From contig JBIQLO010000001.1 in NCBI GenBank assembly GCA_044464175.1, positions 1 to 62,412 on the forward strand: a DNA stretch of 62,412 nucleotides. The letters run 5' to 3'. Shown piece by piece: positions 1 to 62,412 of this stretch. Numbering within the stretch: the stretch's first letter is position 1; each line of letters opens with the position of its first letter. The position numbers and the translations under genes are program-made. This DNA is from Planctomycetaceae bacterium (lineage in GTDB: Bacteria; Planctomycetota; Phycisphaerae; Tepidisphaerales; Tepidisphaeraceae). Under the pieces are notes generated by a model. The model had not been told where the DNA came from. It saw only the letters and a program-made list of their open reading frames with translations, and did no database searches.

Positions 1-1
1 G

Positions 2-871
2 GTCGGAGTGGGGCAGAGCATGTACGAGATCGCCCACTACACCAACGTCAACAATCTGGGGACGGCCATGCTGCTGGAGGCGTTGATCGACCATCCGGTG
101 GAGCGGCTGGTTGTGGCCTCGAGCATGAGCCTTTACGGGGAAGGCGCATACCGCGGGCCCGAGGGGCGCAACGCGACGCCGGTGGAACGCAACGTGGAGC
201 AACTCAAACGACGGGATTGGGAAGTGCGCGACGCCAAAGGGGCGGCGCTGACGCCGATGCCCACGCCGGAGACCAAGCCCCCTTCCCTGGCGTCGGTGTA
301 TGCCCTGTCGAAATATGACCAGGAGCGGATGTGCCTGATTGTGGGGCGGGCGTACGGCATCCCGACGACCGCGCTTCGGTTTTTTAACGTTTACGGGCCG
401 CGCCAGGCACTGTCCAATCCATATACGGGCGTGCTGGCCATTTTCGCCTCCCGTCTTCTCAACGGCCAGCCGCCGCTGATCTATGAAGATGGCGAGCAAA
501 AGCGTGACTTCGTGCATGTGACCGACATTGCCCGCGCCTGCCGGCTGGCGCTGGAATCGCCGCAAGCGCCGGGGCGGGCCTTCAACATCGGCTCGGGCCA
601 GGCATTCAGCGTGCGCGAGGTGGCGCAGCGCCTGGCGCGGACGCTGGACCGGCCGGAAATTGAGCCGCAAATCACCCATGAGTACCGCGTAGGCGACATC
701 CGGCACTGCTTTGCCGACATCCGCCTGGCGAGGCATCTGCTTGACTATGAACCTCAAACCGGCTTCGAGGAAGGCCTGGCGGATCTGGCGGCGTGGCTGG
801 AGCATCAGACGGCGGAGGATCACGTGCTTCAGGCGCGCCGGGAACTGGGAACCCGAGGATTGGCAATATGA
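2..871 (+). CDS. NAD-dependent epimerase/dehydratase (extended SDR), 5' end cut by window edge
   Basis: Frame is open to the window edge. Has the SDR YxxxK motif (YALSK) and an NVYGPRQ motif typical of sugar-nucleotide epimerases/dehydratases. Stop overlaps the next start (ATGA at 868-871). Confidence 0.8.
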   Translation, partial: VGVGQSMYEIAHYTNVNNLGTAMLLEALIDHPVERLVVASSMSLYGEGAYRGPEGRNATPVERNVEQLKRRDWEVRDAKGAALTPMPTPETKPPSLASVYALSKYDQERMCLIVGRAYGIPTTALRFFNVYGPRQALSNPYTGVLAIFASRLLNGQPPLIYEDGEQKRDFVHVTDIARACRLALESPQAPGRAFNIGSGQAFSVREVAQRLARTLDRPEIEPQITHEYRVGDIRHCFADIRLARHLLDYEPQTGFEEGLADLAAWLEHQTAEDHVLQARRELGTRGLAI

Positions 872-3000
872 AACATACTTCCACAGCGACAGACCGGACC
901 GCCCGTGATGGGGCCTGTCCCCCGGATCAGCAGCGGATCGGGCTGATGGAATGGTTCCGACCCGGCGAGCATCAGCGTGTCGAGGCGGTGCTGGCCGATC
1001 TTCAACGGCTGAACATCACGCACCTGCGGACGGGCATCTCGTGGGCCGAGTGGTACACCCCCGCCGGACAGGCCTGGTATGAGTGGCTCTTTCCGCGCCT
1101 GGCCCGGCAGGTGAACGTGCTGCCCTGCTTTGTCTACACACCGCCGAGTTGGTCGGTGGCCGCCAAGACCTCCGCCCCGCCGCATGACCTGCGCAGCTAC
1201 GGCGATTATCTGGACACGATGATCACCCGCTTCGGGGATTATTTCCAATGGGTGGAACTGTGGAATGAGCCCAACAACCAGCAGGAATGGGATTTCACGC
1301 TCGACCCGTACTGGCTGAAGTTCGCCGAAATGATCGGCGGCGCGGCCTACTGGGCGCGCCAGCGTGGCAAAAAGACGGTGCTGGGGGGGATGAGCCCGAT
1401 CGATCCCAACTGGCTGCGGATGATGTGCCAGCGAAATGTCATCGACCACATCGATGCGGTGGCCATTCACGCCTTTCCCAATCGCTGCCAGTTCGAATGG
1501 CAGGGCTGGGAAAAGCTCATTGGGCGCGTCCGGGATGTGCTGGACCAGCACAAGCTGAATCCGGAAATCTGGATCACGGAAACGGGTTACTCCACCTGGC
1601 GGCACGATGAACGGCGGCAGTTGACCAGCCTGGTCGATGCGCTGGATGCCCCGGCGGCCCGGGTTTACTGGTATGCCATGCAGGACCTGGACCCGGCGGT
1701 GGCGACTGTGGGCGGTTTTCACTATGACGAGCGGGATTATCATTTCGGCCTGAAGCGCTCGGACGGATCGGAAAAGCTGCTGTTTCGCCTGTGGGCCGAA
1801 GGAGGCCTCCAGACGGTGCGGCAGGCGTACTGGCTGGGGCGCGGGCTGCGAACGCAGGGATCGGACCGCCCGGCCCTCATCACCGGCGGCTGCGGCTTTA
1901 TCGGCATCAATGTGGCGCACCGGCTTTTGAGCCAGGAGCGTCCGGTGCTGCTGCTGGACAATCTCTCCCGGCCGGGAGCCGAGCGCAATCTCCAATGGCT
2001 CAAGCAGACGCACAAGGGGCGTCTGCGCATCGAGGCGGCGGACGTGCGGGATGCCCATGCGCTGCGGAACGCGGTTCACGGGGCGGCGCAGGTCTTTCAC
2101 CATGCAGCGCAGGTGGCGGTGACCACGAGCCTGGTCAACGCCATTCACGATTTTGAGGTGAACGCCCGCGGCACGGTCAACCTGCTTGAGGCGATCCGGG
2201 CGCAGGATGATCCGCCCCCCCTGCTGTTCACTTCCACCAACAAGGTGTATGGCGGGCTGCCGGATTTAAAACTGCGGGCCCGGCACGGACGCTATGAGCC
2301 GGAGGATGCCGCCACGCGCGAGTCCGGGGTGGATGAAGCGCGTCCGCTCGATTTCCACAGCCCCTACGGCTGCTCCAAGGGAGCGGCGGACCAATACGTT
2401 CTTGACTATGCCCGCACGTTTGGGCTGCCGGCGGTGGTCTTCCGCATGAGCTGCATCTACGGCCCGCACCAGTATGGGAATGAGGATCAGGGGTGGGTTG
2501 CGCATTTCCTGATTCGGGCGATGCAGAACCAGCCGATCACCATCTATGGGGATGGAATGCAGGTGCGCGACATTCTGTTCATCGACGACCTGGTGGATGC
2601 CTTCCTGGCCGCGCACGCGAACATGTCCACGCTCAGCGGGCAGGCCTTCAACATCGGCGGCGGCCCAGCCAACACGATCAGTCTTATCGAGTTGCTGGAT
2701 TTGATCGAGACATTCCAGGGACGGCGTCCGGCGCTCCGCCACAGCGCCTGGCGGCCGGGCGATCAGCGCTATTACGTCTCCAACACCAGCCGCTTCCAGA
2801 CCGCCACGGGCTGGAAGCCGCGGGTGGGCGTTCGCCAGGGCGTGCGGCGGCTGCAGGAATGGCTGGCGAAGCAGGAATTTTCCGAGTCGACGGCGGCGCG
2901 TCCGGTGAAACGGCCGCGGTCAAAGAACCCAGCGCATCGGCAGTCCCCTAAAATTGAGCAAAACACCCATGTCCTCCACCATGCTCGCCGCGGTCGTTGA
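868..3000 (+). CDS. Two-domain protein: N-terminal TIM-barrel glycosidase-like domain fused to a C-terminal SDR epimerase/dehydratase
   Basis: The N-terminal half has WVELWNEPNN and ITETGYS motifs, typical of clan GH-A acid/base and nucleophile regions. The C-terminal half has a Rossmann ITGGCGFIG motif and YGCSK (YxxxK). The ATG at 868 is coupled to the upstream stop; the ORF track start at 793 lies inside the upstream gene. Confidence 0.75.
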   Translation: MKHTSTATDRTARDGACPPDQQRIGLMEWFRPGEHQRVEAVLADLQRLNITHLRTGISWAEWYTPAGQAWYEWLFPRLARQVNVLPCFVYTPPSWSVAAKTSAPPHDLRSYGDYLDTMITRFGDYFQWVELWNEPNNQQEWDFTLDPYWLKFAEMIGGAAYWARQRGKKTVLGGMSPIDPNWLRMMCQRNVIDHIDAVAIHAFPNRCQFEWQGWEKLIGRVRDVLDQHKLNPEIWITETGYSTWRHDERRQLTSLVDALDAPAARVYWYAMQDLDPAVATVGGFHYDERDYHFGLKRSDGSEKLLFRLWAEGGLQTVRQAYWLGRGLRTQGSDRPALITGGCGFIGINVAHRLLSQERPVLLLDNLSRPGAERNLQWLKQTHKGRLRIEAADVRDAHALRNAVHGAAQVFHHAAQVAVTTSLVNAIHDFEVNARGTVNLLEAIRAQDDPPPLLFTSTNKVYGGLPDLKLRARHGRYEPEDAATRESGVDEARPLDFHSPYGCSKGAADQYVLDYARTFGLPAVVFRMSCIYGPHQYGNEDQGWVAHFLIRAMQNQPITIYGDGMQVRDILFIDDLVDAFLAAHANMSTLSGQAFNIGGGPANTISLIELLDLIETFQGRRPALRHSAWRPGDQRYYVSNTSRFQTATGWKPRVGVRQGVRRLQEWLAKQEFSESTAARPVKRPRSKNPAHRQSPKIEQNTHVLHHARRGR

Positions 3001-3985
3001 AGCGCCCCGGCGTCTTAACATTCATGAGGTTCCCATTCCCCGGCCCGCGGCCGATCAGGTGCGCGTCGCACTGGAAGGATGCGGCGTCTGCGCTTCCAAC
3101 GTGCCGCCGTGGGAGGGGCGGGAATGGTTTGAATACCCGATGGCGCCGGGGCAACTCGGGCATGAAGGATGGGGCCGGATTGACGCCGTGGGAAGCGGCG
3201 TAAGCCAGTTCAAACCGGGCGATCGCGTCGCCATGCTCTCGGAGCACGCCTACGCCGAGTATGACCTGGCGGCGCAGAACGCCGTGGTGAAATTGCCGCC
3301 GGCGCTGGACGGCCAGCCGTTCCCGGCCGAGCCGCTGGCGTGCGCGATCAATATCTTCCGCCGCAGCGGCATCCAGCCGGGTCAGACGGTGGCGATCGTC
3401 GGGATCGGGTTCCTGGGCGCGCTGCTGACGCGGCTGGCCAGCGACGCCGGGGCGCGGGTGATTGCAATCAATCGCCGCCCGGCCGCGCTGGAGATGGCCG
3501 GGCGGATGGGGGCGGCGCACGCCCTGGCGATGGATGGACAGACGCTGGAGCAGGTCCAGCAGTTGACCGGCGAGGAACTGTGCCCCGTGGTGATCGAAGC
3601 GGCCGGCACGCAGGCCACGTTGGATCTGGCGGCGGCGCTGACGGGGATTCGCGGCCGGCTGGTCATCGCAGGATATCACCAGGACGGGCTGCGGCAGTGC
3701 AACCTGCAGTTGTGGAACTGGCGGGGATTGGATGTGATCAACGCCCACGAGCGCGATCCGGAAGTTTACCGCCGGGGCATGGAACTGGCGGTGGGGATGC
3801 GCATGGAGGGCCAGCTTGACGCCACACCGCTGTACACGCACCGGTTTCCATTGGAGGGATTGGGGGAGGCATTGGATCTGGCCATGCAACGGCCGGAGGG
3901 ATTTGTCAAAGCACTGGTTGAAATCGCCCCGGGGCGGGGCGGGCGGGAAGGCTCCCGGGACAATCAGCCAGCCATCGAAGGGTAA
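2969..3985 (+). CDS. Zinc-binding alcohol dehydrogenase family (MDR) protein
   Basis: GHEGWG and CGVC zinc-ligand region and a GIGFLG Rossmann motif. ATG at 2969 is preferred over the TTG at 2954. Overlaps the upstream gene tail by 32 nt. Confidence 0.8.
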   Translation: MSSTMLAAVVEAPRRLNIHEVPIPRPAADQVRVALEGCGVCASNVPPWEGREWFEYPMAPGQLGHEGWGRIDAVGSGVSQFKPGDRVAMLSEHAYAEYDLAAQNAVVKLPPALDGQPFPAEPLACAINIFRRSGIQPGQTVAIVGIGFLGALLTRLASDAGARVIAINRRPAALEMAGRMGAAHALAMDGQTLEQVQQLTGEELCPVVIEAAGTQATLDLAAALTGIRGRLVIAGYHQDGLRQCNLQLWNWRGLDVINAHERDPEVYRRGMELAVGMRMEGQLDATPLYTHRFPLEGLGEALDLAMQRPEGFVKALVEIAPGRGGREGSRDNQPAIEG

Positions 3986-3990
3986 GTGAC

Positions 3991-5181
3991 ATGAAGGTTT
4001 TGATGACAAGCGATGCGGTCGGCGGCGTGTGGACCTATGCCCTGGAACTGGCCGGGGCCCTGGCGGAGGATGGGGTGGAGGTCGTGCTGGCAACGATGGG
4101 GCCCCCTCCCAAGCAGCACCAGCGTCAGGAGGCCGCAGCGCTGGGGAATGTTCTGCTGGAATGCGGGGATTTCAAGCTGGAATGGATGGAGGATCCTTGG
4201 GAGGATGTCCGGCTGGCCGGACAATGGCTGCTGGAACTGGAGCAGGCGCATCACCCGAACCTGATTCATCTCAACGGATATGCGCATGGGACGCTGCCGT
4301 GGGCCGCGCCGGTGCTGATGGTGGCGCACTCCTGCGTGTTGTCCTGGTGGGAGGCGGTCAAGGGGGAGCCGATTCCGCCGCAATGGAGCCGGTATCGGCA
4401 TGTGGTGGCCAGCGGGCTGGCGTCGGCCGATTGTGTCGTCGCGCCGTCGGCCCAGATGCTGGAAATGGCCCAACGGCATTACGGGCCGCTGCCCCGGACG
4501 CTGGTGATTCATAACGCCCGGGATCCGGCCCGCTGTCCGGCAGGGAAAAAGGAGCCGCTGATTCTGACCGCCGGCCGCATGTGGGATGAGGCCAAGAACC
4601 TTGCTGCCCTGGCGGCCATCGCCCCGGAGCTCCATTGGCCGGTCTATGTGGCCGGGTCGTCGCAGGCGGATGCGAATTCCTCCGGACAGCTGCCCCAGAC
4701 GGGCGATGATGGCTCGCCGCGGGATGAACTCAGCGCCGGCCCGATCCGGTTTTTAGGCCCGCTTCCGGCCGCCGATTTGGCGGGATGGATGTCCCGGGCG
4801 GCGATCTACGCCCTGCCGGCGCGGTATGAGCCGTTTGGCCTCTCGATTTTGGAAGCAGCGCTGGCCGGCTGCGCGCTGGTGCTGGGAGACATTCCTTCGC
4901 TGCGTGAGATTTGGGGGGATGCGGCCCTGTTCATTGCGCCAGATGACCATGATGGCCTGCGGCAGGCGATCAACGCCCTGATTAACGACCCGGACCGGCA
5001 GGGAGCGCTGGCCGACCGCGCCCAGCAGCGGGCGATGGCGTATACGCCCCGGCGCATGGCCGATGCGTATCTGGCGCAGTACCGCCGCCTGCACGCCTTG
5101 ATGCACATCACCGATCCCATTCTTCCCGGCGTAAGCCCGTTTCTTGAGCAACCCCGAATCAGCGCGGCCGCCGTCAAATAG
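3991..5181 (+). CDS. Glycosyltransferase, GT-B fold (family 4-like)
   Basis: N-terminal SDAVGGVWTY and a C-terminal EPFGLSILEAALAGCALV (E-x7-E region), typical of GT4 enzymes. Confidence 0.8.
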   Translation: MKVLMTSDAVGGVWTYALELAGALAEDGVEVVLATMGPPPKQHQRQEAAALGNVLLECGDFKLEWMEDPWEDVRLAGQWLLELEQAHHPNLIHLNGYAHGTLPWAAPVLMVAHSCVLSWWEAVKGEPIPPQWSRYRHVVASGLASADCVVAPSAQMLEMAQRHYGPLPRTLVIHNARDPARCPAGKKEPLILTAGRMWDEAKNLAALAAIAPELHWPVYVAGSSQADANSSGQLPQTGDDGSPRDELSAGPIRFLGPLPAADLAGWMSRAAIYALPARYEPFGLSILEAALAGCALVLGDIPSLREIWGDAALFIAPDDHDGLRQAINALINDPDRQGALADRAQQRAMAYTPRRMADAYLAQYRRLHALMHITDPILPGVSPFLEQPRISAAAVK

Positions 5182-5190
5182 GAGTTGTCC

Positions 5191-6357
5191 ATGCGCATTG
5201 TCCTGTTTTACCATTCCCTGATTTCCGACTGGAACCACGGCAATGCCCATTTCCTGCGCGGGATCGCCTCGGAACTGCTGCACCGGGGCCATGACGTGCG
5301 TCTATTCGAACCGCGCAACGGCTGGAGCGCGGTCAACCAGCGGGCCGAAGCCAACGGAACAGCCCTCAAGGGATTTCGGGCGGCATATCCGAATTTGAAA
5401 AGCACTTCCTATCACCTGCCCACGCTCGATCCGGACCTGGCGTTGCAGGAGGCGGACCTGGTGATCGTGCATGAGTGGAATGAGCCGGAACTGGTGCGGC
5501 GAATCGGGGAGCACCGCGCGACCCGAGGGGGGTATCGTCTGCTGTTTCACGACACCCACCATCGCGCGGTCACCGATCCATCGGCCATGGGCGGGTACGA
5601 CCTGCGGCACTATGACGGCGTGCTGGCCTTTGGGGGGGTGCTGCGGGAGATTTATCTCAGGAACGGCTGGACACGCCGGGCGTGGGTGTGGCACGAGGCG
5701 GCCGACACGCGGGTGTTTCGCCCCATTGTCGATCAGCCGACTGAAGGGGACCTGGTCTGGATCGGCAACTGGGGGGATGGGGAACGGTCGGAGGAATTGA
5801 TGCGGTTTCTGCTGCGCCCCATCGCAGCGCTGAAGCTCGGGGCGCGGATTCATGGCGTGCGCTATCCGGCCGAGGCGCGGGCGGCGCTGGCCGAGGCGGG
5901 GGTGGAATATGGCGGCTGGCTGCCCAACTACCGGGCCCCGGAGGTGTTTGCCCGGTTCAAGTTCACGGTGCATGTGCCGCGCCGACCGTATGCACGCGCG
6001 CTGCCGGGGATTCCCACTATCCGCGTCTTTGAGGCGCTCGCCTGCGGCACGCCGCTGGTCTGCGCGCCGTGGGAGGATGCCGAGCACCTGTTCACGCCGG
6101 GAGAGGATTACCTGGTGGCGCGGGATGGTGCGGAGATGAAGGCGCATATGCGCCTGTTGCTCAAGGACCGCGCCTTCAGCCGACAGCTGGCCGCGCATGG
6201 CCACCATACGATCCTGTCGCGTCATACCTGCGCGCATCGGGTGGATGAATTGATGAACGTGGTCGATGAGCTGCGACAGGCCAAACCGGCCCCCGGGCGA
6301 CGGGCCGGGAAGCGCGGGACTCCGTCGCGAGCCGCCGTCAACGGGAGATCAAGATGA
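5191..6357 (+). CDS. CgeB-family glycosyltransferase-like protein (module 1)
   Basis: Clear similarity to both halves of the next ORF: N-terminal IVLFYHSLISDWNHGNAHFLRG and C-terminal RVFEALACGTPLV...SRHTCAHR. ATG at 5191 is preferred over the TTG at 5185. Confidence 0.7.
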   Translation: MRIVLFYHSLISDWNHGNAHFLRGIASELLHRGHDVRLFEPRNGWSAVNQRAEANGTALKGFRAAYPNLKSTSYHLPTLDPDLALQEADLVIVHEWNEPELVRRIGEHRATRGGYRLLFHDTHHRAVTDPSAMGGYDLRHYDGVLAFGGVLREIYLRNGWTRRAWVWHEAADTRVFRPIVDQPTEGDLVWIGNWGDGERSEELMRFLLRPIAALKLGARIHGVRYPAEARAALAEAGVEYGGWLPNYRAPEVFARFKFTVHVPRRPYARALPGIPTIRVFEALACGTPLVCAPWEDAEHLFTPGEDYLVARDGAEMKAHMRLLLKDRAFSRQLAAHGHHTILSRHTCAHRVDELMNVVDELRQAKPAPGRRAGKRGTPSRAAVNGRSR

Positions 6358-8576
6358 ACCACAAACCCACCATTGCCTTCTTCGGCTCCAGCCTTGTCTC
6401 GGCCTACTGGAACGGGGCGGCCACTTACTACCGGGGCCTGGTTCGCGCGCTGCACGCCCGCGGCTATCGCGTCACGTTCTATGAGCCTGATGCCTACGAA
6501 CGGCAACAGCATCGGGACATGCCCGACCCGCCCTGGGCGCGGGTGGTGGTCTATTCAGCCCAGGGCACCGATGCGCTTGAGGCGTGCCTTCAGGAAGCCG
6601 CCGGTGCCGATCTGATCGTCAAGGCCAGTGGCGTGGGGGTTTTTGACGAGCTGCTTGAAGCGCGGGTTCCGGCCCTGCGGCGATCGGGCAATTTGGTGGC
6701 CTTCTGGGATGTGGATGCCCCGGCCACGCTGGAACGGCTTCGGCGGAACCCGCAGGACCCGTTTCATCCCCTGATTCCGCGGTATGACCTGATTTTCACA
6801 TATGGCGGCGGGCAGCCGGTGATCTCGGCGTACGAACAACTGGGGGCGCGGCGATGCGTGCCGATTTACAACGCCCTGGACCCGCAAACGCATCATCCGG
6901 TCCCGCCCGAGCCGCGCTTTGAGGCGGACCTGGGATTTCTGGGCAACCGCCTGCCGGACCGGGAGGCGCGGGTGGAGGCGTTCTTCATTCAGGCCGCGGC
7001 GATGCTGCCCCAGCGGCAGTTTCTGCTGGGGGGAAGCGGATGGGAGGACAAGCCGCTGCCGCCCAACATCCGCCGCCTGGGGCACGTGCCGACGGCCGAC
7101 CACAACGCCTTTAACTGCACGCCCAGGGCGGTGCTGAACATCAGCCGCCAAAGCATGGCCGATTTTGGCTTCTCGCCGGCCACGCGCGTCTTTGAGGCCG
7201 CCGGCGCGGCCGCCTGCCTCATTACCGATGATTTTCCGGGCATTGACGAATTCTTTGAACCGGAGACGGAGATTCTCGTGGCGCGGGATGGGGCGGATGT
7301 CGCACGGCAGCTTGAGGCGCTGACGCCTGCAAAAGCGACCGCCATCGGGCAGGCCGCGTGCCGGCGGGTTCTGGCTGATCATACCTATGCCCAGCGGGCG
7401 GTGCGATTTGAGGAGGCAATCGGGGCCGATCCCGGAAGTGGGATTTCGGGTGCCGGGATTCGGGATTCTCACTCCAATCCGAATCCCGGCACCCAAAACC
7501 CGAAATCCGAGTCCCTCAACATCGTCATTCTCGGCCTGTCCATCACCTCTTCATGGGGAAACGGACACGCTACGACCTATCGGGGCCTGGTGCGCGAGCT
7601 GAGCCGCCGGGGACATCAGGTTTTGTTTCTTGAGCGGGATAAGCCCTGGTATGCGAACAACCGCGATCTACCCCACCCCCCTTTTGGGCGCACGGCATTG
7701 TATAAGACGGTGGAGGACCTGAAGCGGCGATTTGCGGCCGAGGTCCGGCAGGCGGACCTGGTGATCGTCGGCTCGTATGTGCCCCAGGGCGTGGCCGTTG
7801 GGCAATGGGTGATCCAGACCGCGCGGGGGCTGCCGGCATTTTATGACATCGACACGCCGGTCACGCTGGCGAAGCTGGAGCGGGGCGATGAGGAATACCT
7901 GTCGCGGGCCCTGGTGCCGCGCTACCGGCTGTACCTCTCCTTCACCGGCGGGCCGACGCTGGAGCGGCTGGAAAGGGAATTCGGGTCCCCCGCCGCCCGG
8001 GCGCTCTATTGCGCGGTGGACCCGGAATCGTATTACCCGCAGGAGTCGGCCAAAATCTGGGAACTGGGGTACCTGGGCACCTACAGCCCCGACAGGCAGC
8101 CCGCGCTGGAGCAGTTTTTGATGGGAACGGCGCGCCGGCGTCCCGCCGGGCGGTTTGTGGTGGCGGGCTCGCAGTATCCCTCGGAGATCGACTGGCCGCC
8201 CAACGTACAGCGCATCGAGCATCTGAACCCATCGGAACACCGGGCCTTCTACAACCAGCAGGATTTGACGCTCAACCTGACTCGCTCGGACATGCGTCGG
8301 GCCGGCTACTGCCCCAGCGTGCGCCTGTTTGAGGCGGCCGCCTGCGGGGTGCCGATCCTGACTGACCGGTGGGAGGGGCTGGATGAGTTCTTCACACCCA
8401 ATGAGGAAATCTGCGTCATCGGCAACACGGAGGAGGCGTTGCGGCTGATGGAGCAGCGCCAATCCAAGGCGATGCGCCTGCTGGGACAGGCCGCGCGGCA
8501 TCGGGTGCTGTCGCGGCACACGGCGGCCCATCGGGCGGCCGAATTGGAAACCATCGTACATGAGCTGAATCAATGA
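6354..8576 (+). CDS. Tandem di-domain CgeB-family glycosyltransferase-like protein (modules 2 and 3 fused)
   Basis: Residues 1 to ~360 and ~385 to 740 are paralogous: FFGSSLVSAYWNGAATYYRGL versus ILGLSITSSWGNGHATTYRGL, and RVFEAAGAAACLITD versus RLFEAAACGVPILTD. ATGA overlaps at both ends (6354 and 8573). Confidence 0.7.
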   Translation: MNHKPTIAFFGSSLVSAYWNGAATYYRGLVRALHARGYRVTFYEPDAYERQQHRDMPDPPWARVVVYSAQGTDALEACLQEAAGADLIVKASGVGVFDELLEARVPALRRSGNLVAFWDVDAPATLERLRRNPQDPFHPLIPRYDLIFTYGGGQPVISAYEQLGARRCVPIYNALDPQTHHPVPPEPRFEADLGFLGNRLPDREARVEAFFIQAAAMLPQRQFLLGGSGWEDKPLPPNIRRLGHVPTADHNAFNCTPRAVLNISRQSMADFGFSPATRVFEAAGAAACLITDDFPGIDEFFEPETEILVARDGADVARQLEALTPAKATAIGQAACRRVLADHTYAQRAVRFEEAIGADPGSGISGAGIRDSHSNPNPGTQNPKSESLNIVILGLSITSSWGNGHATTYRGLVRELSRRGHQVLFLERDKPWYANNRDLPHPPFGRTALYKTVEDLKRRFAAEVRQADLVIVGSYVPQGVAVGQWVIQTARGLPAFYDIDTPVTLAKLERGDEEYLSRALVPRYRLYLSFTGGPTLERLEREFGSPAARALYCAVDPESYYPQESAKIWELGYLGTYSPDRQPALEQFLMGTARRRPAGRFVVAGSQYPSEIDWPPNVQRIEHLNPSEHRAFYNQQDLTLNLTRSDMRRAGYCPSVRLFEAAACGVPILTDRWEGLDEFFTPNEEICVIGNTEEALRLMEQRQSKAMRLLGQAARHRVLSRHTAAHRAAELETIVHELNQ
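7441..7508. repeat. CGGGATT-heptamer hairpin lying inside the CDS at the junction of the two CgeB modules
   Basis: Arms are GGATTTCGGGTGCCGGGATTCGGGATT and AATCCGAATCCCGGCACCCAAAACCCGAAATCC. They pair as 10 bp plus 13 bp blocks with one bulge. The element is translated as GISGAGIRDSHSNPNPGTQNPKS. Confidence 0.85.
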
Positions 8577-9361
8577 CCTCCACGGACACACAGGATCGGC
8601 AAGGGACGGCCGAGCAGGTCGAGGCCCTCAAGCCCTGGTTTCACAATCTCCACTTGCCGGACGGCACGCAGACGGTGCCCGATCACTGGCTGGGGGATTT
8701 TCCCACGTTCAAGTGGCGACAAATCGGCCACCACCTGCCGGAGGACCTGCGTGGATGGCGGTGCCTGGACATCGGCTGCAACGCGGGGTTTTATTCGTTT
8801 GAGCTGGCGAAGCGCGGCGCTGAGGTGCTGGGGATCGATGTTGATGAGCACTACCTGAAGCAGGCGCGCTGGGCGGCAAGACAGTATGGACTTGAGGATC
8901 GGATACGCTTTTGCCGCATGCAGGTGTATGACCTGGCGCGGCTGGGCGAGACGTTCGACCTGGTCTGGTTCATGGGCGTGCTCTATCACCTGCGCTATCC
9001 GATGCTCGGCCTGACCCTGGTCTGCCGGAAAGTGGGCCGGCTGATGGTCTTCCAGACCCTCACGATGCCGGGGAGCGAGGTATTTGAGGCGACCGACAAC
9101 CGACTCTGGGAGGAGCGGGAGCTGATGGGGGAGCCGGGCTGGCCGAAAATGGCCTTTCTCGAACACGGATTCGCCGGCGATCCCACAAACTGGTGGGCGC
9201 CCAACCACGCCGCGGTCGAGGCGATGCTCCGCAGCTGCGGGATGGAAGTGACCCACCGTCCGGGACATGAAATCTACCTCTGCCGGCCGACGGGCACGAT
9301 CGAGGAGGATCCGGAACTGGATTCGATCCTGCACCTGTCGTCGCCGGCGGATCCCGAATGA
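8573..9361 (+). CDS. Class I SAM-dependent methyltransferase
   Basis: SAM motif I CLDIGCNAGFYSFELAKRGA..VLGIDVD. From memory, the N-terminal WFHNLHLPDG region resembles the methyltransferase family named after Rta_06860 and DUF1698-type enzymes. Confidence 0.75.
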   Translation: MTSTDTQDRQGTAEQVEALKPWFHNLHLPDGTQTVPDHWLGDFPTFKWRQIGHHLPEDLRGWRCLDIGCNAGFYSFELAKRGAEVLGIDVDEHYLKQARWAARQYGLEDRIRFCRMQVYDLARLGETFDLVWFMGVLYHLRYPMLGLTLVCRKVGRLMVFQTLTMPGSEVFEATDNRLWEERELMGEPGWPKMAFLEHGFAGDPTNWWAPNHAAVEAMLRSCGMEVTHRPGHEIYLCRPTGTIEEDPELDSILHLSSPADPE

Positions 9362-9384
9362 GACTGTCGCATCCAATCCGGCCA

Positions 9385-9413
9385 TTGACACTCCCCCACC
9401 GGTGGTCTAGCTT
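9385..9413 (+). promoter_or_regulatory. Candidate sigma-70 promoter TTGACA-N17-TAGCTT for psd
   Basis: TTGACA at 9385-9390 and TAGCTT at 9408-9413. The psd ATG at 9423 is only 9 nt past the -10, implying a nearly leaderless mRNA. Confidence 0.3.
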
Positions 9414-9422
9414 TCGGCGCAT

Positions 9423-10157
9423 ATGATTCGTCTGACGCGGCATGGATTTCGGGAGATGCTCATCGGGTCGCTGGTGCTGATTGCGGTGGGCGTGGTGGTG
9501 GGTTATGCGCTCTGGTGGCCGCTGTCGCTGCTGGTGATTCCGGTGCTGGTGTGGCTGTTCGCGTTCTTCCGCGATCCCGAGCGGCTGGTGCCGGCGGTGC
9601 AGCACGCGATGGTCAGTCCGGCCGACGGCGTGGTCTCGGACATCACGGACATTCCGCATGACGAGCTGTTGGGCGGCCCGGCGGTGCGGGTGGGGATTTT
9701 CCTGTCCGTCTTCAACGTCCATATCAACCGCAGCCCATGCGACGGGCGGGTGATCGCCACCAACTACAAGCCGGGGAAGTTCATCAATGCGATGAAGCAC
9801 GACCAGGCGTCCAGCGAGAATGAGTCGAACACGGTGGTGCTGGCCGAACCGCACGGCGAGCGTCCCATCGCGGTGGTGAAGCAGATTGTCGGGCTGATTG
9901 CCCGGCGGATCGTCTGCACGGTAAGCAACGGCGATATCGTGGAGCGGGGGCAGCGGATCGGCATGATCAAATTCGGCAGCCGGACGGAACTGAGCATTCC
10001 GAAGTGGATGGGGCCAAAAATTCAGGTGAAGATCGGGCAGCCGGTGCGCGGGGCGGCGGACATCATCGCCCTGCTGGAGCAGGGTGTGCACACGGAGACG
10101 CCGGCCGCCGGGACGGATGAATTTGAGCCGATCGTAGGACGGGAAAGCCCGGCGTGA
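9423..10157 (+). CDS. psd: Phosphatidylserine decarboxylase (short form)
   Basis: FNVHINRSPCDGRV core and an FGSRTE self-cleavage (G-S) region. N-terminal membrane helices. Confidence 0.9.
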   Translation: MIRLTRHGFREMLIGSLVLIAVGVVVGYALWWPLSLLVIPVLVWLFAFFRDPERLVPAVQHAMVSPADGVVSDITDIPHDELLGGPAVRVGIFLSVFNVHINRSPCDGRVIATNYKPGKFINAMKHDQASSENESNTVVLAEPHGERPIAVVKQIVGLIARRIVCTVSNGDIVERGQRIGMIKFGSRTELSIPKWMGPKIQVKIGQPVRGAADIIALLEQGVHTETPAAGTDEFEPIVGRESPA

Positions 10158-10165
10158 ACATGGAC

Positions 10166-10194
10166 AATGGAAAATGGAAAATGAAAAATGGAAA
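10166..10194. repeat. Left arm of a perfect 29-bp inverted repeat (GGAAAAT heptamers)
   Basis: AATGGAAAATGGAAAATGAAAAATGGAAA is the exact reverse complement of 10583-10611. Confidence 0.95.
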
Positions 10195-10560
10195 TCAGGC
10201 GCGGCGGCGAGCGGTGACAATGGCTCGTCCGAGCATGCGGGCGATTTCCGAGGTTTCCCGGCGGACATCGGCGATGCGGGGTTCCTGAACCAACCTGGTT
10301 TCCACAATCAGCCGCAACCAATAAAGGGTTTCTCTCGCTTCCTTCAATGCGATGAGGTATTTGGCGACGAAATCAGCTTTGCTCTGAGCGGCCTGCCCTT
10401 CCTCGATATTTGCGCCGATGGAAGTTCCGGCGCGCAGCAACTGACTGGCGAGGGTGCGCGGCGTTCCAGGCTGGCGGTCCAAAAAGCGACAAAGATGAAC
10501 AATCCGGACCGCCAATCCGAAAGACCGGTCGGGAATGCTGGAAGATGTGGGAGTAATCAT
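10195..10560 (-). CDS. Four-helix-bundle protein (23S rRNA intervening-sequence protein family)
   Basis: 122 aa counted from the ATG at 10560. The motif LLRAGTSIGANIEEGQAAQSKADFVAKYLIALKEARETLYWLRL is characteristic of this family. The longer ORF-track start runs into the repeat arm. Confidence 0.85.
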   Translation of the reverse strand: MITPTSSSIPDRSFGLAVRIVHLCRFLDRQPGTPRTLASQLLRAGTSIGANIEEGQAAQSKADFVAKYLIALKEARETLYWLRLIVETRLVQEPRIADVRRETSEIARMLGRAIVTARRRA

Positions 10561-10582
10561 TCCTTCATCATGGCCCTTCCAT

Positions 10583-10611
10583 TTTCCATTTTTCATTTTC
10601 CATTTTCCATT
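10583..10611. repeat. Right arm of the perfect 29-bp inverted repeat
   Basis: TTTCCATTTTTCATTTTCCATTTTCCATT. Ends 4 nt before the pssA ATG. Confidence 0.95.
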
Positions 10612-10615
10612 TGAC

Positions 10616-11518
10616 ATGCCTCCCCTTCCCTCCAACTCCGTCCATCATCTGCATCGCCGCCAGCGGCGGCGGTGGCGCCGGCGGCGGGCGTATATCCGCT
10701 CGGTCTACTTTCTGCCCAGCCTGGCGACCCTGGGCAATGCGATCTGCGGGTTCGCGGCCATTTATGTGGCAGCATTGGATCCGTCGCTGCCCAGCGCCGA
10801 CTGGCTGACGGCGCGCTTCGCCGAGCACCGATTCACGGTGGCGGCCTATCTGATCTTCTTCGCCATGGTCTTTGACGCCCTGGACGGGCGGCTGGCGCGG
10901 TTTGCCCGGCATACGACCGATTTCGGCGGGCAGCTGGACAGCTTGGCGGATGTGCTGAGCTTTGGGGCGGCGCCGGCGTTTCTGGCGCTGCAGGCGTTTA
11001 AGGCGGGGTACCCGGATGTGCCGACGATCCTGTCGCGGCTGATCTGGGCGGTCGGGGCGCTGTTCATGAGCTGTGCGGCCATGCGCCTGGCGCGGTTCAA
11101 TGTCAGCAATGAGCATGGGGAACAGCACCACTTCAGCTTCCTGGGGCTGCCCAGCCCCGGGGCGGGGGCGGCCGTGGCATCGCTGGTGCTACTGGAACAA
11201 TATCTGCAGAACCACGGCCTGGCGTGGCTGTCGGCAATGTGCCTGTGGCTGCTGCCGCCGGTGGTGCTGGGAGCGGGGCTGCTGATGGTCAGCGCGGTGC
11301 GGTATCCGCACATGGTGAACCGGTATCTTCGGGGCAAGCGCTCAATCGCGCGGCTGGTGGCCGTGCTGGTGATCGCGCTGCTGTTCGTGGTGGCGCATCA
11401 GGTGACGCTGGCGATCGGCGCGCTGGGGTATGCGGCGTACGGGCCTGCATTGTGGCTGCTGGCGCGATGGCGCAAGAGCGGGGCGGGCGAGATGCCACAC
11501 ACCCAGCCGAATTCCTAG
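10616..11518 (+). CDS. pssA: CDP-diacylglycerol--serine O-phosphatidyltransferase
   Basis: CDP-alcohol phosphatidyltransferase motif DGRLAR...G...DSLAD. Multiple TM helices. ATG at 10616; the upstream ORF-track extension is repeat-encoded. Confidence 0.9.
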   Translation: MPPLPSNSVHHLHRRQRRRWRRRRAYIRSVYFLPSLATLGNAICGFAAIYVAALDPSLPSADWLTARFAEHRFTVAAYLIFFAMVFDALDGRLARFARHTTDFGGQLDSLADVLSFGAAPAFLALQAFKAGYPDVPTILSRLIWAVGALFMSCAAMRLARFNVSNEHGEQHHFSFLGLPSPGAGAAVASLVLLEQYLQNHGLAWLSAMCLWLLPPVVLGAGLLMVSAVRYPHMVNRYLRGKRSIARLVAVLVIALLFVVAHQVTLAIGALGYAAYGPALWLLARWRKSGAGEMPHTQPNS

Positions 11519-11659
11519 ATTGCAGATGAATCTCCAGGCGCCACGAGGCAGCGGACGGGCTGATTCCGGCAGTGGCATGCCGTGGGCTATGCGTCCTGGC
11601 ATGCCAGAACTCGCAACCCCCCTCTCCACCCTTGCACTGCGCCACCACGCCTAAACAAC

Positions 11660-11698
11660 AAAGGCATGATGGATTGCTCCATCATGCCTTTGGATTTT
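11660..11698. terminator. Bidirectional intrinsic terminator between pssA and fusA
   Basis: AAAGGCATGATGG / CCATCATGCCTTT 13-bp stem with a 6-nt loop. A-rich on the left and T-rich (GGATTTT) on the right. Confidence 0.6.
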
Positions 11699-11723
11699 AG
11701 GTTCCGGCCCGTTCAGGCACGGC

Positions 11724-13829
11724 TTAGCCGACTTCTTCCAGGATCTGGTTCTTCACCTGGGCGGGCACCGGCGCGTACTTGCTGGGCTCCATGACGGAGC
11801 TGGCGCGGCCCTGGCTCATGGAGCGAAGTTCGGTGGTGTAGCCGAACATCTCGCTCAGGGGCACCTCGGCCTCGATGACGCGGGTGTTGCCGCGCTGTTC
11901 CATGTTGACAATGGAACCGCGCCGCTTGCTCAGGTCGCCCGTGACGGAGCCGACAAAGTCCTCGGGGGTCGTGATGACCAGCTTCATGATCGGTTCCAGG
12001 AGCGTGAGGCCGGCCTTCTGGCAGGCCTCCTTGAAGGCCAGCGAGCCGGCCTGCTCGAAGGCGACCTGCGAACTGTCAACGGGGTGATAAGAACCATCCA
12101 GCAACGTGCATTTGACGTTGATGAGGGGGAAGTTGGCCAGCACGCCGCTCTTGGCGGTCATGCGGGCACCATATTCCACCGAGGGGATGTATTCCTTGGG
12201 GATCGCACCGCCGAAGACCTTGTTCTCGAAGGCGAAGTTGTCGGTGAACTTGAGTTCGGCCTCCTTGGCCTCCTCCTCGGTGAAGGGCTCGACGGAGACG
12301 GTGGCATCGCCGAACTGGCCGCGACCGCCGGTCTGCTTGACGAACTTGCCGCGGGCCTCGGCCTTCTTGGTGATGGTCTCCTTGTAGGCGACCTTCGGCT
12401 TTCCGACCAGCACATCCACCTTCATGTCGCGCGTCAGCTTGTTGCGGAGAATCTCCAGGTGAAGCTCGCCCATGCCGGCGATGATGGTCTGGCCGGTCTG
12501 CTCGTCGTAGTTGGCCTGGAAGGTGGGGTCCTCGCGCTTGAGGGTGGTGAGGGCCTCACCCAGCTTCTGCTTGTCGCCGGCGGTCTTGGGCTCGATGGAC
12601 ATGCTGATGACCGGCTCTGGGAAGCTGGGCTTCTCCAGCAGGATCGGGTTGTCCATATCGCACAGGGTATCGCCGGTGAGGGCCTCCTTGATGCCGATGC
12701 AGGCGACGATGTCGCCGGGCTCGGCCACATCCAGCGGATTGCGGTCGGAGGCGTGCATCTGGAACATGCGGCTGATGTTTTCCTTCTTGTTGCGGCTGGC
12801 GTTGAGGACGCGGGTCCCCTTTTCCAGCTTGCCGCTGTAAACACGAACATAGGTCAGGTCGCCGTGCTGGTCATTGACTATCTTGAATGCCAGGCCGCAG
12901 AAGGGCTCATTGGGATCGGGATGACGCTCGATGATCTTGGCTTCATCCTTGAGATCATGCCCCTTGATGGGCGGCAGATCGAGCGGGCTGGGCAGGTAAT
13001 CGAGGACGCCGTCGAGCAGGCGCTGGACGCCGACGTACTTCAAGGCCGACCCGCAGAAAACGGGGTGAGCCAGGAAGTTGATGGTCGCCTTGCGCAGGGC
13101 GGCCTTCAGCTCCGGTTCGGAGATTTCCTCGCCGCTGAGGTATTTTTCGGTCAAGGCGTCGTCGGTCTCGGCCACCCGCTCGATCAGCTCATGGCGCCAC
13201 TTCTCGTAGCGCTCCTGCTCGTCGGCGGGGATGGGCTTCTCCTCCCACTTGGAGCCCTTGTCGTTCACATCCATGGAGTAGTAGATGGCCACGCCGCGGA
13301 GCAGATCGATCATGCCTTGGAAGGTGGAACCCTGGCCAATGGGAATCTGGACCGCCACGGCCGGAGCGCCCAGGCGCTCGCGGATGGAGTTGAAGCTGAA
13401 GTCGAAATCGGCGCCCAGTTTGTCCATCTTGTTGATGAAGCAGAGGCGGGGGACGTTGTACTTGGTGGCCTGACGCCAGACGGTTTCGGACTGGGCCTCG
13501 ACGCCCTCCTTGCCGTCGAAAACGGCAACCGCGCCGTCGAGGACGCGGAGGGAGCGTTCGACCTCAACCGTGAAGTCCACGTGTCCGGGGGTGTCGATCA
13601 GGTTGATGATGTGGTCCTTCCAGGGGCAGGTGGTGGCGGCCGACTGGATGGTGATGCCGCGTTTCTGCTCTTCCTCCAGGAAGTCCATGACGGCGGTTCC
13701 CTCGTGGACCTCGCCCATCTTGTAGGTTTTGCCGGTGTAGTAGAGGATGCGCTCGCTACAGGTGGTTTTGCCCGCGTCGATGTGCGCGGCGATGCCGATG
13801 TTGCGGATTTTGGTGAGGTCGCGTGCCAT
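11724..13829 (-). CDS. fusA: Elongation factor G
   Basis: [23 protein letters not shown] (G1), DTPGH (G3), NKMD (G4), and full five-domain length. ATG at 13829. Confidence 0.95.
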
Positions 13830-14211
13830 AGAAGTTCCTTTGCCAACCCCGGCTGTGGCGGGGTAAAACACCGGCCGCCCATGCGGCCGGACAGTATCCA
13901 TACGTCATTTCTGGTCGCAGGTTTGCTCGAAAGCGAGCGGCCGGCGGTGAGGGGGAGTACTGTAGCGATCTGGGGAGGTTCGTCAAGGGTTGGGATTCGG
14001 GATTTGGGGGAAATGGGTTCGTTTGAGAGGCGGGCCCGGAGGTGGAGTCAGGAGTCGGGAGGCACATGGCGGAGTGGAAGGCCGCTTGCATTCGGGGGGG
14101 GATTGGACTATCGTTTGGCCCATTGGTTCGGCCGCGTGGGCGGCCGGTTTTGTTAGGGACCGACCCTTGGCCGGAGGACGGCTGGGAGTTTGGTGGCTGG
14201 AGTAGTGGATT

Positions 14212-14481
14212 ATGGCGATCGCAGGCGAAGCGAAACAGGCGGTGGTTTCGGAGTACAAGGTTCACGAGAAGGACACGGGTTCTCCCGAGGTGCAGATCGC
14301 GTTGCTGACAACGCGGATTAATGAGCTGACTGAGCACCTGAAGACCCACAAGAAAGACCATTCCTCCCGTCGGGGATTGCTGAAGATGGTCGGAAAGCGC
14401 AACAGTCTGCTGAAGTATCTGACGCGCACGGACCGGACCCGCTATCTTCAGATCATCGCGCGTCTGGGACTGCGTAAGTAA
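14212..14481 (+). CDS. rpsO: 30S ribosomal protein S15
   Basis: 89 aa with the canonical [35 protein letters not shown] sequence. Confidence 0.95.
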
Positions 14482-14485
14482 CGGC

Positions 14486-14515
14486 ATGGCGTCCATCGGG
14501 GACGCCATTTTTATT
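14486..14515 (+). terminator. Intrinsic terminator/attenuator just after rpsO
   Basis: ATGGCGTCC / GGACGCCAT 9-bp stem with a 5-nt loop, followed by TTTTATT. Confidence 0.55.
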
Positions 14516-14594
14516 CATGGCCGGCCCGCGGCGCGCCTCTTTCGGCCTCGTGGCGGACGCCTCAGAAGAAAGCCGGCCTCGGCCCATTACCAAA

Positions 14595-14675
14595 GTTGCC
14601 AGTTTCCAGTTCGTAGGGTGGGCTTTAGCCCACCACCGCTGACTGGTGGTAAAGCCCACCCTACGAACTGGCAAC
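14595..14675. repeat. Long composite hairpin in the rpsO-pnp leader (CCAGTT outer arms plus GTAGGGTGGGCTTTA core)
   Basis: AGTTCGTAGGGTGGGCTTTA pairs perfectly (20 bp) with TAAAGCCCACCCTACGAACT. An inner CCACCA/TGGTGG stem and outer GTTGCCAG/CTGGCAAC also pair. Confidence 0.9.
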
Positions 14676-14730
14676 TGACAACTCCCTGTCGGGCCGATTC
14701 CCCCCTTGAGGCTGCTGAAGGATATTGTCT

Positions 14731-17028
14731 ATGCAAGCCATTCGAGTCGAACGCCAGATCGGCGGTCGTACGTTGCCTATCGAGACCGGCAGCTTTGCCC
14801 GCCAGGCCGATGGGTCGGTGACGGTTCAGTATGGTGAATCGATTGTTTTCGGCGCGGTGGTCCGCGCCAAGCCGCGCGAGGGGATCGATTTCTTCCCGCT
14901 TCAGGTCGATTACCGCGAGCGGCGGGCGGCGGCCGGGAAGTTCCCCGGCGGGTTCATGAAGCGCGAGGGGCGCCCCACCACCAAGGAAATCCTGACGGCC
15001 CGGCTGATTGACCGGCCGCTGCGTCCCTTGTTCCCCAAGGGGTTCATGGACGAGGTGCAGATTCACCTGAACGTGCTGACCTTTGACGGGCAGAACGACA
15101 CGGACATCTTTGCCGGCATCGCGGCCAGCGCGTCGGTGGCGATCAGCGATATTCCGTTTCTCACGCCCACGGCCCACGTGCGCGTGGGGCGGATCGATGG
15201 GGAATTCGTCCTGAACCCCACCGTTGAGCAGTTGGAATACAGCGAGTTTGACCTGGTGGTGGCCGGGACGAAGCATTTTGTGAACATGATCGAGATCGGG
15301 GCCCGCGAGGTGCCCGAGGACACGGTGGCCGACGCAATTGAGTTCGGGCACAAGGCGGTCATCGAGATCGTCGGCATGATTGAGGAGTTGCAGGGCAAGG
15401 CCGGCAAGGAGAAGGTGGGCGACATCAAGCATCCCGACGCCGGGTTTGTGGATGCGATCCGGGCGAAGGTGGCCGACCAGATCCGCGAGGTGAAGGGGAA
15501 GCCGGGCAAGCAGGACCGGGCCGAGGCCGTGGCGAACATCCTGGATAGCCTGCTGGAAGAGATGGCTCCGCCGGTGACGGATCCGAATGCGCCCTACCTG
15601 GCGATCGCCGCGCAGAAGGAAAAGGCGAAGCAGGTTCGAAGCATCTTCGCCGAAATCGAGGAAGAGGCGACGCGGCAGGCGATTCTGGACGGCGTCCGTC
15701 CCGACGGGCGCGGCTTCAACGACATTCGCCCGATCAGCTGCCAGGTGGGTCTGCTGCCCCGCGTGCACGGGTCGGCCGTCTTTACCCGCGGCGAGACGCA
15801 GGCGATGGTCACCGCCACCCTGGGCACCAGCAGCGATGAGCAGCTGGTGGACGGGCTGACGGAGGAATACAGCCAGAAGTTCATGCTGCACTACTACTTC
15901 CCCAGCTATAGCGTGGGCGAGGTGCGGCCGATTCGCGGGCCCGGCCGGCGCGAGATCGGGCACGGGGCGCTGGCCGAGCGCAGCCTGATCGCAGTGCTGC
16001 CGAGCGTGGAGGAATTCCCTTACACCGTGCGGCTGATCAGCGACATCCTGGAGTCCAACGGCAGCTCGTCGATGGCCAGCTCCTGCGGCGGCTGTCTGGC
16101 ACTCATGGATGCGGGCGTGCCGATCAAGAAGATGGTGGCGGGAATTTCCGTGGGCTTGGTGAAGGAGGGGGACAAACAGGTCCTGCTGACCGACATCCTG
16201 GGCGAAGAAGATCACTTCGGCGACATGGACTTCAAGGTGTGCGGCACGCGGGATGGGATCACGGCGATCCAGCTCGACATCAAGATCGAGGGGCTGGATT
16301 ACGGGATCATCCGCAAGACGCTCCACCGGGCCAAGGAGGCGCGACTGGTGATTCTGGACAAGATGAGCCAGACGCTCGACGCGCCGCGGCCTCAAATCAG
16401 CGAGTACGCCCCGCGTCTGCTGACGATCAAGATTGACCCGGAGAAGATCGGCAAGCTCATCGGCCCGGGCGGCAAGACGATCAAGAAGATCCAGGAGGAG
16501 ACCGGCGCCAACATCGACATCGAAGACGACGGCACGGTCTACATCAGCGCGGTGGACGGCGCGGCGGCCGAGAAGTGCCGCGACATCGTCGAGGCGATGA
16601 CGGCGGAGGTGAAGGTCGGGCGCATCTACACCGGCAAGGTGGTGAGCATCAAGGATTTCGGTGCGTTTGTCGAAATCGCCCCGGACACCGACGGCCTGTG
16701 CCACGTGTCGGAATTATCCAGCCACTATGTGGAGCAGGTGACCAATTTCGTGCACATGGGCGACGAAATCCCGGTGAAGGTGATCCTGATCGACGATCAG
16801 GGGCGCATCAAGCTCAGCCGCAAGGAAGCCCTGAAGGAACTGGGCCAGGAAGACCCGGAACCGGTGCAGAGCGAGCGGCCAGAGGGCGACGATGACGCCG
16901 GCAACCGGAGCGAGCGGCATGATCGGGGCGGCGACCGCGGTGGACGCGGCGGCGATCGGGGCGGTCGCGGCGGACGGGGTGGACGCGGCGGGCGCGGTGG
17001 CGACCGCGGTGGACGCCGGGACGATTAA
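14731..17028 (+). CDS. pnp: Polyribonucleotide nucleotidyltransferase (PNPase) with a C-terminal Arg/Gly-rich tail
   Basis: Two RNase PH domains, a KH domain ([15 protein letters not shown]), an S1 domain ([15 protein letters not shown]), then the tail [34 protein letters not shown] at 14731. Confidence 0.95.
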
Positions 17029-17047
17029 GTTCAGCCCCTCAAAACCC

Positions 17048-17086
17048 AAACGCCGTGAAGAGGTTTCTCTTCACGGCGTTTTTTTT
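17048..17086 (+). terminator. Intrinsic terminator of pnp
   Basis: AAACGCCGTGAAGAG / CTCTTCACGGCGTTT 15-bp stem followed by a T run. Confidence 0.75.
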
Positions 17087-17210
17087 GACCGGTGCGGCGC
17101 CTCCGTCGAGCCCCGGGAAAAAGCCCGGCATGGCAATGGTCTTCTGGAGCAGGGATGGAGCCGTAGAACAAGCGCTGTCGCGCGGGGAGGCGGCGGCTAT
17201 GCTTTGATCC

Positions 17211-18143
17211 ATGAACCAGGAACAGGTTCCATGGCCGCCATTGCCGCTGGAGGCATGGAAGGAGACGGCGCAGACGCTCCATCTCTGGATGCAGATCGTG
17301 GGAAAAATCCGGCTCACGCAGACGCCATGGATCAACCATTCGTGGCACGTGCCGCTTTACGTCACCGCGCGGGGAATGACGACCTCACCGATGCCGCATG
17401 GGCGGCGGCTGTTTCAGATTGATTTTGATTTCATCGATCACCGGCTGCTGATTGAAGCGAACGATGGGATGATTCGCCACATGACGCTGCGGGCGCGTTC
17501 GGTGGCCGATTTTTATCTGGAACTGACCACGCTTTTGGCCGGCATGGGGCTGGGGGTGCGGCTTGACACAACGCCCAATGAAATCGCTGATGCCATTCCC
17601 TTTGAGAAGGACCAGACCCACGCCTCTTACGATCCGGAGTACGCTAACCGATTCTGGCGTGCCACGGCCCAGGCGGATCGGGTTTTCCAGCAGTTTCGCG
17701 CGAGGTTCGTGGGCAAATGCAGCCCTGTGCATTTTTTCTGGGGGAGTTTCGACCTGGCGGTGACGCGCTTTTCCGGGCGGAGGGCGCCGGAGCATGCCGG
17801 CGGCGTCCCGCATCTGCCGGATTGGGTGGTGCGGGAGGCTTATTCGCAGGAGGTGTGTAGCTGCGGCTTTTGGCCGGGGGGAGAGCCGACGCCGTTTCCG
17901 CTCTTTTACTCATACGCCTATCCCGAGCCGCCGGGGTATGCCGCGGCGACGGTGCGCCCGCAAGGGGCGGAATACCATCCCGGACTGCGCGAGTTCATTC
18001 TGCCCTACGAAGCCGTGCGGCAGGCGGCATCGCCGGATGCGGTGCTGTTGGAATTTCTGCAAAGCACGTACGACGCGGCGGCCAATCTGGGAAAATGGGA
18101 CCGAGCCGGCCTGGAATGGGATGGGCCGCCGAAATTGAAGTAG
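17211..18143 (+). CDS. DUF5996-family protein (uncharacterized)
   Basis: The N-terminus WPPLPLEAWKETAQTLHLWMQIVGKIRL...NHSWHVPLYVTARGMTT matches my recollection of this family. No HMM was run. Confidence 0.55.
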   Translation: MNQEQVPWPPLPLEAWKETAQTLHLWMQIVGKIRLTQTPWINHSWHVPLYVTARGMTTSPMPHGRRLFQIDFDFIDHRLLIEANDGMIRHMTLRARSVADFYLELTTLLAGMGLGVRLDTTPNEIADAIPFEKDQTHASYDPEYANRFWRATAQADRVFQQFRARFVGKCSPVHFFWGSFDLAVTRFSGRRAPEHAGGVPHLPDWVVREAYSQEVCSCGFWPGGEPTPFPLFYSYAYPEPPGYAAATVRPQGAEYHPGLREFILPYEAVRQAASPDAVLLEFLQSTYDAAANLGKWDRAGLEWDGPPKLK

Positions 18144-18174
18144 AAGATATCGAAGGTTCCAATGCGCCGGGCCA

Positions 18175-20550
18175 TTATTCATCGGGCACACCGGTGCGGT
18201 CGACGGCCTGTTTGCCGGTGCGGAGGAGGACGCCGTTGGCATCGGCCTGGGCGCTGACGTGCGCACGGCGGGAGGCATAGACCGAGAACGGCGCGGAGCG
18301 ACCCTGGAGATGGATCACGCCATCCTGGAGCGTCGCTTTGGCCACGGCGGCGTTGGGGATCGACAGTTCCCAGGTCACCTGTGGGGGCGGACGTAGGCCA
18401 TTGGGCTGGGCATAGAAGTAATAGGCGGTCTGGGCCTTGGCGTTGAAGGTGATCGTCAGGCCGTCGTACAGGATTCCGGTCTGCATCTGTCGCGTGGATT
18501 GATCCGTTACCTCATCGATCACATACATCAGGAACGAGGGGCCGGGATGAACATTGTGGGCCTGAAGCTGAACCGGCCCATCCTGGGTGCTATACAGCAG
18601 GACACGGCCTTCGTTGGGCATCCGCGTCGGCTTGGCCGGGGCGGCGGCGGCCGGAGCAGCTCCGAATTGCACCTTCACCGGCGTCAGGGCCGGCGACCAG
18701 CGGGGGCTGAGGATATTCCAGAAATGGTCGAAATCCTTCTCCTTTTTCAGCATCATCTCCACGACCTGGCGATCGGTGCGCTGAAGGGAGGAGGTGAAAT
18801 CGGACGGCAGCATGCCGGCGTTGCGCAAGCGCCACTGGAGCACGATCATGTTCTGCTCGATCAAGGTCAGCCGCCGCTGCTGGGCGGGGGTCATGGGCTG
18901 CTGCCGGGCCTTGAGGAACAGGCTCTCCATTTCCGGGTAGTGCGTCCCGAACAAGGCCTTGAACATCGCCTCATCGGGCATGTAGCGGGCCGAGGGGTGC
19001 GTGCGGTAGTAGTCGCCAAACCAGGTTTCCAGCTTCTGGTAAAGCTCGCCCATGACGGCCGCGGCGTGCGGGCCGTAGGCGCGATCCAGCCACTCGGCCT
19101 GCAAGGCGGCGGCATCCAATTTCGGGTTCCACAGAAGCTTGGCGGAGATGTAATTGACCAGCGCCCCCTGGCTCCAGGCGCCCACCCCATAGAACTTGGC
19201 ACCCTTGATATGGTACTTCACCAGCCGGGGGAAGACGAAGTTGAGGATGTCGATGCCCGGCGGCGTGATCATGCCGCTGTTGAGCGTGAACTGGTTGGGC
19301 AGGTCGTAATAGAACCAGGTGGGCGGGGCGACCTTGGCCCAGCCGCCCATCACCTCGTCGAACAGCTGCCGGGTCCGGGGGCGGTAGAGGGTGTAGCCGT
19401 AGTCAAAGGAAGGGGCGATGACGGGGGTGAAGTTGTCCGGCAGGGTCATGCTCCCCTTGGTGGGCGGGAAGAGGTAGTCGGAATAGATGAAGCCGGCCAG
19501 TTTGCCCTTGGGATATTTTTTGGCCACGACGGCCGAGACATCGTGATACCACTTGAGGATCAGCGGGGTGATGGAGGGATATTCGGCGCCCGGGGGGACG
19601 GGATCGTAGAGCGCCTTGCTCTCTTTGCTCTGGCTCCACCCCCGGCTGTCGCTGGGGGAGAGAGAGTAGGTGTTCATCTGCGGGTCGGCCTTGAGGGCGG
19701 CGATCGCCTGGTCGGCGAAGTAGTTGACCAGCTGGGGATTGGTCGTCTCCAGCTTGTACCGCCCCACCGGCGAAACGCGCTTGCCGTCGATCATGGCGAA
19801 CCAGTCGGGATGGGTTTTGAATTCCTCGGCCGGGACGGTCTGGGTCCAGCTGTGGCCGTCATTGAGGCGGAAGGAGAAGCCAAGTTTCTGATGATCCCCC
19901 CACTGCTGGACGGAGGTGGTGGTCTGGACGTAGGGGAGCGTGCGATAGATGAACAGGGGCGATTCGGTGCGGTCGATCTCGTCAATGGTGAAGGTGGCCT
20001 TGGCCGGCACATCGCGGCCCAGGTCGCCGGGCAGCAGCCAGCGCACGCCCAGATAGTCTTCCAAAAAGGTGTAGACGCCATTGGCGGTGCCGTTGCTGAA
20101 ACCGCCGTTTTCGGTGAACTGCGGGCCGGGGATGTCCGGCTGCGGGGTGTAATTGTTGTAAGGCCGGCCGTTGCTGGTGGTGGTGATCAGGGCGGCGGTG
20201 TCCAGCCCAAGGATGTAGAGGTCCTGCCCCCTGGTGACGATACGGTAGCCCTCGGGTGGAATGTTCTGAATGGACAGCCCGGCGGCTTTGGCCTGCGCGG
20301 TCGAGCCGAGGCTGATGAGCGGGCCGGTTTTAGCCTGATTTTCCTTCTGGATCGGGAGTTTGGCGCCGGTCGCCTCGGCGATGTCGCGCTGCAGCTCCAA
20401 AGCGGCCGCCTGCACGGAATCCGGGGCCTTGGCGGGGATGACAATGGAATAGTCACTTTTTCCCTGATCCGCAATCGTGATCGCGCCAAATGCGCTGCCG
20501 GCCAGGGGAAGAATCAACACAAGCATTCCAGCGCGACAAAATTTCATCAT
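18175..20550 (-). CDS. Secreted DUF4838-type glycoside-hydrolase-like protein (paralog 1)
   Basis: Signal peptide MMKFCRAGMLVLILPLAGSAFG. GTANGVYTFLEDYLGVRWLLPG motif. Collinear similarity to 42802-45684. Confidence 0.75.
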   Translation of the reverse strand: MMKFCRAGMLVLILPLAGSAFGAITIADQGKSDYSIVIPAKAPDSVQAAALELQRDIAEATGAKLPIQKENQAKTGPLISLGSTAQAKAAGLSIQNIPPEGYRIVTRGQDLYILGLDTAALITTTSNGRPYNNYTPQPDIPGPQFTENGGFSNGTANGVYTFLEDYLGVRWLLPGDLGRDVPAKATFTIDEIDRTESPLFIYRTLPYVQTTTSVQQWGDHQKLGFSFRLNDGHSWTQTVPAEEFKTHPDWFAMIDGKRVSPVGRYKLETTNPQLVNYFADQAIAALKADPQMNTYSLSPSDSRGWSQSKESKALYDPVPPGAEYPSITPLILKWYHDVSAVVAKKYPKGKLAGFIYSDYLFPPTKGSMTLPDNFTPVIAPSFDYGYTLYRPRTRQLFDEVMGGWAKVAPPTWFYYDLPNQFTLNSGMITPPGIDILNFVFPRLVKYHIKGAKFYGVGAWSQGALVNYISAKLLWNPKLDAAALQAEWLDRAYGPHAAAVMGELYQKLETWFGDYYRTHPSARYMPDEAMFKALFGTHYPEMESLFLKARQQPMTPAQQRRLTLIEQNMIVLQWRLRNAGMLPSDFTSSLQRTDRQVVEMMLKKEKDFDHFWNILSPRWSPALTPVKVQFGAAPAAAAPAKPTRMPNEGRVLLYSTQDGPVQLQAHNVHPGPSFLMYVIDEVTDQSTRQMQTGILYDGLTITFNAKAQTAYYFYAQPNGLRPPPQVTWELSIPNAAVAKATLQDGVIHLQGRSAPFSVYASRRAHVSAQADANGVLLRTGKQAVDRTGVPDE

Positions 20551-20598
20551 GATTCTGAAGTCCTGTTTCATGCAGTCATTGATCACCGGCGGCTTGCC

Positions 20599-21339
20599 TT
20601 ACGGATTGGGTTTGGCGGGCCAATCGTAGGCACGGGTGGACTCAACCACCTGTGTTGCGGGCGGGGGATACGCCGCCAGGTCCCGCTTGGAATAGACCAC
20701 ATACATGCTGCCCACCTTGCTGTTGGAAAAGAGCATGAAAGAACCCCAATCCTTGGGCTCGAATTTGACGCTTCCATCGGCAAACAGCACGTTGCCGCCC
20801 CGGGGGTGGCCCGGCTTCATCCAGTTCGGCGCACTGGTGCCGAAGGAGACATACATGAAATCCTGCGCCAGCGCCTGCTCGTTCTTGATGTCGGGCATTC
20901 GGGGGCCGTAGGCCCGCCGTTCGGCGGGATTGGTGCTCCAGTTGTTGAGCATGAGGTAGCCGACGTATCGGTTCGTGCGAACCCAATCGACCGGGAACTG
21001 GTCCTGCTCCGGACAGACGAACACCGCAGCGTTCTTGAGGTACGGCATATACGGATTGAGGGTGGATTCATCCGCAATGGTCGTGGAACCGTCGGGGAGG
21101 GCGTAATTGTTGAAGACGTAAGGGTTGTTGAGCATCGCCGCCCGCCCCAGCCACTGGCGATTGTCCTGGGTGTACATGCGCATGGCAAGGCCGATCTGGC
21201 GAAGCTGGGAGCCGCAGGAGACGACCTTGGCCGCCTCGCGGGCGCGGTTCAAGGCGGGCAGGAGCATCGCGATCAGGATCGCTATGATGCCGATGACGAC
21301 TAGCAGTTCCACCAGGGTAAAGGCGTGTTTTCGAGGCAT
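20599..21339 (-). CDS. DUF1559-type protein with a prepilin N-terminal cleavage/methylation domain (paralog 1)
   Basis: [37 protein letters not shown]... and a C-terminal [11 protein letters not shown] motif. AGGAG RBS precedes the ATG at 21339. Confidence 0.85.
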
Positions 21340-21381
21340 GGATGCTCCTATTTTGCTCAGGCTGAACCGATTCGCGCTCAT

Positions 21382-22536
21382 TTAAGTTGCTTTCTCCAGA
21401 ACGACATCGAACGTAGCCAGCCGCGGTTCGCCGCCGGGCGCACGCGGGATTTCCAGCGCCCCATCCATGGACGGATCGCTGGAGCGCCGCACCACCAGGT
21501 GCGGCGGCAATTCGATACGCCGGTATCCCTTGGCGGTTCGCACCGCCTCCAGGCCCCCCTCCAACTGTTCCAGTAGCAGATCAAAGGCCGTCCGTCCTAC
21601 CTCATCGCGCGGCTGATGGACACTCGAGAGCCCCACCGGCAGGTAAGGGGCGAACAGATCATCGTCGAAACCAACCAGGGCCACATCGCCCGGCACGGCC
21701 CGCCCGGCCGCCCGCAGGGCGTGCAATACGCCCATCGCCACCGTATCGGAGGCGACAGCCAGGGCGTCGATGTCCGGATGTTCTGCCAGCAGCCGCCGCC
21801 CCAGTTCCACCCCCATGGCCGGGGCGTCAAATCCCAGCGGCTGCCCGTAGGTGATCGTCGGCACGTGCCGGGCATCCAGCCCCGCCTCTTGCAGTGCCCG
21901 GGCCATGCCGCGCAGTTTGGCGCGGCCCTGGGGGCTTTCATGGGAAGTCAGAACGAAGGCCGGTCGCCGCCGCCCGATCTCCAGCAGATGACGCACCTGC
22001 AAATAGCCCCCCTTCTGGCGGTCGATGCTCACATCGGGCGTCGCCAGCGGCAGGTGGGAATCGAGCGTGACCAGCGGCTTGTCCATCGCCAGAACCTGCT
22101 CGACGATTCGACCCTCACATTGCGCGGAGGGGCGCATGATCAGCCCGTCCACGCGCTCGTCCAGAAAGGTGCGGAGGTATTCCTCTTCCCGGTCCGGATC
22201 GCCGCGATGGAGCCCCAGCAGCAGGTGGTATCCCTTTTCCGCCGCGCGGGCCTCGATGGCGTTAAGGCGCCGGGCGGCAATGCCATCCCCCTGCGAGCCC
22301 AGCACCAGCCCGATTTTGCGGGTGGCCGCGCCGCGCATGCCGCGGGCCAACGGGTTGGGGCGATAGCTCATGCGCTGTGCAGTTTCGCGGACGCGCTGGC
22401 GGACGGCCTCGGAGGCGTAACAATCTGCCCGCCCCCCCAGCACGGCCGAAACGGTGCTGATGGAAACCTTCGCCTCTCGGGCCACATCCTTCAGCCGAGG
22501 GGTGCGAGGGGCGGTTTGAGGCCCGGATCGTTCCAT
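21382..22536 (-). CDS. LacI-family transcriptional regulator (paralog 1)
   Basis: HTH LKDVAREAKVSISTVSAVL plus a periplasmic-binding-protein-like sugar-binding core. ATG at 22536 was chosen because earlier in-frame ATGs fall inside the candidate promoter. Confidence 0.85.
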   Translation of the reverse strand: MERSGPQTAPRTPRLKDVAREAKVSISTVSAVLGGRADCYASEAVRQRVRETAQRMSYRPNPLARGMRGAATRKIGLVLGSQGDGIAARRLNAIEARAAEKGYHLLLGLHRGDPDREEEYLRTFLDERVDGLIMRPSAQCEGRIVEQVLAMDKPLVTLDSHLPLATPDVSIDRQKGGYLQVRHLLEIGRRRPAFVLTSHESPQGRAKLRGMARALQEAGLDARHVPTITYGQPLGFDAPAMGVELGRRLLAEHPDIDALAVASDTVAMGVLHALRAAGRAVPGDVALVGFDDDLFAPYLPVGLSSVHQPRDEVGRTAFDLLLEQLEGGLEAVRTAKGYRRIELPPHLVVRRSSDPSMDGALEIPRAPGGEPRLATFDVVLEKAT

Positions 22537-22545
22537 ATGGATCAT

Positions 22546-22573
22546 TCTATACATCGGGCCGAAAAGGTGTCAA
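22546..22573 (-). promoter_or_regulatory. Candidate promoter TTGACA-N16-TATAGA for the LacI/DUF1559/DUF4838 operon
   Basis: Read on the minus strand: TTGACA at 22573-22568 and TATAGA at 22551-22546. The ATG at 22536 lies 9 nt downstream, implying a leaderless-type mRNA. Confidence 0.35.
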
Positions 22574-22642
22574 TCAACAGCAGAGCGGCTCTGTGCCGGG
22601 AAACCAAGGCCGGGGCGGGATCGACGAAAAGTGTCTAAAGAA

Positions 22643-23827
22643 TTACTCCAGTTCGGCCACGGGAACGACCTGGCCTTGGGCGGCCGACTGGTCGATGGCG
22701 CAGGCCACGGCGACCACGTTGAATCCATCTTCCAAATCCGGCTTGACCTGGCGGTTTTCGCGGATGCCGTCGGTGAAAATCTTGGCCAGACGGTCATCCC
22801 CCCCGCCGTGGCCCCCTTCGCTGGGGATGTTCCAGTGTTCCTGGCGGGTGGACCCGATCCAGCTGACTTCGATTCGCTGGAAGGGATTGCCGTTGAAGAC
22901 CTGAATGCTCAGCCGCCCCCGGTCGCCGATGATGGTGTGCTCCACCTTGTAGTCGGGCGTGAAAAAGCACTCAATATAGCTGCCGCGCGCCCCGCTGGCG
23001 TAGTTGAGCGTCACAATCTGGTTGTCGTGCAGGTCCACATCCTCACCGTAAACGCACAGGTGGTTCTTGGTGGACTTGGGATTGGGCAGCCCGTTGATCC
23101 GCACTTTGTCAGCCGAATACATGCACTCGGCCGCGATGTCGCATTCCTCGCAGGTCAGGCCGGCGGGCTTGTCGCCGCCGAAGTGGTCCTGCCCCGCCGA
23201 GGCGAAGACGCTCAGGGGGCGGCTGTTCATCAGGTACATCTGGATGTCCAGCTGATGCACCGCCTTCTGCAGGGTCAGGGTGTTGCCGGGGGGCTTGTGG
23301 CTGTTGTGCCACTCCCGTCGCCGCCAAAAGCTGCCCATCCGCCCGCAGGAATCGACCGTCATCGCCAGGCGCGGCGTGCCGATGAGGCCGTCCTCGATTT
23401 TCTGCTTGGCCTCGATGATTGCCTGGGCGTAGCGGAATTCGTGTCCCACCACCCCCACCTTCCCCGAGCGCCGCCAGCGCCGCACCAGGTCGCGGGCGTC
23501 GGATATGGAGGTGGTCATCGGCTTTTCGACAAAACAGTGAAAGCCGCGATCCAGGACGCTGGAGGCGATTTTGTGATGGGTGGCGTCGCTAGTGGCGATG
23601 AGGGCGGCATCGAACTCGCCCCATTTGAGCAGCGCTTCGACGTCGGTGAAGACGGGGACGGGGGGCTGATCCTTCGGAAATTCGGCCGCCCGCTGGCGGG
23701 CCAGCGGTTCGTTCAGGTCACAAATGGCGGCCGGGCGGGCCAGTCCCTGCGGCTGCCAGATCGACTGCACCAGCGAGACGCCACGGGTGGCGCCAATCAT
23801 GGCGACGCGGGGGGAGCTGACATTCAT
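22643..23827 (-). CDS. Gfo/Idh/MocA-family oxidoreductase
   Basis: N-terminal Rossmann fold (VAMIGATRG...) and an EKP motif (CFVEKPM) typical of the family. Confidence 0.85.
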   Translation of the reverse strand: MNVSSPRVAMIGATRGVSLVQSIWQPQGLARPAAICDLNEPLARQRAAEFPKDQPPVPVFTDVEALLKWGEFDAALIATSDATHHKIASSVLDRGFHCFVEKPMTTSISDARDLVRRWRRSGKVGVVGHEFRYAQAIIEAKQKIEDGLIGTPRLAMTVDSCGRMGSFWRRREWHNSHKPPGNTLTLQKAVHQLDIQMYLMNSRPLSVFASAGQDHFGGDKPAGLTCEECDIAAECMYSADKVRINGLPNPKSTKNHLCVYGEDVDLHDNQIVTLNYASGARGSYIECFFTPDYKVEHTIIGDRGRLSIQVFNGNPFQRIEVSWIGSTRQEHWNIPSEGGHGGGDDRLAKIFTDGIRENRQVKPDLEDGFNVVAVACAIDQSAAQGQVVPVAELE

Positions 23828-23961
23828 GCGCGTGTCCTTTTTAGGGCGGGAGCCTTCCAGGCCGCGGCTGAAATGACGGTCTGGAAGGGCGTACAACGTT
23901 CCATGGGTTCATCTTACGGACTGGGCCGAGGGGGTGTCAATTTGAGCCAGTGCCGGATATC

Positions 23962-23998
23962 CCAACAAAAAGGCCGACGGAATGATCCCGTCGGCCTT
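23962..23998 (-). terminator. Intrinsic terminator of the nuo operon
   Basis: AAGGCCGACGG / CCGTCGGCCTT stem. On the minus strand it is followed by TTTTGTTGG. Lies 22 nt after the nuoN stop. Confidence 0.65.
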
Positions 23999-24019
23999 CG
24001 ATGGATTGGCAAACCCCAA

Positions 24020-25654
24020 TCACCGCACCAGGGCGGTCTTTTCCAGCGAGGGCTGGGCGGGCACGGCGGCCGAGTCCATGTGGGCGGCGGACTGGGCACG
24101 GTTGGTCAGACCATTGGTGGCCGGCAGGACGATGCCGAACCAGAGGGTGCCGGCAGCCGACAGCAGCACGCAGGCGGCGATGGGGGCTGAACGGGGGCGC
24201 TCGCCGGGGGCAAAGGGGACATCGCGCAGGTGGGCCGGTTCAGGCCGCAGGAACATTGCAGCGATGATCCGCAGGTAGTAGCCGGCCGAGACGGCGGCAT
24301 TCAGCACCAGCAGCACGACGAGCCAGGTCATGAAGGTCTTGACGGAGGGATCGGCATGAGCGGCGGCCAAGGCCGGTTTAATGAGATAGACCTTGCCGAA
24401 GAAGCCGATGGTGAACGGCAGCCCGGTGAGGCTGAAGCAGACGATGATCATCGCCAGCCCCAGAGCCAGGTGATGCCGCCCCTGCCCGGCCAGATCGTCG
24501 AGGGTTTCAGCGCTGGTCGCCGGTCCGCCGCGGCGGCTGGGCAGCAGCGTCAGGACGGCGAACGCGCCGGTGTTCATGATGCCGTAGGCCGCCAGGTAAA
24601 ACAGCACGCCCCGCATCGCCATGTCCTGAACCTGATTCGACTGGGTCATGACCATGGCGGTGATGCCGACGAGCATGTAGCCGCTGTGGGCGATGGAACT
24701 GTACGCCAGCATCCGTTTCACGTTCGTCTGCCACAGCGCCACCACATTGCCGACGCACATGGTGAATACGGCGATGATCCAGAGGAGCTTGGCCAGCGTG
24801 TGCGGCAGGAAATACGCCCCGCCGCCGAAGACGAACAGAATCTTCATCAGGGCGACAAAGCCGCTGATTTTCGGCACGAAGGCCAGAAAGGCGGTCACGG
24901 GGGTGGCCGCCCCCTGATACACATCCCCGGCATAAAAATGGAGGGGGACCGCCGCCATTTTGAAGGCGAACCCCGCGATTAACACAACCACCGCCAGCAT
25001 CTGCCAGACATCCAACCCGCCGGCCGCCCCCTGGATCGAGTGGCGGAAGGCTTCGGAGATGCCGCTGAGGCTGGTCAGTCCGGTTGTGCCGTAGAGGTAG
25101 GTGAAGCCCAGCAGCATGAGGGCCGCGGCCAGGGCCCCGAGGAAAAAGTATTTGACGCCCGCCTCCTGCGCCACCGGCAGCGGGCGGGAGATCGCCACCA
25201 TGATGTAGGTGGGGATGCTGGAGAGTTCGATCCCCAGAAACAGGAGCATGATATCGTTGGCGCCGGCGATGATGAAGACGCCGGCGATGGACAGGAGCAT
25301 CAGGCCGTAAAACTCCCCGGCATCGCGCCCGAAATTCAGCGCGGCGTTACCGGTGGCGTCATCGTTGCTGGGCCAGGCGACCAGTACCAGCAGGACGCCC
25401 ACGCCGGCGGTCAGGAGCTTGATGTACCAAGTGAAGTTGAAGAGGCGCACGGTGTCCCCCGCCCCGCTGTAGAGGGAGGTGGTGGGGTTCAGGCTCCATT
25501 CAATGATGAAGATGGCGATCAGCGTCACCAGCGCCACGATCGGCGCCAGGCGGCGCGAGGCCCGCTTGGAGCTGGTCCCCAGGAGGATCAGGAACGCGCC
25601 CACGATCCCGAGGACGAATTCCGGCCACATGACTTGTAATAGAGACGAATGCAT
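24020..25654 (-). CDS. nuoN: NADH-quinone oxidoreductase subunit N
   Basis: Polytopic antiporter-like subunit. Last gene of the J-K-L-M-N order. Confidence 0.9.
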   Translation of the reverse strand: MHSSLLQVMWPEFVLGIVGAFLILLGTSSKRASRRLAPIVALVTLIAIFIIEWSLNPTTSLYSGAGDTVRLFNFTWYIKLLTAGVGVLLVLVAWPSNDDATGNAALNFGRDAGEFYGLMLLSIAGVFIIAGANDIMLLFLGIELSSIPTYIMVAISRPLPVAQEAGVKYFFLGALAAALMLLGFTYLYGTTGLTSLSGISEAFRHSIQGAAGGLDVWQMLAVVVLIAGFAFKMAAVPLHFYAGDVYQGAATPVTAFLAFVPKISGFVALMKILFVFGGGAYFLPHTLAKLLWIIAVFTMCVGNVVALWQTNVKRMLAYSSIAHSGYMLVGITAMVMTQSNQVQDMAMRGVLFYLAAYGIMNTGAFAVLTLLPSRRGGPATSAETLDDLAGQGRHHLALGLAMIIVCFSLTGLPFTIGFFGKVYLIKPALAAAHADPSVKTFMTWLVVLLVLNAAVSAGYYLRIIAAMFLRPEPAHLRDVPFAPGERPRSAPIAACVLLSAAGTLWFGIVLPATNGLTNRAQSAAHMDSAAVPAQPSLEKTALVR

Positions 25655-25661
25655 TAGTGCG

Positions 25662-25690
25662 GTTACCAGTTATCAGTTGCCAGTTGCCAG
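25662..25690. repeat. CCAGTTG tandem heptamers spanning the nuoN/nuoM junction
   Basis: GTTACCAGTTATCAGTTGCCAGTTGCCAG. Covers the 18-nt spacer and the last nuoM codons (..LATGN stop). Confidence 0.8.
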
Positions 25691-27319
25691 AGTGATCGCG
25701 GTCGAAGGATGCACCTCCAAGGCCGCCACCCGAATCCCGGAACCCGAATCCCGGCTGTCGACCACCGACTGCTGAATCGGGCGCAGGATATCCTGCACCG
25801 GCTTGAGGATCGGCGAGAGGACGCCGTTGGGCAGCACGCCCAGCAGCACTACCGCCAACGCCAGCGGCACCAGAATCGCCACTTCGCGCCCGTTCAGGTC
25901 GGGTTTGGGCCCGGCGTGGTGGGCATGGCCCGGCTCGCCGTGATCGGCGGTCGGGTGCTTCAGCGGGCCGAAGATCACCCGGGCGACCATGTGCAGCATG
26001 TAGAGCGCGCCCAGGATCACGCCCAGCGCCCCCAGCACGCCAAAGCCGATGCCCAGGTGGGGCGAGGTGAACGCCCCCAGGAGCGTCAGAAATTCGCTGA
26101 CAAACCCGTTCAATCCCGGCAGGCCGATGCTGGAGAGGGCAAACAGTACGAAGAAGAAGGCCAGCTTGGGCATGACCCGCGCCAGGCCGGAAAGCTCATG
26201 GATGTCGCGGGTGTGGTAGCGCTCGTAGATCATCCCGATCACAAGGAACATCGCCCCGGTGCTCAGGCCGTGGTTGATCATGTAGAGGACCGATCCCTGC
26301 TGTCCGATTTCGTTCAGGGCGAACAGCCCCAGCACGCAAAAGCCCAGGTGGGAAACCGAGGAGTAGGCGACCAGCTTCTTGATGTCCTGTTGCACCCACG
26401 CCACCAGGGCAGCGTAGATGATCCCGATGACGCACACGATGCCGATCCACTTGACCAGCAGCGGGAAGGAGACGCCCGTGGCGGTGATCAGGCCGATGGG
26501 AATCGCCAGGCGGAACAGCCCGTAGGTCCCCAGCTTCAGCAACACGCCGGCCAGGATCACGCTGCCGGCGGTCGGGGCCTCGGTGTGCGCCAGTGGCAGC
26601 CAGGTATGGACCGGGAACAGCGGCACCTTCACGGCGAAACCGGACAGGAAGCCGAGAATCACCCACCAGCGCTCGCTGTGGGTGAGGGCAGGGATGCCGG
26701 GGAGGCCGTGCTGCGCCCCGGCCACGATGGTGGCGATGTCGAAGGTGTTGTACTTCAGGCCCAGGTAGATCGCCGTGGCCAGCGTCAGCATGGAGCCGGT
26801 AAAGGTGAAAATGAAGAACTTGATCGCCGCGTAATTCCGCTCCGGACCGCCCCAGACGCCGATCAGGAAGAACATCGGGATCAGGGTCAGCTCGAAGAAG
26901 ATGTAGAACATCAGCAGGTCGGCGGCCACGAAAACGCCGAGCATGGTGAACGCCATGCCCAGCATCCAGGCGTAATACTCCTGCTGGCGCTGCTGGATGT
27001 AGCTGAAGCTGCCGGCCACGGAGATCGGCATCAGCACGACCGTGAGCATCATCAGCCACATGCTCACCGCGTCGGCCGACAGATGGAAGCTGAATCCGAT
27101 GCCCGGCACCTGCAGCGAGGAGAGGCTCCAGTCAAGGGTCGCCCCGGGCGTGAGCCAGGGGAACTGAAGCACCATCGCCAGCCCGACCAGCGCCGTCAGC
27201 AGACTGACAAACAGGGACCAGGTCTGGGCGGCCCTGGTCTGGCGGATGAACGCCGCCACGATCGTCCCCACCAGAGGGACGGCCAGAAGAAGCGGAAGCC
27301 AGATGCTGTGTACGATCAT
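25673..27319 (-). CDS. nuoM: NADH-quinone oxidoreductase subunit M, with a repeat-encoded C-terminal tail
   Basis: Antiporter-like subunit. The final ~30 aa (VVDSRDSGSGIRVAALEVHPSTAITLATGN) are encoded by heptamer repeats. Confidence 0.9.
   Translation of the reverse strand: MIVHSIWLPLLLAVPLVGTIVAAFIRQTRAAQTWSLFVSLLTALVGLAMVLQFPWLTPGATLDWSLSSLQVPGIGFSFHLSADAVSMWLMMLTVVLMPISVAGSFSYIQQRQQEYYAWMLGMAFTMLGVFVAADLLMFYIFFELTLIPMFFLIGVWGGPERNYAAIKFFIFTFTGSMLTLATAIYLGLKYNTFDIATIVAGAQHGLPGIPALTHSERWWVILGFLSGFAVKVPLFPVHTWLPLAHTEAPTAGSVILAGVLLKLGTYGLFRLAIPIGLITATGVSFPLLVKWIGIVCVIGIIYAALVAWVQQDIKKLVAYSSVSHLGFCVLGLFALNEIGQQGSVLYMINHGLSTGAMFLVIGMIYERYHTRDIHELSGLARVMPKLAFFFVLFALSSIGLPGLNGFVSEFLTLLGAFTSPHLGIGFGVLGALGVILGALYMLHMVARVIFGPLKHPTADHGEPGHAHHAGPKPDLNGREVAILVPLALAVVLLGVLPNGVLSPILKPVQDILRPIQQSVVDSRDSGSGIRVAALEVHPSTAITLATGN
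25729..25754. repeat. CCCGAAT/CCCGGAA tandem heptamers inside the nuoM 3' end
   Basis: CCCGAATCCCGGAACCCGAATCCCGG. Same unit (complement of CGGGATT) as 7441-7508 and 40818-40836. Confidence 0.8.
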
Positions 27320-27321
27320 GT

Positions 27322-27405
27322 TATTTGTTATGTGTTATTGGCAATTCGTTATTGGCCATTTGCGAAGGACAAACCAACCAGTAACAAACAACCAGCAACA
27401 AAAAT
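27322..27405. repeat. AT-richer imperfect hairpin with ~7-nt periodic arms in the nuoM/nuoL spacer
   Basis: The left arm GTTATTGGCAATTCGTTATTGG opposes the right arm CCAACCAGTAACAAACAACCAGCAAC. Fills the 92-nt spacer. Confidence 0.55.
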
Positions 27406-27411
27406 CAGTTC

Positions 27412-29622
27412 TTACAGAAAAATCAACAACAAAATCACCGCGATGCCGAACAGCATGGTCACCGCATATCCCTGCAGGTAGCCGCGTTGGGTGGTGCGGC
27501 GGAGAATCAGGCCCGAGCCCTTGGGGATGAGCGTCACCAGGGCGACCAGGCCGTCGATGACCAGGCGGTCGAACAGGTAAAACGCTCGGCCCAACGACCG
27601 CAGCGGCTCGACGATCCCCTGCTGGTAAATCTCATCCACCCAGTACTTGTGATCCAGCACGCTGGCCGCGCCCCGGAAGGCGCCCAGCAGCCGGTCGGCC
27701 ATCTTGCGGTCGGCCAGATGCAACCACCACGCCACCAGGATGCCGGCAATGGCGATCAAGCCGCTGATGATCATGGGGGTCAGGTGGATGACATGCTCCC
27801 CTTCCTGCCCAAAGCGGGTCGCCTCGGCGGCCACGCCCACTGCCTGAGCGTGCAGGAAGCCCAGCCCGAAGGAGGGGCTTTGCCCCAGGAAATCGGCCAA
27901 CCACTCGCCGGGGAAGTTGATGTAGCCGACAAAGATCGCGCCCAGGGCCAGAATGACCAGCGGGAAGATCATCAAAAACGGCTCATGGCTGTGATGGCCG
28001 TGGTCGCCATGATCATCGTGCCCGCCATGGTGCGCCGGCGCGTGATGGGCCTGGCCCACATCGACCCCCGAGGCCGGGGCCGTATGCGTGTCAATCGCCG
28101 ACTCGCTGGCGGATGCGTGTTCCAGCGGCTCGTGCCCATGCCCGTGGGCCGGGGCCGGGGCGGCGGGAATCACTTCCGGCCCTTCAAAGACGCGGAAATA
28201 AAGCCGGAAGGTGTAGTAGGCGGTCAGAAAGGCCGTGAACAGAATCGCGATGCCCAGGATCAGGCTCCGGTGCAGGGACGCCACCACGATTTCATCCTTG
28301 GACCAGTAGCCGCTGAAGAACGGGAAGCCGGCCAGCGCCAGACACCCGGCCAGGATCAGCCAGCGCGTCCAGGGGAGGACGCGCTTGAGACCCGACATCT
28401 TCCGCAAATCCAGCTCCCCCGCCATCGCGTGCATCACCACGCCGCAGCACAGGAACAGCAGCGCCTTGAAAAAGGCGTGCGTGATCAGGTGGAACACCCC
28501 GGCGACGGGCGCCAGGCAACCGACCGCCGTGAACATGAACCCGAGCTGGCTGATGGTCGAATAAGCGAAAATTTTCTTCAGGTCGAACTGCCGCATGGCG
28601 ATGGTTGCCGCGAACAGGGCCGTGAAGCAGCCGATGATGGCGACCACCAGCATGGCCGCCTCATTGCCCACGAAGAGGGTGGAGCAGCGCACGATCATGT
28701 AAACGCCCGCCGTCACCATCGTGGCGGCGTGAATCAGGGCGCTGACCGGCGTGGGGCCTTCCATCGCGTCGGGCAACCAGACATACAGTGGAAACTGGGC
28801 GCTTTTGCCGAAGGCGCCCACCATCAGGAGGAACGGAATCCACCCCATCGCCACTTCCTGAAAGTGGGTCAGGTTGCCGCCGGCGGCTTGAATCAGCGCA
28901 CCCGGATGCGAGGCATCGCCGAAGTAGCTGACCGTCCCGAAGGCCAGGAAAATCAGCATGATGCCGATGCCGAAGCAGAAATCGCCGACGCGGTTGACCA
29001 GAAACGCCTTCTTGGCCGCCTCACGGGCGCTGGGTTTGTCGTAGTAGTAGCCAATGAGCAGGTAGGAACAAACGCCCACCCCTTCCCACCCCAGGTAGAG
29101 CATCACGAAGTTGTTGGCCAGCACCAGGCAGGTCATCGAGAAGATGAACAGCCCCAGGTAGGCGAAGAACCGGAAATACCCCTCCTCTCCGGCCATGTAC
29201 CCGGCCGAGAAGATCATGATGAAAAACCCGACGAACGTCACCACCGTCAGCATGATCGCCGTCAGCGGGTCGATCCAGGAGCCGGCCTCAGCGCCGAAAT
29301 GCCCGGCCGTGATCCAGTGCCACCAGGTCGTGGAGTACGAGAGCGGATACTGCCCCTTCACCGCAGTCAGCCCCCCCGCCGCCAGCGCCTCGGCCGACAC
29401 ATGCTCGGTCCCGGCCGCCTCGGCGTGGTGCCGGTGCTCGGCCGCCCGCGAGATCATCCCCACCAGAAGCACGATCGCCAGCGCAGCGCTGGCCCCCACG
29501 CCGATCCAGATCGGCCAGTGCGACTGCTGCTTGAGCCACTTGGCGCCCAAAAACCCCGCCATCAGCGCCCCCACCAGCGGCAGCAGCGGAATCAGCCAGG
29601 AATAGTGAATGACAAAATCCAT
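27412..29622 (-). CDS. nuoL: NADH-quinone oxidoreductase subunit L, with a His-rich insertion
   Basis: Antiporter-like subunit. ATG at 29622 (MDFVIHYSWLIPLLPL); the upstream ORF-track extension is hairpin-encoded. The insertion is HGHGHEPLEH...HHAPAHHGGHDDHGDHGHHSHE. Confidence 0.9.
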   Translation of the reverse strand: MDFVIHYSWLIPLLPLVGALMAGFLGAKWLKQQSHWPIWIGVGASAALAIVLLVGMISRAAEHRHHAEAAGTEHVSAEALAAGGLTAVKGQYPLSYSTTWWHWITAGHFGAEAGSWIDPLTAIMLTVVTFVGFFIMIFSAGYMAGEEGYFRFFAYLGLFIFSMTCLVLANNFVMLYLGWEGVGVCSYLLIGYYYDKPSAREAAKKAFLVNRVGDFCFGIGIMLIFLAFGTVSYFGDASHPGALIQAAGGNLTHFQEVAMGWIPFLLMVGAFGKSAQFPLYVWLPDAMEGPTPVSALIHAATMVTAGVYMIVRCSTLFVGNEAAMLVVAIIGCFTALFAATIAMRQFDLKKIFAYSTISQLGFMFTAVGCLAPVAGVFHLITHAFFKALLFLCCGVVMHAMAGELDLRKMSGLKRVLPWTRWLILAGCLALAGFPFFSGYWSKDEIVVASLHRSLILGIAILFTAFLTAYYTFRLYFRVFEGPEVIPAAPAPAHGHGHEPLEHASASESAIDTHTAPASGVDVGQAHHAPAHHGGHDDHGDHGHHSHEPFLMIFPLVILALGAIFVGYINFPGEWLADFLGQSPSFGLGFLHAQAVGVAAEATRFGQEGEHVIHLTPMIISGLIAIAGILVAWWLHLADRKMADRLLGAFRGAASVLDHKYWVDEIYQQGIVEPLRSLGRAFYLFDRLVIDGLVALVTLIPKGSGLILRRTTQRGYLQGYAVTMLFGIAVILLLIFL

Positions 29623-29625
29623 GCG

Positions 29626-29700
29626 TCGTTGTCCGTTGTCCGTTGTCCGCTGCCCGGTGTCCGATTTGCTTCCTCGGACCACGGTCCACAGACAACGATC
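29626..29700. repeat. CGTTGTC/GTCCGTG-family hairpin in the nuoL/nuoK spacer
   Basis: Three tandem CGTTGTC units at 29627-29647 are opposed by TCGGACCACGGTCCACAGACAACGA. The outer 8 bp TCGTTGTC/GACAACGA pair perfectly. Confidence 0.8.
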
Positions 29701-29701
29701 C

Positions 29702-30019
29702 TTACCCTTTCAAATCCCGCCACGCGTCGGCGTCCAGCGTGTGCCGCTGCCGGAACAGGAGCACCACCAGGCCCAGGGCCAGCGAGGCCTCGGCCGCCGC
29801 GATCACCAGCACGAAGATCGTGAACGCCTGCCCGGCGAAGTTGTTGTGGTAGCGTGAAAAAGCCACCAGAGACAGCGCCACGCCCTGGAACATCAGCTCC
29901 GTGCACAGAAACAGCACGATCATGTTCCGACGCGTCATGAAGCCGATCAGCCCGATCACAAACAGGATCGCGCCCACCGCCAGATAATGCTGCAATGCCA
30001 AAAGGCTCAGTTGGTTCAT
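29702..30019 (-). CDS. nuoK: NADH-quinone oxidoreductase subunit K
   Basis: About 105 aa with three TM helices. MNQLSLLALQHYLAVGAILFVIGLIGF. ATG at 30019. Confidence 0.9.
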   Translation of the reverse strand: MNQLSLLALQHYLAVGAILFVIGLIGFMTRRNMIVLFLCTELMFQGVALSLVAFSRYHNNFAGQAFTIFVLVIAAAEASLALGLVVLLFRQRHTLDADAWRDLKG

Positions 30020-30027
30020 TCGTCCAT

Positions 30028-30098
30028 CGTGGTTCGTGGTCCGTGGTCCGTGGTCCGAAAGAGTGAATCGGACCACGGACAACGGACGACGGACCACG
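30028..30098. repeat. GTCCGTG-heptamer hairpin in the nuoK/nuoJ spacer
   Basis: CGTGGTTCGTGGTCCGTGGTCCGTGGTCCGA, then a 9-nt loop, then TCGGACCACGGACAACGGACGACGGACCACG. The arms are 31 nt with about 4 mismatches. Confidence 0.9.
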
Positions 30099-30101
30099 TC
30101 C

Positions 30102-30956
30102 TCAAGTCTCCGGATACTCCTTTTGCCGCGGGTTGTCCGTCCCGTAGACCGGAATGCTGTGCGGGTTGTCGTTGATCGGCGTGGCCGGGCCCAACACCGT
30201 CTCCGGCTCCAGCGCCTCGACCATCTCCCCGTCGCCGACGATCTGCCGCCGGGCGATCAGGATCGCCCCGACCATGCTGATGGTCAGGATCACCCCTGCC
30301 AGTTCCAGATTGATCAGTTGATGGTTGAACAGGTAATGCCCCAGCATCTGGGTCGAAAAGGCGGAGTAGGCGACCGATGCCTCGGCCGTGTGTTTGGCCA
30401 GAGCGGTCGGAGCCTTGTCGAAAATCACCAGCAGCAGCACCCCCATCAGGGCGAAGCCCACCGCGCTGGCCACGATCGGCTCGCGGCTGGTGCGGTCATA
30501 CTCCGCCAGCGCCGCCCGCGTGCCGGTCTCCCCGCCGGCCGAGGCCGACGAGGCGAGCATGATGACGAACACATAGGTGATCAGGATCGCCCCGGCGTAG
30601 ATCAGCACCAGCGCCGCGGCCAGAAACTCCGCCCACAGCAGGACAAACAGCCCCGCACTGGAGAGGACCGCCAGCACGAAATAAAGGGCCGAATAGACCG
30701 GCACCGGGTGCGTGATGACCCGCACCGCCGCCACCAGCGTCAGAATCGTGAAGATCCAGAAGTAAACCCCCATCTGCCCCCCGGCGGTGTGGGCCGCGTA
30801 GCGCACCAGGACCGCAAAGAGAATCAGCCCGCTGATCAGCAGCAGCACGCCGCCGAGCTTGGCCACCGCCCCTTCCCGGCGCGACGGCAGCGCCAACACT
30901 GTCCCAATCCCGGCCGCCACGCACAGCACGAGAATCAGCACCGGATATACAATCAC
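30102..30956 (-). CDS. nuoJ: NADH-quinone oxidoreductase subunit J (long form)
   Basis: N-terminal TM region typical of NuoJ, in the position 5' of nuoK. Has a C-terminal extension. Confidence 0.85.
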   Translation of the reverse strand: MIVYPVLILVLCVAAGIGTVLALPSRREGAVAKLGGVLLLISGLILFAVLVRYAAHTAGGQMGVYFWIFTILTLVAAVRVITHPVPVYSALYFVLAVLSSAGLFVLLWAEFLAAALVLIYAGAILITYVFVIMLASSASAGGETGTRAALAEYDRTSREPIVASAVGFALMGVLLLVIFDKAPTALAKHTAEASVAYSAFSTQMLGHYLFNHQLINLELAGVILTISMVGAILIARRQIVGDGEMVEALEPETVLGPATPINDNPHSIPVYGTDNPRQKEYPET

Positions 30957-31188
30957 CTGCTACCTCGTTTCCCATGCCCCGCCGGGCGAATCCCACGATC
31001 CGCGCGGCCGGGTTCGCTAATGAAAGGGCAGAGTCTATGAGTCCATGCCATTGATTGCAAGCCGGGGCGGGCGGGGAATCAGGGTTTTGGAAGTGGAATG
31101 AGGGGTCAGGGCTCGGGGATTTGCGATTTGGAATGAGGGATTGGGACAATCCCGGCCTCCGGTTCGCTCCGGGCCGCGCCAGCGCCGC

Positions 31189-31587
31189 TCAATCCTCCGC
31201 TGGGACGCCCTGATCCGATGGGGCCGCCGGAAGCCGGAACCTCAGGCCCAGGTACTCCACATGCACCGCCTGAATGTCGGCCAAGTCCACGTGTTCGACT
31301 CTGGCGCTAAAAAACCGCTTGTAGGATATTTGGCTCAAATACGCCGCTGATACCCCCGGAACGTCGCGTAATTCAGGCTCTGTCCCAAGTTCCAGCCTGA
31401 TGCGGGCCATTTTGAGGTTTTTTGGGGGAATGAATCGGGATCCGAGGGAAAAATCCGATGGCGCTGTGGCTTGAAAGCGGATCATCTCGAGGTCCACGAT
31501 CACCTCACTGGCCTTCTTCTGCATGATGGACCCCGTGCCCCTCCACCCGTTGACCTCCACGGACACCAATTCTCGAGTCGGGGTCAT
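31189..31587 (-). CDS. Hypothetical protein
   Basis: ORF in an apparently lower-G+C islet. Start is uncertain (ATG at 31587 or 31662). No recognizable motif. Confidence 0.35.
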   Translation of the reverse strand: MTPTRELVSVEVNGWRGTGSIMQKKASEVIVDLEMIRFQATAPSDFSLGSRFIPPKNLKMARIRLELGTEPELRDVPGVSAAYLSQISYKRFFSARVEHVDLADIQAVHVEYLGLRFRLPAAPSDQGVPAED

Positions 31588-31651
31588 GGTCGCTCCATCT
31601 TTGCAGGTGATCGGTGGGCCAATCCTCCCCACCCTACCGACTGGGCAGAAT

Positions 31652-32098
31652 TTACGTGTCATAGTCACCGCTGTCCCACGGCTCAAAAAACGCCATGTAA
31701 TTGCCAGGCTGCATTTCCACGGCCCATACGTCCTCTTCATCCTCCGGCTCACGAACAACTAAGCCAAACTCTATGCCGAAATATTTCACGGAGAACGGAG
31801 CAACTTCCACACGCTCGTAGCTGATGTCACCAAGCTCCGCCAGCCATCGATCACGCAGGTGGACCGCGCCCTCCTCGTCTAATGTCGCTCGCGGGCCCAG
31901 GTTCTCGATCTTCGCCTCAAGTAATTGACCTTCGCTGTCAAACAGATAGAGGGCCAGGAACTCCGCACCAGGTCCATCTATTGCCAAGTCGAAGGGAGTG
32001 GTGAGGATGAATTGGCGGCCATCCTTAATGCGCCCAATATATTGCGCCGCGTCATCGTCATGCTCAATCGCGATCCGACTGGGGGGATTCTCACTCAT
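31652..32098 (-). CDS. Hypothetical acidic cytoplasmic protein
   Basis: 148-aa ORF with balanced, non-repetitive composition, ending ...FFEPWDSGDYDT. No family recognized. Confidence 0.5.
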   Translation of the reverse strand: MSENPPSRIAIEHDDDAAQYIGRIKDGRQFILTTPFDLAIDGPGAEFLALYLFDSEGQLLEAKIENLGPRATLDEEGAVHLRDRWLAELGDISYERVEVAPFSVKYFGIEFGLVVREPEDEEDVWAVEMQPGNYMAFFEPWDSGDYDT

Positions 32099-32146
32099 GA
32101 TATCTCTTTCCTTTTTTCAGTTTCGCAAGGCGCGCAATAGCGTGTC

Positions 32147-32944
32147 CTACGTCACCCGCCACACCCACGGGGCGTGCTGCATCAGATACGTCTCATACCG
32201 CTGGGCCAAGCTGGGGTTGATCGCCGGATCGGATGCAAATTGCGCCGCCAGCCGGCAGTACGTCCATCGCATGTATATGGCATAGGTGCTTTGCGGAAAC
32301 CGCTTCACATACGATTCGATCCCCCGCAATGACTCGGCCAGGTTCTTCGACGACTTCAATTCCGGCAGCAGGTCCATCAGCGGATCGACCCGCGCGGTGT
32401 GACTGACCGAGCTCAGCGCCGCCATCGCCGCCCGCTCGGCCGGATCGTCCACGCAGGCGATGGTCACCGTATTGGAATAGACCACCCCGCTCTGCTGCAG
32501 TTTCAGACGCACTTCGTACCGCTGGCTGGCCTGAAACAGCGGCTGCTGCTGCCGGTTAAAGGTGAACAGTTTGAGAACCATTCCCAGCGAAGACTGGGGC
32601 GGCAACTGGACATACCCCAGCAGCGGCAGAATCGTCCACCAAGTGGGGATATCGCGCCATGCGCCGCCCTTTGCCGGCCGATATTGAACCGTCGCACCGA
32701 CCTCCCGGATACTTACCTGCCCGGCCGTGTTGGGATTCTTCACGGTTGTCGCGAGGAATAATGGCTCAAACGGCAGCAATTGCTTGCGCACCGGTTGAAG
32801 GGTGACCGCCAGCGGCGCCACCGGCCCGGCCGGGCGCCCGTCGCACGCCACGCACAGGCTGCACGCCAGAAGCGTCAGGAGCAGAAAACGGCCGATCTGG
32901 GACCATTCTGATTTCATTCCACGGGTGAATGGCTCCCATCCCAT
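32147..32944 (-). CDS. Hypothetical lipoprotein
   Basis: Candidate lipobox LLTLLAC after a charged N-terminus. Start is ATG 32944 or 32917; the longer track start is unlikely. Confidence 0.5.
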   Translation of the reverse strand: MGWEPFTRGMKSEWSQIGRFLLLTLLACSLCVACDGRPAGPVAPLAVTLQPVRKQLLPFEPLFLATTVKNPNTAGQVSIREVGATVQYRPAKGGAWRDIPTWWTILPLLGYVQLPPQSSLGMVLKLFTFNRQQQPLFQASQRYEVRLKLQQSGVVYSNTVTIACVDDPAERAAMAALSSVSHTARVDPLMDLLPELKSSKNLAESLRGIESYVKRFPQSTYAIYMRWTYCRLAAQFASDPAINPSLAQRYETYLMQHAPWVWRVT

Positions 32945-33091
32945 CGCGGCTCCTCCAGATATGTCCAGAACGGCGGGACCGGAGCGCGAGTTTACCGGGA
33001 TGACTCGGATGGGACAATCAAAAAATGATGCGTACCTGCTGTTCTGTAGACCACAGCGCGACAACGGATGCATGGCCGGCCAAGGCCCCTG

Positions 33092-33775
33092 CTACCCCAT
33101 CATCTCCCCCACCACCCGGTCCAGCTGGCTGTTCAGGTCCGCATCGATTTCCCCGTGGTGGGTGGCCAGGCGGCAGCCGCCGGGGGCGATCGATTCATCG
33201 GCCACCAGCTCGACGTGCTTCAGATTCGGCCATTGGAGCTTCAGATGCGGCAGCTCGCGCTCCAGAATCGCCTTCTGCTCCGGATGCACGGCAATCCGCA
33301 CATCCGAGGCGTGGATCACCAGCGCCATCGCCTCGGTGAGATTGGCGATCAGCACCTGCGGGTCCACCGCCGCCTGACGCTTGAGGATGCGCCGGGCCAG
33401 GGCGATGGCCAGTTCCGCCACCTCGGCCACGGCCGATGCCTCCAACTCCCGCCGCGAGGCGTCGATTTCCGCGGCCGTCGCCGACAGCGTCTGGATCAAC
33501 CCCGCCAGTTCCTGGCGGCACTCGCCCAAAGCGGCGTCGTGCCCGCTGCGCTGGCCCTGAGCCAAGCCGGCGGCCATCCCCTCCTGATGCCCCTGCGTCC
33601 GTCCTTCCTCCACCGCCTCGGCCCGCATCTGCTCCGCCTGGGCCTGCGCCTCGGCCAGCAACTGCTCCGCCTGCGACCGGGCGCGCAGCAAAATCCGCCG
33701 CGCCGCCGCCTCGATGTCGGCAAACGAAAACGGCGTCGCGGCCGCCGGGGCGAGGTTGGATTTGATCAGGCCCAT
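33092..33775 (-). CDS. fliH: Flagellar assembly protein FliH
   Basis: Coiled-coil AEQLLAEAQAQAEQMRAEA region and a C-terminal GGCRLATHHGEIDADLNSQL motif. Positioned after fliG. Confidence 0.8.
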   Translation of the reverse strand: MGLIKSNLAPAAATPFSFADIEAAARRILLRARSQAEQLLAEAQAQAEQMRAEAVEEGRTQGHQEGMAAGLAQGQRSGHDAALGECRQELAGLIQTLSATAAEIDASRRELEASAVAEVAELAIALARRILKRQAAVDPQVLIANLTEAMALVIHASDVRIAVHPEQKAILERELPHLKLQWPNLKHVELVADESIAPGGCRLATHHGEIDADLNSQLDRVVGEMMG

Positions 33776-33799
33776 GATGGAATGGATGCGGATCGACCG

Positions 33800-33865
33800 A
33801 AACGTGAAACATGAAGCGGTTGGGCTGTTTTTTTCATGTCTTCCTGTTTCACGTCTTCACGTCCG
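33800..33865. repeat. Hairpin with GT(T/C)TCAC heptamers in the fliG/fliH spacer
   Basis: CGTGAAACA pairs with TGTTTCACG, and CATGAA pairs with TTCATG, giving alternative registers. Tandem GTTTCAC GTCTTCA units are present. Confidence 0.55.
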
Positions 33866-33866
33866 C

Positions 33867-34883
33867 CTAAACGACCATCTCCTTCTCTCCGCCGCGCCCG
33901 GCAATGATGATTTCGCCGGCATCCTCCAGGCGGCGGACAATGTCCACGATCTTCTGCTGGGCCGCCTCCACATCGCTGACGCGCACGGGGCCCATGTACT
34001 GCATGTCCTCGCCGATCAGCTGGGCGGCGCGTTCGGACATATTCTTGAAAATCTTGTCCTTCAGCTCCTGGCTGGCCGTCTTGAGGGCCAGCGCCAGTTC
34101 CTCGTTGTCCACTTCCTTCAGCACCGACTGAATCCCCTTGTCGTTGACCAGCAGGATGTCCTCGAAGACGAACATGAGCCGGCGAATCTGCTCCACCAGG
34201 TCCGGGTCCTCCGCCTCCAGCCCCTCCATGATCCCCTTCTCCGTCGAGCGGTCGGCCAGGTTGAGAATCTCGGCCACCGTGTCCACGCCCCCGGCCTTCT
34301 CGAAGGTCTGGCTCACGATGTCGCTCAAACGATGCTCCAGCCCGCGCTCCACCTCCTTGATGACCTCCGGGTTGGTCTGCTCCATGTTGGCCACGCGCTT
34401 GACTACCTCCACCTGCTTGGCGCTGGGCAGGCCGACGAGGATTTCCGAGGCCTTCTGGCTGGGCAGGTGCGCCAAAATCAGCGCGATCGTCTGCGGATGC
34501 TCATCCTGAATGAACGTCAGCAGGTTCTCGCTCTCGGCCTTCTGCAAAAACGAGAACGGCGTGGTCTGCACCTGCTGGGTCACCTGCTTGATGACCCGTT
34601 CGGCATCCTGCTCGCTCAGCGACTTTTTTAAGAGGCTCTTGGCGTGCTCCAGCCCCCCCTCGCTCAGGTAGGAGTTGGCCAGGGCCAGGTTGTAAAACTC
34701 CCCAAAGACCTCCTTGCGCGTCGCCAGGGAGATCTCCCCCAGCGAGGCGATCTCGCGCGACACCTCCTCCACCGCCTCGGCCGGAAGGCGCTTGAGCACC
34801 TCCGCCGCCTGGTCCTGCTCCAGCGACAGAAGCAGAATCGCCGCCTTGCGAACGCCCGACATATCCAGTGTGCTCTTGGCCAT
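33867..34883 (-). CDS. fliG: Flagellar motor switch protein FliG
   Basis: 338 aa. VRKAAILLLSLEQDQAAEVLKRL N-terminus and typical C-terminal torque-helix region. Confidence 0.9.
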   Translation of the reverse strand: MAKSTLDMSGVRKAAILLLSLEQDQAAEVLKRLPAEAVEEVSREIASLGEISLATRKEVFGEFYNLALANSYLSEGGLEHAKSLLKKSLSEQDAERVIKQVTQQVQTTPFSFLQKAESENLLTFIQDEHPQTIALILAHLPSQKASEILVGLPSAKQVEVVKRVANMEQTNPEVIKEVERGLEHRLSDIVSQTFEKAGGVDTVAEILNLADRSTEKGIMEGLEAEDPDLVEQIRRLMFVFEDILLVNDKGIQSVLKEVDNEELALALKTASQELKDKIFKNMSERAAQLIGEDMQYMGPVRVSDVEAAQQKIVDIVRRLEDAGEIIIAGRGGEKEMVV

Positions 34884-34914
34884 GAATTAGTTGCCGGTTG
34901 TCGGCATGTAGCAT

Positions 34915-34968
34915 GTAGGGTGGGCTTTAGCCCACCAGGAACGGCCGGTGGGCTAAAGCCCACCCTAC
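34915..34968. repeat. Perfect 22-bp hairpin GTAGGGTGGGCTTTAGCCCACC in the fliF/fliG spacer
   Basis: Arms at 34915-34936 and 34947-34968 are exact reverse complements. Same core as 14611-14668. Confidence 0.95.
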
Positions 34969-34984
34969 GACCGCCTACTCGGCC

Positions 34985-36631
34985 TCACCGATGCAGCCAC
35001 CGCTGCACCAGGTTGGCCGCCGCGTCCGGATTGTCCTTCACCATCGTCTCCACTTGGGTCAGCATCTGCTGCGCCCGCACGGCATCCTCATCCAGTTCCA
35101 TTCCGTCCAGCATTCCCTCCCCGCCGCCAACCTCGGCCGCCAGTTCCTCCCCGCCGATCAGCGGCGGGGGCTCCTTCGGCTCGCTGGTCCGGATCGCGGC
35201 CACCACCGGCTGCGGCCCGCTCTTGCGCACCATCATCATCACCATCAGCAGGCTGAAGACCGCCAGCACCCCCACCGCGATCTCCTTCAGGTGCGATGAA
35301 AAAGCCATCGTCAGCGGCGCGGAGGCGGCCGACGCCACGGCCGCCGGCATGCGCGGGGCCAGGTCCGGATAGGTCTCCACCGTCACGGCGTTGGGGTCCT
35401 TCAGCGCGGTGCATCCCATCACCACCTGGCGGATGTTGGACAGTTCCGCATCGATGATCGGCTTGAGCACCGCCTCATCCGGGTCGTTCTGCGCGTTGGG
35501 ATTGCGGCTCTTGAACAGCTTGATGAAGAAGCTGCGCGGCACGCGCACGGCCGCCGCCACCGGCGTGGCCGTCCCGGCCGGCATCTTGCTGGTGGTGACG
35601 GTCTTGCTTACCTCCACCATGTACTTGGTCTGGTTCTTCTCGCTGGTGGTGCTGGAGGTGTCCCCCGCCGGCGCCGAGCCGTCGATGGACATGCCCGTGT
35701 TGGTGGCGACCCCCGGCTCCCCGCCGGCCGGGGAGGTGGAATGGGATTCATCCGTGCTGTTGGTCTCCTCGATCGGCTTGGAGACCACCTTCTTGGGGTC
35801 CACCTCCGTCGCCTGCTGCTGGCGGGAGACCGTGTCCAGGTCCACCGTCACGCTGACCAGCGCGCCGGGGATGAACGAAAGCATCCCCTGGATTTTGTCC
35901 ACATACCGCCGCTCGTTGGCCTGCACCAGTTGGAGGATGTCGTCGGGAATGAATCCATCCTCATCCTTGGCGGCCACCGGGTAGGACACCCCGTCCACGA
36001 TGACGGCCACGCGATTGCGCGGCATCCCCGCCTGCGAGCCGGTCACCACGTCGGCGGCCGCGTAGACGAGCTTTTTGTTCGGCTTCTGCCCGTCGCGCAT
36101 GGTGATGTAGACCGTCGCCGAGGGGAGCACGTTGCCCCCGATGACGCGCTGCTGGGTGGGGTCGATCACCACCTGGGCCGACTGGACGTTGGGAAAGCGC
36201 GAGATGATCTGGCTGAGGGTGATCTCCTTGGCCCGGTTGAACCGCTCCTTTTCCATGGTGGGCGATTCCCAGAGGCTCATCTGCTTGATCATCTCATCAA
36301 AGCCGCTGGTGGTGTCACGCGGGAGCATGCGCTGGTAGCCCAGGTCCGCCAGCACCTCCATTTTCCGGTCGGTGGGCACCAGCACCCGGTCCCCCGAAAC
36401 CTTGTATTCAATGCCGCGCGAGGCGATGGCGGCGGTGACGCGCGCGATGTCATCGGCCGCGAACGGCTGGTCCAGCAAGGGGGTCAGTTCCGGATTGCCC
36501 GCGTATTTCCCCCAGTAGAGCAGCGTCATGATCATGATCGCCACCAGCGCGCCGGTGAGCATCTTCTGCGTGGCGCTCAGCTGGGCCAGTTGCTGCTGGA
36601 TACGATCAAACTGCGATTTGAGAAAGTCCAT
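34985..36631 (-). CDS. fliF: Flagellar M-ring protein FliF
   Basis: 548 aa. An N-terminal TM helix, YscJ/FliF ring-building domains and a C-terminal TM helix plus a FliG-binding tail. Confidence 0.9.
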   Translation of the reverse strand: MDFLKSQFDRIQQQLAQLSATQKMLTGALVAIMIMTLLYWGKYAGNPELTPLLDQPFAADDIARVTAAIASRGIEYKVSGDRVLVPTDRKMEVLADLGYQRMLPRDTTSGFDEMIKQMSLWESPTMEKERFNRAKEITLSQIISRFPNVQSAQVVIDPTQQRVIGGNVLPSATVYITMRDGQKPNKKLVYAAADVVTGSQAGMPRNRVAVIVDGVSYPVAAKDEDGFIPDDILQLVQANERRYVDKIQGMLSFIPGALVSVTVDLDTVSRQQQATEVDPKKVVSKPIEETNSTDESHSTSPAGGEPGVATNTGMSIDGSAPAGDTSSTTSEKNQTKYMVEVSKTVTTSKMPAGTATPVAAAVRVPRSFFIKLFKSRNPNAQNDPDEAVLKPIIDAELSNIRQVVMGCTALKDPNAVTVETYPDLAPRMPAAVASAASAPLTMAFSSHLKEIAVGVLAVFSLLMVMMMVRKSGPQPVVAAIRTSEPKEPPPLIGGEELAAEVGGGEGMLDGMELDEDAVRAQQMLTQVETMVKDNPDAAANLVQRWLHR

Positions 36632-36740
36632 GGCTCAAAGCCTTCCTTGGCTTGACCACAATCGTTCAGGCGCGAAGACGGCTCCTCCTGAGCCATCACA
36701 AAATCAGAGTAAATCACGAATCGGGAAAATGCAAATGGAA

Positions 36741-36808
36741 ATCGTTGTCCGTGGTCCGTTGTCCGAGCAGAAACCACGGACCACGGACAACGGACAACGG
36801 ACAACGAT
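36741..36808. repeat. CGTTGTC/GTCCGTG-family hairpin in the fliE/fliF spacer
   Basis: ATCGTTGTCCGTGGTCCGTTGTCCG is opposed by CGGACCACGGACAACGGACAACGGACAACGAT. The register can slip by whole heptamers. Confidence 0.85.
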
Positions 36809-37113
36809 CAAATCGGCATATTCTTAATCTCCTCGTACGCATCCATCAGCTTGGAGCGGATCGCCAGGAGGGTCTTGAAGGCCAGGTCCGACTTCTCCAC
36901 CGCCGTCATCACCCCGGTCACGTTCTCCGTCTTGCCCGCCACCAGGTCCTCCACGGCCGCCGAGGCATCCTGCTGCATCTTCGACACCTCGTCGATGCTC
37001 TTTTTCAGCGCATCGGCAAAGCTCGCCCCCCCGCCGCCGGCCGCCCCCCCCGCCGCCGGCATCGACCCGCCGATCTTCCCGATCCCGAGATTGTTGGTGG
37101 AAATTGGATTCAT
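36808..37113 (-). CDS. fliE: Flagellar hook-basal body complex protein FliE
   Basis: 101 aa from the ATG at 37113. The FADALKKSIDEVSKMQQDA...AVEKSDLAFKTLLAIRSKLMDAYEEI sequence is typical of FliE. Confidence 0.85.
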   Translation of the reverse strand: MNPISTNNLGIGKIGGSMPAAGGAAGGGGASFADALKKSIDEVSKMQQDASAAVEDLVAGKTENVTGVMTAVEKSDLAFKTLLAIRSKLMDAYEEIKNMPI

Positions 37114-37115
37114 GT

Positions 37116-37190
37116 TCGTTGTCCGGGGTCCATCGGCCGTGGTCCATGATGATCCCTCTGGGACCATGGACAACGGATCACGGACCACGA
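37116..37190. repeat. Degenerate GTCCGTG-family hairpin in the flgC/fliE spacer
   Basis: TCGTTGTCCGGGGTCCATCGGCCGTGGTCC versus GGACCATGGACAACGGATCACGGACCACGA. About 22 of 30 positions are complementary. Confidence 0.65.
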
Positions 37191-37192
37191 TT

Positions 37193-37588
37193 TCATGCGA
37201 TCAACCTCAGCGCCGAGTTCAGCATCGCCTTGCTCGTCTCCATCATCGTCACATTCGCCTCATACGCCCGGGACGCCTCCATGGCGTTGACATATTCGGT
37301 CGGCAGATTGATGTTGGGATAGCGCACATATCCGTTCTTGTCCGCATCCGGATTCCCCGGCTCATACCGTTTCTGGAAAGGCGAATGGTCGATCTTCACC
37401 TCGGCCCGCACGCCCGCCTTGCCGTTGGCCTGCCCCGCCGCAAAAACCGTGAACCGGCGCCGATAGGGGATTTTTTCCCCTTTGGCGTTCCGCGTCGTGT
37501 TCAGGTTCATGATATTGGCCGCGATCGTGTCCATCCGCGCCCGCTGGGCCTCCAGCCCGCTGGCGCCCATATCCAGTATGTCAAACAT
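37193..37588 (-). CDS. flgC: Flagellar basal-body rod protein FlgC
   Basis: MFDILDMGASGLEAQRARMDTIAANIMNLNTTR and a C-terminal SNVTMMETSKAMLNSALRL-type rod motif. ATG at 37588. Confidence 0.9.
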   Translation of the reverse strand: MFDILDMGASGLEAQRARMDTIAANIMNLNTTRNAKGEKIPYRRRFTVFAAGQANGKAGVRAEVKIDHSPFQKRYEPGNPDADKNGYVRYPNINLPTEYVNAMEASRAYEANVTMMETSKAMLNSALRLIA

Positions 37589-37608
37589 CAGACCTCCATG
37601 TCTTTCAT

Positions 37609-37670
37609 CGTAGTCCGTGGTCCGTGGTCCGATTCCCCTTCGGATCACGGACCACGGACTACGGACCACG
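37609..37670. repeat. GTCCGTG-heptamer hairpin in the flgB/flgC spacer
   Basis: CGTAGTCCGTGGTCCGTG pairs perfectly (18 bp) with CACGGACCACGGACTACG. There is also an inner TCCGA/TCGGA stem. Confidence 0.9.
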
Positions 37671-37673
37671 GGT

Positions 37674-38075
37674 TTACCCCACCCGCTCCTTCAACGCCAT
37701 CTCCATCGTCTGAAACTGCTTGCGCAGCAACTCCACCGCCACGTTGTGCATCAGGGCGTTTTTCGCCTGGCTCGTCATGAGCTGCTCAATGGAGCGGTTG
37801 TTCCCATCGTGGAACAGAATCCCCCGCTGGGGATGCTCCACCGCCTGGCGCAGTCCGGAAAAATTCCCCACCGCCGGGCCCCCGGACCGCCGCGCCTCCA
37901 GCTCCTCGCGCATCATCGCCTGGAACTCGTCCAGCGACAGGTCCTTCTGCCGGTATCCCGGCGTGTCCACGTTGACGATGTTCTCCGCCAGCAGCCGCTG
38001 CCGCGCGGAAGTGAATTGCAGCGTCGCCTCCAGCGCCGGCGCTGATCCCGAATTGAGCAACCGATCGATGAACAT
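37674..38075 (-). CDS. flgB: Flagellar basal-body rod protein FlgB
   Basis: 133 aa. LLAENIVNVDTPGYRQKD rod N-terminal motif. First gene of the operon. Confidence 0.85.
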   Translation of the reverse strand: MFIDRLLNSGSAPALEATLQFTSARQRLLAENIVNVDTPGYRQKDLSLDEFQAMMREELEARRSGGPAVGNFSGLRQAVEHPQRGILFHDGNNRSIEQLMTSQAKNALMHNVAVELLRKQFQTMEMALKERVG

Positions 38076-38310
38076 TCAATTCCTCCGAGAATCAAATTCC
38101 ATGCCAGTCTCATCTTCTTCCATTTTCCCACGAACGCAATCCCTCCCCCGCCGCCCCCGGCGCAATCCCTGCGCCCCGCCGCGCATTTTTTGCCCGCCGC
38201 CGGCCCAACCCCCTGAACCCTGCCCCGGCCCCGGGGAACTAGGATAAATCCGCCCCGTGCTTTATAAATAGCCCGGACAACCACTGTTTTAGAAACCGAG
38301 GCATCGTGCA

Positions 38311-40353
38311 ATGGCGTTGATTACCCTTCCCGACAACAGCACCAAGGAAATTCCCGACGGTTCCACCGTCGCCGATCTGGCCCAGTCCATCGGCAAGCGG
38401 CTGGCCCAGGCGGCCATCGTCGGCAAACTCGACGACCGCCTGGTCGATCTGGCCCACCCCCTCACCGGCGCTCACCGCCTGGCCATCATCACCGACCGGG
38501 ACCCCGAAGGCCTCTATGTCCTGCGCCACAGCACCGCCCACGTCCTGGCCCAGGCGCTGCGCCATCTCTTCGGCGCCAAGCTCCAGTACACCATCGGCCC
38601 GGTCATCGAAAACGGTTTTTTCTACGATTTCGAGTTCCCCGAAGGCGCCAACTTCTCCGCCGAGGACTTGCCCAGGGTGGAGGCCGAGATGCGCAAGATC
38701 ATCGAGGCCGACGAATCCTTCAGCCGCCAGGAGGTCCCTCCGCCCCAGGCGAAGGAAATCCTCCACCAGCAGAGCCAGCGCTTTAAGGATGAGATCATCG
38801 ACGAACTGGCCGCCGCCGGGGAAAAAACCGTCTCCATCTACCGCCAGGGCGATTTCACTGACCTGTGCCGCGGCCCCCACATCCCCGCCACCGGCCGAAT
38901 CAAGGCCTTCAAGCTCCTCTCCGTCGCCGGCGCGTATTGGCGCGGCGACAGCAACCGCCAGCAACTCACCCGCATCTACGGAACCGCCTTCTTCAGCCAG
39001 AAGGAACTGGACCAGCACCTGGCCATGCTCGAAGAGGCGAAGAAGCGCGACCACCGCATCCTCGGACCGCAACTGGGCCTGTTCACCATCGATGAAACCG
39101 TCGGCCAGGGACTGGTCCTCTGGAAGCCCAAAGGCGCCACCGTGCGCGACGAGCTGCAGAAATTCATCATGGAACACCTGCGCCAGCAGGGCTACAGCCA
39201 GGTCTTCACCCCCCACATTGGCCGCCTGGATCTCTACCGCACCAGCGGCCACTATCCCTACTACAGCCAAAGCCAGTTCCCCCCCCTCACCGACCGCGAA
39301 CAGATCGACAAGCTTGCCAAGGAAAACGTCAGTTGCGCCGAACTGGCGTCCCGCATGGAAAAGGGCGAAATCGACGGCTATCTCCTCAAGCCGATGAATT
39401 GCCCCATGCACATCAAAATTTACGAATCCGAGCCGCGCAGCTACCGCGACCTGCCCATCCGCCTGGCCGAGTTCGGAACCGTCTATCGCTGGGAAAAAAG
39501 CGGCGAGTTGGGCGGCCTCACCCGCGTCCGCGGCTTTACCCAGGACGACGCCCACCTCTTTTGCACCGAGGAGCAACTTCCCGCCGAACTGCTCGGCTGC
39601 CTTGAACTGGTCAAGATCGTCTTTTCCACCCTCGCCATGCACGACTACCGCGTCCGAGTCGGCCTGCGCGATCCGGACAGCGCCAAGTATGTCGGCTCCG
39701 CCGAGCAGTGGGACGCCGCCGAAGCCGCCTGCCGCCACGCCGCCGAATCGCTGGGTGTCCCCTTCGTCGCCGAACCCGGCGAGGCCGCCTTCTATGGCCC
39801 CAAAATCGACTTCGTGGTCAAAGACGTCATCGGCCGCGAGTGGCAATTGGGCACCGTCCAGGTCGATTATCAGCTTCCCCGCCGCTTCGAGCTCTCCTAC
39901 ACCGGCGCTGACAACCGCCCCCACTACCCCGTCATGATCCACCGCGCCCCCTTTGGCTCGATGGAACGCTTCATCGGCGTCCTGATCGAGCATTTCAACG
40001 GCGCATTCCCCTTGTGGCTCGCCCCCGTGCAGGCGGCCATCCTGAGCGTCAGCGAGAAATCCAACGACTACGCCCGCGCCGTCGCCGCCGAACTGGCCAC
40101 CGCCGGCCTGCGCGTCCAAAGCCAACTCGGCCCGGAAAAGATCGGCGCTAAAATCCGCGACGCCTCCCTCCAGAAAATTCCCTATATGCTCATCCTCGGC
40201 GAAAAGGAACAGCAGGCCAACCTCGTCGCCGTCCGCCACCGCACCGACGGCGACAAAGGCCAGATGCCGGTTGAAGAATTCATCCAGCGATGCCTCCAGG
40301 AAATCGCCACCCGCGGCGCCGCTCACGCCACGGCCGACAAACACGCAAAATAA
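38311..40353 (+). CDS. thrS: Threonine--tRNA ligase
   Basis: TGS domain at the N-terminus, an editing domain, a class II core (HRAPFGSMERFIGVLIEH) and an anticodon-binding domain. Confidence 0.95.
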   Translation: MALITLPDNSTKEIPDGSTVADLAQSIGKRLAQAAIVGKLDDRLVDLAHPLTGAHRLAIITDRDPEGLYVLRHSTAHVLAQALRHLFGAKLQYTIGPVIENGFFYDFEFPEGANFSAEDLPRVEAEMRKIIEADESFSRQEVPPPQAKEILHQQSQRFKDEIIDELAAAGEKTVSIYRQGDFTDLCRGPHIPATGRIKAFKLLSVAGAYWRGDSNRQQLTRIYGTAFFSQKELDQHLAMLEEAKKRDHRILGPQLGLFTIDETVGQGLVLWKPKGATVRDELQKFIMEHLRQQGYSQVFTPHIGRLDLYRTSGHYPYYSQSQFPPLTDREQIDKLAKENVSCAELASRMEKGEIDGYLLKPMNCPMHIKIYESEPRSYRDLPIRLAEFGTVYRWEKSGELGGLTRVRGFTQDDAHLFCTEEQLPAELLGCLELVKIVFSTLAMHDYRVRVGLRDPDSAKYVGSAEQWDAAEAACRHAAESLGVPFVAEPGEAAFYGPKIDFVVKDVIGREWQLGTVQVDYQLPRRFELSYTGADNRPHYPVMIHRAPFGSMERFIGVLIEHFNGAFPLWLAPVQAAILSVSEKSNDYARAVAAELATAGLRVQSQLGPEKIGAKIRDASLQKIPYMLILGEKEQQANLVAVRHRTDGDKGQMPVEEFIQRCLQEIATRGAAHATADKHAK

Positions 40354-40465
40354 AAAAAACCGTCAGTAAACTTCCCCTCCTGCCGGATGCCACAACCTCA
40401 GCGTCCTCGCTGCCTCGTACCCAAGAGGGCTGCCTAAGCGAACTGTAGGCGGGGTCGCTGACCCC

Positions 40466-40501
40466 GCGCGCTGCGCCCTTTGTCGCCAAAACGCGCAGCG
40501 C
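40466..40501. repeat. Copy 1 of a ~36-nt hairpin repeat (GCGCTGCGC...GCGCAGCGC)
   Basis: GCGCGCTGCGCCCTTTGTCGCCAAAACGCGCAGCGC. 9-bp stem. Near-identical copy at 40574-40610. Confidence 0.75.
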
Positions 40502-40573
40502 AAAAAGAGGCGAAAAACTTCGTGAAAAAAAGAATTATCGCCCCTCCCGCCCTGAAAACCGCGATTTGACAAA

Positions 40574-40610
40574 TCGCGCTGCGCGCTTTGTCGCCAAATA
40601 GCGCAGCGCC
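40574..40610. repeat. Copy 2 of the ~36-nt hairpin repeat
   Basis: TCGCGCTGCGCGCTTTGTCGCCAAATAGCGCAGCGCC. Confidence 0.75.
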
Positions 40611-40852
40611 CCCCGTAAAGGTAGAGGAGCTAAACCGATGAACCCGACCCGATTCTGCCCACCGCCTACTCCCTTCGTCGCTTCGTCGCTTCGCCGCGCC
40701 CGCCAACCAACGAACCCAAACAAACCAAACCCAAATCCCCCCTGCCGCTACAAAACCAAGGATTTTCCCCCCGAACCCAACATGCCGTATTTCCCAACGA
40801 ACCCAACCCATCCAACTCCCGAATCCCGGAACCCGGCCCAAAAAAATTTTCC

Positions 40853-40881
40853 TTGACACCCTGGTAAACATTGTCTAGTTT
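40853..40881 (+). promoter_or_regulatory. Candidate promoter TTGACA-N17-TAGTTT for the second LacI/DUF1559/DUF4838 operon
   Basis: TTGACA at 40853-40858 and TAGTTT at 40876-40881. Same architecture as the sites at 9385 and 22573. Confidence 0.3.
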
Positions 40882-40925
40882 TTGATTATCACTTGAATCC
40901 CCCATCCCTTTCACTCGGGACGGCC

Positions 40926-41993
40926 ATGAGCGCAAGTCTGAGACATATAGCCAGGGAAGCCGGCGTCTCCCCCGCCGTCGTTTCGCGCCTCTTTCGCGGC
41001 GATCCGAACCTGCGCATCAGCGACCAGCGCCGGGCCGCCGTCTTCCAGGCCCGCGACCGCCTCGGCGGCGTCAAGGTCCGCCCCAGCCGCCTCAGCCATG
41101 TCATCGTCGCCCCCATCGGTGTCGCCCGCCCCCAGGCCTACATCAACCGCAATATCCTGGAAGACCGCACCTACAGCACCTGCCAGCAGGAACTGAAAAA
41201 GCGCGGCTACGACCTCCGCTTCGAGCACCTGCCCGAAGCCGACGTCTGCAACCATCTCAAGCAATGGATCGCCGCCCCCCGCGCCCCCGACGGGATGCTG
41301 ATCCTCTGGAACTACTGCACGCCCGACCTGGCCGAGATGCTGCGGACCTACGCCTTCCCCCACGTCTCCAACGACTTCACACGCGAACACCTGGGCATCA
41401 ACACGGTCTGCCAGCACGCCACCGCCGGCATGCGCCAAGCCGTCGAGCACCTGGTCGAGCTAGGTCACCGCCGCATCGCCTTCATGGGCCAGCGCCACTT
41501 TTTCCGCTACCCGATGATGGTCAGCACCATGGCCGCCCTGGACCTGCCGCTGAACCCCGCCGACCACTGCTGGCTGGAGCCGGTCCAGTATCCCGAAAAC
41601 ATCGATCAGCTCCGCGACCATGCCCGTGCTGCCTTCGATGCCTGGTTCGATGCCCATCCCGGCGTGACGGCGCTGGTCTGCTCGCGCGACCACGCCGCCC
41701 TGGGCGTGGTCGATGCGATGCGCCGACGCGGCCTGGTCCCCGGGCGCGACCTGTCGGTCATCGGCTACGACAACATCGAGGTCCACAACCCCCGCCCCGG
41801 GGAGAAGCCGGTCCTGACAACTATTGATCTTCCCTTCGAGCGGATCGGCCGGCGCATGGCCGAGCTGCTCTTGAATCAGATTCTGCACGGCCAGACCCAG
41901 ATCATTCACGAGCGTGTGCCCGTGTCGCTGGTGGTGCGGGAAACGACCGGGCCGTGCCCCAAGCGTCCCGGTCTAAAAGGAGGTTCGCCATGA
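40926..41993 (+). CDS. LacI-family transcriptional regulator (paralog 2)
   Basis: [22 protein letters not shown] plus a sugar-binding core. ATG at 40926 (the track start at 40893 is TTG). Stop overlaps the next start (ATGA at 41990-41993). Confidence 0.85.
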
Positions 41994-42742
41994 AGCCGTC
42001 CCATCCTCTTCGCAACGGATTCACACTGGTGGAACTGCTGGTGGTCATTGGGATCATCAGCATCCTGATCGCAATGCTCCTGCCGGCCCTGAACAAGGCA
42101 CGCCGGGCGGCCAAGCAGATTTCCTGCGCCTCCAACCTCCGCCAGATCGGAAGCCTCATCGCCATGTACGAGTCGGACAACAAGGGATATCTCCCCTTCT
42201 CCTATCAGGTGGGCGGGGGCAATTTCGGCGGCTACGCCACGCAACTGGGTCCCGCCTGGGAAATCTGCCTGGCGCCTTACATCGGCTACGAGATCCGGGA
42301 CTTTTATGAATTCGCCAGTACCATCTATGTGGAAAGGACGATCTTCTTCTGTCCCGCCGCCGATCCCCTGGCCCACTACCCCTACAACAACAATTTCAGC
42401 TACGCCCCGAATTTGAGGACCGCCAGCAGCGCCCCCTCGGCCGGCGACGGCCGGCTGCTGCGCGGCAAGATCAATCAGGTGATCAACCCGATGGACAAAG
42501 TCTGTCTGGCCGACGCCACACTGGGCACCTTCGTCATCAACGACGGGCAGATTCGCCCCGGCGGCAACAGCGAAGCCGGATTTCTGCGTCACGGCTCCGG
42601 CTCCGAGCGAAGCAACCTGGGCGGCAACGTCCTCTTTTTCGACGGCCATGCACGGTACATGCCTTATACGGAGGCCGAGCGGCCAGCAGGCTCCTCCTCG
42701 CCATTGGTAATGTTCCTGCCATGGCGTGAGGTGTCGTGGTAA
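41990..42742 (+). CDS. DUF1559-type protein with a prepilin N-terminal cleavage/methylation domain (paralog 2)
   Basis: [41 protein letters not shown] and a C-terminal [11 protein letters not shown] motif. AAAGGAGG RBS at 41975-41982. Confidence 0.85.
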
Positions 42743-42801
42743 TGCCCCGGTCGGCCATTGAGCGGCGACGGAGCGAATGAAACCAGCACTGGAGATGATG
42801 G

Positions 42802-45684
42802 ATGAATCGACCTATCCGCCTGCTCTCTATCTGCGCGGCACTGATTGGCCTGCTGGTCCTGGCCTGGCCCGTGACCGCCGCCCCCCTCATAGTCGTCGAT
42901 GGCGGCCGGAGTGACTACACCATCGTGCGCCCCGAAAGGGCGCCCCAATCCATTCTGGACGCGGCGGAGGAATTGCAGCGGGACATCGCCCTGGCCACCG
43001 GAGCTAAACTCCCCATCACCCGGGAGGGGAGCCTGCTCACCGGCCCGTTCATCAGCCTGGGCGACACACCCCAGGCGCGCGCCGCCGGCTTCAGCGCCCA
43101 GGGCATGCCCGATGAGTCCTTCCGCATCGTCACCAAAGACGCCAATCTCTATATCTTTGGTCCCGACACGCCCGACGGCGGATGGACGAAGAACAACGGC
43201 GTCAGCCACGGCACCGCCAACGGCGTCTACACGTTTCTGGAAGACCAACTGGGGGTGCGCTGGCTGATGCCGGGCGAGCTGGGGCGGGATGTGCCGGCCC
43301 GATCCTCGGTTTCCATCGACATCATCGACCATACACAATCCCCCCGTTTCATCTGGCGGCGCCCGACCCACGTGTTTGATTACGCCGATGGCCCCCAGAC
43401 CCGAACCATTCTCCAGTGGCAGACGCATCAGCGCGTGGGTGAATACAACTGTTCCACGCGCTTTGGCTATGACCACAACTGGATTCAAACCGTTCCCCCG
43501 GAGCTGTACAAGACCCACCCCGACTGGTTCGCCATGGATGCCGCCGGAAAGCGCCCCGCTCCTTCCGGAAGACGATACAAGCTGGAAACGACCAACCCGG
43601 AACTGGTGCGCTACTTTGCCGATCAGGCCATCGCGCGACTGAAAAGTTCGCAGCGCCCCGGCACCTTTTCCCTCTCCCCCAGCGATGGCGGCGGCTGGAG
43701 CCAGAGCCCCCTGAGCAAAGCGCTCTACGATCCCAGCCCTTCGACCATTTTCGATCCCGAATCCCCGCCCGGCCGGCCGGGCGTCTCCTCGCTGGTGCTC
43801 AAGTGGTATCACGACGTGGCGCAGATCGTCGCCAAGGAATACCCCCAGGGCCGACTGGCCGGATACATCTACGCCGATTACCTCTACCCCCCGACCAAGC
43901 TCCAGATGAAGCTGCCGGACAACTTCACCCCGGTCATCGCTCCCAGCTTCGACTATGGCTATGGCCTTTACCGCCAACAGACGCAGGAGCGGTTCAAATA
44001 TGTCATGGATGCCTGGGCCAAAGTCGCGCCTCAAGACTGGTTCTATTACGACCTGCCCAACCAGTTGAACAAGCAGTATGACCCGGAGATCGGAGCGGGG
44101 AATTTCCCCGGCGCCACCGGCATCGTCACCCCGGCCGCCCCGGACATTCTCAATCTTGTCTTTTCCACGCTCGTCCGCGATCGCATCAAAGGAGCGATGA
44201 TCTACGGCGTCCCCTCCTGGAGCAGCGGGGCCATGTCCAATTACATCCTCGCCCAGATGATGTGGGACCCCTCCCGGGATGCCCATGCCGTGCAGCGGGA
44301 CTGGCTGGAGCGAGCCTACGGCCCGGAGGCCGGGGCGGTCATGGCGGATTTTTATCACAATCTCAACGGCTGGTTCAAGGCGTACTACCAGGAGCACCCG
44401 GATGTGAGCTACTTCCTGACCCGCGGCATGCTCAAGGACATCTACGCGGCCCATTACCCGGAGATGGAGAGGCGCTTCCTGCAAGCCCGGAACCGGCCGA
44501 TGACCGAGATTCAGCAACAGCGGTTGCAACTGATCGGGGACAACCTGATCGTCCTGCAATGGCGGCTGCGCAACGCCGGACTCCTGGTGCCCGAATTCAC
44601 CTCCACCCTCACCCGAAGCAATGAGCAGGTGATCGCCCTGATCGCCCGCCCTAACAAGGATTTTCCCCTCTTTCCCGGCTATATCCCTTCCGGGACCATC
44701 CCCGGGCCCAAACCCCCGCGATGGAAGGTGCATGCCGCCGCGGGAACGCCGCCACAATCTACCGGAGACCTGTCGGCACTGAACTCCAACACCTTTGTGA
44801 TCTTTGCGGCCCAGGAGACGCAGGTGCGCATTGTGCCGCGTCGAATCAGCCACGGGGCCTACTTTGCCGGATATGAAATCAAAGATGCGGCCGGCAAGGT
44901 GATTCGCAGCGGAATTTTCAACACCGGCACGCCGATTGTCTTTCCGGCCAAGGCAGGCACGGCCTATTACCTTTCCATCCCCCCGCGTAAGCCCGTCCAC
45001 TATGAGTTATCGATTGACAATGCCGCCATGGCCGAGGGTCGGCTGCGGGAGGATATCCTGACCCTGTATGCACCCCCCGCGCCGATTCTGGTCTTTAATG
45101 CGCCGGGGCATGCGCCAATCGGCGTCTTCGACAGGGAGGGCGCAGTTGTCCTCCAGAAGCCCTTCAGCGGAGCCGCCGGGCGGGCGGACATGTTGCGGGG
45201 CGGAGCCTACAAGGATGTGAAGGTGATCGGCAGCTTCGACCAGGGTTGGCGTTTCAGCCCCGACCCGAAGGACGAGTTGCTGAATCGCGGCGTCACGACC
45301 CCGGAGTTTGACGACAGCGGCTGGGCCACCCTCAGCGCCCTGGACTGGTGGCAAATGCAGGGATTCGAGGCATATCACGGCCCGGCATGGTACCGGATGA
45401 AGTTCACCGCGCCGCCGTTGGAAAAGGGGCGTTCGGTACGCCTCTATTTCGGCGGTGTGGACGGCAACGCCGAGGTCTACCTCAACGGCCGGAAAGTGGT
45501 CGTCCACACGCTGGGAAAGAACTACGAAGGGTGGGACCGCCCCTTCTCCAAGAGTGTGGCCGGCGCCCTCAAGGCCGGGGAGAACATCCTGGCGGTGAAG
45601 GTCACCAGCAAGAACAGCACCACCGCCAGCGGCATCTTCCGCGGTGTCAGCCTGCTGACGATGGTTCCCACCGGGAAAAAGTGA
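42802..45684 (+). CDS. Secreted DUF4838-type glycoside-hydrolase-like protein with a C-terminal GH2-type sugar-binding jelly-roll (paralog 2)
   Basis: Signal peptide MNRPIRLLSICAALIGLLVLAWPVTA. GTANGVYTFLEDQLGVRWLMPG motif. The C-terminal WYRMKFTAPP..VRLYFGGVDGNAEVYLNGRKV region resembles the GH2 N-terminal domain. Confidence 0.75.
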   Translation: MNRPIRLLSICAALIGLLVLAWPVTAAPLIVVDGGRSDYTIVRPERAPQSILDAAEELQRDIALATGAKLPITREGSLLTGPFISLGDTPQARAAGFSAQGMPDESFRIVTKDANLYIFGPDTPDGGWTKNNGVSHGTANGVYTFLEDQLGVRWLMPGELGRDVPARSSVSIDIIDHTQSPRFIWRRPTHVFDYADGPQTRTILQWQTHQRVGEYNCSTRFGYDHNWIQTVPPELYKTHPDWFAMDAAGKRPAPSGRRYKLETTNPELVRYFADQAIARLKSSQRPGTFSLSPSDGGGWSQSPLSKALYDPSPSTIFDPESPPGRPGVSSLVLKWYHDVAQIVAKEYPQGRLAGYIYADYLYPPTKLQMKLPDNFTPVIAPSFDYGYGLYRQQTQERFKYVMDAWAKVAPQDWFYYDLPNQLNKQYDPEIGAGNFPGATGIVTPAAPDILNLVFSTLVRDRIKGAMIYGVPSWSSGAMSNYILAQMMWDPSRDAHAVQRDWLERAYGPEAGAVMADFYHNLNGWFKAYYQEHPDVSYFLTRGMLKDIYAAHYPEMERRFLQARNRPMTEIQQQRLQLIGDNLIVLQWRLRNAGLLVPEFTSTLTRSNEQVIALIARPNKDFPLFPGYIPSGTIPGPKPPRWKVHAAAGTPPQSTGDLSALNSNTFVIFAAQETQVRIVPRRISHGAYFAGYEIKDAAGKVIRSGIFNTGTPIVFPAKAGTAYYLSIPPRKPVHYELSIDNAAMAEGRLREDILTLYAPPAPILVFNAPGHAPIGVFDREGAVVLQKPFSGAAGRADMLRGGAYKDVKVIGSFDQGWRFSPDPKDELLNRGVTTPEFDDSGWATLSALDWWQMQGFEAYHGPAWYRMKFTAPPLEKGRSVRLYFGGVDGNAEVYLNGRKVVVHTLGKNYEGWDRPFSKSVAGALKAGENILAVKVTSKNSTTASGIFRGVSLLTMVPTGKK

Positions 45685-45687
45685 TAC

Positions 45688-46911
45688 TCAGTGCGCCACC
45701 ACGCGGCTGATGGTGAAGATCGGCAGCAGCAGCGCCAGTGAGACACCGCCGATGATTGCCCCCATCACCACGATCATGATCGGCTCGATATACCGCGTGA
45801 GCTGGGCGATCCGTTCTTTCAGCTCCGTCTCGGCGTGCAGGGAGATTTGCTCCAGCACGAACGAGAGTTTGCCGCTCTTTTCGCCGCTGTGGATCATCTG
45901 CGCCACCGAACGCGGCACCAGCGGGCTGTCGAACAGCGGTTCGGAAAGCTGGCGTCCGGCCTCCAGCTTCCTGCCGCAATCGGTCCACAGGTCGCTGAAA
46001 TGGGAGTTGGGCGTGAGCTGCCCGGCCGTCTGAACGCACTCCATCAGGTTGACCCCCGCACCGGCCATCGTGCCGAGCATGCGCAGGCTTCGGGCCAGGT
46101 TCACATCCCGGAAGACCGGCCCTAGTATCGGCACCCGAAGCTGGACGGTGTGCCAGAAGCGCCGCCCCCCCGGAGTCTTGAGCCAAAACCACGCTGCAAA
46201 GACCACCCCCGCCACCCCCAGGGGTAGCACAATATAATGATGGACCAGGAACTGGCTGAACAACATGAGCACCTTCGTCGGAACCGGTAAGGCCGCCTTC
46301 TTCTGGGCATAGATAGCGGTGAACCGCGGCAGCACGAACGCCAGCAGGAAGATCGTCGTGCTGACGGCGAAGGCGAACATGATGGCCGGATAGGTCAGCG
46401 CGCCGCGGACCCGGCGGACAATCTCCTGTTCGTCGCGCAGGTAGGCCGCCGCGCGGGTCAGGAGCTTGCTCATCATGCCGGAGCGTTCGGAGGCGGTGAT
46501 CAAGGCGATGAACAGTTTCGGGAAGCTGCGCGGGTGGCGGGCCAGGGCACTGCTGAAATCGCTGCCGCTCTGCACCTGCTGGCAAAGATCTTCGACCAGT
46601 TGCTTGGTCTTGGGCTTATGCGCCTGGGTCGCGATGCACTCCAGCCCCTCCGAGAGCGTGACCCCGGTTTCCAACATGATCGACAATTGGGTGGCGATCT
46701 GGATGACCTCAGCGCGGGGGATGCGAATACCGCCGGCGCCGGCCGCATCGGCAGCCGACGCGGCCTGCCCCGCCGCTGCCGGGCGGATCGAGACGGGGTA
46801 CTTTCCATCCCCGCGCAGCATGCGGGCGACTTCCTGCGCGGACTCCCCCACCAGCACGCCGCTGGCCAGCAGGCCGGTGCCGTCCCGGGCGGTATAGGTA
46901 AATGCGGGCAT
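45688..46911 (-). CDS. Type II secretion / type IV pilus platform protein (GspF/PilC family)
   Basis: 407 aa with two T2SS-F repeats and three TM segments. Confidence 0.9.
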   Translation of the reverse strand: MPAFTYTARDGTGLLASGVLVGESAQEVARMLRGDGKYPVSIRPAAAGQAASAADAAGAGGIRIPRAEVIQIATQLSIMLETGVTLSEGLECIATQAHKPKTKQLVEDLCQQVQSGSDFSSALARHPRSFPKLFIALITASERSGMMSKLLTRAAAYLRDEQEIVRRVRGALTYPAIMFAFAVSTTIFLLAFVLPRFTAIYAQKKAALPVPTKVLMLFSQFLVHHYIVLPLGVAGVVFAAWFWLKTPGGRRFWHTVQLRVPILGPVFRDVNLARSLRMLGTMAGAGVNLMECVQTAGQLTPNSHFSDLWTDCGRKLEAGRQLSEPLFDSPLVPRSVAQMIHSGEKSGKLSFVLEQISLHAETELKERIAQLTRYIEPIMIVVMGAIIGGVSLALLLPIFTISRVVAH

Positions 46912-46936
46912 CTTCCTTCCCTTCCACGGCGGCGGA

Positions 46937-48640
46937 TCACGCCGTCACGCGGTAAACTTCCTCCATCGTCGTCACACCCTGGCCGACCTTCTCCAGCCCG
47001 TCACGGCGCAACGGATTCATGCCGATCTGCTCGGCCAGTTGCCGCAGCTCATTGAGCGGCGCCCCAGCACTGATCCGCTCGATCATGGCATCGTCCGGAA
47101 CAAGCAGCTCATACAGGCCCACCCGCCCGGAATAGCCCAGGTTGCGGCAACGCGGGCACCCCTTGGGATGGTAGATCGGCTCGACGGGCAGCCTGAACTT
47201 CTCGAACGTATGCTTCTCCTGGGGCGTGGGATCGGCCGACTTCTTGCAGGCCGGGCAGAGCTTGCGCACCAGCCGCTGGGCCAGCACGCCGCAGAGCGTC
47301 GCCCCGACCAGATAGGGCTCGATTCCGATGTTGAACAGCCGGGTCACAGCGCTGACTGCGTCATTGGTGTGCATGGTGGCGAACACCAGATGCCCGGTCA
47401 GGGCGGCCTGCGTGGCGATCCGGGCGGTTTCGCTGTCGCGGATCTCCCCGATCATCAGAACATCCGGGTCCTGCCGCAGGATGGAGCGGAGGGCATTGGC
47501 AAAGGTGAAGCCCACCTTCTCATTGACCTGAAACTGATTCACGCCGGTCAGCGCGTATTCAACCGGGTCCTCGACGGTGCAGATGTTGACATCGTCCCGG
47601 TTCAGCTCCTGAAGGACGGAGTAGAGCGTGGTGCTCTTGCCGCTGCCGGTGGGACCGGTCACCAGGACGATGCCATTGGGCTTGACGATGAGCTTTCGGA
47701 AGAGCTTGAGCGTGGCGTAGCCAAAGCCCAGTTTTTCCAGGTTCACGCTGGCCCGCTCATTGTCGATGATGCGGATCACGACCTTCTCGCCATGCTTGGC
47801 GGGCATCGTGCTGACTCGCAGGTCGATCGGCCGCTTGTCCATCATCACATGGATGCCGCCATCCTGGGGGAGCCGGCGCTCGGCTATGTCCAGGCCCGCC
47901 ATGATTTTGATGCGCGAGGCGACCGCCGCGTGCATGTGGTGCGGGGGCCGCAGCTTCTCGGCCAGACGCCCGTCGATTCGGCAGCGGACCCGCAGCACCT
48001 TGTCGCCCGGCTCGATGTGGATATCGCTAGCGCCATCCTTGACGGCGGTGTAGATGATGTAGTTGACCAGCTTGATGACCGGCGAATCTCCGGCGGCCTG
48101 CTCCAGCGAGGCGATGTCCTGCACCTGCTGCTGGATGAGGGTGAATTCCTCCGGCTTGACCTCCTCGATGATGTCGTCGATGACGAACACCTGGTCGTTG
48201 GGGAGGTACGCCTGGAGCGTGGCCTTGATGTCGCGACTGGTGGCGGCGACGACCTGGACGGTCTGACCCGAAAGCCTCTCAATCTCCTCGACCAGGAAGA
48301 CGTTGGCCGGCTCCGACACCGCGACGGTCAGGGTCTGCTCCACCCGGAACAGGGGCAGGACTTGGTGCTTTTCAAGAAACTCCTTGGGAAGAAGAGAGAT
48401 CGCCTTGGGATCGGCGATCCGCGGGCTGACGCGGGCATAGGGGACGCCATACGCCTGGGCCAGCACTTCGGTGATCTGATCCTCGGAGCAGAAGCGCATC
48501 TCAACCAGCACCTCGCCCAGAAGCTTCTGGTGGTTGCCGCGGCGCTGCTCCTCCAGCGCTTGGTCGAGCTGCTCCTGCTGGAGCAGCCCGCGGCTGATGA
48601 GCAGTTGGCCAAGAGGTTGTCGTTGAAGCGTGGCGGTCAT
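46937..48640 (-). CDS. GspE/PilB-family assembly ATPase with an MshEN-like N-terminal domain
   Basis: Walker A GPTGSGKST. Walker B region DVLMIGEIRD. Tetracysteine CPAC...CPRC. N-terminal LGQLLISRGLLQQEQLDQALEEQ. Confidence 0.9.
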   Translation of the reverse strand: MTATLQRQPLGQLLISRGLLQQEQLDQALEEQRRGNHQKLLGEVLVEMRFCSEDQITEVLAQAYGVPYARVSPRIADPKAISLLPKEFLEKHQVLPLFRVEQTLTVAVSEPANVFLVEEIERLSGQTVQVVAATSRDIKATLQAYLPNDQVFVIDDIIEEVKPEEFTLIQQQVQDIASLEQAAGDSPVIKLVNYIIYTAVKDGASDIHIEPGDKVLRVRCRIDGRLAEKLRPPHHMHAAVASRIKIMAGLDIAERRLPQDGGIHVMMDKRPIDLRVSTMPAKHGEKVVIRIIDNERASVNLEKLGFGYATLKLFRKLIVKPNGIVLVTGPTGSGKSTTLYSVLQELNRDDVNICTVEDPVEYALTGVNQFQVNEKVGFTFANALRSILRQDPDVLMIGEIRDSETARIATQAALTGHLVFATMHTNDAVSAVTRLFNIGIEPYLVGATLCGVLAQRLVRKLCPACKKSADPTPQEKHTFEKFRLPVEPIYHPKGCPRCRNLGYSGRVGLYELLVPDDAMIERISAGAPLNELRQLAEQIGMNPLRRDGLEKVGQGVTTMEEVYRVTA

Positions 48641-48746
48641 TCTCTTTGAGAAGACAGGAGGCGGCAGACAGAAGCCGGAACAGGCCTCGGGGATGCTCCC
48701 CTGCTCATTCCGTGTTCGATCCGCCGCATACCGGCTTCCTCTCCCT

Positions 48747-49085
48747 TTACCTCATTGTCTTCAGCGCCGACTCCAGGGTGTCGTGGCATTCGAACCGGTG
48801 GGCCAGGCGCGTGATTTCCAAAATCTTTTTGCAGTTCTCATCCAAGCCGCACAGTTTCAGCTGGCCAAACAGGTCCTCGGCCCGCCGTTTGACCCAAAGG
48901 AGCGTCTCCAGCCCTTCGGAATCAATAAAGGGACATTTTTCCAGGTCAACGACGAAATCGACAACATGTCGCTGGTCGATGCGCTCCTCCGCCGTCTGGC
49001 GCAGCAGCGGCGAGGCATCGGAAGACAGATCGCCTTCGATCGACGCCACGCAAATCTCGTTATAATCCTCGCATTTCACGCTCAT
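48747..49085 (-). CDS. STAS-domain protein (anti-sigma-factor-antagonist fold)
   Basis: 112 aa. VVDLEKCPFIDSEGLETLL motif typical of SpoIIAA/RsbV-like STAS proteins. Confidence 0.8.
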   Translation of the reverse strand: MSVKCEDYNEICVASIEGDLSSDASPLLRQTAEERIDQRHVVDFVVDLEKCPFIDSEGLETLLWVKRRAEDLFGQLKLCGLDENCKKILEITRLAHRFECHDTLESALKTMR

Positions 49086-49097
49086 GTCAGACTCGCT

Positions 49098-50774
49098 TCA
49101 GGCGGCGTTCATGGACCGGCGCTCCAGCAGCGGACGGCACTGGCGATGGTGGTCCTGCAACAGTGACCGCAATTGATCGACCGGGATCGACAGGAACACC
49201 TCCGCCAGGCGGGGATCGAACTGCGTGCCGGCGCAGCGGCGGATCTCGGTCAGGGCAGCCTCCACGGGCATCGCCTTGCGATAGGTCCGGCTGGAGGTCA
49301 TCGCGTCGAAGCAGTCGGCCAGGCAGATGATCCGCCCCATCAGGGGAATGTCCTCGCCGCCCAGACCGGCGGGATAACCCCGTCCGTCATAGCGCTCGTG
49401 ATGATGGAGAACCCCGGGGAGCAGATCGGCCACCTGTTTAACATCTTCCAAAATCCGAGCCCCGATAGCAGGATGTTTCTTGATCTGCTCAAACTCCTCG
49501 TCGGTTAGCTTGCCCGCCTTCTGGAGTACGGCCTCGGGAACGCCAATCTTGCCGACATCGTGCAGCAGCCCGGCCATATAGATGCGTTCGACCTGCTGCT
49601 CGCCCAGCCCGGCGGCAATGGCCAGCGTACGGCTGAGCAGCGCCACACGCTCGCTATGGCCGCAGGTGTAGGCATCCTTGGCGTCCACCGCACTGGTGAG
49701 GCTGTGGAGCAATCCCATCATCAGCCCATGCACATCCTCGAACAGGCGGGCATTTTCCAGATAGACCGCCGATTCATTGGCGATGGAGGTGAGCAGCTTG
49801 ACATCCGTGGAGTCAAAGTCGCCCTCCTGCTTGTCCAGGGCGAAGAGGCATCCCAGATGCTGCTCCTGGCGCTGCAGGGGCACCGCCAGCAGTTGGTTGG
49901 CGTACTCACCCAGCCAGGCAAAGTCCCGGTCGGCCGAAAGATTGTTGACCAGCAACGGATTGTTTCGCCGCGGCAGCATTTCCAAAAGCTGGGCGTCCAG
50001 TCTGGAGAGCGCCGCCGGGGGCAGGTTCAACGTTCCATGGAGCACGGGACCGCACTGGCAGAAGATCGAGCTGTCCAGGGCGACACTCATGCCGCCGACG
50101 CCCAGAACCTCCAGCACCTCGTTGCAGACCTGTTTGAAAAATTCACAGGCGCTGCGGTTGACCTTCATACCACTGGAAATCTGGTAGATGAGGGTCAGTT
50201 CCTCATAGGCGGAGGCGAGCTGCGTGGAAAGGCCATCCAACTCATGCTCGGATGTGCTCAGGCGAAGCTGGTCGTGGAGCATCTCCATCAGAAGCCGGCC
50301 CTGATGGCGCAGCGTCGGCTCGCCGAACGAGGGCAGCTTGTCCGCCTGCTGCTGGAGCCAGACGCCGTCGATCCCAAGTCGCGAGCAGAGGCGCACCACA
50401 TCCTCACCCAAACGGAAATCCTCGCCGACCGCCGCCAAAGCCAGCGTTCCGCAGCGCCGGGTCCGCTCATTCCAGGGGCAGGACGCCACGAGCATTCCCG
50501 GGACCATCCGGTGAATCGTGATGGACCCGTCGAGCGTCGCGGAGCCCGTCGAATTCAACTCGAGGCCTTCGACCTCGTTGTCCCGCAGCATTGGCAGGAC
50601 ATACTGCCGGAAGAGCGGCGCGGCCTCCCGATCATGCCAGGCCAGAATGCCTTCGGGGTTGAATAGCATCAGCAGGAGCCCGGCCGAGCGAAAGCGCTCC
50701 GCAAGGTTCATGAGAATCTCCACCGGAACACTCTGCTGAGCGGCGGCCTCGGTATTAAACATCGTACAAATCAT
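49098..50774 (-). CDS. GAF-domain / HD-GYP-domain protein (putative c-di-GMP phosphodiesterase)
   Basis: HSERVALLS...LLHDVGKIGVP...HHERYDGRGYP matches the HD-GYP signature. A GAF-like region and a long unassigned N-terminal domain lie upstream. Confidence 0.85.
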   Translation of the reverse strand: MICTMFNTEAAAQQSVPVEILMNLAERFRSAGLLLMLFNPEGILAWHDREAAPLFRQYVLPMLRDNEVEGLELNSTGSATLDGSITIHRMVPGMLVASCPWNERTRRCGTLALAAVGEDFRLGEDVVRLCSRLGIDGVWLQQQADKLPSFGEPTLRHQGRLLMEMLHDQLRLSTSEHELDGLSTQLASAYEELTLIYQISSGMKVNRSACEFFKQVCNEVLEVLGVGGMSVALDSSIFCQCGPVLHGTLNLPPAALSRLDAQLLEMLPRRNNPLLVNNLSADRDFAWLGEYANQLLAVPLQRQEQHLGCLFALDKQEGDFDSTDVKLLTSIANESAVYLENARLFEDVHGLMMGLLHSLTSAVDAKDAYTCGHSERVALLSRTLAIAAGLGEQQVERIYMAGLLHDVGKIGVPEAVLQKAGKLTDEEFEQIKKHPAIGARILEDVKQVADLLPGVLHHHERYDGRGYPAGLGGEDIPLMGRIICLADCFDAMTSSRTYRKAMPVEAALTEIRRCAGTQFDPRLAEVFLSIPVDQLRSLLQDHHRQCRPLLERRSMNAA

Positions 50775-50838
50775 GTGTCGTACCCACTTTTGTCACAAAA
50801 CGCGGCCAAACACCGCCGCGCCGGCGTTTCCGAGTCGC

Positions 50839-51225
50839 TCAGGCGACGGCGGCACCGTCCAGAATTTCGTTGACGGTCGCCAGCAGTTGCCGTGGGCTGA
50901 ACGGTTTGGAGATCATGCGGAGGATTCCGCTCTCCTCGGTGTCCCGCTCATCCAGGTGATAGCCGCGCGCCGTGAGCATGATGGCCGGCAACGACGCGGT
51001 GGACGGGTCGCTGCGCAACCGATGGCACAATTCCAAGCCCGACAGCAGGGGCATGTGGTAATCAGTGATAAGCAGGTCAGGATGCTCAGCAACCGCCAGA
51101 TTCAGCGCTTCCTGGCCGTCATGGGCAGTCAGGACATTGAAGCCGGCATTGCGCAGCTTCAATGAAACGACGTTCAGAATGTGGGATTCATCATCAGCTA
51201 CAAGAATGGTCTTCGATCCGCTCAT
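50839..51225 (-). CDS. Stand-alone response regulator receiver protein
   Basis: ILVADDES...LLITDYHMP...SKPF receiver signature. No output domain. Confidence 0.9.
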   Translation of the reverse strand: MSGSKTILVADDESHILNVVSLKLRNAGFNVLTAHDGQEALNLAVAEHPDLLITDYHMPLLSGLELCHRLRSDPSTASLPAIMLTARGYHLDERDTEESGILRMISKPFSPRQLLATVNEILDGAAVA

Positions 51226-51304
51226 TTTTCCTCTCCGTAAATTCGGTTCTCCTCACGCCGCCTCGAACGCAGGCCAGCAGGCCAGGGGCGGCGATCCGCC
51301 GGTC

Positions 51305-52720
51305 TCAAGTCATCTCCAGTTCAAACCCGAATGTGCTTCCCCGGCCCGGTTCGCTTTCCACGAACATGCGGCCATGGTGCACGTTTTCGACAATGTGCCG
51401 CACCAGTGACAATCCCAGGCCGGTTCCCTTGGCCATATGGTTGTTGGCGCTGACTCTATAGAACTTATCGAACACAAAGGGGAGGTCCTTGTGTGAAATC
51501 CCGACCCCCGTGTCGGAAATCCGGATAATGATCTTCTTTCCGGCCTCGTCCACGCTGGCCTCGGCGGTGACGGTTCCTCCTTCGGGCGTGTACTTGATGG
51601 CGTTGGACAGGAGGTTGAGGACCGCCTGGTAGAGCATGTCCTTGTCGGCCAGCGTCTGATAAAAGACGGCCGTCAGCTTCTGCTCAAGATGGATGTTCTT
51701 GGCCTTGGCCTGTGGGACCATCACCTCCAGGGCCTCGGTGATGACCACGGCGGGGCTGAGCGGAGCTTTGTTGATCTTGACCAGCCCCGACTCGATGCGG
51801 GAGATATTCAGGATGTTGTCGATGAGGCGCCCCAGCCGATTGGCCTCATTCTGGATGATATCGTAGAATTCACGGCGGGTCTGCTCATCGGCGGCCTCGC
51901 CGTCCACCAGCATCTCCACATAGGCCTTAATGCTGGCCAGGGGCGTGCGGAGCTCGTGGGAGACATTGGAGACGAAGTCGGTCTTCATCTGAGCGACTTC
52001 CTTCTCGCGGGTCATGTCGTGCAGCACGGCGACAACGCCGGCGGGCTGGTCGGCGGCATCGGCGACTGCCGACAGGGTGAGTTTGAACGTCCTGCCCCCC
52101 CGCTCTGCGCCGACGGTATGCTCCACGACCCGGCGGGTGTTGGCGCTGCCGCTTTGACGCACCTCCCGGATCAGCTCAATCATTGTCTCGTCGCGCAATA
52201 CCTGATCGATGGGCCGCCGCTGCGCGGCCGAGAGATTGAAATCCCACACCCGGGCGGCGGCATCGTTAGCCAGCACCAGCTCATCAAAGGAATTGGTCAC
52301 CAGCACGGCGTCGGAGATGCTGTACAGGATGGCCCGGGCATGCTGCCGCTCGGCCGTGGCGACCTTGTACTGAATCTCCATCTCCCGCGCCTGGATTTTG
52401 GATTTCTCGGCGTTCTGCTGCAGCAGCTCGGTCAGACGATTGATGCCCTCGGTCAGAGGTCGCCAATCCGCGCTCTCGGCGGAGAGGCTGCCTGGCTGAT
52501 CCGCCTCCGCCAATTCGTTGATCTGCCGGACGAAACGCCGATGCTCGATCGTCCCGTCCACAGCGCCGATCAGGCCGATTCCGCCTACCAGGAACAGCAG
52601 CAGAATGCCGGGAAGCCAATGGCCCGGCAGATTACCGGACCAGAGGTCCGGCCCCAGATGAACCGCTGCAGCGGCCATGAATCCGGCGATCAGAATCGAT
52701 ATGACCCATCCACGGCGCAT
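51305..52720 (-). CDS. Sensor histidine kinase (2 TM, PAS, HisKA, HATPase_c)
   Basis: H-box HELRTPLASIKAY and G-box GTGLGLSLV. Two N-terminal TM helices. Confidence 0.9.
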   Translation of the reverse strand: MRRGWVISILIAGFMAAAAVHLGPDLWSGNLPGHWLPGILLLFLVGGIGLIGAVDGTIEHRRFVRQINELAEADQPGSLSAESADWRPLTEGINRLTELLQQNAEKSKIQAREMEIQYKVATAERQHARAILYSISDAVLVTNSFDELVLANDAAARVWDFNLSAAQRRPIDQVLRDETMIELIREVRQSGSANTRRVVEHTVGAERGGRTFKLTLSAVADAADQPAGVVAVLHDMTREKEVAQMKTDFVSNVSHELRTPLASIKAYVEMLVDGEAADEQTRREFYDIIQNEANRLGRLIDNILNISRIESGLVKINKAPLSPAVVITEALEVMVPQAKAKNIHLEQKLTAVFYQTLADKDMLYQAVLNLLSNAIKYTPEGGTVTAEASVDEAGKKIIIRISDTGVGISHKDLPFVFDKFYRVSANNHMAKGTGLGLSLVRHIVENVHHGRMFVESEPGRGSTFGFELEMT

Positions 52721-52789
52721 TCATTCTCCTTCAGCTTTCCAGCCCACGGTCTTATGGGATCTTCAGTTCAGCGACGCCCGCCGGCCCTT

Positions 52790-53977
52790 CTATTCCACGC
52801 TGGCCAACAGGCGAGTCGTCAGCTCATCGCCCGGCCGCAGCTTCAGGGCGGCGTCGTACCACTGGCGGGCCTTCTGGGGGTGGCCCATCTTCTGCAGGAC
52901 GTAGCCGACCATGCACAGGCTGGTTGAATCCTTGGGATCAGCACGACAGGCGCTCTGGAAAGAGGTCAGGGCCTTGGGCAGATTCTGCTCTCGCAAACAG
53001 AGATAACCCATCAGCAAGTTGGCCTGCCCGGACTGGGGCGCCAAGCTCAGGGCACGCTCCAGCGAGAGCCGAGCCCGAGCCAAGTCCTTCAATTCCAGCG
53101 CGGCCTGTGCAAGGCCGGTCCATCCATTGGCATTGCCTGGCTCCAGACGAACGGCCGTTTGAAAGTGATCACGGGCATCGTGCGCCCGGCCGGCGCGCAA
53201 AAGGCATTCACCCAGCGCCAACTGCAGGTCCGGCCGCTTTTGCCGGGTCTCATCGTTCATCAGCCGATCGAAAACCGGGAGGGCCTGTCGATACTGCTTG
53301 TCGAAGTAGAGCGCCAGGGCCAGGTGTTCGCGAATGTTCTGATCGTCGTCGGCGAAAATGCTCGCCTGGCGCAAGATGGTCGCCGCCTCGGCATAGCGGC
53401 CCTGGCTCATGAGAATGGCGCCCACCGCGTCGCGCAGGGCGGCGCTGTGCTCAAAATACGCGAGTTTGGATTGCAGCAGTGCCAGCGCCTCACCCGACCG
53501 GTCCATCGCCACCAGCATCTCCGCCCGTGCCAGGACGTAGGCCGGCTCCGTGGGCGCCTTTTCCGAAGCGCTGGCGTAGCACTGCAGGGCCTCCTGTGGC
53601 TTTTGCCATCGCTGGTAAACGACGCCGCTGTAGTAGTCGGCCTCGGGATTTTTCGGGTCCAGCTTTCCGGCTTCGGCCAATTCGCTCTGGGCCAGCTCCA
53701 ACTGCCCCTCCTCCAGCGCCAGCCGCGCCGAGAGAATACGCAGGGGAGCGCTGGCCGGGGTCAGGGTTATGGCCTGATCCAGCGTCTTGCGGGCCTGTCC
53801 GAATTCACCGCTGCGGTATTGGCGCTCCGCCAGGCTCGCCAGCACTGAGGAGCGGGTCTGGTTCCATCGCTTGACCGCTTCCTCCTTGGGCTTCTGTCGG
53901 TTGGACTGGCAGGCGCTGAGGCAGAGGCCAATCACGGCCAGGGCGGCGGTCCATCGGAATTGATGCATAAATCGCAT
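52790..53977 (-). CDS. TPR-repeat lipoprotein, PilF/PilW-like secretin pilotin candidate
   Basis: Lipobox LCLSAC, followed by repeated TPR units throughout. Immediately downstream of the secretin gene. Start is 53977 or 54001. Confidence 0.7.
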   Translation of the reverse strand: MRFMHQFRWTAALAVIGLCLSACQSNRQKPKEEAVKRWNQTRSSVLASLAERQYRSGEFGQARKTLDQAITLTPASAPLRILSARLALEEGQLELAQSELAEAGKLDPKNPEADYYSGVVYQRWQKPQEALQCYASASEKAPTEPAYVLARAEMLVAMDRSGEALALLQSKLAYFEHSAALRDAVGAILMSQGRYAEAATILRQASIFADDDQNIREHLALALYFDKQYRQALPVFDRLMNDETRQKRPDLQLALGECLLRAGRAHDARDHFQTAVRLEPGNANGWTGLAQAALELKDLARARLSLERALSLAPQSGQANLLMGYLCLREQNLPKALTSFQSACRADPKDSTSLCMVGYVLQKMGHPQKARQWYDAALKLRPGDELTTRLLASVE

Positions 53978-54088
53978 GAGAACACTCGCTTTGCTTGTCA
54001 TCTGCCGCCGGCTCCCTGTGCTCCTGAATGGCTCAACATCCGGACGCATGCACAGGGAACCGGCGACCGGCCATCCGTCTAACCTGAC

Positions 54089-56077
54089 TTATTCACCCAT
54101 TGCCGTTTCCAGCGGCAATTCGGCCGGCGTCAGACCCAGTGTGGGGCGGGTCGTGGCCGGCGACTGATCCTGCAACACCTGATCCCGCACAAAATCGCGG
54201 ATGGCGCTGTTGTCCACATCCCGCATCTCGCGCCCGGTGAGCGACTGCTTCATATTGATCGCCTCCAGGAAGGTCGGATTCAGGTTCGTGGCACAGTTGA
54301 GATACCAGATCGCCTTTTTGCGGTCGGGATTGGGCTTGTTCATCTCCGCCACCGCCTTTTCGTAGACGGATTCGGCCAGCCGTTCACGGCCCCAAGGCAT
54401 CATGCCCTTGCGCACCCCGATGCGGAGCTGCTCGGCCTCGGCCATGACCTTCGCCGAGGCGGCGGCGTAGGCGTTTTCATCCTTAATGATGTGCGGCGTC
54501 AGGAGAATGATGATCTCCTGGCGCTGCGTGGCATCGGCCTGGCTGCGGAAGAGGGGGCCGACCAGCGGCAGATTGCCCAGGACCGGCACCTGGCTCTTGT
54601 TGATCGTGTTGCTGTCGCGGAAAAGGCCGCCAATGACGATCGTATGGCCGTTGCGCACCATGATGTTGGTCGTCACCTCGGTCGTGCGTTTGGACGGAAG
54701 GAGCGTCGTCTTGTCGAGGGTGCCGTCGGAATCCTCCGGATGCACCTCCATGCGAATCCAGCCGTCGTCACCGATGTAGGGGCGGAACACGAGGCGGATA
54801 CCGGTGCTGAGAAACTGCACCTGCTCGGTGCTGGCGGTCTCGGTCTGCGTGGTGGTCCCACGGTAACCGATGTCGTTGCCGACATGCACCTCGCCCCGCT
54901 GCTTGTTGAGGACCAGAACCTTGGGATTGGCCAGCACCGTGCTGTTGGTCACGCTCTCCAGGGCGTTAATGAACATTCCCACGTTGTTCTTGACAATGCC
55001 GATGTTCAGACCATTGCCGCCCATCTGTCCGGCGACAAATCCGGCATCATTGACCCCATTGGCCGCGGAGTTCTCAATGATGCCGCCGCTGAGCGCCTGG
55101 GATAGCCCCGAACCTGTGCCGGCGCTGCCGACATTGGCCAGCGAGGAGAAGTCCACGCCGCCCAGGATCGTGAAATTGACGCCAAGCTGGTTGTCCTCAT
55201 TCAGCGTGACCGCCAGCATGGTTGCCTCCACCAGCACCTGCTGCGGCCGCTGATCCACCTGCTTCAGGATGTCCCTCACCTTTTCCAGATTCTCGGGATA
55301 GTCGCTGACGACCAGCATGTCGCCGCCGGAATGGGTATCGCCGCCGGCATCGGTGGCGCCGCTGGTGATACCGCTCTGGGCCGGCGTGGTCAGCGACACC
55401 TGGGCCCCGCTGCTAAGGATGGGCTTGATGAGATTTTGGGCATTGGCAGCCGGCGTGTAGTAGAGGTGGAACACCTCCGTCTTCATCTTGTGCTCGGCCT
55501 TCTGCATCTCCTCGAGCTGCTTTTTCGTATAGACATAGATGAAGTTCCCCTTCTCCACATATCCATAGCCATTGGCGCTGAGAATGGCATCCAGCGCCTC
55601 GGAGACGGTGACGCCGTACAGGTTGGCTGTGACCGTGCCATTAACCTCCTTGGTGGCGATGATGTTTTTCTGCGACTGCATCGACAGCATTCGCAGCACT
55701 TCCACCAGCTTGGCGTCATTGACATGGATTTCCACAGTGCCGGCGGGCCCGACGTTCACCTGGCTGGAGGTCACCGAGGCGCCCTTCTCCCCGGCGGCCG
55801 GTGTGGAGGCCGGAATGGCCGAATCAGAAGCGACCGGCTCCGCCGAGGCGGCGGCCGGTGCTGAGGCAGCCATCGGGGCGGCCGCTATGCCGGCATCGGC
55901 GACGGTTTCATTCGCCGGAGCGTTCAGCAGGCGCACCGTGGAGGCGGAGTTGCTTTCCTCCCCTGCCGCGATTGCCACATTTGTGCCGAACCCCTCGATT
56001 GCCCCACCGGCATAAACGGCCGATGCGGCCAAAAAAAGAAGAGACGCTGTACGTTTCCATTGGCGCATAAGACGCAC
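54089..56077 (-). CDS. Secretin (PilQ/GspD family)
   Basis: Signal peptide, an Ala/Ser-rich linker, N domains and a C-terminal secretin domain (VPVLGNLPLVGPLFRS...IIILLTPHII). Confidence 0.85.
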   Translation of the reverse strand: MRLMRQWKRTASLLFLAASAVYAGGAIEGFGTNVAIAAGEESNSASTVRLLNAPANETVADAGIAAAPMAASAPAAASAEPVASDSAIPASTPAAGEKGASVTSSQVNVGPAGTVEIHVNDAKLVEVLRMLSMQSQKNIIATKEVNGTVTANLYGVTVSEALDAILSANGYGYVEKGNFIYVYTKKQLEEMQKAEHKMKTEVFHLYYTPAANAQNLIKPILSSGAQVSLTTPAQSGITSGATDAGGDTHSGGDMLVVSDYPENLEKVRDILKQVDQRPQQVLVEATMLAVTLNEDNQLGVNFTILGGVDFSSLANVGSAGTGSGLSQALSGGIIENSAANGVNDAGFVAGQMGGNGLNIGIVKNNVGMFINALESVTNSTVLANPKVLVLNKQRGEVHVGNDIGYRGTTTQTETASTEQVQFLSTGIRLVFRPYIGDDGWIRMEVHPEDSDGTLDKTTLLPSKRTTEVTTNIMVRNGHTIVIGGLFRDSNTINKSQVPVLGNLPLVGPLFRSQADATQRQEIIILLTPHIIKDENAYAAASAKVMAEAEQLRIGVRKGMMPWGRERLAESVYEKAVAEMNKPNPDRKKAIWYLNCATNLNPTFLEAINMKQSLTGREMRDVDNSAIRDFVRDQVLQDQSPATTRPTLGLTPAELPLETAMGE

Positions 56078-56164
56078 TCCTGGGATGCTGTTGCCGGTGG
56101 TCAGCCATGCCGACTAACAAGGCGGCCTTCGCTGAACCTGGGCACCATCGGTCGGGCATCGTCG

Positions 56165-56863
56165 CTAGTTCATCAGGATTTCGAGCTTGATGCCCTCACG
56201 CTCGACGATAATCCGCCGCGGCTCGATTTCGAGGACGCGGAACGACGCGACAACGTCTCCCTCTTTCACCAGCTCGCCGTTGACCATCGCGCGGGGTTGG
56301 CGCCCCATCAGCGTGGTCTGCAGTTTCAACTGAGCGGCCTGAAGTCGCAGATTCTCGATGAGAATCCGTCGCTCTTTGATCTGATCGGCCTTTGCGGCCA
56401 TGGACTTTGCAAGCTGATCCCAAAACCCATCCCCGCTGGGGGCGCGCAGGGTTTTGGCAATCCGACTTCCGTCCTGCGGGTAATAATCGAGCTTAATGGC
56501 GAACAGGTCCCGTTCCAGGGGGGCAATCGGCGAGGCCAGCCAGCTTCGCAGGGCTTCGGCGGCGGCATTGTGCTTCGCCGTCATGTCCATGGCCGAAGCA
56601 GCGGGCTTCGCCACCATGGCCGCGGAGGCGATTTTGGGCGCATCCGCCCCGTTGGACAGTACCCGTGCCCAGGCGACGCCCAGAATGATCAGCAGCACCC
56701 CCAGGAACAACGTCTTCCTGGGATCTGCGCGAATCATGGCGGCGACCCTGTTCCACCAGATGATGACATTGGAATCGTTCATGCTGTTCGCTCCGTGTCG
56801 CGGGCCGCAATCATCGGCGGACGCCGGGATTCCGGGCGGACCGGCATTCCGGCCACCACTCAC
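56165..56863 (-). CDS. Membrane-anchored PilP/GspC-like protein
   Basis: One TM helix (LFLGVLLIILGVAW) and a C-terminal beta-domain AMVNGELVKEGDVVASFRVLEIEPRRIIVE. The GTG at 56863 overlaps the pilO stop; the alternative ATG is at 56782. Confidence 0.5.
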   Translation of the reverse strand: MSGGRNAGPPGIPASADDCGPRHGANSMNDSNVIIWWNRVAAMIRADPRKTLFLGVLLIILGVAWARVLSNGADAPKIASAAMVAKPAASAMDMTAKHNAAAEALRSWLASPIAPLERDLFAIKLDYYPQDGSRIAKTLRAPSGDGFWDQLAKSMAAKADQIKERRILIENLRLQAAQLKLQTTLMGRQPRAMVNGELVKEGDVVASFRVLEIEPRRIIVEREGIKLEILMN

Positions 56864-57432
56864 CCGTCCGTGAAAAAGATGCTCAGTGCCACCTCCACGT
56901 CCACGGTTCCCAGTTTGGAGTCGAGGCTCTTGAGACGCACGCTGCGGACCCGCGTCAGGCGGGGCAGGGTTTCGATCTGGCGCAGAAACGACCAGACCTC
57001 CTGGAAATCCCCCTCAAAGCGCATGACGATCGGCTGCTCACTGAACAGTTCCATTCGCTGCGGCGCCTCCTGCCGCACGCTCATCTTCTGCAACGACGTC
57101 TGGCGGCTGATCTGATTCACGTTTCGCAGAAATTCCGCCAGCTCCGGCTGCCTGGGCAATCGGCGGTCGAAATGTTCCAGACTGACGCGCAATCGATCCA
57201 CTTCCAGGGCGACCGCCGGAAGCGTCGTGACGCGCGACTGATTGGCGTTCAACTCGCGCTGGTCCATGGCAATTCGGGCCTGCAACGCCTCAAGTCGACC
57301 GGTGCGGGGACGGTAGCTGAAGAGAACAAACGCGATGGCCATGACGGCAATGGCCGCCGCCAGTCCCCATTGGGCTTTGGTGCATCGGCCCAATTGCCGC
57401 TCGAGGTTGGTGTTCGCCTGCGGTTGGGTCAT
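56860..57432 (-). CDS. pilO: PilO-like pilus assembly protein
   Basis: N-terminal TM helix, a coiled coil, and a C-terminal ferredoxin-like region (VMRFEGDFQEVWSFLRQIETLPRLTRV). Confidence 0.7.
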   Translation of the reverse strand: MTQPQANTNLERQLGRCTKAQWGLAAAIAVMAIAFVLFSYRPRTGRLEALQARIAMDQRELNANQSRVTTLPAVALEVDRLRVSLEHFDRRLPRQPELAEFLRNVNQISRQTSLQKMSVRQEAPQRMELFSEQPIVMRFEGDFQEVWSFLRQIETLPRLTRVRSVRLKSLDSKLGTVDVEVALSIFFTDG

Positions 57433-58040
57433 TGGTCGTCCAATCGAATCGAAAATGTCACTTCGAACTGGCGCATCAGATGGCCACTGTCGCCCCGATC
57501 GCGCGCGTACATCATCGCCACTTCCTGCACGAAGGGCACATCGCTCAGCCTGGCCAGGAAATTCGCCACGTCGACATCGGTCGGGGCCACACCCAGAAGC
57601 CGCACGTCCATTCGTCGCTGAGGCGGTTGGTCCTCATTCTGGCCTGCGCGGCGATGGAGGTGTTCCTGGCCGAGGCGGGTCGTGTTCACGCTCGCTTCCA
57701 ACAGCGCCATCTCCGGCGGCATCAGGGTCTGGAGCCGGCTGAACAGCCGGGCCGTCTCCACATGCGAACCGAGTGTCTGCAGCATCTGGTACTGCCGCTG
57801 CCACTGCTTCTGCAATGCCAGAAGGTCATCAAGCTTACGCAACTGCTGGCGCGATTGCGTCAGTTCACTTCCAAGCATCTGAGCCGTTTTTTCCGCTGCA
57901 TGAATGTTCTGTCCGGCCAGCATGCTCCAGGTGCCCAAGCCTCCGGCCAGCAGTAACAGCATCCATGCCTGCATCGCCACCCACCGCTTTTGCCGCCGAA
58001 GCCGGGGATACCATGCCGGCAAAAATTCCAGTTCACGCAT
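57429..58040 (-). CDS. pilN: PilN-like pilus assembly protein
   Basis: An LEFLPAWY-type N-terminus that would bind PilM, one TM helix and a coiled coil. Overlaps pilM by 8 nt and pilO by 4 nt. Confidence 0.7.
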   Translation of the reverse strand: MRELEFLPAWYPRLRRQKRWVAMQAWMLLLLAGGLGTWSMLAGQNIHAAEKTAQMLGSELTQSRQQLRKLDDLLALQKQWQRQYQMLQTLGSHVETARLFSRLQTLMPPEMALLEASVNTTRLGQEHLHRRAGQNEDQPPQRRMDVRLLGVAPTDVDVANFLARLSDVPFVQEVAMMYARDRGDSGHLMRQFEVTFSIRLDDQ

Positions 58041-59298
58041 GGACCACCTCCCCTTTCCGCAGGGACTCGACAGCGGGTTCCGACACAGGTTCCGAGCCCT
58101 CCTCGCCAGGGGCGGCGCGGACAATCTGCTCAAAGTCGACCAGTTCGGTCCCGGGGGAAAGAAGATCGTCACGCGGACCGTTGGGATCGCGCGGCTTGCC
58201 GTCGCGAGGTCTGAACGTGCCGGTGGTCAGACGCAATGACAACCCCAGCGCCACCGCCCACTGGCTCATTGTCCCGCGCCGCTCGGCCGCCTCCATTCGA
58301 CTGGTGTCGATGCTGAACAGCGGCCTGCCGGTCTCCACCGGAATGGCGACGGTGCCGCTGAGCAGCCGCTGGAGCTGGATATCGCACGCCTCGCCTCCCA
58401 GCAGCCGCATCCGCTCGGGACGCTGGCCGCGGAATGTGACGCTGTAATAGCGCAGGCAGAGGGAAATTTCCCGGCCCAGCTCTTCCACGGGCGTCCGAAC
58501 CGCGTCATAGACCGCCTGACGCACTGGATCGGACCGCAATGGAGCATTGGGCGTCTCGGCCAGCCGCCGGCGAAGTGATGACGCCTCCTCCAGGGAGATG
58601 CCCAGTTTCGCCGCCACGGCGTCATTGAACTGCCTGCCACCCATGTCAATCTGCTTATAGAAGGTGATCTCTCGGCCCCGGGCGATGACGACGCAACTGC
58701 GCGATAGCCCAATATCCACCAGGACCTGGACCTCGTTTTGATCTTCCTTGCGTCGAATGAAGCGATCCACGCCTCGGAACAGGGCGCATGGTTCAAAATC
58801 AATGGACTCCACAATCAGGCCACAGCGGTGAATCTGCTCGACGTATTGATCCACCTGTGCGCTGCGCGCTGCCACGACGATCAGCTCCTGACGCGTCTCC
58901 CCCCCCTGCCGCACCTCCCCGGCGGGCAGATAATGCAGGCACATCCGCTCGGCATCACAGCCGAACAGATTCGGCGCCTCCAATCGCATCGCTGAGTCCA
59001 ATTCGCCGGCGGGCATCGGCGGAAGCCGCAGGTTTTTCACCTGGACAATCGTACGCGGGAGCATCGCCACCACGCGCCGTCCGCGGAAACGCCCTTGCCG
59101 CAGGAGACGCTGCAGCACGGGATGGAGCGCCCGGATGCGATCCTGCGGATCCGCCGGCGTCTCCGGCGGCACTGTCGCCGCGGCCGCCGAGGCCACCGAC
59201 AGTTCGCCGCCGACTTCCTCCAGTTGCAGCATCCGCACCTCGGCGCTGCCCAGGTCGAGGCCGATCGGCTGAAGATGGGTTCGATGCAGTCGAATCAT
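58033..59298 (-). CDS. pilM: PilM (actin-like ATPase fold) pilus assembly protein
   Basis: IGLDLGSAEVRMLQLE phosphate-1 motif. PilM-like length and order upstream of pilN and pilO. Confidence 0.85.
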   Translation of the reverse strand: MIRLHRTHLQPIGLDLGSAEVRMLQLEEVGGELSVASAAAATVPPETPADPQDRIRALHPVLQRLLRQGRFRGRRVVAMLPRTIVQVKNLRLPPMPAGELDSAMRLEAPNLFGCDAERMCLHYLPAGEVRQGGETRQELIVVAARSAQVDQYVEQIHRCGLIVESIDFEPCALFRGVDRFIRRKEDQNEVQVLVDIGLSRSCVVIARGREITFYKQIDMGGRQFNDAVAAKLGISLEEASSLRRRLAETPNAPLRSDPVRQAVYDAVRTPVEELGREISLCLRYYSVTFRGQRPERMRLLGGEACDIQLQRLLSGTVAIPVETGRPLFSIDTSRMEAAERRGTMSQWAVALGLSLRLTTGTFRPRDGKPRDPNGPRDDLLSPGTELVDFEQIVRAAPGEEGSEPVSEPAVESLRKGEVVHA

Positions 59299-59313
59299 GT
59301 CACCGCTCGCCTC

Positions 59314-59907
59314 CTAAGTGCCGCTAACGGAAAGGTTGCCGGTATATGGCTCCACCTTCACTGTCAGCGACATCTGTCCGCTCTTGACCACTACACTGCC
59401 GGCAACCAGCTCCTGCAGTTGCGATCCGGCCGGCCGGGTCGGGTCGTACGACCAAGGACACCCCATCTCGTCGAACACGATGGTTGACTTCCCGTCAAAA
59501 CTCACCGTCCCGATTTGGCAGCTGGCCAAACCCGAGGTGCCGCCGGAACCGAATTTGGTCGTGTAGTCTCCCTGGCTAACGGGGTGGCGAATCGGAGTGG
59601 TCAGCGGCGCTGCATCATAGATACCGTAGCTTTGCGATGAGGCGTCGAATTTGACATAGTGCGGTTTCTGCGTCGTGATCGCGAGATTTTGCGCATACAT
59701 CAAATCACTCATCACCACCCTGGCGGCCGCGGCGGCATTCAGGTCGTCCCGGGAGCTGATCTGTGGGAGCACCATCGCTGACACAATCCCGAGAATGACC
59801 ACCACCGTGAGGATTTCCACCAATGTAAAGCCACCACGGACGGAACCTCGGGCATTGCCTGGATCTGTTGAATCCAGGTGCGCGATTCGGGTTGTCTTTA
59901 GTTCCAT
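59314..59907 (-). CDS. Pseudopilin with a prepilin N-terminal cleavage/methylation domain
   Basis: GGFTLVEILTVVVILGIVSAMVLP. ATG at 59907 (the track GTG is at 59937). Confidence 0.8.
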   Translation of the reverse strand: MELKTTRIAHLDSTDPGNARGSVRGGFTLVEILTVVVILGIVSAMVLPQISSRDDLNAAAAARVVMSDLMYAQNLAITTQKPHYVKFDASSQSYGIYDAAPLTTPIRHPVSQGDYTTKFGSGGTSGLASCQIGTVSFDGKSTIVFDEMGCPWSYDPTRPAGSQLQELVAGSVVVKSGQMSLTVKVEPYTGNLSVSGT

Positions 59908-59940
59908 CACAACCTCCGGTCCACGGCGGGCGGACACTTA

Positions 59941-60186
59941 CTATTTCTTTTCATCGGGCTTCGCGACGCGGACCTGAAGGTTGCCTCCCTCTAAAATTCC
60001 GATCAATTTGTCCAGCTTCTGATTGGTCTCCTTCTGCTGATCCACCATCTGGACGATCCGGTCGCCGGTATCGCCGAAAGCCGCCTGGGCGGGCGCGGGA
60101 TAAAACGCACCGCTTGACCACTGCCCCAGCAGAATGAGCCCCTGCAGTACCAGCACAATCGTCAGAATCCTCATCTCCGATTTCAT
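59941..60186 (-). CDS. Small membrane-anchored or secreted protein, unknown function
   Basis: 81 aa. N-terminal hydrophobic helix MRILTIVLVLQGLILLG, then a charged helical tail. Packed tightly between pseudopilin genes. Confidence 0.45.
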   Translation of the reverse strand: MKSEMRILTIVLVLQGLILLGQWSSGAFYPAPAQAAFGDTGDRIVQMVDQQKETNQKLDKLIGILEGGNLQVRVAKPDEKK

Positions 60187-60217
60187 GGATGCTCCTTGTC
60201 AGTAGCCGTTGATTTTC

Positions 60218-61204
60218 TCAATTCCAGCTCAGGACCTTTACCAGAGGGCGGAATTTCAATGTTCCCTCGGAAGTCACGCCGCCGCTTCCGACCATGACGG
60301 GGCCGATAACCTTCATCACTGATCCCTCGCCGCCCCCCCCGCCGCCCAGCAGGCCTCCGAGCAGTCCCCCGAGGCCGCTGGGGGTATCGCCGATCTGGGT
60401 CTTTACCCAGAGCCCCCCCTCGACCGTCGCCTCCGAATCATCATCCGGCAGCAGCTTTCCCCCCACCACCACCGCCGCCGGCCAGTTTCCCGAGACGATC
60501 TGTTCGCGGGTTGCGGTGATCAGGGAGCCGGAGTTCTTAACCTTCAGGTCGCCGCACACGACAAGGATGCCGCGAATCACGGTGTTTCGGAGGGTGGCCG
60601 TGCCGTCGGTCCAGAAAATGCCGGTGGGAGAATCCGCCGGCCCGTAGACTTTGTCCTGGAGATCGCACGGCAGCTCCGTGGCGTGCGTTTTGAGCCAGGT
60701 GGGGTCGAGCATGGATGGACTGCTCAGCGCGATGGAATGGTTCCCAAGCAGGCCGTTGACGATCCCGCCCACGAGATTGAGCAGCCCGCCCAGCAGGCCC
60801 GAATCCGTGGCACTGGTGATCATAACAGGGTAATTCAGTTGCACCTGCGCTTCGACCGAGCGCTGAGCCCCGTCCACCGTGGCGGTAGAGGAGATCCGAT
60901 AGATGTCACTTCCCAGCGATTGGCAGGAGATGCTGATCGTCCCCGGGACCGAAGCGCCGAGCGAGATGCCGCTACGTCCCCCCCACTGCCCATTGGTTTG
61001 CTGGAGATGCCACATCGCCAGTTGCACACCCGAATCGGCCAGATATTCCGCCGAGGCGCTGCGCATGACATTGCCGCCGGCCTGAGCCTGCAGTTGCGTG
61101 GCCGCCAGCAGGGCATAACCCAGCACCGCCACCAAGCCCACCACACTTACCACCAGCACCAGCGCCATCCCACGTGGCGACTTAGTTCTGCGGTGTCGTA
61201 GCAT
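60218..61204 (-). CDS. PilX/GspK-like minor pseudopilin
   Basis: RGMALVLVVSVVGLVAVLGYALL N-terminus without the F-T-L-x-E motif (PilX_N-like). Gly-rich C-terminal stretch. Start is uncertain (61204, 61168 or 61225). Confidence 0.55.
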   Translation of the reverse strand: MLRHRRTKSPRGMALVLVVSVVGLVAVLGYALLAATQLQAQAGGNVMRSASAEYLADSGVQLAMWHLQQTNGQWGGRSGISLGASVPGTISISCQSLGSDIYRISSTATVDGAQRSVEAQVQLNYPVMITSATDSGLLGGLLNLVGGIVNGLLGNHSIALSSPSMLDPTWLKTHATELPCDLQDKVYGPADSPTGIFWTDGTATLRNTVIRGILVVCGDLKVKNSGSLITATREQIVSGNWPAAVVVGGKLLPDDDSEATVEGGLWVKTQIGDTPSGLGGLLGGLLGGGGGGEGSVMKVIGPVMVGSGGVTSEGTLKFRPLVKVLSWN

Positions 61205-61943
61205 TGCGAAGGGTTGCATTGCCATAGCTCACCTCCTTCTGCCCGTCCTGCTCAAGCACAATCGTGAATTCCACGCTGGGACGACCGTTGATGTCACTAG
61301 GATTTCGGGATGAAAACTTCGCGGCGGCCACATTGGTGGCGAGCATCTCACTGGTCAAAAAAGTCGCCCCTGAGACCTTCAAGTTTTGCGGCATGGTAGA
61401 TGTGTTAAACTGAGCAGAACTAACCGATATGCGGGCTCGAATTGATTGAATTGCCGAGAGCGTACCTATGGATCGATACAACTTGATTGTCAAACTCGAC
61501 GGATCGTATTCCAGCCATCCCAATTCTCCCAACTCCAATTTGTCATCTTGGAATTGAACATTTCCACCCACGTTCATTCCGTCCATCAGCCACAGCATCA
61601 CCCCCGCCGTCTGTGTGCTGGAGGTATCAAGCGACCCAGACGAGATCACGCCGACGCTCCGGGCATTTGAAATAATGTGTTGAATCCGATGGCTGATCAC
61701 CGTCTGTGTCACCGGGAGGGACTGCGGCGACTCGGCCCCCTGCCAGTTTTGGCCGGCGGCCGCCGTGAAGGCGGCCAAGGCTCCCGCCACCAAGCTCACC
61801 ACCACCATTCCCATTATCAATTCAAGGAGGGTAAAAGCGGCCCGACAGGATATCTGCAAGGGTGCCCCCCAGGTTTGAAGGAAATACACAAACCGTCCCC
61901 TCCGAGCATTACCCTTTTTTGCTTTTACATCGTGGTGGTTCAT
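61182..61943 (-). CDS. Pseudopilin with a prepilin-type N-terminus
   Basis: RAAFTLLELIMGMVVVSLVAGAL. The ATG at 61943 overlaps the upstream stop (ATGA). Confidence 0.7.
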   Translation of the reverse strand: MNHHDVKAKKGNARRGRFVYFLQTWGAPLQISCRAAFTLLELIMGMVVVSLVAGALAAFTAAAGQNWQGAESPQSLPVTQTVISHRIQHIISNARSVGVISSGSLDTSSTQTAGVMLWLMDGMNVGGNVQFQDDKLELGELGWLEYDPSSLTIKLYRSIGTLSAIQSIRARISVSSAQFNTSTMPQNLKVSGATFLTSEMLATNVAAAKFSSRNPSDINGRPSVEFTIVLEQDGQKEVSYGNATLRNATTPQN

Positions 61944-62412
61944 CGTCGCACCGCCCGCGTCGCCAGGCGCGACAACTGGACCGTTTTTCCGCTCGGCTCC
62001 GTTACCGTCACCGTGATCAGAGCGCAATCCGTTTTGGGTGGCGCCCCTGGATAGCCCAACGTCACATATTGCACATTTACCTTCCGGGCATATGTGCCGC
62101 CGGAAAGGGTGATGGACGCCCCCTGCTGGTCCTTCAGATTGGCCGTCGTGTCGGTGTAGCCGGCATAATCACTGATGTAGTCATAATTGGCCCGGATGTC
62201 CGTAGCGTCATGCCCCAGGAGCACACCATCGGTGTCGGGATATGCGAACGGCCGGGCCATGATCTCCTCCATCAGCTCCCGCGCCAGCCCCACGGCCGTC
62301 AGATCCTGCCGGGATGCGGAGGATTGCTGCTGATTGGCAAGCATTCCCCCCGCCATGGCCGCCGCCGCCAACGCCAGCACGACCGAGGCGATCAAGCCTT
62401 CGGCCAGAGTAA
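61940..62412 (-). CDS. Pseudopilin (GspI/J-like), 5' end cut by window edge
   Basis: Reading is open to the window edge. The translated edge gives TLAEGLIASVVLALAAAAMAG, a prepilin-type hydrophobic N-terminus. Confidence 0.7.
   Translation of the reverse strand, partial: TLAEGLIASVVLALAAAAMAGGMLANQQQSSASRQDLTAVGLARELMEEIMARPFAYPDTDGVLLGHDATDIRANYDYISDYAGYTDTTANLKDQQGASITLSGGTYARKVNVQYVTLGYPGAPPKTDCALITVTVTEPSGKTVQLSRLATRAVRR

What the first reader, a model, noticed from the sequence alone, without database searches (positions are those of the whole stretch)
33776..37673. All five spacers of the flgB-flgC-fliE-fliF-fliG-fliH operon carry a hairpin repeat
Seen directly, spacer by spacer:
- flgB/flgC: 37609-37670, with an 18-bp perfect stem.
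- flgC/fliE: 37116-37190, degenerate.
- fliE/fliF: 36741-36808, overlapping the fliE stop by 1 nt.
- fliF/fliG: 34915-34968, with a perfect 22-bp stem.
- fliG/fliH: 33800-33865.

Three different sequence families are used, yet each junction holds exactly one element. This argues for a position-specific function or a position-specific insertion mechanism, rather than drift.

The subunits encoded here differ greatly in copy number, for example FliF and FliG rings versus FliE and rod proteins. Hairpin-delimited mRNA segments are a plausible way to set different half-lives.
Basis: partly seen in the sequence, partly recalled or inferred. Interest (0 to 1): 0.62.

Follow-up and report, generated by a model that had tools for sequence, protein, structure and literature searches.

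The report
Repeat hairpins filling flagellar operon gaps
All five gaps between the flgB-to-fliH flagellar genes really do hold one strong hairpin each, but these are copies of a genome-wide, probably selfish repeat class (stems built from tandem 7-base units, plus one REP doublet) that also fills gaps in other operons and comes and goes among relatives, so they are not a flagellum-specific control device.

Summary
Each of the five stop-to-start gaps holds one hairpin, and every gap folds better than all 200 shuffles (z = -3.2 to -8.0).

- Four hairpins share one architecture: arms made of 3-5 tandem 7-nt units, mirrored in the other arm. The fifth is a GTAG-tagged REP doublet (REPIN).
- The same elements fill the nuoJ/K, nuoK/L, nuoL/M, rpsO/pnp and psd/pssA gaps of the window.
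- In 19 related Tepidisphaerales loci, flagellar gaps are occupied in 12 of 74 cases. Several relatives have compact operons with no hairpins.
- Heptamer sequences are mostly genome-specific, and adjacent gaps share a family.
- Sense and antisense strands fold equally well, and no T-run follows the stems.

Unexpectedly, the same inverted heptamer arrays flank a PF05635 gene (23S-rRNA-intervening-sequence / Avd-like four-helix-bundle protein). This occurs in the window, in flagellar gaps of two distant Phycisphaerae, and in Verrucomicrobiota and Acidobacteriota.

Best reading: the hairpins are ORF-less, intervening-sequence-like palindromic repeats that settle between cistrons. In the mRNA they should form 20-30 bp stems, which are likely RNase III or exonuclease-barrier sites. 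That effect is a consequence, not a demonstrated purpose.

The parts
38092..38106 (-). Sigma-54-type promoter TGGCAT-N5-TTGA, 17-31 nt upstream of the flgB ATG
   Evidence: It is the only match in the window. The same YGGCAY-N5-TTGW motif lies upstream of flgB in all 18 related loci, several of which have a sigma-54 activator gene next door.
37674..38075 (-). flgB
   Evidence: Weak Flg_bb_rod hit. Synteny is conserved in all 80 loci.
37609..37670 (-). Heptamer-arm hairpin (CGTGGTC/CGTAGTC)n ... (GGACCAC)n in the flgB/flgC gap
   Evidence: -51.5 kcal/mol, z = -7.4. It starts 3 nt after the stop codon.
37193..37588 (-). flgC
37116..37190 (-). Degenerate heptamer-arm hairpin in the flgC/fliE gap. 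It ends 2-3 nt before the fliE ATG.
   Evidence: z = -3.2.
36808..37113 (-). fliE
36741..36808 (-). Heptamer-arm hairpin (CGTTGTC/CGTGGTC)n ... (GGACAAC)n. It overlaps the fliE stop codon by 1 nt.
   Evidence: z = -7.6. Logan contigs break here and show many different flanks, so the repeat is dispersed in the source genome.
36640..36651 (-). Conserved mini-hairpin GCC-AAGGAA-GGC that presents the ribosome-binding site, 8 nt before the fliF ATG. It is not part of the repeat.
   Evidence: Present in all 19 Tepidisphaerales-like loci.
34985..36631 (-). fliF
34915..34968 (-). REP doublet (REPIN): GTAGGGTGGGCTTTAGCCCACC, a 10-nt loop, then the inverted copy. It lies in the fliF/fliG gap.
   Evidence: Perfect 22-bp stem (z = -8.0). 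The same REP occurs at 14611-14672 in the window, in the fliF/fliG gap of L081, and as single units in L001 and L019.
33867..34883 (-). fliG
33788..33866 (-). Hairpin with 7/8-nt periodic arms (GACGTGAA GACGTGAA ACAGGAA GACATGAA) in the fliG/fliH gap
   Evidence: z = -3.8. Period-7 identity of the arms is 0.69.
33092..33775 (-). fliH
30028..30098 (-). Hairpin of the same CGTGGTC family in the nuoJ/nuoK gap
   Evidence: z = -6.6.
29626..29698 (-). Hairpin of the same CGTTGTC family in the nuoK/nuoL gap
   Evidence: z = -3.9.
27333..27400 (-). AT-rich heptamer-arm hairpin in the nuoL/nuoM gap
   Evidence: z = -3.1.
14594..14683 (+). REP doublet nested inside AGTTGCC-type heptamer arms, in the rpsO/pnp gap
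10159..10617 (.). Full-size relative: inverted (AATGGAA)n / (TTCCATT)n arrays that run from the psd stop codon to the pssA-like start codon. They enclose a PF05635 four-helix-bundle gene (10198-10560, minus strand).
   Evidence: TIGR02436 E = 2e-27 and PF05635 E = 6e-23.
7433..7515 (+). Heptamer-arm hairpin (GGGATTC)n read in frame as the linker of a two-glycosyltransferase fusion ORF

Best explanation
The five hairpins are copies of short palindromic repeats. These repeats colonise the stop-to-start gaps inside operons of this Tepidisphaerales-like planctomycete.

Four of them are 'heptamer-arm hairpins'. The 5' arm holds 3-5 tandem 7-nt units and the 3' arm holds their mirror image. One is a GTAG-tagged REP doublet (REPIN).

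I infer that the heptamer hairpins are the ORF-less form of a wider element. The full form carries a PF05635 gene (23S-rRNA-intervening-sequence / Avd-like protein) in the loop between the same kind of inverted heptamer arrays.

The elements arise and spread at the DNA level, by slippage of 7-nt units plus copying between nearby gaps, or by a still unknown mobilisation. They persist where they do not break a reading frame or a ribosome-binding site.

They are transcribed within the sigma-54-driven flgB-fliH mRNA, where they must fold into 20-30 bp stems. By analogy with the rRNA intervening sequence, these stems are likely RNase III substrates or barriers to 3' exonucleases. They may therefore cut or segment the operon mRNA. 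That would be a side effect or later co-option, not their reason for existing.

Shown: structure, periodicity, distribution, turnover, and the link with PF05635 genes. Inferred: mode of spread, the derivation of ORF-less copies from ORF-bearing ones, and RNA processing.
For: - Structure and significance.
- 7-nt periodicity: 12 period-7 arrays against 0-4 for other periods, with 10 of 12 in the 9.5% of the window that is non-coding.
- Same families in the nuo, rpsO/pnp and psd/pssA gaps.
- Canonical terminators with T-runs exist elsewhere in the window, but none follows these stems.
- Presence and absence among relatives: window 5/5, L008 5/5, L081 4/4, L002 3/5. Compact empty operons occur in L004, L009, L082, L085 and L091.
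- Adjacent gaps share a heptamer family, and the strongest 7-mer sharing is within genomes.
- Sense and antisense strands fold equally well: sense more stable in 12 elements, antisense in 16 (2 within 0.5 kcal/mol), p = 0.98.
- The repeat is dispersed in the source metagenome.
- All 4 PF05635 genes found in 1.5 Mb of Phycisphaerae sequence are flanked by inverted heptamer arrays, and 3 of them sit in flagellar gaps.
- Of 9 further PF05635 genes at homologue loci from Planctomycetota, Verrucomicrobiota, Acidobacteriota and a cyanobacterium-like contig, 7 show clear inverted heptamer arrays, one has arrays mostly in direct orientation (L100) and one has none (L100b).
- ORF-less hairpins with the same heptamers lie next to ORF-bearing ones in L098, and similar ones in L013.
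- Published data on the Coxiella 23S rRNA intervening sequence: a 28-bp terminal stem, tandem heptameric repeats of variable copy number, an S23p (PF05635) ORF in the loop, and RNase III cleavage in the stem (PMC4990558).
Against: - No transposase, target-site duplication or empty/filled polymorphism within one species was seen, so mobility is not shown.
- The short hairpins of the window use different heptamers from its one PF05635-bearing element.
- Flagellar gaps are occupied somewhat more often than other co-directional gaps in relatives (12/74 vs 9/169, p = 0.011). fliG/fliH is occupied in 7 of 15. The window and L081 share the element type at fliE/fliF and fliF/fliG despite only 49% FliF identity. 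These points leave room for a selected, position-linked role.
- No RNA data are available.
Confidence: 0.6

Rival explanations
1. First reader's model. The hairpins are maintained by selection as intercistronic stabilisers or processing sites. They give the flgB, flgC, fliE, fliF, fliG and fliH mRNA segments different half-lives and so help to set subunit stoichiometry.
For: - One strong stem per gap, inside a single sigma-54 transcription unit.
- Occupancy clusters in multi-subunit membrane-complex operons, flagellar and nuo.
- The fliG/fliH gap is recurrently occupied with different sequences.
- Orthologous gaps share 7-mers more often than non-orthologous ones (p = 0.01).
- From established knowledge: REP and puf-operon hairpins are known to stabilise upstream mRNA segments.
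Against: - About half of the related genomes have none, and their genes are 3-50 nt apart.
- The same repeats sit in unrelated gaps, and one lies inside an ORF.
- There is no sense-strand bias in stability.
- Protection of upstream segments would favour flgB and flgC, not the abundant FliF and FliG.
- Against other gaps of 40 nt or more, the enrichment is not significant (p = 0.17).
Confidence: 0.17
2. Purely local by-product. Polymerase slippage on 7-nt units and template switching build palindromic arrays in situ at each gap. There is no mobility and no link to PF05635 elements. PF05635 genes merely tend to insert into such hairpins.
For: - Heptanucleotide repeats are the commonest long simple repeat in many bacteria, and slippage has been proposed as the cause (Mrazek 2007, as summarised in PMC4679880).
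- Copy number varies between Coxiella strains.
- Arms can pair in registers shifted by 7 nt (I7 vs I11).
- L093 has a pure tandem octamer array without a hairpin.
Against: - Identical families occur in gaps kilobases apart (fliE/fliF and nuoK/L, 7-mer sharing 0.47) and elsewhere in the source genome.
- The same heptamer and a 58%-identical PF05635 protein travel together in the window and in L094.
Confidence: 0.13
3. The arrays are binding or initiation signals for translation. The 3' arm lies just upstream of the next start codon and recruits a factor such as S1, Csp-like proteins or the PF05635 protein. Alternatively, the stem couples termination of one cistron to initiation of the next by bringing the stop and start codons together.
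For: - Several 3' arms end 0-8 nt before the ATG with no separate Shine-Dalgarno sequence: flgC/fliE, nuoK/L, nuoL/M and psd/pssA.
- TAACTGA heptamer repeats in Beggiatoaceae most often end 1 nt before start codons (PMC4679880).
- The 5' arm lies within reach of a terminating ribosome.
Against: - Other gaps keep a normal GGAGG sequence 12-31 nt downstream of the stem (flgB/flgC, fliF/fliG, L098, L101).
- The fliE/fliF element is 109 nt from the fliF start codon.
- Relatives without the elements are presumably motile too.
Confidence: 0.07
4. The stems are partial transcription terminators or attenuators without a U-tract. They would create a gradient of expression along the operon.
For: The stems are very stable and G+C-rich. 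Terminators lacking a U-tract have been proposed for some high-GC bacteria (from general knowledge).
Against: - No T-run follows any of them.
- The genome uses canonical hairpin-plus-T-run terminators at operon ends: 11650-11701, 14485-14513, about 17050-17085 and about 23850-23880.
- A gradient would starve the distal fliF, fliG and fliH genes.
Confidence: 0.03

Closest known systems
23S rRNA intervening sequences carrying an S23p / PF05635 ORF (Coxiella, Leptospira; PMC4990558)
   Same: - Terminal inverted repeats form a stem of 20-30 bp.
- Tandem heptameric repeats of variable copy number lie within the stem region.
- A PF05635 four-helix-bundle ORF sits in the loop. This is seen here at window 10159-10617 and in the flagellar gaps of L013 and L014.
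- The element is regarded as selfish, and RNase III cuts its stem.
   Different: - These elements lie between protein-coding cistrons, not in rRNA helices.
- The five flagellar copies have 7-25 nt loops and no ORF.
- RNase III cleavage is not shown here.
Cyanobacterial STRR and TAACTGA-type tandem heptanucleotide repeats (PMC4679880, PMC2408588; Mazel 1990 from memory)
   Same: - 7-nt unit, intergenic, often inside operons and close to start codons.
- Overlapping repertoire of units. TTGTCAG/CAACTGA and ATTGCGA occur both in Nostoc hyp-operon spacers and in these Phycisphaerae.
   Different: - The published cases are mostly direct arrays. In Maribeggiatoa there are 169 direct sets and 1 inverted set.
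- Here the arrays come as mirrored pairs that form a hairpin.
- The host phylum is Planctomycetota.
REP / REPIN elements with a GTAG tag (PMC3733652, PMC3116915)
   Same: - The fliF/fliG element has the GTAG tag, an 8-bp stem with a 2-nt loop, and a head-to-head doublet that forms a longer hairpin.
- It has several copies per genome and is shared between genera.
- GTAG REPs have been reported in the PVC superphylum.
   Different: - No RAYT transposase gene was seen in the sequence at hand.
- The other four hairpins lack the tag and have periodic arms, so they are not REPs in the strict sense.
Intercistronic stabilising hairpins (E. coli malEFG REP, Rhodobacter puf operon; from general knowledge)
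   Same: Stable stems between cistrons of one transcript.
   Different: Those cases have experimental support and are conserved where functional. Here occupancy is patchy among relatives, and nothing is known about the RNA.

Membership tests
REP/REPIN (GTAG superfamily) | Unpaired GTAG (or close variant) tag at one end of a short stem-loop | tested here: met
   Met only for 34915-34968 and 14611-14672: GTAG + GGTGGGCT-TT-AGCCCACC. The four heptamer hairpins have no consistent tag.
REP/REPIN (GTAG superfamily) | Two inverted REPs close together that form a larger hairpin (REPIN), present in several copies per genome | tested here: met
   Head-to-head doublet with a 10-nt spacer. There is a second locus in the window, and further copies with other loops appear in Logan contigs and in L081, L001 and L019.
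REP/REPIN (GTAG superfamily) | A cognate RAYT (IS200/IS605-like tyrosine transposase) gene in the genome | not tested
   Only this 62-kb contig of the genome is at hand. Not all of its ORFs were scanned, and none of those scanned is a transposase.
STRR-type tandem heptanucleotide repeats | Tandem arrays of a 7-nt unit in non-coding DNA | tested here: met
   12 period-7 arrays against 4, 1, 1 and 0 for periods 5, 6, 8 and 9. Ten of the 12 are non-coding, while the window is 90.5% coding.
STRR-type tandem heptanucleotide repeats | Occurrence in heterocystous cyanobacteria (the original definition) | tested here: not met
   The host is Tepidisphaerales-like (Planctomycetota): the best FliG hits are 92-93% identical.
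23S rRNA intervening sequence with S23p ORF | Terminal inverted repeats that form a long stem, with heptameric repeats | tested here: met
   compared with PMC4990558.
23S rRNA intervening sequence with S23p ORF | PF05635 ORF in the loop | tested here: not met
   The five flagellar hairpins have loops of 7-25 nt. The feature is met by the sister element at 10159-10617 and by elements in the flagellar gaps of L013 and L014.
23S rRNA intervening sequence with S23p ORF | Insertion at the tip of a 23S rRNA helix | tested here: not met
   All copies lie between protein-coding genes. No rRNA is present in the window: Rfam gives 0 hits.
23S rRNA intervening sequence with S23p ORF | Excision by RNase III | not testable with these tools
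   No transcript data for this organism. RNA runs hold only 5-6% of the words.
Intrinsic (Rho-independent) terminator | G+C-rich stem followed directly by a T-run | tested here: not met
   No terminator-like site coincides with any of the five stems. Canonical terminators occur elsewhere in the window.
MITE | Terminal inverted repeats plus a target-site duplication, derived from an element that encodes a transposase | tested here: inconclusive
   Inverted arms are present. No consistent duplication was seen by eye at the flanks. The only ORF-bearing relative encodes a four-helix-bundle protein, not a known transposase.
Curated RNA families (Rfam 15) | Match at the gathering score | tested here: not met
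   0 matches in the whole window.

The most novel reading that the evidence does not exclude
Inverted tandem-heptamer arrays and PF05635 four-helix-bundle (Avd-like) genes may together form one widespread selfish element, present in at least four phyla. The known form sits at 23S rRNA helix tips as the 'intervening sequence'. Its commoner home would be the stop-to-start gap inside operons.

On this reading, the short heptamer-arm hairpins of the flagellar and nuo operons, and perhaps cyanobacterial STRRs in general, are its non-autonomous derivatives. The pentameric protein would recognise the 7-nt repeats. Operon mRNAs carrying the stems would be cut by RNase III in the way fragmented rRNA is.
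Probability: 0.3. Interest if true: 0.75.

Novelty: new variant of a known kind. Interest (0 to 1): 0.55.

Why it matters
- Stand-alone PF05635 proteins and tandem heptanucleotide repeats are both common and both unexplained. Finding them as one composite, sitting exactly between cistrons in several phyla, suggests a single testable story for both, and for the origin of rRNA intervening sequences.
- If the stems are cut by RNase III, many operons in these bacteria would be expressed from segmented mRNAs.
- For genome annotation, these elements lengthen apparent ORFs, fuse genes, and break short-read assemblies.
- For the flagellar operon itself, the result is sobering. A striking 'one hairpin per gap' pattern can arise from repeat colonisation and need not mean regulation.

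Tried and rejected
- Close relatives for a strain-level filled/empty comparison: none found. The exact FliE protein is not on record. A metagenome scan with FliF gave 8 loci at 49% identity or less. Logan contigs of the source study are too short and break at the repeats.
- RNA evidence: metatranscriptomes hold only 5-6% of fliG words, which come from relatives.
- nuo-operon comparison: no nuo gene lies in any related locus.
- Rfam: no hit.
- Sense versus antisense stability as a sign of RNA-level selection: no difference.
- Terminator hypothesis: no T-runs.
- tblastn with the window's PF05635 protein found no other copy. An HMM built from four copies found only those four.
- Target-site duplications: none consistent by eye.
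- Enrichment of flagellar gaps across all Phycisphaerae is small (13/285 vs 22/814). It is modest within Tepidisphaerales.
- A literature search found no description of inverted heptamer arrays flanking non-rRNA PF05635 genes. This is absence in the searched library only.

Full report
**What is there**

The window is a 62.4-kb contig with 63% G+C. It comes from a Tepidisphaerales-like planctomycete. Its FliG is 92-93% identical to the best database hits, which are named Tepidisphaeraceae. The source appears to be a landfill metagenome.

On the minus strand lie flgB, flgC, fliE, fliF, fliG and fliH (Pfam). This gene order is kept in all 80 Phycisphaerae loci fetched. A sigma-54-type promoter (TGGCAT-N5-TTGA, 38092-38106) sits 17-31 nt upstream of flgB. 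The same motif is conserved in all 18 related loci, several of which have a sigma-54 activator gene upstream. The six genes are therefore most likely one transcript.

**The observation**

Each of the five gaps holds one hairpin at the stated coordinates.
- Folding energies are -29.5 to -66.3 kcal/mol, with z = -3.2 to -8.0.
- None of 200 shuffles per gap folds as well.
- The 18-bp and 22-bp perfect runs and the 1-nt overlap with the fliE stop codon are all correct.

Four of the five hairpins share one design: the arms are tandem ~7-nt units.
- Examples are CGTGGTC, CGTTGTC and GACGTGA(A).
- The other arm holds the reverse complements of the same units.
- The hairpin can therefore pair in registers shifted by 7 nt.
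- The window has 12 period-7 arrays of three or more units, against 4, 1, 1 and 0 for periods 5, 6, 8 and 9.
- Ten of the 12 lie in the 9.5% of the window that is non-coding.

The fifth element, in the fliF/fliG gap, is a GTAG-tagged REP doublet. It reads GTAGGGTGGGCTTTAGCCCACC, then 10 nt, then the inverted copy. This is the REPIN arrangement described for GTAG REPs (PMC3733652).

**Not flagellum-specific**

- The same CGTGGTC/CGTTGTC hairpins fill the nuoJ/nuoK and nuoK/nuoL gaps.
- An AT-rich heptamer hairpin fills the nuoL/nuoM gap.
- The REP doublet, nested inside AGTTGCC heptamer arms, lies in the rpsO/pnp gap.
- A (GGGATTC)n hairpin is read in frame as the linker of a two-glycosyltransferase fusion ORF.

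The heptamer hairpins start 0-4 nt after the upstream stop codon; the fliF/fliG REP doublet starts 16 nt after it. The elements usually end 0-31 nt before the next start codon, with the fliE/fliF element 109 nt from the fliF start. In effect the element is the gap.

No T-run follows any stem. Operon ends in the same window carry canonical hairpin-plus-T-run terminators. The stems are therefore not ordinary terminators.

Ten of the 44 co-directional gaps in the window are occupied. The chance that all five flagellar gaps are among them is 2e-4. Occupancy is thus clustered by operon: flagellar 5/5, and three hairpins in the four nuo gaps (nuoM/N has only a direct array).

**Relatives**

No close relative exists in the collections. 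The best FliF identity is 49%.

Among Tepidisphaerales-like loci the picture is patchy.

| Locus | Flagellar gaps occupied |
|---|---|
| Window | 5 of 5 |
| L008 | 5 of 5 (plus one upstream of flgB) |
| L081 | 4 of 4 |
| L002 | 3 of 5 |
| L001, L003, L005, L089, L090 | fliG/fliH only |
| L004, L009, L082, L085, L091 | none |

The empty operons are compact, with gaps of 3, 12-32, 43-104, 39-47 and 12-63 nt.

Excluding the window:
- Flagellar gaps are occupied in 12 of 74 cases, against 9 of 169 other co-directional gaps (p = 0.011).
- Against other gaps of 40 nt or more the figure is 9 of 99 (p = 0.17).
- fliG/fliH is the most often occupied gap, 7 of 15.

The heptamers differ between genomes. 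Examples are GGGTTCA, CGATTGA, CGAGTAA, CTAGCAA, GTCAGTT and ATTTGCA.

| Pair type | Share of pairs with more than 15% of 7-mers in common |
|---|---|
| Same genome, different gap | 23% |
| Different genomes, orthologous gap | 11% |
| Different genomes, non-orthologous gap | 4% |

Orthologous gaps exceed non-orthologous ones at p = 0.01. Adjacent gaps often carry the same family. Examples are window flgB/C, flgC/E and fliE/F; L008 flgB/C and flgC/E; L008 fliF/G and fliG/H; and L081 flgB/C and flgC/E.

The window and L081 share the REP doublet at fliF/fliG and CAACGGA units at fliE/fliF. Families therefore spread mainly within genomes, with some long-term retention at a site.

Sense and antisense strands fold equally well: across 30 elements the sense strand is more stable in 12, the antisense in 16, and 2 differ by less than 0.5 kcal/mol (p = 0.98). 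The symmetry is a DNA-level property. It gives no sign of selection on the mRNA structure.

**The unexpected link**

In the window's psd/pssA gap, an (AATGGAA)n array starts 1 nt after the psd stop codon. Its inverted partner ends at the pssA-like ATG. The 380 nt between them encode, on the opposite strand, a PF05635 / TIGR02436 four-helix-bundle protein. This is the '23S rRNA intervening sequence protein' family, related to DGR Avd.

An HMM search of all 1.5 Mb of fetched Phycisphaerae sequence found only three more such genes: L013 fliG/fliH, L014 flgB/flgC and L014 fliE/fliF. All three sit in flagellar gaps, and all are flanked by inverted heptamer arrays.

Nine further PF05635 genes were examined at loci of homologues of the window's protein:

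| Locus | Host and position | Flanks |
|---|---|---|
| L094 | Phycisphaerales, between type II secretion E and F genes | Same AAATGGA units; protein 58% identical |
| L095 (two genes) | Rubritalea, Verrucomicrobiota | Inverted arrays around both |
| L098 | Acidobacteriota, after pntB | Inverted (AAATGCA)n arrays |
| L101 | After frdD | Inverted arrays |
| L102 | In a microcompartment operon | Inverted arrays |
| L103 | After an ABC transporter | Inverted arrays |
| L100 (first gene) | Cyanobacterium-like contig | Arrays on both sides, mostly direct rather than inverted |
| L100 (second gene) | Same contig | None |

So seven of the nine have clear inverted heptamer arrays, one has arrays mostly in direct orientation, and one has none.

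ORF-less hairpins with the same or similar heptamers lie nearby in L098, L013 and L089. One fills an ABC-transporter gap in L103.

The published Coxiella intervening sequence has the same anatomy (PMC4990558):
- a 28-bp terminal stem;
- tandem GACAGAT heptamers of strain-variable number;
- an S23p ORF in the loop;
- RNase III cleavage in the stem.

I found no paper describing this composite outside rRNA.

**How it most likely works**

Shown:
- The hairpins belong to a genome-wide class of palindromic repeats with 7-nt periodic arms, plus one REPIN.
- The class occupies stop-to-start gaps.
- It varies among relatives.
- It is physically associated with PF05635 genes in several phyla.

Inferred:
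- The short hairpins are ORF-less derivatives of the ORF-bearing form, or its landing pads.
- Arms grow and shrink by slippage. Heptanucleotides are the commonest long simple repeat in bacteria (Mrazek 2007, via PMC4679880).
- Copies move or convert between nearby gaps.
- In the mRNA, the 20-30 bp stems are cut by RNase III or block 3' exonucleases.

However, the evidence favours colonisation with possible co-option over a purpose-built stoichiometry device. My confidence in this overall reading is about 0.6. It is supported by the operon clustering, the recurrent fliG/fliH occupancy and the weak orthologous signal.

**Comparison with known kinds**

- The fliF/fliG element passes the structural tests for a GTAG REPIN. 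The transposase was not tested.
- The heptamer hairpins resemble cyanobacterial STRR and TAACTGA repeats in unit length, position and even unit sequence. They differ in being mirrored pairs and in their host phylum.
- They resemble the rRNA intervening sequence in stem anatomy. They fail its defining location, and the five flagellar copies lack its ORF.

I therefore file the finding as a new variant of a known kind.

Noticed in passing
window 10159-10617: The psd/pssA-like gap is spanned by inverted (AATGGAA)n / (TTCCATT)n arrays. They enclose an antisense PF05635 (23S rRNA intervening-sequence / Avd-like) gene at 10198-10560. A homologous element with the same heptamer lies between type II secretion E and F genes in L094.
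   Followed up: yes
window 7433-7515: A (GGGATTC)n heptamer-arm hairpin lies inside ORF 6354-8576. It is read in frame as a 29-residue linker between two glycosyltransferase modules. It looks like a colonised gap whose stop codon was lost, which fused two genes.
   Followed up: partly
window 14482-14730: The rpsO/pnp gap holds a canonical terminator (14485-14513) followed by a REP doublet nested in AGTTGCC heptamer arms (14594-14683), within the pnp leader. In E. coli the pnp leader is a long RNase III-cut hairpin used for autoregulation (from general knowledge). Whether the repeat plays that part here is unknown.
   Followed up: no
window 38092-38106 (-); L001-L093 upstream of flgB: A sigma-54-type promoter YGGCAY-N5-TTGW is conserved 15-35 nt upstream of flgB in all Tepidisphaerales-like loci. 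Relatives carry a histidine kinase and a sigma-54 activator gene just upstream. The window instead has a divergent thrS-like gene (38311-40353).
   Followed up: partly
window 36640-36651 (-); same position in 18 loci: A mini-hairpin GCC-AWGGAR-GGC with the ribosome-binding purines in its loop lies 7-9 nt before the fliF ATG in every related locus. The fliE/fliF gap is never shorter than 43 nt, even in genomes free of elements.
   Followed up: partly
window 30957-33091: The flagellar operon stops at fliH. Relatives continue with fliI, fliJ and a hook-length gene. The window has ORFs without Pfam hits (32147-33073, 31652-32098), followed by nuoJKLMN without nuoA-I upstream.
   Followed up: no
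window 25667-25690: A direct (not mirrored) heptamer array, CAGTTAT CAGTTGC CAGTTGC, overlaps the end of nuoM and the 18-nt nuoM/nuoN gap.
   Followed up: no
L093 7728-7863: About 17 tandem GGGACGAA / GGGTCGAA octamers fill the flgC/fliE gap of a relative. There is no inverted partner.
   Followed up: no
L001 7831-7855; L019 9868-9945: Single REP units of the same GTAGGGTGGGC family lie in flagellar gaps. In L001 the GTAG tag supplies the flgC stop codon. In L019 the REP follows GGTGACAA octamer repeats.
   Followed up: partly
L002 8173-8272, L012 8153-8343, L084 5110-5221 and 8716-8816: Another hairpin repeat, CCCTCTCCCGGAGTACCGGGAGAGGG and variants, recurs in flagellar gaps of other Tepidisphaerales-like genomes.
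   Followed up: no
window 36783-36812 and 37664-37675 (Logan contigs of run X1): Short-read contigs of the source metagenome break exactly at the hairpins. Nine contigs with different flanks end at 36807/36808. These repeats therefore fragment assemblies, which may explain why many PF05635 genes sit on contigs of about 1 kb.
   Followed up: partly

Follow-up and report, generated by a model that had tools for sequence, protein, structure and literature searches.

Background

Four signalling genes lie inside a type IV pilus-like operon of a Planctomycetaceae bacterium, between the genes for the secretin and TPR proteins and those for the assembly ATPase and its platform protein. Do they control the pilus motor beside which they are encoded? 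Or do they serve a pathway elsewhere in the cell? One of them encodes a protein with an HD-GYP domain, and such domains hydrolyse c-di-GMP. This nucleotide is known to gate type IV pilus ATPases through their MshEN domains (PMC5013675). A sequence-only reading of the locus had proposed a self-contained circuit, in which a kinase and a receiver tune local c-di-GMP to gate the ATPase, and in which a small STAS protein may act on the ATPase directly. Here we investigate these genes in a window of 62,412 nt, the whole stretch of DNA analysed (contig JBIQLO010000001.1 of assembly GCA_044464175.1, positions 1–62,412), and in related genomes.

The signalling genes within the pilus operon

Domains were called by Pfam and NCBIfam profile searches on ORF translations. 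The operon is on the minus strand throughout and begins with minor pilin or pseudopilin genes (59314..62395), which have N-terminal methylation motifs (N_methyl matches) and continue past the window end. Among them is a gene for a GspH-like 207-aa protein (59314–59937), whose equivalent in relatives matches GspH (PF12019). These are followed by pilM (58033–59298; Pfam PilM_2), pilN (57429 to about 58040; Pfam PilN), pilO (56860–57432; Pfam PilO) and a gene for a PilP-like protein with a weak T2SSB match (56165–56863). The secretin gene, of the PilQ/GspD family (54089..56077), and a TPR protein gene encoding a PilF/PilW/Tgl-like candidate pilotin (52790..54049), both called from Pfam and NCBIfam, complete the upstream part.

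Directly downstream of the TPR gene is a 471-aa PAS histidine kinase (51305..52720; Pfam PAS, HisKA at 75.5 bits and HATPase_c at 99.6 bits). Next come a stand-alone receiver, a CheY-like single-domain response regulator of 128 aa (50839..51225; Response_reg alone, 82.7 bits), a predicted sensor-GAF-HD-GYP phosphodiesterase of 558 aa (49098..50774; GAF and HD/HD_5, 137.6 bits) and a single-domain STAS protein of the SpoIIAA/RsbV type, 112 aa long (48747..49085; 48.6 bits). The motor genes follow, for a PilB/GspE-type assembly ATPase of 567 aa (46937..48640; T2SSE, 456.6 bits, and MshEN, 69.6 bits) and, as the final gene, the PilC/GspF inner-membrane platform protein (45688..46911; T2SSF). The placement of the four signalling genes on one strand was thus as first read, and gaps recomputed from the ORF coordinates matched the 12–106 nt reported among them: 79 nt from kinase to receiver, 64 nt from receiver to HD-GYP gene (558-aa start), 12 nt from there to the STAS gene and 106 nt from STAS to ATPase. 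The flanking gaps are 69 nt (TPR to kinase) and 25 nt (ATPase to PilC/GspF). The public gene call starts the HD-GYP protein at M22, giving 537 aa and a gap of 127 nt behind the receiver gene. The longer start is more likely, because residues ahead of M22 are conserved among orthologues.

Conservation of gene order

The main test proposed for the circuit was whether this gene order is conserved, and the answer is very strongly positive. In 79 species-level Tepidisphaerales genomes, counting assessable loci only, the kinase and receiver genes are directly upstream of the HD-GYP gene at 75 of 76 loci. The STAS gene, with the ATPase gene where the contig goes on, is directly downstream at 65 of 72. 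Distant metagenome contigs and named Phycisphaerae and Planctomycetota MAGs share this 12-gene order, at identities of about 38–45% for the HD-GYP protein, 32–42% for STAS and about 60% for the ATPase. Since the arrangement recurs at about 110 independent loci, it is far beyond chance. No genome of the Tepidisphaerales survey has a second complete copy of the cassette; the only one with two matches appears to have a single gene split by a contig break. Genes flanking the operon vary among relatives, including those downstream of PilC/GspF.

Median gaps across loci are 38 nt (kinase to receiver), 109 nt (receiver to HD-GYP), 18 nt (HD-GYP to STAS), 43 nt (STAS to ATPase) and 66 nt (ATPase to PilC). 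The cassette is inherited together with the pilus machine and is conserved in the Phycisphaerae (Planctomycetota). From this conserved order we conclude that the cassette works as one functional unit with the pilus motor.

Kinase and receiver

The kinase has two N-terminal hydrophobic segments with a short loop between them, judged by eye from the translation, and is predicted to be membrane-anchored. A PAS domain, predicted to be cytoplasmic, HisKA and HATPase_c follow. The architecture is PhoR/PnpS-like, with PnpS and PhoR as the best NCBIfam matches, each under its cut-off. Across 54 orthologues there is no variation in its H-box, HELRTPL, or in its N, G1 and G2 boxes. None of the other three signalling proteins is as well conserved as the receiver, which has about 75% identity. 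Its residues D11, D12, D55 and K107 are invariant in 77/77 orthologues, and residue T85 varies only between Thr and Ser in this set.

Kinase and regulator genes are also found next to pilB and pilC in the pil clusters of Pseudomonas, Myxococcus and Geobacter, where they encode PilS and PilR. PilR, a sigma-54 activator, has a domain for binding DNA and controls pilin transcription. The window likewise has its kinase and response regulator among the pilus genes; unlike PilR, its receiver lacks an output domain, so its output must be protein contact. A second point of comparison is RpfC/RpfG of Xanthomonas, a sensor kinase and a REC-HD-GYP response regulator that influence pilus motility. Both systems combine a kinase and a receiver with an HD-GYP phosphodiesterase, and both are linked to type IV pilus function. 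In contrast to RpfC/RpfG, the window's receiver and HD-GYP are separate proteins, the latter with its own PocR-like and GAF sensors, and the genes are within the pilus operon with a STAS protein added.

The HD-GYP protein and its substrate

From the N-terminus, the HD-GYP protein consists of a PocR-like sensor of PAS/GAF fold, a long helix, a GAF domain, a second long helix and the HD-GYP domain, which carries the motif HHERYDGRGYP. Its HD, HHE and GYP residues and its metal ligands are kept in 72–73 of 73 orthologues, which argues for real catalysis. In distant orthologues Pfam identifies the sensor domain as PocR, and hhalign joins the Tepidisphaerales sensors to this PocR-scoring group with 95% probability. 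It is almost confined to this HD-GYP family, with 81 clusters among 1.84 billion representative proteins, every full-length member having the identical architecture. AlphaFold models had a pLDDT of 79.3 for the whole protein and 85.4 for the sensor domain modelled separately.

Which nucleotide would such an enzyme degrade? The top Foldseek match of the full model is PmGH of Persephonella marina (4MCW, E = 1.6e-19), a c-di-GMP enzyme which, like Tlr0485 of the same family, shares the GAF-helix-HD-GYP arrangement; the PocR-like sensor is additional here. The best solved HD-GYP protein by sequence is instead the 3'3'-cGAMP phosphodiesterase V-cGAP3 of V. cholerae (5Z7C, E = 5.9e-46), whose segment VDAKSPYTAGHSERV is nearly identical to VDAKDAYTCGHSERV in the window protein. 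Both proteins have Tyr at what we take to be the position of E185, the third-metal ligand of PmGH, so a binuclear metal site is more likely. With V-cGAP3 as the closest solved match by sequence, c-di-GMP is only a putative substrate. The nucleotide might be 3'3'-cGAMP, alone or with c-di-GMP, and the protein a V-cGAP-like cGAMP phosphodiesterase. We consider this quite improbable: PmGH is nearly as good a match by sequence (E = 6.1e-41, over 200 residues) and the best by fold, V-cGAP-type enzymes act on c-di-GMP too, and no cGAMP synthase gene was found nearby. Weak binding of cGAMP by MshEN (PMC5013675) is in its favour.

The ATPase N-domain

The ATPase scores effectively equally as PilB (614.5 bits) and as GspE (613.3 bits) in NCBIfam, both under cut-off. 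Like V. cholerae MshE, P. aeruginosa PA14_29490 and T. thermophilus PilF, it has an MshEN domain followed by T2SSE, and its N-domain matches the solved N-domains of PilF, PilB and MshE. To our knowledge, the c-di-GMP enzymes of described MshEN-gated systems are encoded elsewhere; the window's phosphodiesterase gene, in contrast, is two genes upstream of the ATPase gene in the same operon.

Is this ATPase the c-di-GMP target that was proposed? The Pfam MshEN match and motif I agree with the proposal. As in MshE/PilB-type ATPases, motif I is intact, including its hydrophobic core, save that R1 is Pro. It starts K-P-L-G, like the 53-residue NF053729-matched module in the c-di-GMP-binding PilF construct 294–482, GSPII-C (PMC12002112). 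Motif II is degenerate: R1 (here Leu) and Q24 (here Ala) are lost across the whole family, and G10 is Arg in this subfamily. Lacking these residues of the c-di-GMP-gated ATPases, it makes c-di-GMP binding only putative. The ATPase does pass NF053729, the MshE-related c-di-GMP motif model, at 57.3–62.3 bits against a cut-off of 38. However, this model also accepts PilF GSPII-A, a proven non-binder (54.9 bits against 62.3 for the window ATPase), in which putting back the consensus did not restore binding (PMC12002112). It therefore fails to separate binders from the non-binder, and c-di-GMP binding by this ATPase cannot be inferred from sequence.

The degenerate motif II suggests a different reading, in which the N-domain, though of MshEN fold, no longer binds c-di-GMP and is a docking surface only. 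Direct binding to it by the phosphorylated receiver, by STAS and by the HD-GYP protein, the last acting as scaffold or 'trigger enzyme', would switch the motor, and any c-di-GMP hydrolysis would feed the global pool or report the enzyme's own state. This is somewhat unlikely in our view. The hydrophobic residues L2, G3, L6/L7, L17/I17 and L21 are retained in both motif halves, and in MshE mutation of such residues cuts affinity more than 10-fold, compared with a shift of less than 5-fold for changes at Arg9 and Gln32 (PMC5013675). The conserved catalytic residues of the HD-GYP protein also speak against it.

The scan of window genes, which covered all but a few small ORFs, turned up neither a GGDEF nor an EAL gene. 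With a degrading enzyme present and no diguanylate cyclase in the operon or window, the circuit is not self-contained as had been claimed, and the case for c-di-GMP comes from the HD-GYP and MshEN assignments alone.

The STAS protein

The STAS protein passes TIGR00377, the anti-sigma-factor antagonist family (58.0 bits; cut-off 53.45). Its Ser56, in the motif F-I-D-S-E-G-L-E, is conserved in 70/70 orthologues and in deep-branching groups. This residue aligns with the Ser58 position of SpoIIAA. Could the protein be a conventional anti-sigma-factor antagonist, with its RsbW-type kinase and PP2C encoded elsewhere, controlling transcription of, for example, pilin genes? An invariant serine is equally expected of a classical phospho-regulated antagonist, and an unlinked kinase is therefore possible. 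The surroundings of the gene point the other way, and we judge this reading unlikely. The absence of an anti-sigma kinase or PP2C partner, reported earlier, held among the same scanned window genes (HATPase_c_2 of RsbW/SpoIIAB type, PP2C/SpoIIE), which include no conserved sigma-factor gene either. Nor does a canonical partner-switching kinase or phosphatase, or a conserved sigma-factor gene, lie within 10 kb either side of the locus in five relatives.

The gene itself consistently lies between those for the HD-GYP protein and the ATPase. Its tightest coupling, by median gap, is with the HD-GYP gene, yet STAS is still directly upstream of the ATPase in both rearranged loci where these two genes persist, one inverted (L061) and one carrying an insertion (L080). 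The link of STAS to the HD-GYP gene is thus no looser than that to the ATPase gene, and the proposed action of STAS on the ATPase becomes one of two equally live options.

Both kinds of partner have precedents. MlaB binds and regulates the ATPase MlaF through an interface with a conserved Thr; a conserved Ser/Thr is present there with no known phosphorylation (PMC7367683), which weakens Ser56 as a mark of an anti-sigma antagonist. HsbA acts on the diguanylate cyclase HsbD and connects a c-di-GMP enzyme with partner-switching (PMC5085249). Like MlaB, HsbA and SypA of Vibrio fischeri, the window protein is a small single-domain STAS with a conserved Ser/Thr, and its gene is beside those for an ATPase and a c-di-GMP enzyme. 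It differs in its candidate partners, a PilB-type secretion ATPase and an HD-GYP phosphodiesterase, and, unlike HsbA and SypA, is adjoined by no HsbR- or SypE-type kinase/phosphatase. Neither pairing was found in the literature searched.

Rate covariation

Rate covariation was computed after removal of shared phylogenetic signal. The highest residual value, 0.56 (bootstrap 0.41–0.65), links the HD-GYP N-domain with the ATPase N-domain, as direct protein contact would favour, although we weigh such values lightly because shared phylogeny confounds them and domain pairs within one protein do not consistently rank high. For STAS the highest value is with the HD-GYP catalytic domain (0.47), compared with 0.34 for the ATPase N-domain; the receiver and the HD-GYP N-domain also give 0.34. 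Positive-control pairs gave 0.46 (TPR-secretin), 0.29 (PilB-PilC) and 0.24 (kinase-receiver).

Conclusions

We favour a dedicated local control module for the extension motor of a T4aP-like type IV pilus, with STAS as the adaptor between phosphodiesterase and ATPase, and think that this account stands an even chance of being right. The membrane-anchored PAS kinase would phosphorylate the receiver. The activity of the HD-GYP phosphodiesterase would then be set jointly by the phosphorylated receiver and by ligands bound to the PocR-like and GAF domains, with partners, substrate and sign of regulation all putative, and c-di-GMP would be degraded beside the PilB-type ATPase. The MshEN N-domain of the ATPase may be the nucleotide receptor or a docking site. 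STAS would be a stoichiometric adaptor or regulator coupling the phosphodiesterase to this N-domain, with Ser56 either within the contact surface or a phospho-switch. The conserved position of the cassette points to a so far undescribed switch built into pilus assembly.

The pilus operon and its signalling genes

The window has a G+C content of 63%, and the nearest protein relatives of its genes are from the Tepidisphaerales (Phycisphaerae, Planctomycetota). A single string of genes on the minus strand runs from about 62395 down to 45688, from pilin-like genes to PilC/GspF. The 5' part consists of several genes for pilin-like proteins that have methylation motifs at their N-termini, followed by PilM, PilN, PilO and PilP-like genes recognized by profile matches, and then a secretin gene and a gene for a TPR protein. 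Four signalling genes come next, all on the minus strand: a PAS-HisKA-HATPase_c histidine kinase (51305–52720), a receiver of 128 aa without an output domain (50839–51225), a GAF and HD-GYP protein with the motif HHERYDGRGYP (49098–50774), and a STAS protein of 112 aa (48747–49085). The string ends with the PilB/GspE-type ATPase (46937–48640) and the PilC/GspF platform protein (45688–46911). From the TPR gene through to PilC the gaps are 69, 79, 64, 12, 106 and 25 nt. The content, coordinates and gaps of 12 to 106 nt that the sequence-only reading gave for the four signalling genes were all reproduced. Its report that the STAS protein lacks a partner kinase or phosphatase here also held, as no RsbW-type kinase, PP2C phosphatase, GGDEF or EAL domain was found among the window genes scanned.

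The start of the HD-GYP gene is ambiguous (50711–50774), the public call being M22, which gives 537 aa. Because orthologue alignments conserve residues upstream of M22, the 558 aa start at 50774 is favoured. Between 45000 and 62412 the predicted promoters (4, versus 3.5 in shuffled sequence) and terminators (15, versus 12.1), from a tool that does not include planctomycete promoters, are no better than chance and are therefore silent on the boundaries of the operon.

Of the components expected of a type IVa pilus, the window has PilM, PilN, PilO, the secretin, the PilB-like ATPase and the PilC-like platform protein. The operon continues past the window edge, and no major pilin was recognized in the part covered. 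PilB and GspE models give the ATPase equal scores. Some distant relatives have, between PilB and PilC, a PilT-like ATPase gene that the window operon lacks: a 353 aa gene at one locus (L164, 14018–15079) and partial tblastn matches at two others (L092, about 14122–14505; L094, about 5470–5835). This suggests that the ancestral machine was a retractile type IVa pilus rather than a type II secretion system.

Other loci in the window

The window also has two mutually inverted copies of a cassette of three genes, at 18175–22554 on the minus strand and at 40893–45684 on the plus strand, the second copy adjoining the end of the pilus operon. The genes code for a regulator of the LacI family, a DUF1559 protein whose N-terminus has a pilin-like methylation motif, and a large DUF4838/glycoside-hydrolase-like protein, the two versions of which are 803 and 960 aa long. 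A type IV filament system could have the DUF1559 pilin-like proteins as its substrates. A flagellar cluster (33092–38075, minus strand) with genes for a rod protein, FliE, FliF, FliG and FliH is about 8 kb from the pilus operon, a proximity that is not kept in relatives, where the flanks differ. The first part of the window (1–11518, plus strand) is a polysaccharide and lipid biosynthesis block containing epimerases/dehydratases, three or four glycosyltransferases, a methyltransferase, a phosphatidylserine decarboxylase and a CDP-alcohol phosphatidyltransferase. Within it, a 735 aa open reading frame (793–3000) has its epimerase domain confined to the C-terminal half, and its first 360 residues are without an assigned domain.

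Conservation of gene order

Searching with the HD-GYP protein returned more than 120 full-length orthologues of about 60% identity, those named being from Tepidisphaeraceae or Phycisphaerales. When one genome of each species was scanned with an alignment of the N-terminal 324 residues, which are specific to the family, 79 loci were obtained, all Tepidisphaerales-like; among them are those of the cultured species Fontivita pretiosa and of MAGs placed in Humisphaera. Gene order at these loci was read by tblastn with the twelve proteins of the window. The order pilM-N-O-P, secretin, TPR, kinase, receiver, HD-GYP, STAS, ATPase, PilC is present in nearly all 79. The kinase-receiver pair directly precedes the HD-GYP gene in 75 of the 76 loci that could be assessed, and STAS directly follows it, with the ATPase where the contig continues, in 65 of 72. 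The signalling gene order noted from the window alone is therefore kept in relatives. The flanks of the operon vary among relatives, and what is conserved is therefore the operon alone.

Exceptions are few. In one locus the STAS-ATPase pair is inverted and about 5 kb away (L061), and in another an inserted gene separates HD-GYP from STAS (L080); STAS is still directly upstream of the ATPase in both of these broken clusters. Neither STAS nor the ATPase was found nearby in L066, which may also be true of a few short contigs. Seven loci (L015, L018, L023, L049, L054, L063 and L069) have a STAS of 30–50% and an ATPase of 45–57% identity, with no PilC after the ATPase. They have the look of one sub-lineage within a single system. 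We also considered that each genome might have two paralogous systems, and rejected this, as no genome with two complete copies was found.

How deep does this arrangement go? An exhaustive search for the N-terminal sensor domain of the HD-GYP protein among 1.84 billion representative proteins found 81 clusters, and all of their full-length members have the identical domain architecture, some being only 24–35% identical in the sensor domain. More distant relatives were sought in metagenomes with the full-length alignment of three distant members as seed, and among MAG proteins named 'Phycisphaerae bacterium' and 'Planctomycetota bacterium'. The operon order recurs in these, with HD-GYP proteins about 40% identical, STAS 32–42% and PilC 38–40%; at 31 distant loci STAS follows the HD-GYP gene at a distance of no more than 600 nt. 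Of the 80 metagenome loci, about 50 were set aside as GAF-HD-GYP paralogues, having a match without the N-domain and without pilus context. Given the depth of the conserved order, we reject chance adjacency, and likewise a global phosphodiesterase that is located here by accident.

The most likely reading, to which we give about an even chance, is that the four genes are a dedicated, machine-linked control module of the pilus motor. In such a module the kinase would phosphorylate the receiver, and the receiver, together with ligand-binding domains, would regulate the HD-GYP phosphodiesterase. The phosphodiesterase would lower c-di-GMP locally at the PilB-type ATPase, with the STAS protein as an adaptor or regulator linking enzyme and motor. 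To the gene content, its conservation and the intact active sites, which are observed, this scheme adds putative protein contacts, a predicted substrate and sign of regulation, and putative nucleotide binding by the ATPase. The sequence-only reading went too far in calling the module a self-contained circuit, because no synthase was found among the window genes scanned.

The kinase and the receiver

Read from its translation, the kinase starts with a pair of hydrophobic segments that only a very short loop separates, and a cytoplasmic PAS domain follows. The H, N, G1 and G2 boxes (HELRTPL, N-x-x-K-Y-T, D-x-G-x-G and G-T-G-L-G-L) do not vary in 54 orthologues. The receiver is the most conserved of the four signalling proteins, with about 75% identity; the residues of its acidic pocket, phospho-acceptor Asp and Lys (D11, D12, D55 and K107) do not vary in 77 orthologues, all of which have Thr or Ser at position 85. 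With their genes adjacent in 75 of 76 assessable loci, the two proteins have the features of a two-component system. The best family matches of the kinase are PnpS and PhoR, and that of the receiver is the PhoB receiver, all below cut-off. The pair may derive from a phosphate-sensing system, and this could hint at its input signal. It does not resemble regulators of the PilS/PilR type, as the 128 aa receiver is a Response_reg domain only, without a sigma-54 activator or DNA-binding domain.

The HD-GYP protein

The catalytic domain aligns throughout with V-cGAP3, the Vibrio cholerae 3'3'-cGAMP phosphodiesterase (5Z7C, E = 5.9e-46), and with PmGH, the Persephonella marina c-di-GMP phosphodiesterase (4MCW, E = 6.1e-41). 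In the numbering of the 558 aa protein, the metal-ligand residues, the conserved Lys and the HD and HHE residues are H373 (in GHSERV), H405-D406, K409, H434, H458-H459-E460 and D487 (in LADCFDAM), with the GYP motif in HHERYDGRGYP. They are invariant or nearly so in 54–73 orthologues, and the protein has the sequence features of a class II HD-GYP phosphodiesterase of cyclic dinucleotides, its predicted activity. The sole ligand replaced is the N-terminal acidic one, at a position we take to be that of the PmGH third-metal ligand E185, where the window protein has a Tyr, as does V-cGAP3. This shared Tyr and the alignment with V-cGAP3 are what would be expected if the messenger were cGAMP and not c-di-GMP. 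We consider that very unlikely; the catalytic domain aligns almost as well with the c-di-GMP phosphodiesterase PmGH, which is also the best fold match of the protein model, ahead of tandem-GAF phosphodiesterases.

An AlphaFold model of the protein (pLDDT 79.3) begins with an alpha/beta sensor domain at the N-terminus; from there one long helix leads to a GAF domain and a second long helix to the HD-GYP domain. Modelled alone, the sensor domain (pLDDT 85.4) gives weak GAF/PAS-like Foldseek matches, none with an E-value of 0.001 or below. There is no meaningful direct Pfam match for this domain in the window protein or in 20 scanned family members. The N-domains of distant orthologues do match Pfam PocR (PF10114), at 26–41 bits with a cut-off of 23.9, and profile-profile comparison connects the window-family and distant N-domains (95% probability, E = 3.6e-8). 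The PocR-like domains of six distant orthologues (P0279, P0208, P0216, P0270, P0283 and P0170) have an invariant C-x3-C-x5-C and one more conserved Cys, and a metal or redox site may be formed by these residues. The Tepidisphaerales counterpart of this segment, within 50400–50711 of the window, is a variable loop without Cys and of low model confidence.

The N-domain of the ATPase

The 567 aa ATPase has an N-terminal MshEN/GSPII fold (Pfam MshEN 69.6 bits, cut-off 23.1), with phmmer matches to the N-domains of PilF, PilB and MshE at E-values of 1.9e-29 to 5.3e-15. The MshEN motif is described as two tandem 24-residue copies of RLGxx(L/V/I)(L/V/I)xxG(L/V/I)(L/V/I)xxxxLxxxLxxQ (PMC5013675). Motif I of the window ATPase is PLGQLLISRGLLQQEQLDQALEEQ, which matches every consensus position except R1, which is Pro. 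Motif II is LLGEVLVEMRFCSEDQITEVLAQA, in which the hydrophobic residues are kept and R1, G10 and Q24 are lost. The spacer between the motifs is 7 residues, as in Geobacter PilB.

Does this domain bind c-di-GMP? In a control scan with the NCBIfam motif model NF053729, the window ATPase scored 62.3 bits, the c-di-GMP-binding modules GSPII-B and GSPII-C of Thermus thermophilus PilF 63.1 and 83.8, and Geobacter PilB, which has canonical motifs, 67.9. The proven non-binder PilF GSPII-A also passes, at 54.9 bits, and NF053729 therefore cannot decide c-di-GMP binding and was rejected as a test of it. For binding we count that in MshE the hydrophobic motif residues matter most (PMC5013675), and that the module matched in the PilF GSPII-C region starts K-P-L-G, as does motif I of the window. 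Against it we count that in GSPII-A the loss of R1 and Q24 from motif II accompanies lost binding, sequence alone being an insufficient predictor (PMC12002112). Should this fold no longer bind nucleotide, the genes would form a module that works by contact only. We think this somewhat unlikely, and keep to the reading in which the ATPase is a putative c-di-GMP effector.

The STAS protein

The STAS protein passes the anti-sigma-antagonist superfamily model TIGR00377 (58.0 bits, cut-off 53.45). Its Ser56 belongs to a D-S-x-G-L motif, presumably corresponds to SpoIIAA Ser58, and is conserved in 70 of 70 orthologues as well as in the deep groups. A STAS fold with such a conserved Ser, a candidate phosphosite, is one hallmark of SpoIIAA and RsbV, and the protein could on this basis be a classical partner-switching protein whose partners are unlinked. 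The kinase and phosphatase genes of such modules are usually neighbours of the STAS gene. An RsbW/SpoIIAB kinase, a PP2C phosphatase and a target sigma factor are absent among the scanned window genes and within 10 kb either side in five relatives. We regard this role as improbable, and prefer that of an adaptor or regulator between enzyme and motor.

Spacing and rate covariation

Intergenic gaps are short throughout the operon (about 65–75 loci). The shortest is between HD-GYP and STAS, with a median of 18 nt and 70% at 30 nt or less; the STAS-to-ATPase gap has a median of 43 nt. Rates were compared by mirror-tree analysis of 37 taxa, in which pairwise distances were correlated after regressing out the mean of the other parts. 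The top residual correlation, that of the HD-GYP N-domain with the ATPase N-domain, was 0.56 (bootstrap 0.41–0.65), in an analysis where distances are non-independent, domain pairs within one protein are inconsistent and a four-taxon 'deep' subset is noise. STAS with the HD-GYP catalytic domain gave 0.47, close to TPR with secretin, expected partners, at 0.46. The next values in this upper group were 0.44 (kinase and ATPase core), 0.43 (PilC and secretin), 0.34 (receiver and HD-GYP N-domain), 0.34 (STAS and ATPase N-domain), 0.29 (PilB core and PilC) and 0.24 (kinase and receiver). This covariation gives a hint only, one that fits a complex in which the phosphodiesterase meets the ATPase N-domain, the receiver meets the sensor domain, and STAS meets both the phosphodiesterase and the ATPase N-domain. 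Direct action of STAS on the ATPase, as first proposed from the sequence, is plausible, and is no better supported than its action on the HD-GYP enzyme.

A more specific arrangement can be drawn, which we put forward as a doubtful but attractive possibility. STAS may be a kinase-independent adaptor that clamps the HD-GYP phosphodiesterase on the MshEN domain, with the kinase-receiver pair opening or closing this 'local sink' complex. If so, the enzyme that degrades the messenger would sit, hard-wired, on the receptor of that messenger. A type IV pilus motor under STAS regulation and a STAS/HD-GYP pair would then each be the first of its kind, and local c-di-GMP signalling would gain a case that is obvious from the genetics.

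Comparison with known systems and significance

Every component of this arrangement is familiar, and it is not a categorically new system. In RpfC/RpfG a kinase, a receiver and an HD-GYP domain control pilus motility, and the two-component genes pilS and pilR are found within pil clusters. We found no description of the present gene arrangement in the full-text literature searched on STAS, HD-GYP, PilB/GspE and type IV pili. Precedents exist for MshEN-gated pilus ATPases (PMC5013675, PMC12002112), for GAF-HD-GYP enzymes, in the PmGH family (bioRxiv 10.1101/2021.11.05.467447), and for STAS proteins that regulate an ATPase, as MlaB does MlaF (PMC7367683), or a c-di-GMP enzyme, as HsbA does HsbD (PMC5085249). 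What appears to be undescribed is the combination itself, its position in a pilus operon directly before the motor gene, the occurrence of a STAS protein with a pilus, and an architecture of the type PocR-like-GAF-HD-GYP.

In cells that have many synthases and hydrolases, it is an open question how c-di-GMP signalling achieves target specificity. The leading idea is 'local' signalling through physical coupling of enzyme and effector, of which clear cases are few. Here one operon holds a phosphodiesterase, its likely effector ATPase, a two-component input and an adaptor-like STAS protein in many Phycisphaerae lineages. Because these are retained together in one operon, the partners are explicit and directly testable. 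The depth of conservation and the pairing of enzyme, adaptor and effector make this a clean candidate in which both local c-di-GMP signalling and a new function of STAS can be tested; the latter would extend the role of STAS proteins to control of a secretion-superfamily ATPase or of an HD-GYP enzyme. There are cultured relatives in Fontivita, Humisphaera and Tepidisphaera. The module would also give a first handle on pilus regulation in the planctomycetes, whose attachment to surfaces is ecologically important.
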